This document shows, in pieces, positions 1-21,669 of a stretch of 21,669 bases of DNA; positions within the stretch are counted from its first letter, which is position 1; each line of letters opens with the position of its first letter. Under the pieces are notes generated by a model. It was given only the letters and a program-made list of their open reading frames with translations. It had not been told where the DNA came from and searched no databases. The stretch is taken from the NCBI GenBank assembly GCA_040905425.1, contig JBBDRO010000084.1, positions 1 to 21,669 of the forward strand, in the 5' to 3' direction. The stretch is from Gemmatimonadota bacterium (GTDB taxonomy: Bacteria > Gemmatimonadota > Gemmatimonadetes > Longimicrobiales > RSA9). A program made the position numbers and the translations under genes.

Positions 1-26
1 GGGGGGGGGTGGGGGGGGGGGGGGGG

Positions 27-191
27 GCGGCGCGGCCGGTGCACTTCTCGGAGACGGTGCACACGGCCGCCGACGCGCGCGCCATGTCCTTCGACTATCG
101 CCTGCGGCCGGGGGTGGCCACCTCCACGAACGCGCTGAAGCTCATGGCGCTGGTGGGGCTCGGACCGTCAGCGGCGGACGCGGATCAGTAG
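27..191 (+). CDS. C-terminal fragment of a MutS-related ATPase (MutS domain V family), 5'-truncated by the window edge
   Basis: Translation ..PVHFSETV..MSFDYRLRPGVATSTNALKLMALVGL matches the HF..FDYxLxxG..xNAxxL tail typical of short MutS-like proteins. Stop TAG at 189-191 overlaps the convergent HD-GYP stop. Bases 1-26 are nearly pure G and were excluded. Confidence 0.75.
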   Translation, partial: AARPVHFSETVHTAADARAMSFDYRLRPGVATSTNALKLMALVGLGPSAADADQ

Positions 192-922
192 CCCTCCGCC
201 TGCGCCTCCACCACCGCCGTGAGCAGGGTGGCGAAATCGGGATCGAACTCGAACCCGGCTCGCTGGCGGATGAAGTCCAGCACGATCTCCCGGGGCCACG
301 CGTCGCGGTAGGGGCGCGGCGTGCGCAGGGCGTGGTAGTTGTCACAGAGCTGCACCAGCCGGCTGACCGGATGCGGGGTGCGCGCGTAGGTCAGTTCGGG
401 ATAGCCGCTGCCATCCAGCTTCAGGTGGTGCTCGTAGGCCACCGTGGCGGCCAGGGAGAGGCGGCCGTCCGCCTCCAGCAGGATGCGGGCACCCTCCACC
501 GGATGCGTCTTGACCTGGGTGCGCTCGTCCTCCGTGAGGCGCGTGGTCTTGGTGAGCAGGCCCGCCGGGAGGCGCGCCATGCCGATGTCCATGAGCAGGC
601 CCGCCAGCCCCACCGCGCGCACGTCCGCCGGCTCGAAGCCCGCCTCCTCGGCCACGGCCATGGAGAGCATGGCCACGTCCAGGGCGTGGACGGCGCCGTA
701 GTCCATGGCGTCCTTCATGGCCAGCTGCGGCAGCTCCCCCCGCCCCGCCCGCCGCAGTCCCACGTAGAGGGCGTGCACCACGGCCTCCGCCTCGGTCACG
801 GGCAGCGGCTTGCCCGCGCGTACGTGGGCCAGCAGCCAGAGCAGGGCGTGGCGCTCTTCCACGTAGCGTTCGCGGTCCTCGTCGCGGCGTGGCGCGGTGT
901 CCGGCGGAACGGGTGTGTTCAT
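185..922 (-). CDS. HD-GYP domain protein with degenerate active site (245 aa)
   Basis: HPVEGA, YEHHLKLDGSGYP and RPYR are present. GLLMDIGM replaces GLLHDIGK and DNYHAL replaces DVYDAL. ATG overlaps the upstream stop (ATGA, 919-922) with GGAGGAGG just upstream. Colinear paralog of 6938..8110. Confidence 0.9.
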   Translation of the reverse strand: MNTPVPPDTAPRRDEDRERYVEERHALLWLLAHVRAGKPLPVTEAEAVVHALYVGLRRAGRGELPQLAMKDAMDYGAVHALDVAMLSMAVAEEAGFEPADVRAVGLAGLLMDIGMARLPAGLLTKTTRLTEDERTQVKTHPVEGARILLEADGRLSLAATVAYEHHLKLDGSGYPELTYARTPHPVSRLVQLCDNYHALRTPRPYRDAWPREIVLDFIRQRAGFEFDPDFATLLTAVVEAQAEGY

Positions 923-2490
923 GCCTCCTCCCCGGCGGGCTCCGTCCCGCTCGCGGCGCCCGCCACGTCGGCGTCCGCCGACTTACGCGCCTGCGCCAGC
1001 AGGGCCGCCGCGCGCTTGTCATGCTGCCACGAGCGCGCCAGTCCGCGCAGGGCCGCCAGCAACTCGGGAGACTTCTGCGCCAGTTTCGGCTTGCCCAGCA
1101 GCGTCTTTCCGCCGATGGCGTAGCGCAGCAGCGGCTCGAGCGCCAACGCCGAGTTGGTGCGGCCGAGCAGGTAGAGGGACTGCACGCGGTACTCCGGCGG
1201 GAAATCGGGCGCCACCGCCCGCCGGGCCAGCACCGGCACCGCCTGCTCCGGGAAGCCGCTCCTGGCCGCCTTCATGCCGGCGCGAAGGACGGTGGAATCC
1301 GTGTCCTGGAGCGCCAGCAGCATGCCTTTGGTGGCGCTCGCGCTGTCCTTCATCATGAGCAGGATGGCCTCACGTCGGACACGCGCATCCTCGTGGCTGG
1401 CATAGCGCTCCAGCGGCACCGCGGAGGTGTCCGCATCCAGCTGGCCCAGGAGGTGGAGCATGTTGCGTACGACGAACCAGCGCTCGTCGTCCAGCCGCTC
1501 CACGACCATGGGCCCCACGTCCACACCCAGGGTGGCCAGCCGGTCCAGCAGGCCGCGGCGGGTGGCGCGGGAGTGGGACTCGGTGAGTTCCTCCAGCAGG
1601 CGCTCGGCCGCCGTGCTGCCCATGTGCCGCAGCAGCACGTCGACCGCCTCGAAGTCCACCGGCTCGTTCTTGAGAAGGCCCCCCAGCCGGGTAGGCGTGG
1701 CCAGGTGCTCGGCGATCATGTCGGCCGACTGGCTGCCGCGCGGTGCGCGCTTCAGGTAGTCGAAGATGGCATCGTTGTCCTCACCCACCTGCGCCAGGGC
1801 GCCCCACACGGCGCTGCCGATGACCCCCGCCTCCAGGGCCATGGCCATTATCCGCTCCGGCTCCGGCTCCGCGCGCGAGCTGGTGCTCGCCGGGCCTTCC
1901 GCGGCGCCGAACATGTCGGCGAAGGTGCCCGCACCCGTCTGCAGCGTGCCTTCCGCCCAGCGCTCCACCGTATGGGCCGCCAGTTCCTGGAAGGATGCCA
2001 CCCCGGCCGGCCGGCTCGCCTCGGGCAGGCCGTCCGCTTCGGCGCCGAGCTTGGCAAGGAGGGCGGCAAGCGGCCGTGACAGTTTTTGCCTGTACGCCTC
2101 GCCCGCGCCGGCCAGCACGCCCAGGAGGGCCTGCGGGGGCAGCTGCTCGATGAGGGAGAGCGCCAGCGTGCGCCGGTGGTGGGCGTTGTGCTCGGCGGCC
2201 AGCGCGGCGCCCAGGGCACCCGATGCCACGGCGGTGAGAAACTCCGCCATGCGGGCACGCTGGGCGGGCGCGTCCGGCACATCGTCGGTGTAGGCGGCCA
2301 GCAGCGCCAGGAGGAGGGGGCCCACGGTACCGCGGTCGCCGCTCCGGCTGACGTGGTCCGCCAGGGAGGCAGGCGTGGCATCGCGGCCGGCGCCCACGGC
2401 GGTGCCGAGGGCGTCCCACGCCGCGGTAAGCGCTCTGTCGCCTCCGGCGGCCTCGTGCGGCGCCGGGGTGGTGTCGTTCAGGCCGTCCAT
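919..2490 (-). CDS. HEAT-repeat (alpha-solenoid) protein, short paralog (523 aa)
   Basis: PBS-lyase/HEAT-like motifs DDERWFVVRNML and HEDARVRREAI. Start placed at ATG 2490 (GGAGGG 5 nt upstream) rather than 2658, because a promoter-like element lies at 2592-2621. Aligns along its length with 8107..10176. Confidence 0.85.
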   Translation of the reverse strand: MDGLNDTTPAPHEAAGGDRALTAAWDALGTAVGAGRDATPASLADHVSRSGDRGTVGPLLLALLAAYTDDVPDAPAQRARMAEFLTAVASGALGAALAAEHNAHHRRTLALSLIEQLPPQALLGVLAGAGEAYRQKLSRPLAALLAKLGAEADGLPEASRPAGVASFQELAAHTVERWAEGTLQTGAGTFADMFGAAEGPASTSSRAEPEPERIMAMALEAGVIGSAVWGALAQVGEDNDAIFDYLKRAPRGSQSADMIAEHLATPTRLGGLLKNEPVDFEAVDVLLRHMGSTAAERLLEELTESHSRATRRGLLDRLATLGVDVGPMVVERLDDERWFVVRNMLHLLGQLDADTSAVPLERYASHEDARVRREAILLMMKDSASATKGMLLALQDTDSTVLRAGMKAARSGFPEQAVPVLARRAVAPDFPPEYRVQSLYLLGRTNSALALEPLLRYAIGGKTLLGKPKLAQKSPELLAALRGLARSWQHDKRAAALLAQARKSADADVAGAASGTEPAGEEA

Positions 2491-2591
2491 GGATTCCCTC
2501 CCGGTGATCGCCACCGGGTCGGCAGGTCGGGGGAATGTGTTCGTTGTGGTCGCAGCGCGGCGGAGGGTCGTCGCCGCGTCGCGAGGCCGGG

Positions 2592-2621
2592 AGAATACCA
2601 CGCCGGCCGGGGTGTGGTCAA
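2592..2621 (-). promoter_or_regulatory. Putative sigma70 promoter for the second HEAT/HD-GYP cassette
   Basis: Minus strand TTGACC (2621-2616), 18 nt spacer, TATTCT (2597-2592), preceded by an extended -10 TGn. Confidence 0.55.
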
Positions 2622-2646
2622 CGCGCAGGAACGACTGCATGCCGGA

Positions 2647-2686
2647 CGAGGTGGCCATCCACGGTTGGTCACCCCTACCGAGCGCG
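2647..2686. repeat. REP-like palindromic element, degenerate copy 1
   Basis: CGAGGTGGCCATCCACGGTTGGTCACCCCTACCGAGCGCG is 33/40 identical to 3080-3119. On the minus strand it reads GGTAG followed by an imperfect palindrome, as in GTAG-type REPs. Confidence 0.6.
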
Positions 2687-2713
2687 GGCGGACGCGGTTC
2701 ACGTCCGGTTGCG

Positions 2714-2740
2714 GGCGTGGCTGGCGTGGCTGGCGTGGCT
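2714..2740. repeat. 9-bp tandem repeat (GGCGTGGCT)x3
   Basis: Three exact copies read directly, plus a degenerate fourth. Confidence 0.9.
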
Positions 2741-2813
2741 GGGGTGGTGGGCGGGCGCGGTGCGTGGGGGCGTCGGTCAGGGGACCCGCCGGGGCCAGGT
2801 CAGCCAGCCATTC

Positions 2814-2910
2814 CGCACAACGGCGCTGCTCGCTGCGGCGGTTGCGCATTACGACCCGCCGTCGGAGTCGGCATGCACGACGGCCATCGCAACAGCATCA
2901 CCGTTGTGCG
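2814..2910. repeat. Long imperfect inverted repeat / hairpin (~97 nt)
   Basis: CGCACAACGGCGCTGCT (2814-2830) pairs 15/17 with AGCATCACCGTTGTGCG (2894-2910). Pairing continues inward with G-U pairs to GCAT..CGAC-CCG-loop-CGG..GTCG..ATGC. Confidence 0.65.
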
Positions 2911-3079
2911 TTCTTGCGTGTAGGGCGGGCCAAAGTGCACGAGCGCAGCCGCGGCGGGACCCGATGTGCATTCTTTCACCCGGACCGCTGGGAGCCTGGG
3001 GGCGCGCCCAGTTGGACCGACCCCGGGTGATGCACGCCGACGCCCGACACGGTGTCCGCGAGCATGTCTACCTACTGCG

Positions 3080-3109
3080 AGGGGTGGCCATCCGCGGATG
3101 GCCACCCCT
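3080..3109. repeat. Perfect 30-bp palindrome (REP-like element, copy 2)
   Basis: AGGGGTGGCCATCCGCGGATGGCCACCCCT is its own reverse complement. Confidence 0.9.
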
Positions 3110-3116
3110 TCCGAGT

Positions 3117-3201
3117 GCGTCCGTCCTCGACCCGCGCCCGTCCTCGACCCGCGTCCGTCCTCGACCCGCGCCCGTCCTCGACCCGCCCCCACCCTCGATC
3201 C
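3117..3201. repeat. 17-bp tandem repeat GCGYCCGTCCTCGACCC x4 plus a degenerate fifth copy
   Basis: Units at 3117, 3134, 3151 and 3168 alternate T/C at position 4 (a 34-bp higher-order unit x2). The fifth unit at 3185 is GCCCCCACCCTCGATCC. There are no spacers. Confidence 0.92.
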
Positions 3202-3254
3202 GTGCTCGCCAGCGTGGGCGTGTACGCCCGGCGCGAGGCGTCACACGCCCGGCG

Positions 3255-5015
3255 TCAGCGCAGCTGGATGCGCTGGCTCACCCGGCCCCCCTTCTGGCTG
3301 TCATAGGTGAAGGTCAGGTTGCCGGTGCCGCGCACCAGGTATTCCAACGTGCGCGTGGTCTGCCCGGGGTGCCCGTTGCGCACGATGATGCGCTCCAGTT
3401 CCTGCTGGTCGATGAGGTCGGTGATCCCCGGGTTGTGCTTGTTGTTCACCCACGCGGCCGAGATGATCTGAGCGCCGTCCAGGGTGATCAGGTCGGGGCG
3501 CACCACGCCGTTCTGCGCCGCCCGCGCCGTGATCGTGGGAATCACCCTGGGGTTGGTGATGTCCACCCAGACCCGCCAGACGTCCCCGTCGATGCGCTCC
3601 ACCCGCGTCTCACCCAGCTCCACGCGGGGCATCTGGTCGGCATGGTAGAGCGTGAACGCCATGTTGCGGTGCGAGAGCTCCTCGTTCATGAAGCGCGGCG
3701 GGATGCGGCCGCGCAGCTTCTTCCACCCGCCGAGCTGGACCGTACCGTACTCCGGGTGCTCGAAGTCCGCCCAGTCCACGAACTGGTCACCGAATTCCAG
3801 GTAGTCGTCGAACCAGTAGGAGGCCCCCTGTCCGGAGATGGGGCTGTTGGGATTCTGCTGCTGCTCCTTCAGGTCCGGGCTGTTGAAGTACTGCCCGCCG
3901 TTCCACAGCTCGTTGGAGAAGGAGACAATGCCCAGGCCGTCGTTGGTCCAGTCGGTGAAGCCACCATGGACCGTGTAGAGGCCGCTCCAGATGACGATGT
4001 AGTCGTAGTAGGGCAGTATGCGCTCCCCCTGCTCGCCCAGCTCGTCGTACACCTGAATGTCGGCGCGCGGATACTCGCCCTGCCACTCGGCGCCCGGACC
4101 GCGCAGGATCATGCCGCCGCTGTTGTGATAGCTCTGCACGCCGCCGATGTTCGGATGCGCCATCAGGAAATCGTTGACCGCGCGGGCTTCGGGGAGCTGG
4201 AACGGGTAGTCGTTGGCCCCGCCCTGGATGTACTGCGGCTGCCAGTCCGAGCCCCAGTTGCGGTTGCCGTCGTAGCTGCCGGGAGGATCCTCGTTGACCC
4301 TGCCGTCGCCGTCATTGTCGATCCCCTCGGAGCCCAGCATGATCCAGTCGCCCGTCTCGCCGAAGGGCACCTGCTCCATGACGCGTGGGTCGGCGCGGCT
4401 GATCCGGTGCGTGCCCTGACCGGGCACGTACTTGCGGATCTGCTCGATGTTGCCGTTGCCGTTCAGATCATCGGGGCCGTCCTCCTCGTACAGCCCGTCG
4501 TTGTCGTCATCCTTGGGCACGTGGCCGGTGCGCGAGCCCGAGCCGGAGCCGTGCAGGAAGTAGTCGCGCCCATCGGGATTGACGGTGGGCACCAGATAGA
4601 ACACCCGCTCGTTCACCAACCGGGTGATCTCGTCGATGCGGCCGTAGTTCTCCATGAGGTACCAGGCGGTGTAGAGGATCACCTCCGCCCCCTGGATCTC
4701 GTTGCCGTGCACGTTGGCCTCGATGTACATGGCCGCCTTGCTTTCCGGCGGGCCCGTTTCCGGGTTGTTGATGGTCATGACCACCAGATCGCGGCCGTCG
4801 CTGCTCTCGCCGAGCTTCTCCAGCGTGGTCAGCCCCGGCCAGGCGCGCTCGATGCGCTCCAGGTCGGAGATGAGCTCGGCGTTGTCATGCCAGCGGTTGA
4901 AGTCGATCTGCACGGTGTGCTGCGGGTCCGACCCCTGCGCCGCCGTCTCCGCCGGCGCCGCGAGCATCAGCGCCAGGGCGGCTACGGCCGGGGCGAGCTT
5001 CATGAGCGCCTTCAC
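3255..5015 (-). CDS. Secreted M14-family zinc carboxypeptidase, predicted active
   Basis: HGNE zinc motif (4698-4709), VPTVNPDG, NRNW, third ligand QSYH, catalytic Glu in FSNELW, DxDxDG-type acidic loops and a signal peptide ending TAA|Q. GTG 5015 has AAGGAGG 5 nt upstream; alternative starts are 5051, 5042 and 5003. Confidence 0.9.
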   Translation of the reverse strand: MKALMKLAPAVAALALMLAAPAETAAQGSDPQHTVQIDFNRWHDNAELISDLERIERAWPGLTTLEKLGESSDGRDLVVMTINNPETGPPESKAAMYIEANVHGNEIQGAEVILYTAWYLMENYGRIDEITRLVNERVFYLVPTVNPDGRDYFLHGSGSGSRTGHVPKDDDNDGLYEEDGPDDLNGNGNIEQIRKYVPGQGTHRISRADPRVMEQVPFGETGDWIMLGSEGIDNDGDGRVNEDPPGSYDGNRNWGSDWQPQYIQGGANDYPFQLPEARAVNDFLMAHPNIGGVQSYHNSGGMILRGPGAEWQGEYPRADIQVYDELGEQGERILPYYDYIVIWSGLYTVHGGFTDWTNDGLGIVSFSNELWNGGQYFNSPDLKEQQQNPNSPISGQGASYWFDDYLEFGDQFVDWADFEHPEYGTVQLGGWKKLRGRIPPRFMNEELSHRNMAFTLYHADQMPRVELGETRVERIDGDVWRVWVDITNPRVIPTITARAAQNGVVRPDLITLDGAQIISAAWVNNKHNPGITDLIDQQELERIIVRNGHPGQTTRTLEYLVRGTGNLTFTYDSQKGGRVSQRIQLR

Positions 5016-5047
5016 GAGCGCCTCCTTCGTTGGATTGCGCATGGTAT

Positions 5048-6865
5048 TCACTGGAGTACGATGGTGGCGTTGGCCAGACCGGCTTTCTGCGAGCGCACCC
5101 TGAGCTCGATGCGGTCGCCCGCGTTACCGCGGATGAGCCAGGTGTAGCTCTGCCGCCGACCGGAGCCGTCGAGCGCCTGGATGAAGTTGGTCTTGGCGTC
5201 CCCTGTGATGATGGCGTCCGGGTCCACACCGAGCTGCACCATGGTGGGCCGCACCGCACGGGCCACCACGCCGTGCGCCGTGGACGTGGGCAGGTAGCCC
5301 GCGTTCTCCACCTCGGCGGTGATACGGAAGATGCCGCCCCCGTGGTTGGTCACCTGCGTATCGGCCACCCGCACCTCGGGGAAGAGGGAGCCGAGCCAAA
5401 CCGCGAAGCCGGCATGGGACCGGCCCAGCGCCTCCAGGTCGGCCGCCGGCGGATTGGACAGGACGTACGGCTGGAAGCCGCCGATCTCTACCTGGCCGAG
5501 GGTGGGATGCTGGAACGGCGTCCAGTCCACGAAGCCGTCGATGCCGCGCGCCTCGAGCCACGCCAGCAGCGCCGCGTCCCCGTCACCCTCGCCCACCTCC
5601 TCCCCGTCCATCACACCGAAGCCGGGCGTGGTGAAGGACGGTACGCCGAACTGATAGTAACCGTAGTCGGCAAAGGCGCCGGCCGGCGCCCGCGTCACCA
5701 GGACCCGGTCGATGCCGGTGAGCTCGCGGTAGCTGTCACTGGCGCGGCGGAAGTACTCCTGGTCGGCCTCGTTCACGGTGGTGGCGGGCTGGCGGCCACC
5801 GCCGGGCCGGCCGCCACTCTGCCCGGCGGCCGAGCCGCCGCCGCCGAAGCCTCCGAAGCCGCCGCCACCCGTGGAGAAGACGCCCACCTCGTCCAGCCCG
5901 TCCAGACTTTCCACCGCGAAGTCCGCCAGGTCCACGGTGGCCGGAGCGGCCAGCTCACCGCGCTGGTTCGGCGGGCGCACCAGATTGTCACTCTCTCCGA
6001 AGCTCAGGATGAGCGCCACGTTCTCCAGCCCCAGCACGTAATCCATGAGCGCCCGGGACTCCCGCTCGCTCACCATGTGCGGGCCGGCGTCGGGCTGGTA
6101 ATAGGGGTACGCGTGCTGGAAGTTGCGGTTGATGTCCACACCGCCGGGGCCGTCCTCGTTGTAGAAGCCATCCCCGTCATTGTCCAACCCCTCCGTGTAG
6201 AGCGTCCAGCCGCCGGCCTCCCCCCGTGCGGCGTCGGCGCGCACCATGAGGCGCGCCTCCGCGCTGTCCGGGCGGAACGGCCCGCGCGGGTCGGCCACAC
6301 GCATGAGCGTGATGAGGCCGTCACCATTCAGGTCATCCGGGCCGTCCTCGTCCACGCGCACGTCATTGTCGGCATCGCGCGGGTTGGCGTTGCCGCGCAG
6401 CTCCGCGCGCGTGGCGGCGAACATGCGCTCGGCGCCGTCCGGGTTCACGCGCGGAACCACGTAGATCACATGGTTGTCCAGCCGATCGCGGACGTCGGCG
6501 TCGGTGGCGTAGCTGCCGAGCAGGCTGGCCACCGTGCGGAGCGCCAGCTCGCTGCCCACCACCTGGTTGCCCTCCAGGTTGGCGGTGATCAGCAGGGCCG
6601 GCCGCTCCGCCAGCGGCGTGCCGGAGCGATTGGCCAGCTCGACCGCCCAGATGTCACGATTCTCGAGCGTGCGTCCGATGCTCGTGAGGCGCGCCAGCTC
6701 CGGATGGGCGTTCACCAGCCCCCGCAGCTCCCGCGTGAGGGCGTCGTAATCGTGGTAGCCCGAGAGCTCCTGCGCGGCCGCCGGAGCGGGCCGCGTGAAG
6801 GCCGCTGCCAGGCATGCCAGTGCCAGGGCGAGCGCCCATCGGGAGCGTTTCATGGGGTGTGTCAC
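5048..6865 (-). CDS. Secreted M14-family carboxypeptidase homolog lacking zinc ligands (pseudopeptidase)
   Basis: Same architecture as the neighbour (IGRTLENRDI, VPRVNPDG, DINRNF, DGFVDWTPFQHPTLGQVEIGG). HxxE is EGNQ (6563-6574), the third His position is SFG and the catalytic Glu position is SFTTP. Signal peptide AAA|Q; AGGAGG lies upstream of GTG 6865. Confidence 0.88.
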   Translation of the reverse strand: MTHPMKRSRWALALALACLAAAFTRPAPAAAQELSGYHDYDALTRELRGLVNAHPELARLTSIGRTLENRDIWAVELANRSGTPLAERPALLITANLEGNQVVGSELALRTVASLLGSYATDADVRDRLDNHVIYVVPRVNPDGAERMFAATRAELRGNANPRDADNDVRVDEDGPDDLNGDGLITLMRVADPRGPFRPDSAEARLMVRADAARGEAGGWTLYTEGLDNDGDGFYNEDGPGGVDINRNFQHAYPYYQPDAGPHMVSERESRALMDYVLGLENVALILSFGESDNLVRPPNQRGELAAPATVDLADFAVESLDGLDEVGVFSTGGGGFGGFGGGGSAAGQSGGRPGGGRQPATTVNEADQEYFRRASDSYRELTGIDRVLVTRAPAGAFADYGYYQFGVPSFTTPGFGVMDGEEVGEGDGDAALLAWLEARGIDGFVDWTPFQHPTLGQVEIGGFQPYVLSNPPAADLEALGRSHAGFAVWLGSLFPEVRVADTQVTNHGGGIFRITAEVENAGYLPTSTAHGVVARAVRPTMVQLGVDPDAIITGDAKTNFIQALDGSGRRQSYTWLIRGNAGDRIELRVRSQKAGLANATIVLQ

Positions 6866-6937
6866 GGATCCTCCTGCGTGGGTCGATGCGGCCCTCGTCG
6901 GCCGCGGGGGTGTGTACTCGATATCGCTCGGTGGTGC

Positions 6938-8110
6938 TCAGGCGGCGGGGGGCTCACCCCAGTCATCGGCCAGGGCGCGGCGCTCCTCACGCAGGCGCAT
7001 CATCTCGGTGAAATCCCGCGCCAGGCGCGGATCGAACTCCGAGTTCGCCTTCTCCATGATGTAGTTGAGCACCTTTTCCGCTGGCCACGCCGCGCGGTAG
7101 GGGCGGTTGGTGCGGAGCGCGTCGTAGACGTCGCAGATGTGCACCATCTTGCTGGCCTCGTGGCATTTGCGGGCAAAGTTGAGCTGCGGGTACCCGCCAC
7201 CGTCCAGCATGATGTGGTGTTCGTAGGCCACCACCGCGGCCAGGTCCAGGTGCTCCTCGGTCTTGATGATGATGCGCGCGCCCTCCACCGGGTGCCGGTT
7301 GATCATGGTACGCTCTTCCGGCGTGAGCTTGCCCGGCTTGGTCAGCACGTCGATGGGGATGTTGACCTTGCCGATGTCGTGCAGCAGCCCTGCGACGCCG
7401 AAGGCGCGCACGTCCCGCGCGTCCAGGTTGACGTGCTCCGCCAGGCCCATGGCCAGCACGGCCACGTTCAGTGAGTGGGTGGTGGTGTACTCGTCGAAAT
7501 TGCGCAGCTTGAGGAGGGGCATGACCAGCTGCTGGTCACCGTGCATGGCCAGCGAGAGCGAGCGCACCACCGCCTCAGCCTCGGCCAGCGGCAGTCGGCG
7601 CTCCTGTTGCACCCGCTCGTGCAGCCAGCGAATGGTCTGCGCCTCGTCGCTGAGGGAGAGGTTGGTGGTGGCGGGAGGCGGCGGCTCCTGCTCGTCCCCC
7701 CCACCTTCCCCCTTCATGCCCACCGCGCCGAAGCGGATGCGCGTGTTGCGCATCTGCCGCGCGCCCGCCGTGCCCAGCACCGCCATGGTGACGCGGGCGA
7801 GCACCTCCTCGAGGAATTCTTCGAAATCGTCCACCTGCACGCCGGGCTCGAACTCCAGCCGCTGGATACCCGCGCCCGCCAGTCGCGGCCCCCACTCCCA
7901 CGACTTCAGGTCGCGCACCGGACGGGTGCCGCACACCACTTCGTCGCCCAGGAAGGTGAAGAGCGGGCGCGGCTCCTCCTCCTGCAGCCGGAGCAGCGCT
8001 TCGTACGCGCCCCGCACCGCCCGTTCGCGCGCCGCGTGCCCCTCCTTGTAGAGGGACATGGTGGCAATGGAGCGCCCGAGGGTGGTGAGAAAACTGGCCG
8101 CCAGGCTCAT
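6938..8110 (-). CDS. HD-GYP cyclic-dinucleotide phosphodiesterase with an uncharacterised N-terminal domain (390 aa)
   Basis: Complete motif set: DEYTTTHSLNV, LLHDIGK, HPVEGA, EHHIMLDGGGYP, DVYDALRTNRPYR. ATGA overlap with the upstream HEAT gene. Confidence 0.93.
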   Translation of the reverse strand: MSLAASFLTTLGRSIATMSLYKEGHAARERAVRGAYEALLRLQEEEPRPLFTFLGDEVVCGTRPVRDLKSWEWGPRLAGAGIQRLEFEPGVQVDDFEEFLEEVLARVTMAVLGTAGARQMRNTRIRFGAVGMKGEGGGDEQEPPPPATTNLSLSDEAQTIRWLHERVQQERRLPLAEAEAVVRSLSLAMHGDQQLVMPLLKLRNFDEYTTTHSLNVAVLAMGLAEHVNLDARDVRAFGVAGLLHDIGKVNIPIDVLTKPGKLTPEERTMINRHPVEGARIIIKTEEHLDLAAVVAYEHHIMLDGGGYPQLNFARKCHEASKMVHICDVYDALRTNRPYRAAWPAEKVLNYIMEKANSEFDPRLARDFTEMMRLREERRALADDWGEPPAA

Positions 8111-10176
8111 GCGCCGCTCCCGCCCGCCGCGTTGCGGATCTGCCCATCACTGGACTTGGCCGCCGCGTCCAGGAAGGGCTTGATCTGCGAGTGGCGGCGC
8201 CAGTCGGCGGCGCCCACCTCCAGCGCGGCCAGCAGGGTGGCGGACTTGGCGGCCAGGCGTGGCCGTCCCAGCAGCGACCTGCCACCGGACAGCAGCCGCT
8301 GCAGCATCACCGGCACCTGGGGCGTGCGCTGGCCGCGCAGCAGGCGCGTCAGTCCCGCGCGCAGGTCATCCTCCAGCGCCTCGTCCTCCAGGCGGGCGCA
8401 CAGGGGCGCCACGACCGCGCGCGGCGGCTGCGCCGCCGCGCCCTCGGCCACCGCGAGCCGCAGCACGCGCTCGTCCCCCTCCTGCATGGCGCGCACGAAG
8501 GTGCGTTCGCGCAGGTCCGGCACCCGGAAGCACAGGGCAATGGCTTCGCGGCGCACCTGCGTCTGGGGATGCTTCAGGTATTTCTCCGGGTCGAAGCCGG
8601 GCGCCACGGTCTTCATCTCGTTCATGAGGGCCAACATGTTGCGCGTGACGTACCAGCGCGAATCGTCGGCCCGACGGGCCAGCATGGGCAGCAGGGTGGG
8701 CCCCGACTTTGCCAGCCGCTGGAAGATGGCCATGCGAAAGGTCCGGTTCTCCGACTCCGCCAGCCGATCCAGCAGCAGCGGCGCGGCTTCCTCGGGCTCC
8801 ATGCGGTCCAGGACCTTCTCCAGGGCAATGAAGTCCGCGTCGTCCAGCTCGAGCAGCGTGCGCAGCGTGTCCGGGCGGGCCAGCCGGCCCCAGAGGGCGG
8901 TCGAGGCGTCGCTGGGCGGCGCGTCCAGCAGGGCGTGCACCACCGGCATCAGCTGCCCCTCCGCCAGCAGGCTCTCCACCGCCCGCCAGAACGGTATGCC
9001 CACGGCGTCCACCTCCAACCCCATCTGCAGCAGCCGCAGCGGCTCGGGCAGATGCCGGCCTCCCGCGCGGGCCAGATCACGCTCCGAGGTGCGGGAGATG
9101 GCGTCCAGGGCGCGCGTGTAGGCGTCCGGATTGGGGTCCTCCAGGTGCCAGTCGGAGATGAGCTGCCGGATCTGGTCGCGCAGCTCCGCGTCGGCCGTCT
9201 TCGCCGTGGGCCCGCTGCCGTCGCTCGCGGCGCCCAGCTTGGCCAGCATGCGCACCATGGACTGGGAGATGGTCTGGCCGGAGGCGTGGGCCGCGGCGCG
9301 CACCACCTCCAGCACCGCCTCGATGTTCAGCCCCTCGGTGGCGTTGAGCAGGAACTCCTGCCGCTGCTCCATACTGCCGCCCATCTCCACGAGGCGCAGC
9401 AGCGTCTTGTCATCCAGGCTGGCCAGCATGCGGGACATGCGGTTGCGGACCGCCTGCGTGGCGGGGTCGGCGTCCTCCTTAAGCTCCTCGGCCAGCTGCA
9501 GCAGGTAGCCCACGATGACCTGGTCGTAGGCCTCGGTCTCCTCGTGCTCGTTGATGGCCTCCGCCACGGCACCGGCATCCGTGGCGGCCAGGTCCTCGTC
9601 CGGACCGGTGGCGGTGGCCGCGCGCGCCAGCCCCATCCACAGCAGCGCGGATTGCTGGTGCTCGGTGCCGGGCGCGAACGCCTCCCCCGTGCCGTCGCCG
9701 TCCCCGCCGCCCACCAGTTCCAGCTTCTCGTACGTCATGGGGAAGGCGCGGATCCCCTGCCAGCGACCCAGGCGCGCCGGGTCGGCGCCCGCGGGCAGCT
9801 CCTCCACCGCGTCGGCTTCGCGGGCCAGAGAGTGGAGGAACTCCTCGAGCTGCCGGCGGTCCACGCCCCGGAGGAACATGATGGCGCCGATCTGGTGGCG
9901 GTGCAGGCGCTCCGCCAGCGCCTTGAGCACCGGTTGTTCGGGGTCCGTGGCCAGTCCCTCGATGACCAGTTGCCGGCTGGCCACGCCCACCGAGAGCTGG
10001 CTGCGCTCCTCCAGCAGATTGTCCAGACGCGTCATCACGCCCGCCGAGGCCGTGGCCATCGAGGGATGGCCCGGTGGGTACATGGCGCTCCGGCTGAGGG
10101 CAATGGCCAGTTCCAGCAGGAAATCGACCAGATCCTGGGGGAGCGCGGCCTGCTCGGGGGACCCCTGCTTCGTCAC
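8107..10176 (-). CDS. HEAT-repeat protein, long paralog, with an N-terminal YPPGHP domain
   Basis: N-terminal MYPPGHP motif; C-terminal HEAT-like DDSRWYVTRNML and HPQTQVRREAI. The ORF is open to TTG 10212; GTG 10176 is preferred if the promoter at 10212-10240 is real. Start uncertain. Confidence 0.85.
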   Translation of the reverse strand: MTKQGSPEQAALPQDLVDFLLELAIALSRSAMYPPGHPSMATASAGVMTRLDNLLEERSQLSVGVASRQLVIEGLATDPEQPVLKALAERLHRHQIGAIMFLRGVDRRQLEEFLHSLAREADAVEELPAGADPARLGRWQGIRAFPMTYEKLELVGGGDGDGTGEAFAPGTEHQQSALLWMGLARAATATGPDEDLAATDAGAVAEAINEHEETEAYDQVIVGYLLQLAEELKEDADPATQAVRNRMSRMLASLDDKTLLRLVEMGGSMEQRQEFLLNATEGLNIEAVLEVVRAAAHASGQTISQSMVRMLAKLGAASDGSGPTAKTADAELRDQIRQLISDWHLEDPNPDAYTRALDAISRTSERDLARAGGRHLPEPLRLLQMGLEVDAVGIPFWRAVESLLAEGQLMPVVHALLDAPPSDASTALWGRLARPDTLRTLLELDDADFIALEKVLDRMEPEEAAPLLLDRLAESENRTFRMAIFQRLAKSGPTLLPMLARRADDSRWYVTRNMLALMNEMKTVAPGFDPEKYLKHPQTQVRREAIALCFRVPDLRERTFVRAMQEGDERVLRLAVAEGAAAQPPRAVVAPLCARLEDEALEDDLRAGLTRLLRGQRTPQVPVMLQRLLSGGRSLLGRPRLAAKSATLLAALEVGAADWRRHSQIKPFLDAAAKSSDGQIRNAAGGSGA

Positions 10177-10211
10177 GGGCCTCGGCGATGGGTGCGGGTT
10201 GGGGACACTCA

Positions 10212-10240
10212 AGACTGCGCGGGGCGCCCGTCATCGTCAA
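10212..10240 (-). promoter_or_regulatory. Possible internal sigma70 promoter for the long HEAT/HD-GYP cassette
   Basis: Minus strand TTGACG (10240-10235), 17 nt spacer, CAGTCT (10217-10212). The -10 match is weak. Confidence 0.3.
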
Positions 10241-10365
10241 GGCGTGGCTGTCACGAGCTGGGGGCGGAGGCCTGGTACGGCCCCATTTAAGCGACGACGC
10301 TGATCACCTCACCGGCGGGCCTCGTCCGCGCCGTCCTCCCGCACGTAGCCGGAGTACCGTCGGCA

Positions 10366-11403
10366 TCATCGTTCTGCTCCGGTGGGGGCGGAGCCGAGGG
10401 GGGGCGAATCCTCCCGCGGTCGGCTGCGCCGTTCGGCGGACACGTTCACGGGCCACAGGGAGACCGGCTCCTCCAGCTCCGCGGCCAGACCCAGGAGCAA
10501 CGGGTGCAGGGAGTCGAAGCGGTCCGCGGGGTCCGGCGCCAGGCAGGTCAAGACCGTGCGGGCCAGGGAGGCGGAGAGCCCGGGCGCGTAGCGCCCCGGT
10601 TCCGGCGGCGGCGCCGAGCCGAGCTGCGGGTACTGGCGCTCCTGCCCCTGGCGTGGCTCAGCCTCCGTGTAGACATCCTCATAGGGCCAGCGCCCGGTGA
10701 GCAGTTCGTAGAGCAGGGCGCCCAGCCCGTAGATGTCGGCGGCGGGCCCCAGCGGCTCCCCACGGACGTGCTCGGGTGCCATGTACGGGCCCGTCCCCAA
10801 CCGCTCCTCGGGGGGCGCCTCCTCCATGCGCCGGGCGGCGTCCATGTCGATGAGCACGGGGACGCCGTCGCGCAGCAGGAGATTGGCGGGCTTCAGGTCC
10901 AGGTGCAGCCAGCCCTCGCGGTGCAGGTGGTAGAGGGCGGCGCCCAGGTGGATGGCGGCGCGCACGGCGTCACTCGGCTCCAGGCGGCGCGCAGGTCGTT
11001 CCTCGAGGACATCGAAGAGAGAGGGCCCCTCCAGGTACTCCATGAGCAGGAAGGGCAGGCCGTCGTGCTCACCCTCGCCGTAGCTCCGCACCAGATTGGG
11101 ATGCCGGACGGCACCGAGGATGCGGCCCTCCCGGCGCAGCGTTGCCGCGGCGTCCGCGTTACTCCGCTCGGTGGGCGCCAGGATCTTGCACGTGAAGGCG
11201 CACCACTCGCGGGCACTCCATACCTGGTAGAGGTGCCCCAGGCGCCCCACTTCCAGATGACCGATCACCGCCAGATCCCCGGCGATGCGGTCACCCAGGG
11301 CGTAGGGATAGGACGCGTTCCGCCGGCGCCGCCGCTCGGGTTCCAGGCGGTCCAGGAGCCCGAGCCGCCGTGGGGCCGTGCCGCGCCCCGCGCTCACCGC
11401 CAT
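10366..11403 (-). CDS. Soluble Hanks-type serine/threonine protein kinase (345 aa)
   Basis: FTCKIL (Lys), REGRIL (alphaC Glu), HPNLV, MEYLEG, HLDLKPANLL, IDMD (DFG position), GTGPYMAPE, DIYGLG and DPADRF. ATG 11403 lies 1 nt after the receiver gene's stop. No transmembrane segment is visible. Confidence 0.9.
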   Translation of the reverse strand: MAVSAGRGTAPRRLGLLDRLEPERRRRRNASYPYALGDRIAGDLAVIGHLEVGRLGHLYQVWSAREWCAFTCKILAPTERSNADAAATLRREGRILGAVRHPNLVRSYGEGEHDGLPFLLMEYLEGPSLFDVLEERPARRLEPSDAVRAAIHLGAALYHLHREGWLHLDLKPANLLLRDGVPVLIDMDAARRMEEAPPEERLGTGPYMAPEHVRGEPLGPAADIYGLGALLYELLTGRWPYEDVYTEAEPRQGQERQYPQLGSAPPPEPGRYAPGLSASLARTVLTCLAPDPADRFDSLHPLLLGLAAELEEPVSLWPVNVSAERRSRPREDSPPLGSAPTGAER

Positions 11404-11404
11404 G

Positions 11405-11842
11405 TCACGTCGAGGAGCCGGACAGCCGGGCGCTGTCGTGAGCGGCCCGGACGCCGCCGTCGTACGCGGCCGCGGCGGCGGCCAGGAGCACTTCGAGGCG
11501 CCGTCGGATCTCCGGCAGCGGCGCGGGCTTGGCCAGGAAGTCGTCACAGCACCCGGAGGCGCGCACGCGGCCTTCCTGGCCTGGCGCGGCGTGCGCGGTG
11601 AGCACCAGCACGGGCAGGTGCTCTGGGGCGCGCTCGGCCTTGATGGCCAGCGCGGTTGCAACGCCGTCCATGCCGGGCAGCTCCACGTCCACCAGCACCA
11701 GATCCGGCCGTTCGGCGCGCGCCAGCGCCGTGCCCTGCTCCCCGTTCACCGCCGTCACCACCCGGTAGCTGTCCTGCAGCAGCTCGCGCAGGAGCTGCAG
11801 GAGGTCCAGGTTGTCCTCGATGATGAGGAGGGTGGCGGTCAT
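11405..11842 (-). CDS. Single-domain response regulator (receiver domain, CheY/DivK-like)
   Basis: LLIIEDN, phospho-acceptor in DLVLVDVELPGMDG, VLTAH and FLAKP. No output domain. Alternative start at 11857. Confidence 0.9.
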   Translation of the reverse strand: MTATLLIIEDNLDLLQLLRELLQDSYRVVTAVNGEQGTALARAERPDLVLVDVELPGMDGVATALAIKAERAPEHLPVLVLTAHAAPGQEGRVRASGCCDDFLAKPAPLPEIRRRLEVLLAAAAAAYDGGVRAAHDSARLSGSST

Positions 11843-11929
11843 GCTCAGTGCGCTCATGCGGAGGGTCGTCGTGCTGCCACTTTTCCAGAGCGCAAGGCAC
11901 GTGCCCGGATCCGGAGAGGCCCGCGGGTG

Positions 11930-12592
11930 ATGAAGGAAAGGCGGATCCATGTGCGGCGCTCGGCGCGCTGGTACCTGCTGGGGGACGCGCAGGAGCGGCC
12001 CGGGATCCTCTGGGTGGCCTGTCACGGGTACGGTCAGCTGGGCGCCGCTTTCGCCGGCGGGCTCGCGCCGCTGGTGCGCCCCGGCGTGGCGGTGGCCGTG
12101 CCCGAGGCGCCGCTGCGCTTCTACCTGGATCCGCCCGGCGCCGCGCCGCCCGCCGAGCGGCGGGTCGGCGCCAGCTGGATGACACGGGAGGACCGGGAGG
12201 CCGACATCGCGGATTACGTGCGCCTGCTGGACGCCGTGCTGGAGGACGCGCGCGCGGCGCTGGGCGGCGCCGACCCGGAGGTCCGCCTGCTGGGCTTCTC
12301 GCAGGGGGCGGCCACGGTGTGCCGCTGGGCGGCGCTGGGCGCCGTCCGACCCGCGGAGCTGGTGCTGTGGGCCGGTCCGGTCCCGCCGGACCTGGAGCTG
12401 GCCGTCCACGCCGAGCGCTTCCGCGCGGCGCGCATCACGCTGGTGCGGGGTGAGCGGGATCGCTCGGTGGGCCAGGAGGCGGTCGACCAGGGGATGGCGC
12501 GCCTGCGCCAGGCGGGCGCCGACGCTCGCCTGCTCACCTTCGCGGGCGGGCACCGGCTGGACAGCGCCACGCTGGCCCGGCTCGCGGAGTAG
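11930..12592 (+). CDS. Alpha/beta hydrolase (phospholipase/carboxylesterase type, 220 aa)
   Basis: HGYGQ oxyanion loop, GFSQG nucleophile elbow, GERD acid and GGH His. The real gene is the 3' part of ORF 11378..12592, starting MKERRIHV. Confidence 0.88.
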   Translation: MKERRIHVRRSARWYLLGDAQERPGILWVACHGYGQLGAAFAGGLAPLVRPGVAVAVPEAPLRFYLDPPGAAPPAERRVGASWMTREDREADIADYVRLLDAVLEDARAALGGADPEVRLLGFSQGAATVCRWAALGAVRPAELVLWAGPVPPDLELAVHAERFRAARITLVRGERDRSVGQEAVDQGMARLRQAGADARLLTFAGGHRLDSATLARLAE

Positions 12593-12652
12593 CGGCGCGC
12601 CCGGCGGGACGCTGGACCGGTTCGCGAAGGTTCGGCCGGCCACTGCGCGCCG
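12593..12652. terminator. Possible hairpin between convergent genes
   Basis: CGGCGCGC (12593-12600) and GCGCGCCG (12645-12652) enclose an inner imperfect stem. No U-tract. Confidence 0.3.
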
Positions 12653-12669
12653 AACGGGGACGTCGCTTA

Positions 12670-13803
12670 CTACGGGGCGCTGACGCCTTCCGTACGCAGC
12701 GCGCGCACCGCCGTCCCCACCCGCTCCAGCGCCGCGTGTAACTCCTCCGGCGGGTTGCCGATGCCGAAGCGCACGTAGCCGTCCATGCCGAAGTGGTCGC
12801 CGGGCACCACGAGCACGCTGTGCTCAGCGCGCAGCCGCTCCGCCAGCTCGGTGGAGCCTACCGGCAGGTCATACTTCACGTAGCAGATGGCGCCCGCCTC
12901 GGGCCGCCGGTAGCTGAAGACACCCACGTCCGCCATCCACGCCTCCAGGATGTCCAGCCCTTCGACGATGCGTTCGCGCGTGCGCTCGAGCAGCCGCGGG
13001 CGCACCTCGGGCGAGAGGGCCAGGTGGGCCAGGCGGTCCGTGAGCGTCCCCGGCGCGATGGTGGTGTAGTCCGTGCGCGCCCACAGCTCCTCGCGCGTGG
13101 CGGGCGGGGAGACGGTCCAGCCGATGCGCAGTCCCGGCAGCCCGTAGGCCTTGGAGAGGGAGCCGGTGGCCACCACGCGCTCGGTGGCGCCGAAGAAGGA
13201 GGGCGTCTCGCGGCCGGACAGCTCGGCGCCCATGTAGACCTCGTCAGCCACGATCCAGGCACCGGAGCGCTCGGCGGCCGCCCGCACCGCTTCCCGGGCC
13301 TCGTCGGAGAGGAGGGCGCCCGTGGGGTTGTTGGGGTTCGTGACCACGATCACGCGGGTGCGGTCGCCGACGGCGGCGCGGATGGTGGCGGGGTCCGGTT
13401 GCCAGCCGTTCTCCTCCTGCAGCGGCACCGTCTTCACCGTGCCGCCCAGCATCTGTACCAGGCCGATGGTCTGTGCGTAGGTCGGCACCACCACCACCAC
13501 CTCGTCGCCGGGGCGAACCAGGCGCCACATGGCCGCGAAGTTGGCCTCCGCACTGCCGTTGCACACCACCACCCCGGCCTCGCTCGCGCCCGGGTAGAGG
13601 GCGGCCACGGCGGCGCGCAGCTCGTCCGAGCCGTTCGACTGGCCGTAACCCAGCAGGGTGTCGTCGGCGGTCTCCTGCCCGGCCAGGTCCAGGAGCTCGC
13701 GGACGCTCAGCGGATGGACCCCGCTCTCGGAGAGGTTGAAGTCCACCCGGTACTCGTAGGTGGACTGCCAGCGTTCCATTTCGAAGGGGCGGAAGGGCTG
13801 CAT
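12670..13803 (-). CDS. PLP-dependent aminotransferase class I/II (aspartate aminotransferase-like, 377 aa)
   Basis: NLSESG, TNPNNPTG, VADEVY, GSLSKAYGLPGLRIGW (PLP Lys) and YVRFG. Confidence 0.93.
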   Translation of the reverse strand: MQPFRPFEMERWQSTYEYRVDFNLSESGVHPLSVRELLDLAGQETADDTLLGYGQSNGSDELRAAVAALYPGASEAGVVVCNGSAEANFAAMWRLVRPGDEVVVVVPTYAQTIGLVQMLGGTVKTVPLQEENGWQPDPATIRAAVGDRTRVIVVTNPNNPTGALLSDEAREAVRAAAERSGAWIVADEVYMGAELSGRETPSFFGATERVVATGSLSKAYGLPGLRIGWTVSPPATREELWARTDYTTIAPGTLTDRLAHLALSPEVRPRLLERTRERIVEGLDILEAWMADVGVFSYRRPEAGAICYVKYDLPVGSTELAERLRAEHSVLVVPGDHFGMDGYVRFGIGNPPEELHAALERVGTAVRALRTEGVSAP

Positions 13804-13852
13804 GATCGTGCGTCCGGGTCAGGTTTAAAAAAAGGTCTGGCCACGCGTGCGC

Positions 13853-13881
13853 ATTGTAGCGGCCGGCCCGCGGCGTGTCGA
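13853..13881 (-). promoter_or_regulatory. Putative sigma70 promoter for the aminotransferase
   Basis: Minus strand TCGACA (13881-13876), 17 nt spacer, TACAAT (13858-13853); 5/6 consensus match in both boxes. Confidence 0.6.
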
Positions 13882-13899
13882 TGGCGCCCGGCCCGTCCC

Positions 13900-13927
13900 T
13901 TGCCGCGGCCCCCGGTCCGGGTAAGAT
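13900..13927 (+). promoter_or_regulatory. Putative divergent sigma70 promoter for the apgM-TPR-M16 operon
   Basis: TTGCCG (13900-13905), 16 nt spacer, TAAGAT (13922-13927). GGAG RBS before ATG 13964. Confidence 0.4.
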
Positions 13928-13963
13928 CAGGGGCAGCACCTCAGCATTCCGGAGCGGAGCAAC

Positions 13964-15172
13964 ATGGACGTCACCTTTCCCGATGACCTGGTCCTGGACG
14001 AGGGCGGGCGCATCGTCCTGCTGGTCATGGACGGCCTGGGCGGCCTGCCGCACCCGGAGGGCGGGCTGACCGAGCTGGAAGCGGCGGCCACGCCCAACCT
14101 GGACCGGCTGGCGGCGGGCGCGTCGCTGGGCATGAGCCTGCCGGTGGACATCGGCGTCACGCCCGGCAGCGGCCCGGGGCATCTGGGCCTCTTCGGCTAC
14201 GATCCCGTGCGCTACAACATCGGCCGGGGGGTGCTCTCTGCGTTGGGCGTGGGCTTCGACCTGCAGCCGGGCGACGTGGCCGTGCGGCTGAACCTGGCCA
14301 CGCTGGACGCGGCCGGCAACGTGGCCGACCGGCGCGCGGGCCGGCCGAACGACCAGGAGAACGCGCGCCTGGTGGGCCTGCTGCGGGAGGCGGTGCGGCG
14401 CATGCGCGGCGCGGAGGTGTTCTTTGCCTCCGAGAAGGAGCACCGCGTGGTGCTCGTCCTGCGCGGCCGCGCACTCTCCCCCCATCTGGGGGACACGGAC
14501 CCGCAGCAGACGGGGGTGCCGCCCCACCGCGTGGAGGCGCTGCGGGAGGGCGCCGAGGACACCGCGGCCATCCTGCAGGAGGTGCTGGACGCCATCCGGG
14601 AGACGCTACGGGACGAGCCCGCGGCCAACGCCGTGCTGGCGCGCGGCATCGACGCCTACGAGCCCTACCCCGGCTTCCCCGAGCGCTTCCACCTGCGCGC
14701 GCGCGCCATTGCCCGCTACCCCATGTACCGCGGCGTGGCGCGCCTGGTGGGGATGGAGCCGGTGGCGGTGGAGGACGGGGAGGAGGCCACGGTGGCGGCG
14801 CTGGAGGAGGGCTTCACCGACTACGATTTCCACTTCATCCACTTCAAGGCCATGGACTCGCGCGGTGAGGACGGGGACTTTGCCGCCAAGGTGGCGGCCA
14901 TCGAGCGGGTGGACGCGCTGCTGCCGCGCGTGGAGGCGCTCGGCCCCGACGTGCTCGTAGTGACCGGGGACCACTCCACGCCGTGGAGCATGAAGGCGCA
15001 CTCGTGGCATCCGGTACCCATCCTGATCGCCTCTCCCTTCACGCGGCCGCGGCGGGGTGCGGTCTTCGGGGAGGGATCCTGCATGGTGGGCGAGCTGGGC
15101 ACCTTCCCGGCCGCGAAGATCATGTCCCTGGCGCTGGCGCACGCGCGCCGCCTGCGCAAGTTCGGAGCGTGA
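13964..15172 (+). CDS. apgM: 2,3-bisphosphoglycerate-independent phosphoglycerate mutase, ApgM type (402 aa)
   Basis: LLVMDGLGG, AATPNLD, PGSGPGHLGLFGYDP (phospho-Ser), DSRGEDG, VTGDHSTP and HSWHPVP. Confidence 0.9.
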   Translation: MDVTFPDDLVLDEGGRIVLLVMDGLGGLPHPEGGLTELEAAATPNLDRLAAGASLGMSLPVDIGVTPGSGPGHLGLFGYDPVRYNIGRGVLSALGVGFDLQPGDVAVRLNLATLDAAGNVADRRAGRPNDQENARLVGLLREAVRRMRGAEVFFASEKEHRVVLVLRGRALSPHLGDTDPQQTGVPPHRVEALREGAEDTAAILQEVLDAIRETLRDEPAANAVLARGIDAYEPYPGFPERFHLRARAIARYPMYRGVARLVGMEPVAVEDGEEATVAALEEGFTDYDFHFIHFKAMDSRGEDGDFAAKVAAIERVDALLPRVEALGPDVLVVTGDHSTPWSMKAHSWHPVPILIASPFTRPRRGAVFGEGSCMVGELGTFPAAKIMSLALAHARRLRKFGA

Positions 15173-15174
15173 GT

Positions 15175-16017
15175 ATGAGCAACGCCGAGGCCGTGCTGCG
15201 CCAGGCGCTGGAGCTGGGGGACGAGGGGCGCTGGGAGGAGATGGCGCTGCTGCTGGCCGGTGCGCTGGAGGAGGACCCGGAGGACCCGTACCTGCTGTGC
15301 TGGCTGGGCGTGGCCGAGCGGGAGCTGGGCAACGATGGCGCCGCCTACGAGCGCTTCCGCCAGGCCGTGGCCGAGAATCCCTCGGACCCGCATCTGCTGG
15401 CCATTGCCGGAGCGGGGCTGGCCGCCTTCGATGACGCGGACGCCGAGCCCGCGCTGCGCGCCGCCGCCCTGACGGGCCCCGACCTGGTGATCACGCGCCT
15501 GCACTACGGCGCCTACCTGGCGCGCGCCGGCCTCTTCGAGGAGGCGCTGGAGCATCTGCGCGCCGCCGTGGCGCTGGCGCCGGACGATCCGGTGGTGCAC
15601 GGCGAACTGGGCACGGCGCTGGCCCTGCAGGGAGACATGCGTGGCGCGGAGCACGCCATGGAGGAGGCGCTGGCGCTGGCGCCCGAGGACTCCTGGACGC
15701 AGGCGCTGCTGGGGCTGGTGCGCGTGGAGCTGGGTGATGCCGAGCACGGCGCCACGGACCTGCTCGCGGCCGCGGAGGAGCGGGCGGAGGACGGTGAGAT
15801 CCAGCTGCTGGCCGCGCTGGCCGCCGCCGGCGCCGGCTGGGAGGACGCGGCCCAGGACGTGGTGGCGCGCGCCGCCTACGCCGTGGAGGGCGCCGACGTG
15901 GCCCTCATGGAGCAGGTGGAGGCGCGCCTGGCGGAGGGGCCGGAGGCCGCCGCCCGCTTCCTGCGCCAGACCGCCGGCCCGTCGGCGCTGCGCGATCGCC
16001 TCAGCCAGCCGCTCTGA
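15175..16017 (+). CDS. Tetratricopeptide-repeat protein (280 aa)
   Basis: Repeated ~34-aa helical units (A..HLRAAVALAPDDP..HGELG; A..AMEEALALAPEDS..ALLG). ATG lies 2 nt after the apgM stop. Confidence 0.85.
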   Translation: MSNAEAVLRQALELGDEGRWEEMALLLAGALEEDPEDPYLLCWLGVAERELGNDGAAYERFRQAVAENPSDPHLLAIAGAGLAAFDDADAEPALRAAALTGPDLVITRLHYGAYLARAGLFEEALEHLRAAVALAPDDPVVHGELGTALALQGDMRGAEHAMEEALALAPEDSWTQALLGLVRVELGDAEHGATDLLAAAEERAEDGEIQLLAALAAAGAGWEDAAQDVVARAAYAVEGADVALMEQVEARLAEGPEAAARFLRQTAGPSALRDRLSQPL

Positions 16018-16041
16018 CGGGTGGGGAGCGGAGAGGAGCCC

Positions 16042-17424
16042 ATGCCCCGGAATCTGATCGCCGCCGCCGCCGCGGCCGCGCTGCTGGGCAACGCCGGCGC
16101 CGGCGCGGCGCAGGACGCCGCCATGGAAATCAGCATACCCTACCGCGCCTTCACCCTGGACAACGGGCTGCGCGTGGTGGTGCACGAGGACCACTCCGTG
16201 CCGGTGGTGGCCGTGAACCTCTGGTACCACGTGGGCTCGGCCAACGAGCGGCCCGGGAGGACCGGCTTCGCGCACCTCTTCGAGCACCTCATGTTCGAGG
16301 GCTCGGAGCACGTGCCCGAGGGCCGCTTCGACGAGCGCCTGGAGGCCGTGGGCGCCATCAACAACGGCTCCACGGACACGGACCGCACCAACTACTGGGA
16401 GACGCTGCCCCCCAACGGCCTGGAGTTGGCGCTCTGGCTGGAGGCGGACCGCATGGGCTGGCTGGAGGCGGCCATCACCGAGCAGCAGCTCGAGGCGCAG
16501 CGCGGCGTGGTCAAGAACGAGCGCCGGCAGAGCTACGAGAACCGCCCCTACGGTCTGGCCTACGAGACGCTCTCCGCCGCGCTCTACCCTCCCGCGCACC
16601 CCTACCACTGGCCCACCATCGGTTCCATGGCGGATCTGGACGCCGCCACGCTCGCGGACGTGGTGGCCTTCTTCCGCACCTACTACGCGCCCAACAACGC
16701 CTCCCTGGCCATTGCGGGGGACGTGGACTTCGGGGAGGTGCGGGCGCTGGTGCAGAAGTACTTTGCGGAGATTCCCGCCGGTCCCGCCGTGCCGCCGGTG
16801 CAGGCGTCCGATCCCACCCTGGCCGCCAATGTCCGGCGAGTACTGGAGGATGACGTCCAGCTCCCCCGCCTGTATGTCTCCTGGCACACCCCGGCGCTCT
16901 TTGGCCCGGAGGACGCGGCGCTGGACGTGGCCGCCAGCGTCCTGGCCGACGGCAAGACCAGCCGGCTCTACCGCACCCTGGTCTACGACCGGCAGGTGGC
17001 GCAGGACGTGGCCGCCTACCAGTCCAGCGCGGCGCTGGGCTCCGACTTCACGGTGGTGGTGACGGCCCGTCCGGAGGTGGGCCTGGCGGCGCTGGAGGCG
17101 GAGGTGCGGGCCGAGCTGGGGCGCATGGCGGGGGAGGGGATCGCCACCCGCGAACTGGAGCGCGCTCGCAACGCGCGCGAGACCGCCTTCGTGGACGGCC
17201 TGCAGACCGTCGGCGGCTTCGGCGGCAAGGCGGACCGGCTGAACCAGTACCTCTTCTACACCGGCGAGCCGGACTGGGCGGGCCAGGACCTGGCCCGCTA
17301 CCGCACGCTCACGCCCGCCGACGTGCAGGCGGCCGTGCGGCGCTGGTTGGTGGAGCCCCACAGCGTGGTGCTCTCCGTGGTGCCGCGGGGCCGCACCGAC
17401 CTGGCGTCGGGGGAGGGGCGTTGA
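16042..17424 (+). CDS. M16B zinc peptidase, catalytic subunit, with signal peptide
   Basis: FTLDNGLRV, GFAHLFEHLMFEGS (HxxEH), DRTNY, VVKNER and YYAPNNA. N-terminus MPRNLIAAAAAAALL..GAA|Q; GAGGAG RBS. Confidence 0.93.
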   Translation: MPRNLIAAAAAAALLGNAGAGAAQDAAMEISIPYRAFTLDNGLRVVVHEDHSVPVVAVNLWYHVGSANERPGRTGFAHLFEHLMFEGSEHVPEGRFDERLEAVGAINNGSTDTDRTNYWETLPPNGLELALWLEADRMGWLEAAITEQQLEAQRGVVKNERRQSYENRPYGLAYETLSAALYPPAHPYHWPTIGSMADLDAATLADVVAFFRTYYAPNNASLAIAGDVDFGEVRALVQKYFAEIPAGPAVPPVQASDPTLAANVRRVLEDDVQLPRLYVSWHTPALFGPEDAALDVAASVLADGKTSRLYRTLVYDRQVAQDVAAYQSSAALGSDFTVVVTARPEVGLAALEAEVRAELGRMAGEGIATRELERARNARETAFVDGLQTVGGFGGKADRLNQYLFYTGEPDWAGQDLARYRTLTPADVQAAVRRWLVEPHSVVLSVVPRGRTDLASGEGR

Positions 17425-18923
17425 GTAAGCGACGGCTCACCCTTCACCTCACCGGTGCCGCGCTTACCCTCTTCGCGGGAGCGTGCGCCGGTGGCGCCGG
17501 CCCCCGACCCTCTCCGCCCGAACTCCCCACGGACATGCCCGAGCATCCCCCGAGCCCCATTGCCCTCGATCGTACCATGGCCCCGGACCCGGGGCCGGCG
17601 CCCACCTTCACGGCGCCCGCCGTGCGGCGCTTCACGCTGGCCAACGAACTGCAGGTGATGGTGGTGGAGCAGCACGAGCTGCCGGTGGTGGACGTGCAGC
17701 TCGTGGTGCGCGCGGGGGCGGCCGCGGACCTCCCGCCGGCGGCGGGTCGGGCCGCGCTCATGGCCGACCTGCTGGACGAGGGGACGCGCACCATGAGCGC
17801 CCTGGAGCTGGCGGACGCGGTGGACTTCCTGGGCGCGTCGCTGCAGGTGTACCCGGGCTGGGACGCCACCACGGTGGCGCTGCACGTGCTGAAGCCGCAT
17901 CTGGAGGCGGCGCTGCTGCTGCTCGGCCAGGTAGCCACCGAGCCGGCGTTCCCCGCGGAGGAATTCCAGCGCAAGCGGGAGCAGCGCCTGAACGCCATCC
18001 GCCAGGAGCTGGATGACCCGCGGGCGCTGGCCAACACGGCCTTCGCGGCCGTGGTCTACGGGGACGCGCACCCCTACGGCGCACCGCTGGGCGGCACGGC
18101 CTCCAGCGTGGCGGCGCTCACGCTGGACGGCGTGCGGGCGTTCTACCGGGAGCGCTTCCATCCGGAGAACGCCACGCTGGTGGTGGCCGGAGACGTCATG
18201 GCCGCCGAGATTACCCCGCTGCTGGAGCGCGCGCTCGGCGGCTGGGAGCGGGCGGCCGCCCCCGCCACGGAGCTGCCGGCAGCGCCGCGGCCGGCCCCCA
18301 CCGCCATCCACATCGTGGACCGGCCGGGCGCCCCCCAGTCGGAGCTGCGGGTGGGGCTGGTGGGCGTGCCGCGGACCACGGAGGACTACTACGCCCTGGA
18401 GGTCATGAACACCGTCCTGGGCGGCGCCTTCACCTCCCGGCTGAACATGCGCCTGCGTGAGGAGAAGGGCTGGACCTACGGCGCCGGCTCGGGCTTCGGC
18501 TACCGGCTGGGACCGGGGCCCTTCCAGGTGGCCACGGCGGTCTTTACGGAAGTCACGGACAGCACCCTCACGGAGATCGTGCGGGAGCTACGGCGCATCC
18601 GGGACGAGCTGGTGCCCGAGGAGGAGCTGGCGCGCGCCAGGAACTACCTGGCGCTCGGCTACCCCCGCTCCTTCGAGACCACGGGCGGTCTGGCCGGCAA
18701 CATGGCCCAGCTGGCCCTGTACGGGCTGCCCGCGGACTACCATGATCGCTATGTGGAGCGCATCCTGGCCGTCAGCGCGGAAGACGTGTGGCGCGTGGCC
18801 AACGCCTACCTGGACCCCGGCCGCAGCGCCATCGTGGTGGCCGGGGACCGGGCGCGCATCGAGGCGGGCCTGCGCGCACTGCGCCTGGGGCCGGTCTACG
18901 TGCGTGAGCCCGCGGCGCCCTGA
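17421..18923 (+). CDS. M16B peptidase non-catalytic subunit, probable lipoprotein
   Basis: No HxxEH (ALMADLLDEG). Carries the R/Y pair in SRLNMRLREEKGWTYG. N-terminal KRR, hydrophobic stretch and AGA-C22, then a Pro-rich tether. TTG start overlaps the upstream TGA. Confidence 0.9.
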   Translation: MSKRRLTLHLTGAALTLFAGACAGGAGPRPSPPELPTDMPEHPPSPIALDRTMAPDPGPAPTFTAPAVRRFTLANELQVMVVEQHELPVVDVQLVVRAGAAADLPPAAGRAALMADLLDEGTRTMSALELADAVDFLGASLQVYPGWDATTVALHVLKPHLEAALLLLGQVATEPAFPAEEFQRKREQRLNAIRQELDDPRALANTAFAAVVYGDAHPYGAPLGGTASSVAALTLDGVRAFYRERFHPENATLVVAGDVMAAEITPLLERALGGWERAAAPATELPAAPRPAPTAIHIVDRPGAPQSELRVGLVGVPRTTEDYYALEVMNTVLGGAFTSRLNMRLREEKGWTYGAGSGFGYRLGPGPFQVATAVFTEVTDSTLTEIVRELRRIRDELVPEEELARARNYLALGYPRSFETTGGLAGNMAQLALYGLPADYHDRYVERILAVSAEDVWRVANAYLDPGRSAIVVAGDRARIEAGLRALRLGPVYVREPAAP

Positions 18924-18969
18924 GACGAGTCGAGATGCCAGCCAATGCACGCGTGAGGAGGCGCCGAGC

Positions 18970-20235
18970 ATGAAGATACCCTTCGAGCAGCACACCCTGG
19001 AGAACGGTCTCCGGGTCATCCTGGCGCCGGATCCCGCCGCGCCCGTGGTGGCGGTCAACCTGTGGTACAACGTGGGCTCCCGGAACGAGCGGCCCGGGCG
19101 CACCGGCTTTGCCCACCTCTTCGAACACATGATGTTCCAGGGTTCGGAGCACGTGCCGGAGGCCGCGCACTTCTCCTTCATCGAGAAGGCCGGCGGCTCG
19201 CTGAACGGCTCCACCTGGCTGGATCGCACCAATTACTTTGAGACGCTCCCGGCCCACTACCTGGAGCTGGGGCTGTGGCTGGAGGCGGACCGCCTGGGCT
19301 GGTTCCTGCCGGCGCTCACCCAGGAGAAGCTGGACAACCAGCGTGACGTGGTGAAGAACGAGCGGCTGTGGCGCGTGGACAACCAGCCCTACGGGGACTG
19401 GGACGAGCGGCTGCAGGCGCTGGTCTATCCGGAGACGCATCCCTACCACCACTCGGTGATCGGCTCCATGGCGGACCTGGACGCCGCCTCCCTGGAGGAC
19501 GTGGAGCAGTTCTTCCGCACCTACTACGCGCCCAACAACGCCGTACTGACCCTGTGCGGGGAGCTGGACCCCGCGCGGGCGCTGGAGCGCGTACGGGCGT
19601 GGTTTGGTGACATCCCGCACGGCCCGGCCGTGCCGCCCATCCCTGGCACCACGGAGCTGCCGGAGACGCTGGGCGGCGAGGTGCGCGAACGGGGCACCGT
19701 GGCGGGCGCGCTGCCGCGGGTGTACCTGGCCTACCGCATCCCGCCCTACGGCAGCCAGGACTTCTACGCCGCCGCCGTGGCCTCGCAGGTGCTGGCCTGG
19801 GGCAAGGCTTCGCTGCTCTATCGCGGGCTGGTGAAGGAGCGGCGCGCGGCCCAGGACGTGGTGGCGTTTGCCTTTCCCATCGTGGTGGGCGCCTCCATGC
19901 TGGTGCTCTGGGCCACGGCGCGGCCGGGGGTGGGCAGTGCGCGCCTGGAGGAACTGCTGCTCGAGGAGGTGGCCACCCTGGCGGCGGCCTCGGACGCCGA
20001 CGTGGAGCGCGCCGTGCGCCTCATGGAGGCGCGCCAGCTCCAGGAACTGCAGCGCGTGGACGAGCGCGCCGACCAGCTGTCCATGCACGCCACGCTCTTC
20101 GACGACCCCGACCGGATCAATACCGAGCTGGACCGTATACGCGCGGTGACCACGGAGGACGTGCGGGCCTTTGCCCGCCGCTTTCTCGGCGCGGACAATC
20201 GCGTACTGCTCACCTACGACCGCCCCGCCGCCTGA
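18970..20235 (+). CDS. M16B zinc peptidase, catalytic subunit, no signal peptide (421 aa)
   Basis: Starts MKIPFEQHTLENGLRV; GFAHLFEHMMFQGS, DRTNY, VVKNER and YYAPNNA. GAGGAGG RBS upstream. Confidence 0.93.
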   Translation: MKIPFEQHTLENGLRVILAPDPAAPVVAVNLWYNVGSRNERPGRTGFAHLFEHMMFQGSEHVPEAAHFSFIEKAGGSLNGSTWLDRTNYFETLPAHYLELGLWLEADRLGWFLPALTQEKLDNQRDVVKNERLWRVDNQPYGDWDERLQALVYPETHPYHHSVIGSMADLDAASLEDVEQFFRTYYAPNNAVLTLCGELDPARALERVRAWFGDIPHGPAVPPIPGTTELPETLGGEVRERGTVAGALPRVYLAYRIPPYGSQDFYAAAVASQVLAWGKASLLYRGLVKERRAAQDVVAFAFPIVVGASMLVLWATARPGVGSARLEELLLEEVATLAAASDADVERAVRLMEARQLQELQRVDERADQLSMHATLFDDPDRINTELDRIRAVTTEDVRAFARRFLGADNRVLLTYDRPAA

Positions 20236-21669
20236 TGCCCAAATCTCCCGACCACCCGAATCCGGCCGCCCCGGAGCCGTCCGTGACCCCCGTCGATCGG
20301 GAGCGGCCCCCCGCGCCCGGCCCCGTGCGGCCGTTCGCCTTCCCACATGTGCACCGCGGCGCACTGGCCAACGGGCTGGCCGTGCTGGCGGCGCGCGCTG
20401 GCGACCTGCCGCTGGTGACCGCCCAGGTGGTGCTGGACGCCGGCGCCGTGCGCGAGGACGCGGGGCGCGCCGGGCTGGCGCAGCTTACGGCGTGTCTCCT
20501 GGACGCCGGCGCGGGCGGGCGGGACGGGGACGCGCTCGCCTGGGAGCTGGAGCGCCTGGGCGTGGCACTGGAGGCCACGGCCGGCTGGGACGCCCTGGTG
20601 GTGGGGCTCACCGTCCACGCCGACCGGCTGGAGCCGGCGCTGGCGCTGCTGGCGGACATCGTGCGCCGGCCGGACTTCCCCGAGGACGAGGTGGGCCGCC
20701 TGCGTGACGAGCAGCTGGCCGGCCTGGTGCAGCGGCGCGCCGACCCGCGCCTGCTGGCGGGGGACATGGCTACCCGCTTCCTGTACGCGGCGGACGCCCC
20801 CTACGCTCGCCCTCTGCCCGGCACGGACGAGACCGTAGCCGAGCTTACCCCCGCTGACGTGAGCGAATTCCACGGCCGCTGGTTCGTGGCGCCGGACTCG
20901 GCGCTGGTCCTGGTGGGCGCCCTGGACCCGGAGAGCGCGCCGGAGCTGGCGGAGCGCTTCTTCGGTGACTGGGACGGCGCGGCGCCCGGTCCGGTCGCGG
21001 CCTCCTCCGCGCCGCGGGCCGTCGAGCCCGTGGTCCACCTGGTGGATCGGCCCGGCGCGGTGCAGACGGAGCTTCGTATGGGGCACGTGGGCGTGGCCCG
21101 TGGGCATCCCGACCACTTTCCCCTGCAGGTCATGAACAGCCTGCTCGGCGGCGCCTTCACCAGCCGGCTGAACATGAACCTGCGCGAGAAGCACGGCTTC
21201 ACCTACGGCGTGCGGAGCGGCTTTACCATGCGTCGGCTGCCGGGGCCGTTCCTCATCCAGACGGCCGTGGCCACGGCCGTCACCGCGCGCGCGGTGGAGG
21301 AGGTCCTGAAGGAGGTGGCGCGGCTCCGCGAGGAGGGCGCCCCCGAGGGCGAGGTGGCCGCCAACCGGGACTACCTGGCGGGCGTGCAGCCCCTGCAGCT
21401 CCAGACCACCGAGCAGGTGGCCGGCCACCTCACCGACCTCGTGGTCTATGGCCTGCCCGATGACTGGTATGACACCTACGCCGCCCGCATCCAGGCCGTC
21501 ACCCCCGAGGAGGTCCACCGCGTGGCCCGCGAGTACGTGCGCCCGGAGCGCATGGCCACCGTGGTGGTGGGGGCGGCGGACGCGCTGGCGGAGGCATTGG
21601 CGGGGCTGGGCGCCGGGCCGGTCGAGCGCCACGCGCTGTCCGGGCACGGCGGGGGAGAGGCCACCGATG
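20235..21669 (+). CDS. M16B peptidase non-catalytic subunit, no signal peptide, 3'-truncated by the window edge (not in the ORF track)
   Basis: ATG overlaps the upstream TGA (TGATG). Translates MPKSPDHP..VDRERPPAPGPVRPFAFP..LANGL..AGWD..SLLGGAFTSRLNMNLREKHGFTYG..YGLPDD with no stop before the edge. No HxxEH. Confidence 0.9.
   Translation, partial: MPKSPDHPNPAAPEPSVTPVDRERPPAPGPVRPFAFPHVHRGALANGLAVLAARAGDLPLVTAQVVLDAGAVREDAGRAGLAQLTACLLDAGAGGRDGDALAWELERLGVALEATAGWDALVVGLTVHADRLEPALALLADIVRRPDFPEDEVGRLRDEQLAGLVQRRADPRLLAGDMATRFLYAADAPYARPLPGTDETVAELTPADVSEFHGRWFVAPDSALVLVGALDPESAPELAERFFGDWDGAAPGPVAASSAPRAVEPVVHLVDRPGAVQTELRMGHVGVARGHPDHFPLQVMNSLLGGAFTSRLNMNLREKHGFTYGVRSGFTMRRLPGPFLIQTAVATAVTARAVEEVLKEVARLREEGAPEGEVAANRDYLAGVQPLQLQTTEQVAGHLTDLVVYGLPDDWYDTYAARIQAVTPEEVHRVAREYVRPERMATVVVGAADALAEALAGLGAGPVERHALSGHGGGEATD

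Follow-up and report, generated by a model that had tools for sequence, protein, structure and literature searches.

A HEAT-repeat/HD-GYP gene pair without the paired N-terminal domain: a probable non-hydrolytic c-di-GMP module in Gemmatimonadota

Why should a genome that carries a HEAT-repeat/HD-GYP gene pair with an N-terminal domain shared by both partners also carry a second pair from which that domain is missing on both sides? HD-GYP proteins are the less-studied class of c-di-GMP phosphodiesterases, and titles and abstracts searched for HD-GYP with HEAT repeat or operon, and for HD-GYP with Gemmatimonadetes, contained no description of a separate HEAT-repeat partner subunit for an HD-GYP protein. 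Both forms of the pair lie in the window analysed here, a stretch of 21,669 nucleotides from a Gemmatimonadota bacterium. On balance we favour reading the short pair as a neofunctionalised c-di-GMP module, probably non-hydrolytic, from which the N-domains of both partners have been lost.

The short cassette occupies the minus strand. Its first gene (919..2490) encodes a HEAT-repeat protein of 523 aa, recognised by Pfam, hhalign and a conserved start; PF13646 (HEAT_2) matches residues 352–433 with 33.7 bits against a cut-off of 27.7. The second (185..922) encodes an HD-GYP-type protein of 245 aa with the core of the HD superfamily, as judged from PF13487 (HD_5; E 8.2e-21), PF01966 (HD; E 4.1e-12), its similarity to the core of the long protein and its alignment with PmGH, a GAF-HD-GYP c-di-GMP phosphodiesterase (PDB 4MCW) that is its best relative by sequence among solved structures (E 2.8e-22). 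The genes are joined by an ATGA start/stop overlap at 919..922 (minus strand), read directly from the sequence and indicative of translational coupling; the overlap recurs in 5 of 7 orthologous short pairs and, by coordinates, at loci L036, L038 and L040. Both frames are intact and well provided with ribosome binding sites, as a sequence-only reading of this DNA had claimed: a Shine-Dalgarno-like GGGAGGG (2496..2502, minus strand) lies 6 nt 5' of the ATG at 2490, and GGAGGAGG lies 5' of the ATG at 922. The promoter-like element that the same reading assigned to the cassette was also recovered, as a consensus match to a sigma-70-type site with a TG extension (TTGACC-18-TATTCT; 2592..2621, minus strand), found once where 50 shuffles gave an expectation of 0.0. 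GC3 of the pair is 0.88–0.91, typical for coding sequence of the window. A longer open reading frame, 919..2658, was considered as the HEAT gene and rejected, because the promoter-like site would fall inside it, the starts of the orthologs correspond to the aligned Met, and public gene calls contain an identical 523-aa protein. The intergenic stretch upstream of the cassette (2491..3254), in which tandem repeats are listed, was searched for the N-domain, GGDEF and Rfam families; no Rfam match was obtained in it at E≤0.1.

The long cassette lies on that strand too, some 4.4 kb further upstream, and served as the reference; the short pair probably descends from a duplication of it. The long cassette encodes a HEAT partner of 701 aa (8107..10212, minus strand), with the N-domain at about residues 27–170 (9703–10134), and an HD-GYP protein of 390 aa (6938..8110, minus strand), with the N-domain at residues 1–135 (7706–8110) and a full catalytic set. 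That the two cassettes are colinear paralogs is borne out by BLASTP and by profile alignment. The HEAT proteins share 31% identity over 477 aa (E 2e-41; residues 230–699 of the long protein) and the HD-GYP proteins 45% over 222 aa (E 1e-67; long residues 155–376), while profile–profile alignment with hhalign places residues 19–521 of the short HEAT protein on residues 185/186–699 of the long one (probability 100%, E 1.6e-85). Gene order is the same in both, as is the ATGA overlap, which in the long cassette falls at 8107–8110 by ORF coordinates, and the HEAT solenoid and HD-GYP core of the one are homologous to those of the other. Neither short protein begins with the N-domain of about 135 aa. 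The peptide strings on which the sequence-only reading relied are all present in the translations, and the profile alignment pairs ALTAAWDALG with SALLWMGLA as it had proposed; the short HEAT protein starts 18 residues ahead of this aligned core, and the short HD-GYP protein about 21 ahead of its own. The short genes thus start near the end of the missing domain, some 20 residues before the long N-domain and its linker would end. No remnant of the domain was detected with an N-domain HMM in any of the six frames of the first 3.3 kb of the window at E≤10, so the upstream traces that a recent truncation might have left, and that would have told against the earlier interpretation, were not seen there.

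The N-domain itself is truly shared by the long partners. Although BLASTP alone aligns the two copies at E 0.32, hhalign finds them homologous over 132 columns (probability 95.3%, E 2.2e-8). A model of the long HD-GYP N-domain (pLDDT 89.7) gave a best E of 0.68 with Foldseek against the PDB and a best Z of 4.3 with VIA-align against 48,161 chains, none reaching 5, and its profile gave chance-level matches to PDB sequences (E 0.006–0.01); these misses do not amount to a new fold. Against 1.84 billion representatives the profile had 702 matches at E≤0.001, of which the best 150 mostly fall at the N-terminus of proteins of about 380–430 aa, or are fragments. The Bd1817 family (DUF3391-HD-GYP, PDB 3TM8) likewise joins an HD-GYP domain to an uncharacterised N-terminal domain, and the model of the whole long HD-GYP protein matches its fold (E 1.8e-5). 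The long N-domain model alone, however, scores Z 3.6 against 3TM8, tied with unrelated chains, and none of the four proteins of the two pairs matches DUF3391 (PF11871) at E≤0.1.

Is the absence of the domain always matched? The sequence-only reading had asked for a survey of related cassettes, with one-sided forms as the observation that would count against it. Among 90 unique complete cassettes from 111 genome loci, 73 were long in both partners, 13 were short in both, and 4 combined a HEAT gene cut by the contig end with a long HD-GYP gene; none was mixed. Two collection scans yielded 595 and 533 relatives, with 80 listed from each, and the 80 metagenome loci classed included 35 long/long, a further 8 long/long with a 3'-cut HD-GYP gene, and 8 short/short, with none truly mixed. 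The survey therefore gives 73 plus at least 43 long/long and 13 plus 8 short/short cassettes, and no cassette with the N-domain in one partner only among the 90 genome cassettes and the 80 listed metagenome loci. Two apparent mixed cassettes (L064 and L177) were rejected as frameshifted long genes. Orthologous short pairs are found in other genera, and among the matches listed short forms occur only in MAGs labelled Gemmatimonadota. Co-absence of the N-domain from both short genes has been kept in one Gemmatimonadota lineage, whose MAG titles are mostly Longimicrobiales.

The short lineage differs from the long in a second respect, on which the sequence-only reading was silent: the loss of catalytic residues. 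Residues were tallied in 13 short and 77 long HD-GYP proteins, using the numbering of PmGH. All 77 long proteins keep the H, HD, K, H, HH, GYP, D, D, R, R set; the equivalents of K225 and D308 are present in 77/77 and that of D183 in 76/77. Throughout the short lineage, by contrast, the equivalent of K225 is missing (0/13; Met in 12), and those of D183 and D308 survive in 2/13 and 1/13, being lost from 11 and 12 proteins, respectively. The histidine of the HD dyad (H221/D222) is kept in 11/13. It is Met in the window copy, where the HD motif reads MD (LLMDIGM); the Lys after HDxG and the D183 equivalent are also Met there, and the Asp of DAL (D308) is His. All 13 short proteins retain GYP, the four other His, D305 and both Arg, and the GYP and HHE motif, EHHLKLDGSGYP in the window copy, is kept in every one. 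Compared with PmGH, the short HD-GYP protein of the window retains GYP, most metal ligands and the R314/K317 positions, and differs in these four substitutions and in having no sensor domain.

Mutational data on PmGH give these changes their weight. According to PMC4159591, H221A, K225A, D183A and D308A each abolish activity, whereas E185A and D305A leave some activity. Since the lineage is without K225 and mostly without D183 and D308, and the window copy is also without the HD histidine, the short HD-GYP protein would no longer be an ordinary c-di-GMP phosphodiesterase. A sensory or regulatory role is suggested by what is kept alongside this loss, namely GYP, most metal ligands and two basic positions that contact the nucleotide: the protein probably senses the messenger rather than degrading it, and most likely binds c-di-GMP or a related nucleotide, or docks on a GGDEF protein. 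There are precedents. Non-hydrolysing HD-GYPs work as receptors or via protein contacts, and DvhD, HnoD and ECA3548 combine the HD-GYP fold and altered motifs with c-di-GMP binding or protein contacts (PMC13090378; 10.1101/2021.11.05.467447). DvhD (PDB 9RBZ) is itself a sequence match to the short HD-GYP protein (E 3.1e-12). In these proteins the HD-GYP is fused to a PAS, REC or PilZ domain, whereas the short HD-GYP protein is bare and has a separate HEAT partner; relative to them it keeps HHE and GYP, its changes lying at K, D183 and D308 and, in the window copy, at the H of HD.

Alternatively, the short HD-GYP protein might still work as a phosphodiesterase, either through a modified active site or on a different substrate (cGAMP or pGpG, for instance), and its cassette would then be a constitutively active counterpart of the long one that lacks regulation. 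Some HD-GYPs are specific for cGAMP, and one of them (5z7c) is among the sequence matches; D305, whose replacement PmGH partly tolerates, is in any case present. Because 11 of 13 short proteins have the HD dyad and all have most metal ligands, the protein may be an altered hydrolase, and a passage of 10.1101/2021.11.05.467447 has Galperin and Chou suggesting that one absent His in RpfG may be non-essential. Against this stand the residues that the short lineage gave up, each indispensable in PmGH and all but invariant in the long proteins, and in the window copy the Met at a metal-binding His. We regard continued hydrolysis as rather unlikely.

A further alternative concerns the direction of change: the short form could be ancestral, and both genes of the long cassette could have acquired the N-domain later. 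All short pairs fall into one clade, with starred support of 99 in each of the single-protein core trees (HD-GYP and HEAT) and of 100 when the two are concatenated, but these trees are unrooted and show a single short/long split. When the HD-GYP tree is rooted, the short clade is nested among long sequences of Longimicrobiales type; since this nesting has only unstarred support of 85–90, and an AU test does not reject monophyly of the long form (p 0.298), the tree leaves the direction unsettled. Distribution argues against an ancestral short form. A profile search found the long form in 287 of the 401 genomes sampled from the phylum (150 matches listed, second copies unclassed) and it also occurs in Acidobacteriota MAGs, beyond the Gemmatimonadota-labelled range of the listed short forms. 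The catalytic residues of the short proteins are, moreover, derived when set against either the canonical long ones or solved HD-GYPs, PmGH among them. Finally, contig C100 carries a more distant third cassette whose HEAT partner also starts with an N-domain-like segment, a marginal similarity (E 1.2e-4 / E 0.023). Rooting the HEAT tree on this cassette was tried and rejected, as the long-HEAT profile does not detect it and its N-terminus is only marginally similar. A gain by the long pair is improbable, and the N-domains would have been lost after duplication of the long cassette.

That the window cassette is a decaying, functionless pseudo-operon is very improbable: the extra HD to MD change of the window copy and the longer branches of the short clade in both the HEAT and HD-GYP trees would suit decay, but the frames are open with strong ribosome binding sites and a promoter-like site, GC3 is typical of coding sequence, 37 columns are invariant among 11 short HEAT proteins and 26 among 13 short HD-GYP proteins, and the uniform change of Lys to Met suits a new constraint better than drift. 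The verdict of the sequence-only reading that this is not simple decay is upheld by the same intact frames, by the start conserved in orthologs, by the lack of a remnant upstream and by the recurrence of short/short pairs at 13 genome and 8 metagenome loci. Within the lineage the two short genes have stayed together under constraint. Nei–Gojobori dN/dS ratios are all below 1 (0.19–0.92), values that are not quantitative because synonymous sites are saturated (pS 0.44–0.66) at a GC3 of about 0.9.

What, then, does the matched absence say about the domain? It had been taken as support for a domain that functions in pairs only. The lack of any one-sided cassette in the survey agrees with this, but because the short pairs form one clade the matched absence is a single lineage history rather than repeated independent evidence: one historical event, two deletions fixed together. 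The catalytic losses of the same lineage offer a rival reading, in which both N-domains served the control of catalysis and became dispensable together. In our preferred reading, the N-domains of the long pair would pair with each other and so couple the scaffold to the control of catalysis; once catalysis was abandoned in the short lineage, both could be dispensed with. The short operon, under its own promoter-like site, would then supply a HEAT-repeat scaffold and an HD-GYP-type protein that form a complex through contacts independent of the N-domain. The second, domain-independent link proposed earlier between the solenoid and the HD-GYP core would be of this kind, and is suggested by conserved adjacency and the start/stop overlap.

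The neighbourhood of the short cassettes hints at their partners. Neither a GGDEF gene nor a remnant of one lies beside the short cassette of the window (tblastn with the GGDEF neighbours of other loci, best E 0.58). Unlike long cassettes, however, short ones often have such a gene upstream: in 7 of the 12 unique genome short loci with at least 1.2 kb of upstream sequence, and in 7 metagenome short loci, the cassette is immediately preceded on its own strand by a GGDEF gene of about 320 aa. A bolder and distinctly tentative proposal is that the pseudo-HD-GYP on its HEAT scaffold forms a dedicated non-hydrolysing c-di-GMP receptor complex, co-transcribed in many relatives with a GGDEF cyclase as a local three-protein feedback unit; the clean loss of both domains would then serve as a natural experiment showing the N-domains to be an obligate heterodimer that only gates catalysis. 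The short pairs would add to the HD-GYP proteins a lineage of sensors that are probably non-catalytic and associated with GGDEF genes.

The window also offers a built-in comparison within one genome: one cassette combines scaffold and core with the paired N-domain and with the catalytic Lys and Asp, and the other has the scaffold and core but neither of these. Because both cassette forms are present, the pairing of the N-domains and the independence of the HEAT-to-HD-GYP contact are directly testable. Other arrangements occur elsewhere. On L115, a metagenome contig of 2.2 kb, the 700 nt downstream of a short-type HEAT gene contain no HD-GYP gene, which tells against an obligatory pair. A 99% complete genome (G006) carries a short cassette and, by profile query, no long one, in keeping with a short pair independent of the long, and at L038 a long cassette is followed immediately by a short one, as a tandem origin would predict.

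The short HEAT gene (919..2490, 523 aa) and short HD-GYP gene (185..922, 245 aa) are paralogues of the long pair, a 701-aa HEAT gene (8107..10212) and a 390-aa HD-GYP gene (6938..8110), all four on the minus strand. The HEAT proteins are 31% identical over 477 residues (E 2e-41) and the HD-GYP proteins 45% identical over 222 residues (E 1e-67), and the ATGA overlap is present in short and long cassettes alike. In the long pair, the HEAT and HD-GYP proteins have N-terminal regions that are homologous to one another (hhalign, alignments of 18 and 15 sequences: probability 95.3%, E 2.2e-8, 132 columns). The short-HEAT profile aligns from residue 19 onward to the long profile from residue 185/186, through to the end (probability 100%, E 1.6e-85); in the short HD-GYP the first aligned position is residue 22, opposite residue 155 of the long HD-GYP. 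Both short proteins thus start ~20 residues before the end of the long N-region, which bears out the sequence-only reading that they begin where that region ends.

The good ribosome binding sites and separate promoter-like element ascribed to the short cassette were also recovered: GGGAGGG precedes the ATG at 2490, GGAGGAGG precedes the ATG at 922, and 1..3400 contains a single sigma-70-like site, at 2621..2592 (minus strand). This site falls inside a longer open frame reaching 2658, which was therefore rejected as the short HEAT gene; short HEAT orthologues begin at the aligned Met. An identical 523-aa protein is present among public gene calls where, like its relatives, it is named ‘hypothetical protein’.

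The matched absence of the N-domain extends to relatives. A protein search matched 19 of 41 related genomes, and in fetched loci that included the downstream region, long HEAT was always followed by long HD-GYP and short HEAT always by short (seven short loci). A further scan, with each species represented by one genome and covering the best 80 of 595 confirmed relatives and classified with full-length profiles, brought the HEAT-bearing rows to 113. Left out of these were 11 without an HD-GYP inside the locus (five of the distant L026–L030 type), the frameshift-split HEAT genes at loci L064, L080, L081 and L096, and genes cut by locus ends. The remaining 94 genome cassettes, 90 of them unique, comprise 73 long/long, 13 short/short and four in which a long HD-GYP accompanies a HEAT gene truncated at the contig start. 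No count rests on L002 or L025, two loci from a genome flagged as unpublished, since the cores of L025 are identical to those of L034 from a public collection and L002 is only one of the 73 long/long cassettes.

Among the best 80 of 533 relatives in a metagenome scan, 35 cassettes are long/long, with eight more in which the HD-GYP is cut at its 3' end, and eight are short/short. HEAT genes cut by the contig start accompany a short HD-GYP in six cases and a long one in 14; for a further six HEAT genes (three long, two short, one cut) the downstream region lies beyond the contig end. No well-assembled cassette in either scan has the N-domain in only one partner. The sole apparent short/long row, L064, was rejected because its long HEAT is broken into three frames, and the sole apparent long/short row, metagenome locus L177, was rejected as mixed with both genes frameshifted. 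At metagenome locus L148 the HEAT match begins no earlier than profile position 106, and the HD-GYP is broken off ~39 residues into the N-domain. A single exception of another kind is L115, a metagenome locus of 2168 nt, in which no HD-GYP is found in the 700 nt following a short-type HEAT gene; that space is taken by a small, unrelated ORF and by sequence of lower G+C, perhaps through rearrangement or chimeric assembly.

The matched absence from both genes had been taken as support for a domain working only as a pair. The absence is indeed concordant, but it represents the event of one lineage. Short HD-GYPs form a single clade (FastTree, 91 rows, support 99, starred), short HEATs occupy one side of a single branch (90 rows, 99, starred), and a concatenated IQ-TREE of 13 short and 26 long cassettes over 658 columns splits short from long with support of 100, starred. 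The concordance among short cassettes is therefore inherited from one ancestor, and on these trees would reflect a deletion in each of the two genes, both fixed in a single lineage, rather than repeated trials.

As to direction, an alternative tree grouping all long forms is not rejected by the AU test (p 0.298). When four other HD-GYPs of the same genome serve as outgroup, long sequences of Longimicrobiales type, the window's own included, surround the short clade (support 85–90, unstarred). Loss after duplication is favoured, mainly because the long form is widespread and short forms are restricted. Of 401 genomes sampled from the phylum, 287 match the long form, a tally that takes in four genomes flagged as unpublished, and Acidobacteriota MAGs match it too; short forms were seen only among Gemmatimonadota-labelled MAGs (both among the best 80 of 595). 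In one MAG (L038, 1..5258) the long cassette is followed directly by the short one, HEAT before HD-GYP in each, an order that fits tandem duplication; the window has the same order with two peptidase genes intervening. Two genomes, G006 (99% complete) and G013 (85% complete), show just the short cassette when searched with the long-HEAT profile, and the short pair is thus independent of a resident long pair.

Simple decay of the short cassette, already doubted from the sequence, finds no support upstream of it. HMMs of both N-domains, run at E<=10 over the 4.1-Mb genome in all six frames, gave no match in window 1..3300. Their matches fall in three places only: the long cassette, with E 1e-77 and 1.5e-70; a cross-match of one gene of that cassette with the other; and, as a weak match, contig C100, which carries a third HD-GYP. 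The short cassette thus does not appear to be a recent truncation.

The active site was compared over unique HD-GYPs (77 long, 13 short) by alignment to PmGH, a solved HD-GYP phosphodiesterase. Long HD-GYPs keep all listed positions in 77/77, bar the D183 equivalent (76/77). All 13 short HD-GYPs keep H189, H250, H276, H277, GYP, D305 and two basic positions (the R314/K317 columns), with D222 kept in 12 and H221 in 11. Catalytic helper residues are replaced across the lineage: no short HD-GYP has Lys at the K225 equivalent (Met in 12, Gln in one), and the D183 and D308 equivalents are kept in only two and one of the 13 (His in eight at D308). In the window's short HD-GYP, H221, K225 and D183 are all replaced by Met, and D308 by His. 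Substitution by Ala at any of these four positions of PmGH is described as abolishing its activity (PMC4159591). A change of function is more likely than decay, given the uniform replacement of Lys by Met, the nucleotide-contacting residues still in place and branches that are longer yet constrained. Among short HD-GYPs, that of L018/L041 (genome G006) is the most divergent, with AD for HD, Gln for Lys and Thr for the DAL Asp; it lies downstream of a VWA-domain gene, and no long cassette was found in that genome.

Non-hydrolysing HD-GYP domains are documented: DvhD is one, and such domains are described as binding c-di-GMP or working via protein contacts (PMC13090378); HnoD, ECA3548 and RpfG are given as further examples (10.1101/2021.11.05.467447). 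The short HD-GYP probably binds c-di-GMP instead of cleaving it, and would work with its HEAT partner via an interface outside the N-domain. In the long pair, the two N-domains may bind each other and so gate catalysis.

Short cassettes are frequently linked to a GGDEF gene. Pfam GGDEF was found in a ~320-aa same-strand gene upstream of short HEAT in six of 19 flanking ORFs scanned, directly upstream in five of the six loci; at L023/L037 an ORF without a Pfam match intervenes. An HMM of this gene places it upstream of seven of the 12 unique genome short loci with at least 1.2 kb of upstream sequence (L021, L024, L036, L039, L040, L019 and L023/L037) and of at least seven metagenome short loci (L117, L118, L121–L124 and L127; best 80 of 533). 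At L040 its stop abuts the HEAT start. This suggests that a GGDEF diguanylate cyclase gene and the short cassette form a three-gene unit in a subclade. In the window, neither a GGDEF gene nor a remnant was found upstream of the short cassette (best E 0.58); the closest counterpart in this genome lies on contig C38, between efp and uvrA.

The HD-GYP N-domain, folded alone with 63 sequences, gave a confident model (pLDDT 89.7, pTM 0.84) in which two helices are followed by two strands, a helix, a strand, a long helix and a last strand. No clear solved relative of the model was found (Foldseek best E 0.68; all-against-representatives structural search best Z 4.3), nor any relative in Pfam, NCBIfam or PDB sequence searches, nor a DUF3391 match. 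The model of the whole long HD-GYP is moderate (pLDDT 64) and matched solved HD-GYPs. A third, more distant cassette of the same genome (L031, G000:C100:29000-41000, 3688..7013, minus) sits within a trp gene cluster, with trpB on one side and trpA on the other. Its two genes, which overlap by GTGA, encode a HEAT-type partner of ~567 aa and an HD-GYP of 479 aa; both proteins have N-domain-like starts, whose homology is marginal (E 1.2e-4 and 0.023).

The contig is the entire window (21.7 kb, G+C 72%), assigned by the MAG titles of relatives to Gemmatimonadota, mostly Longimicrobiales. Gene order was drawn from codon-position G+C and Pfam. A Ser/Thr kinase gene (10366..11661, minus) precedes the long cassette, and a tandem pair of M14 carboxypeptidase-like genes that overlap by 4 nt (5048..6865 and 3255..5051, minus) separates the cassettes, followed by 764 bp of intergenic sequence before the short HEAT gene. 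This intergenic stretch holds tandem repeats at 3117..3202 and 2711..2773 (a 17-mer repeated 5.1 times and an array of 9/18-mers) and, at ~3081..3108, past the peptidase gene, a perfect 12–13-bp inverted repeat, GGGGTGGCCATCC...GGATGGCCACCCC, without a T-run. The long homopolymer run at the contig start (1..60; plus-strand G) is probably artefactual, from assembly or a read end. At the other end, 16021..21668 on the plus strand carries a row of four M16 peptidase-like genes.
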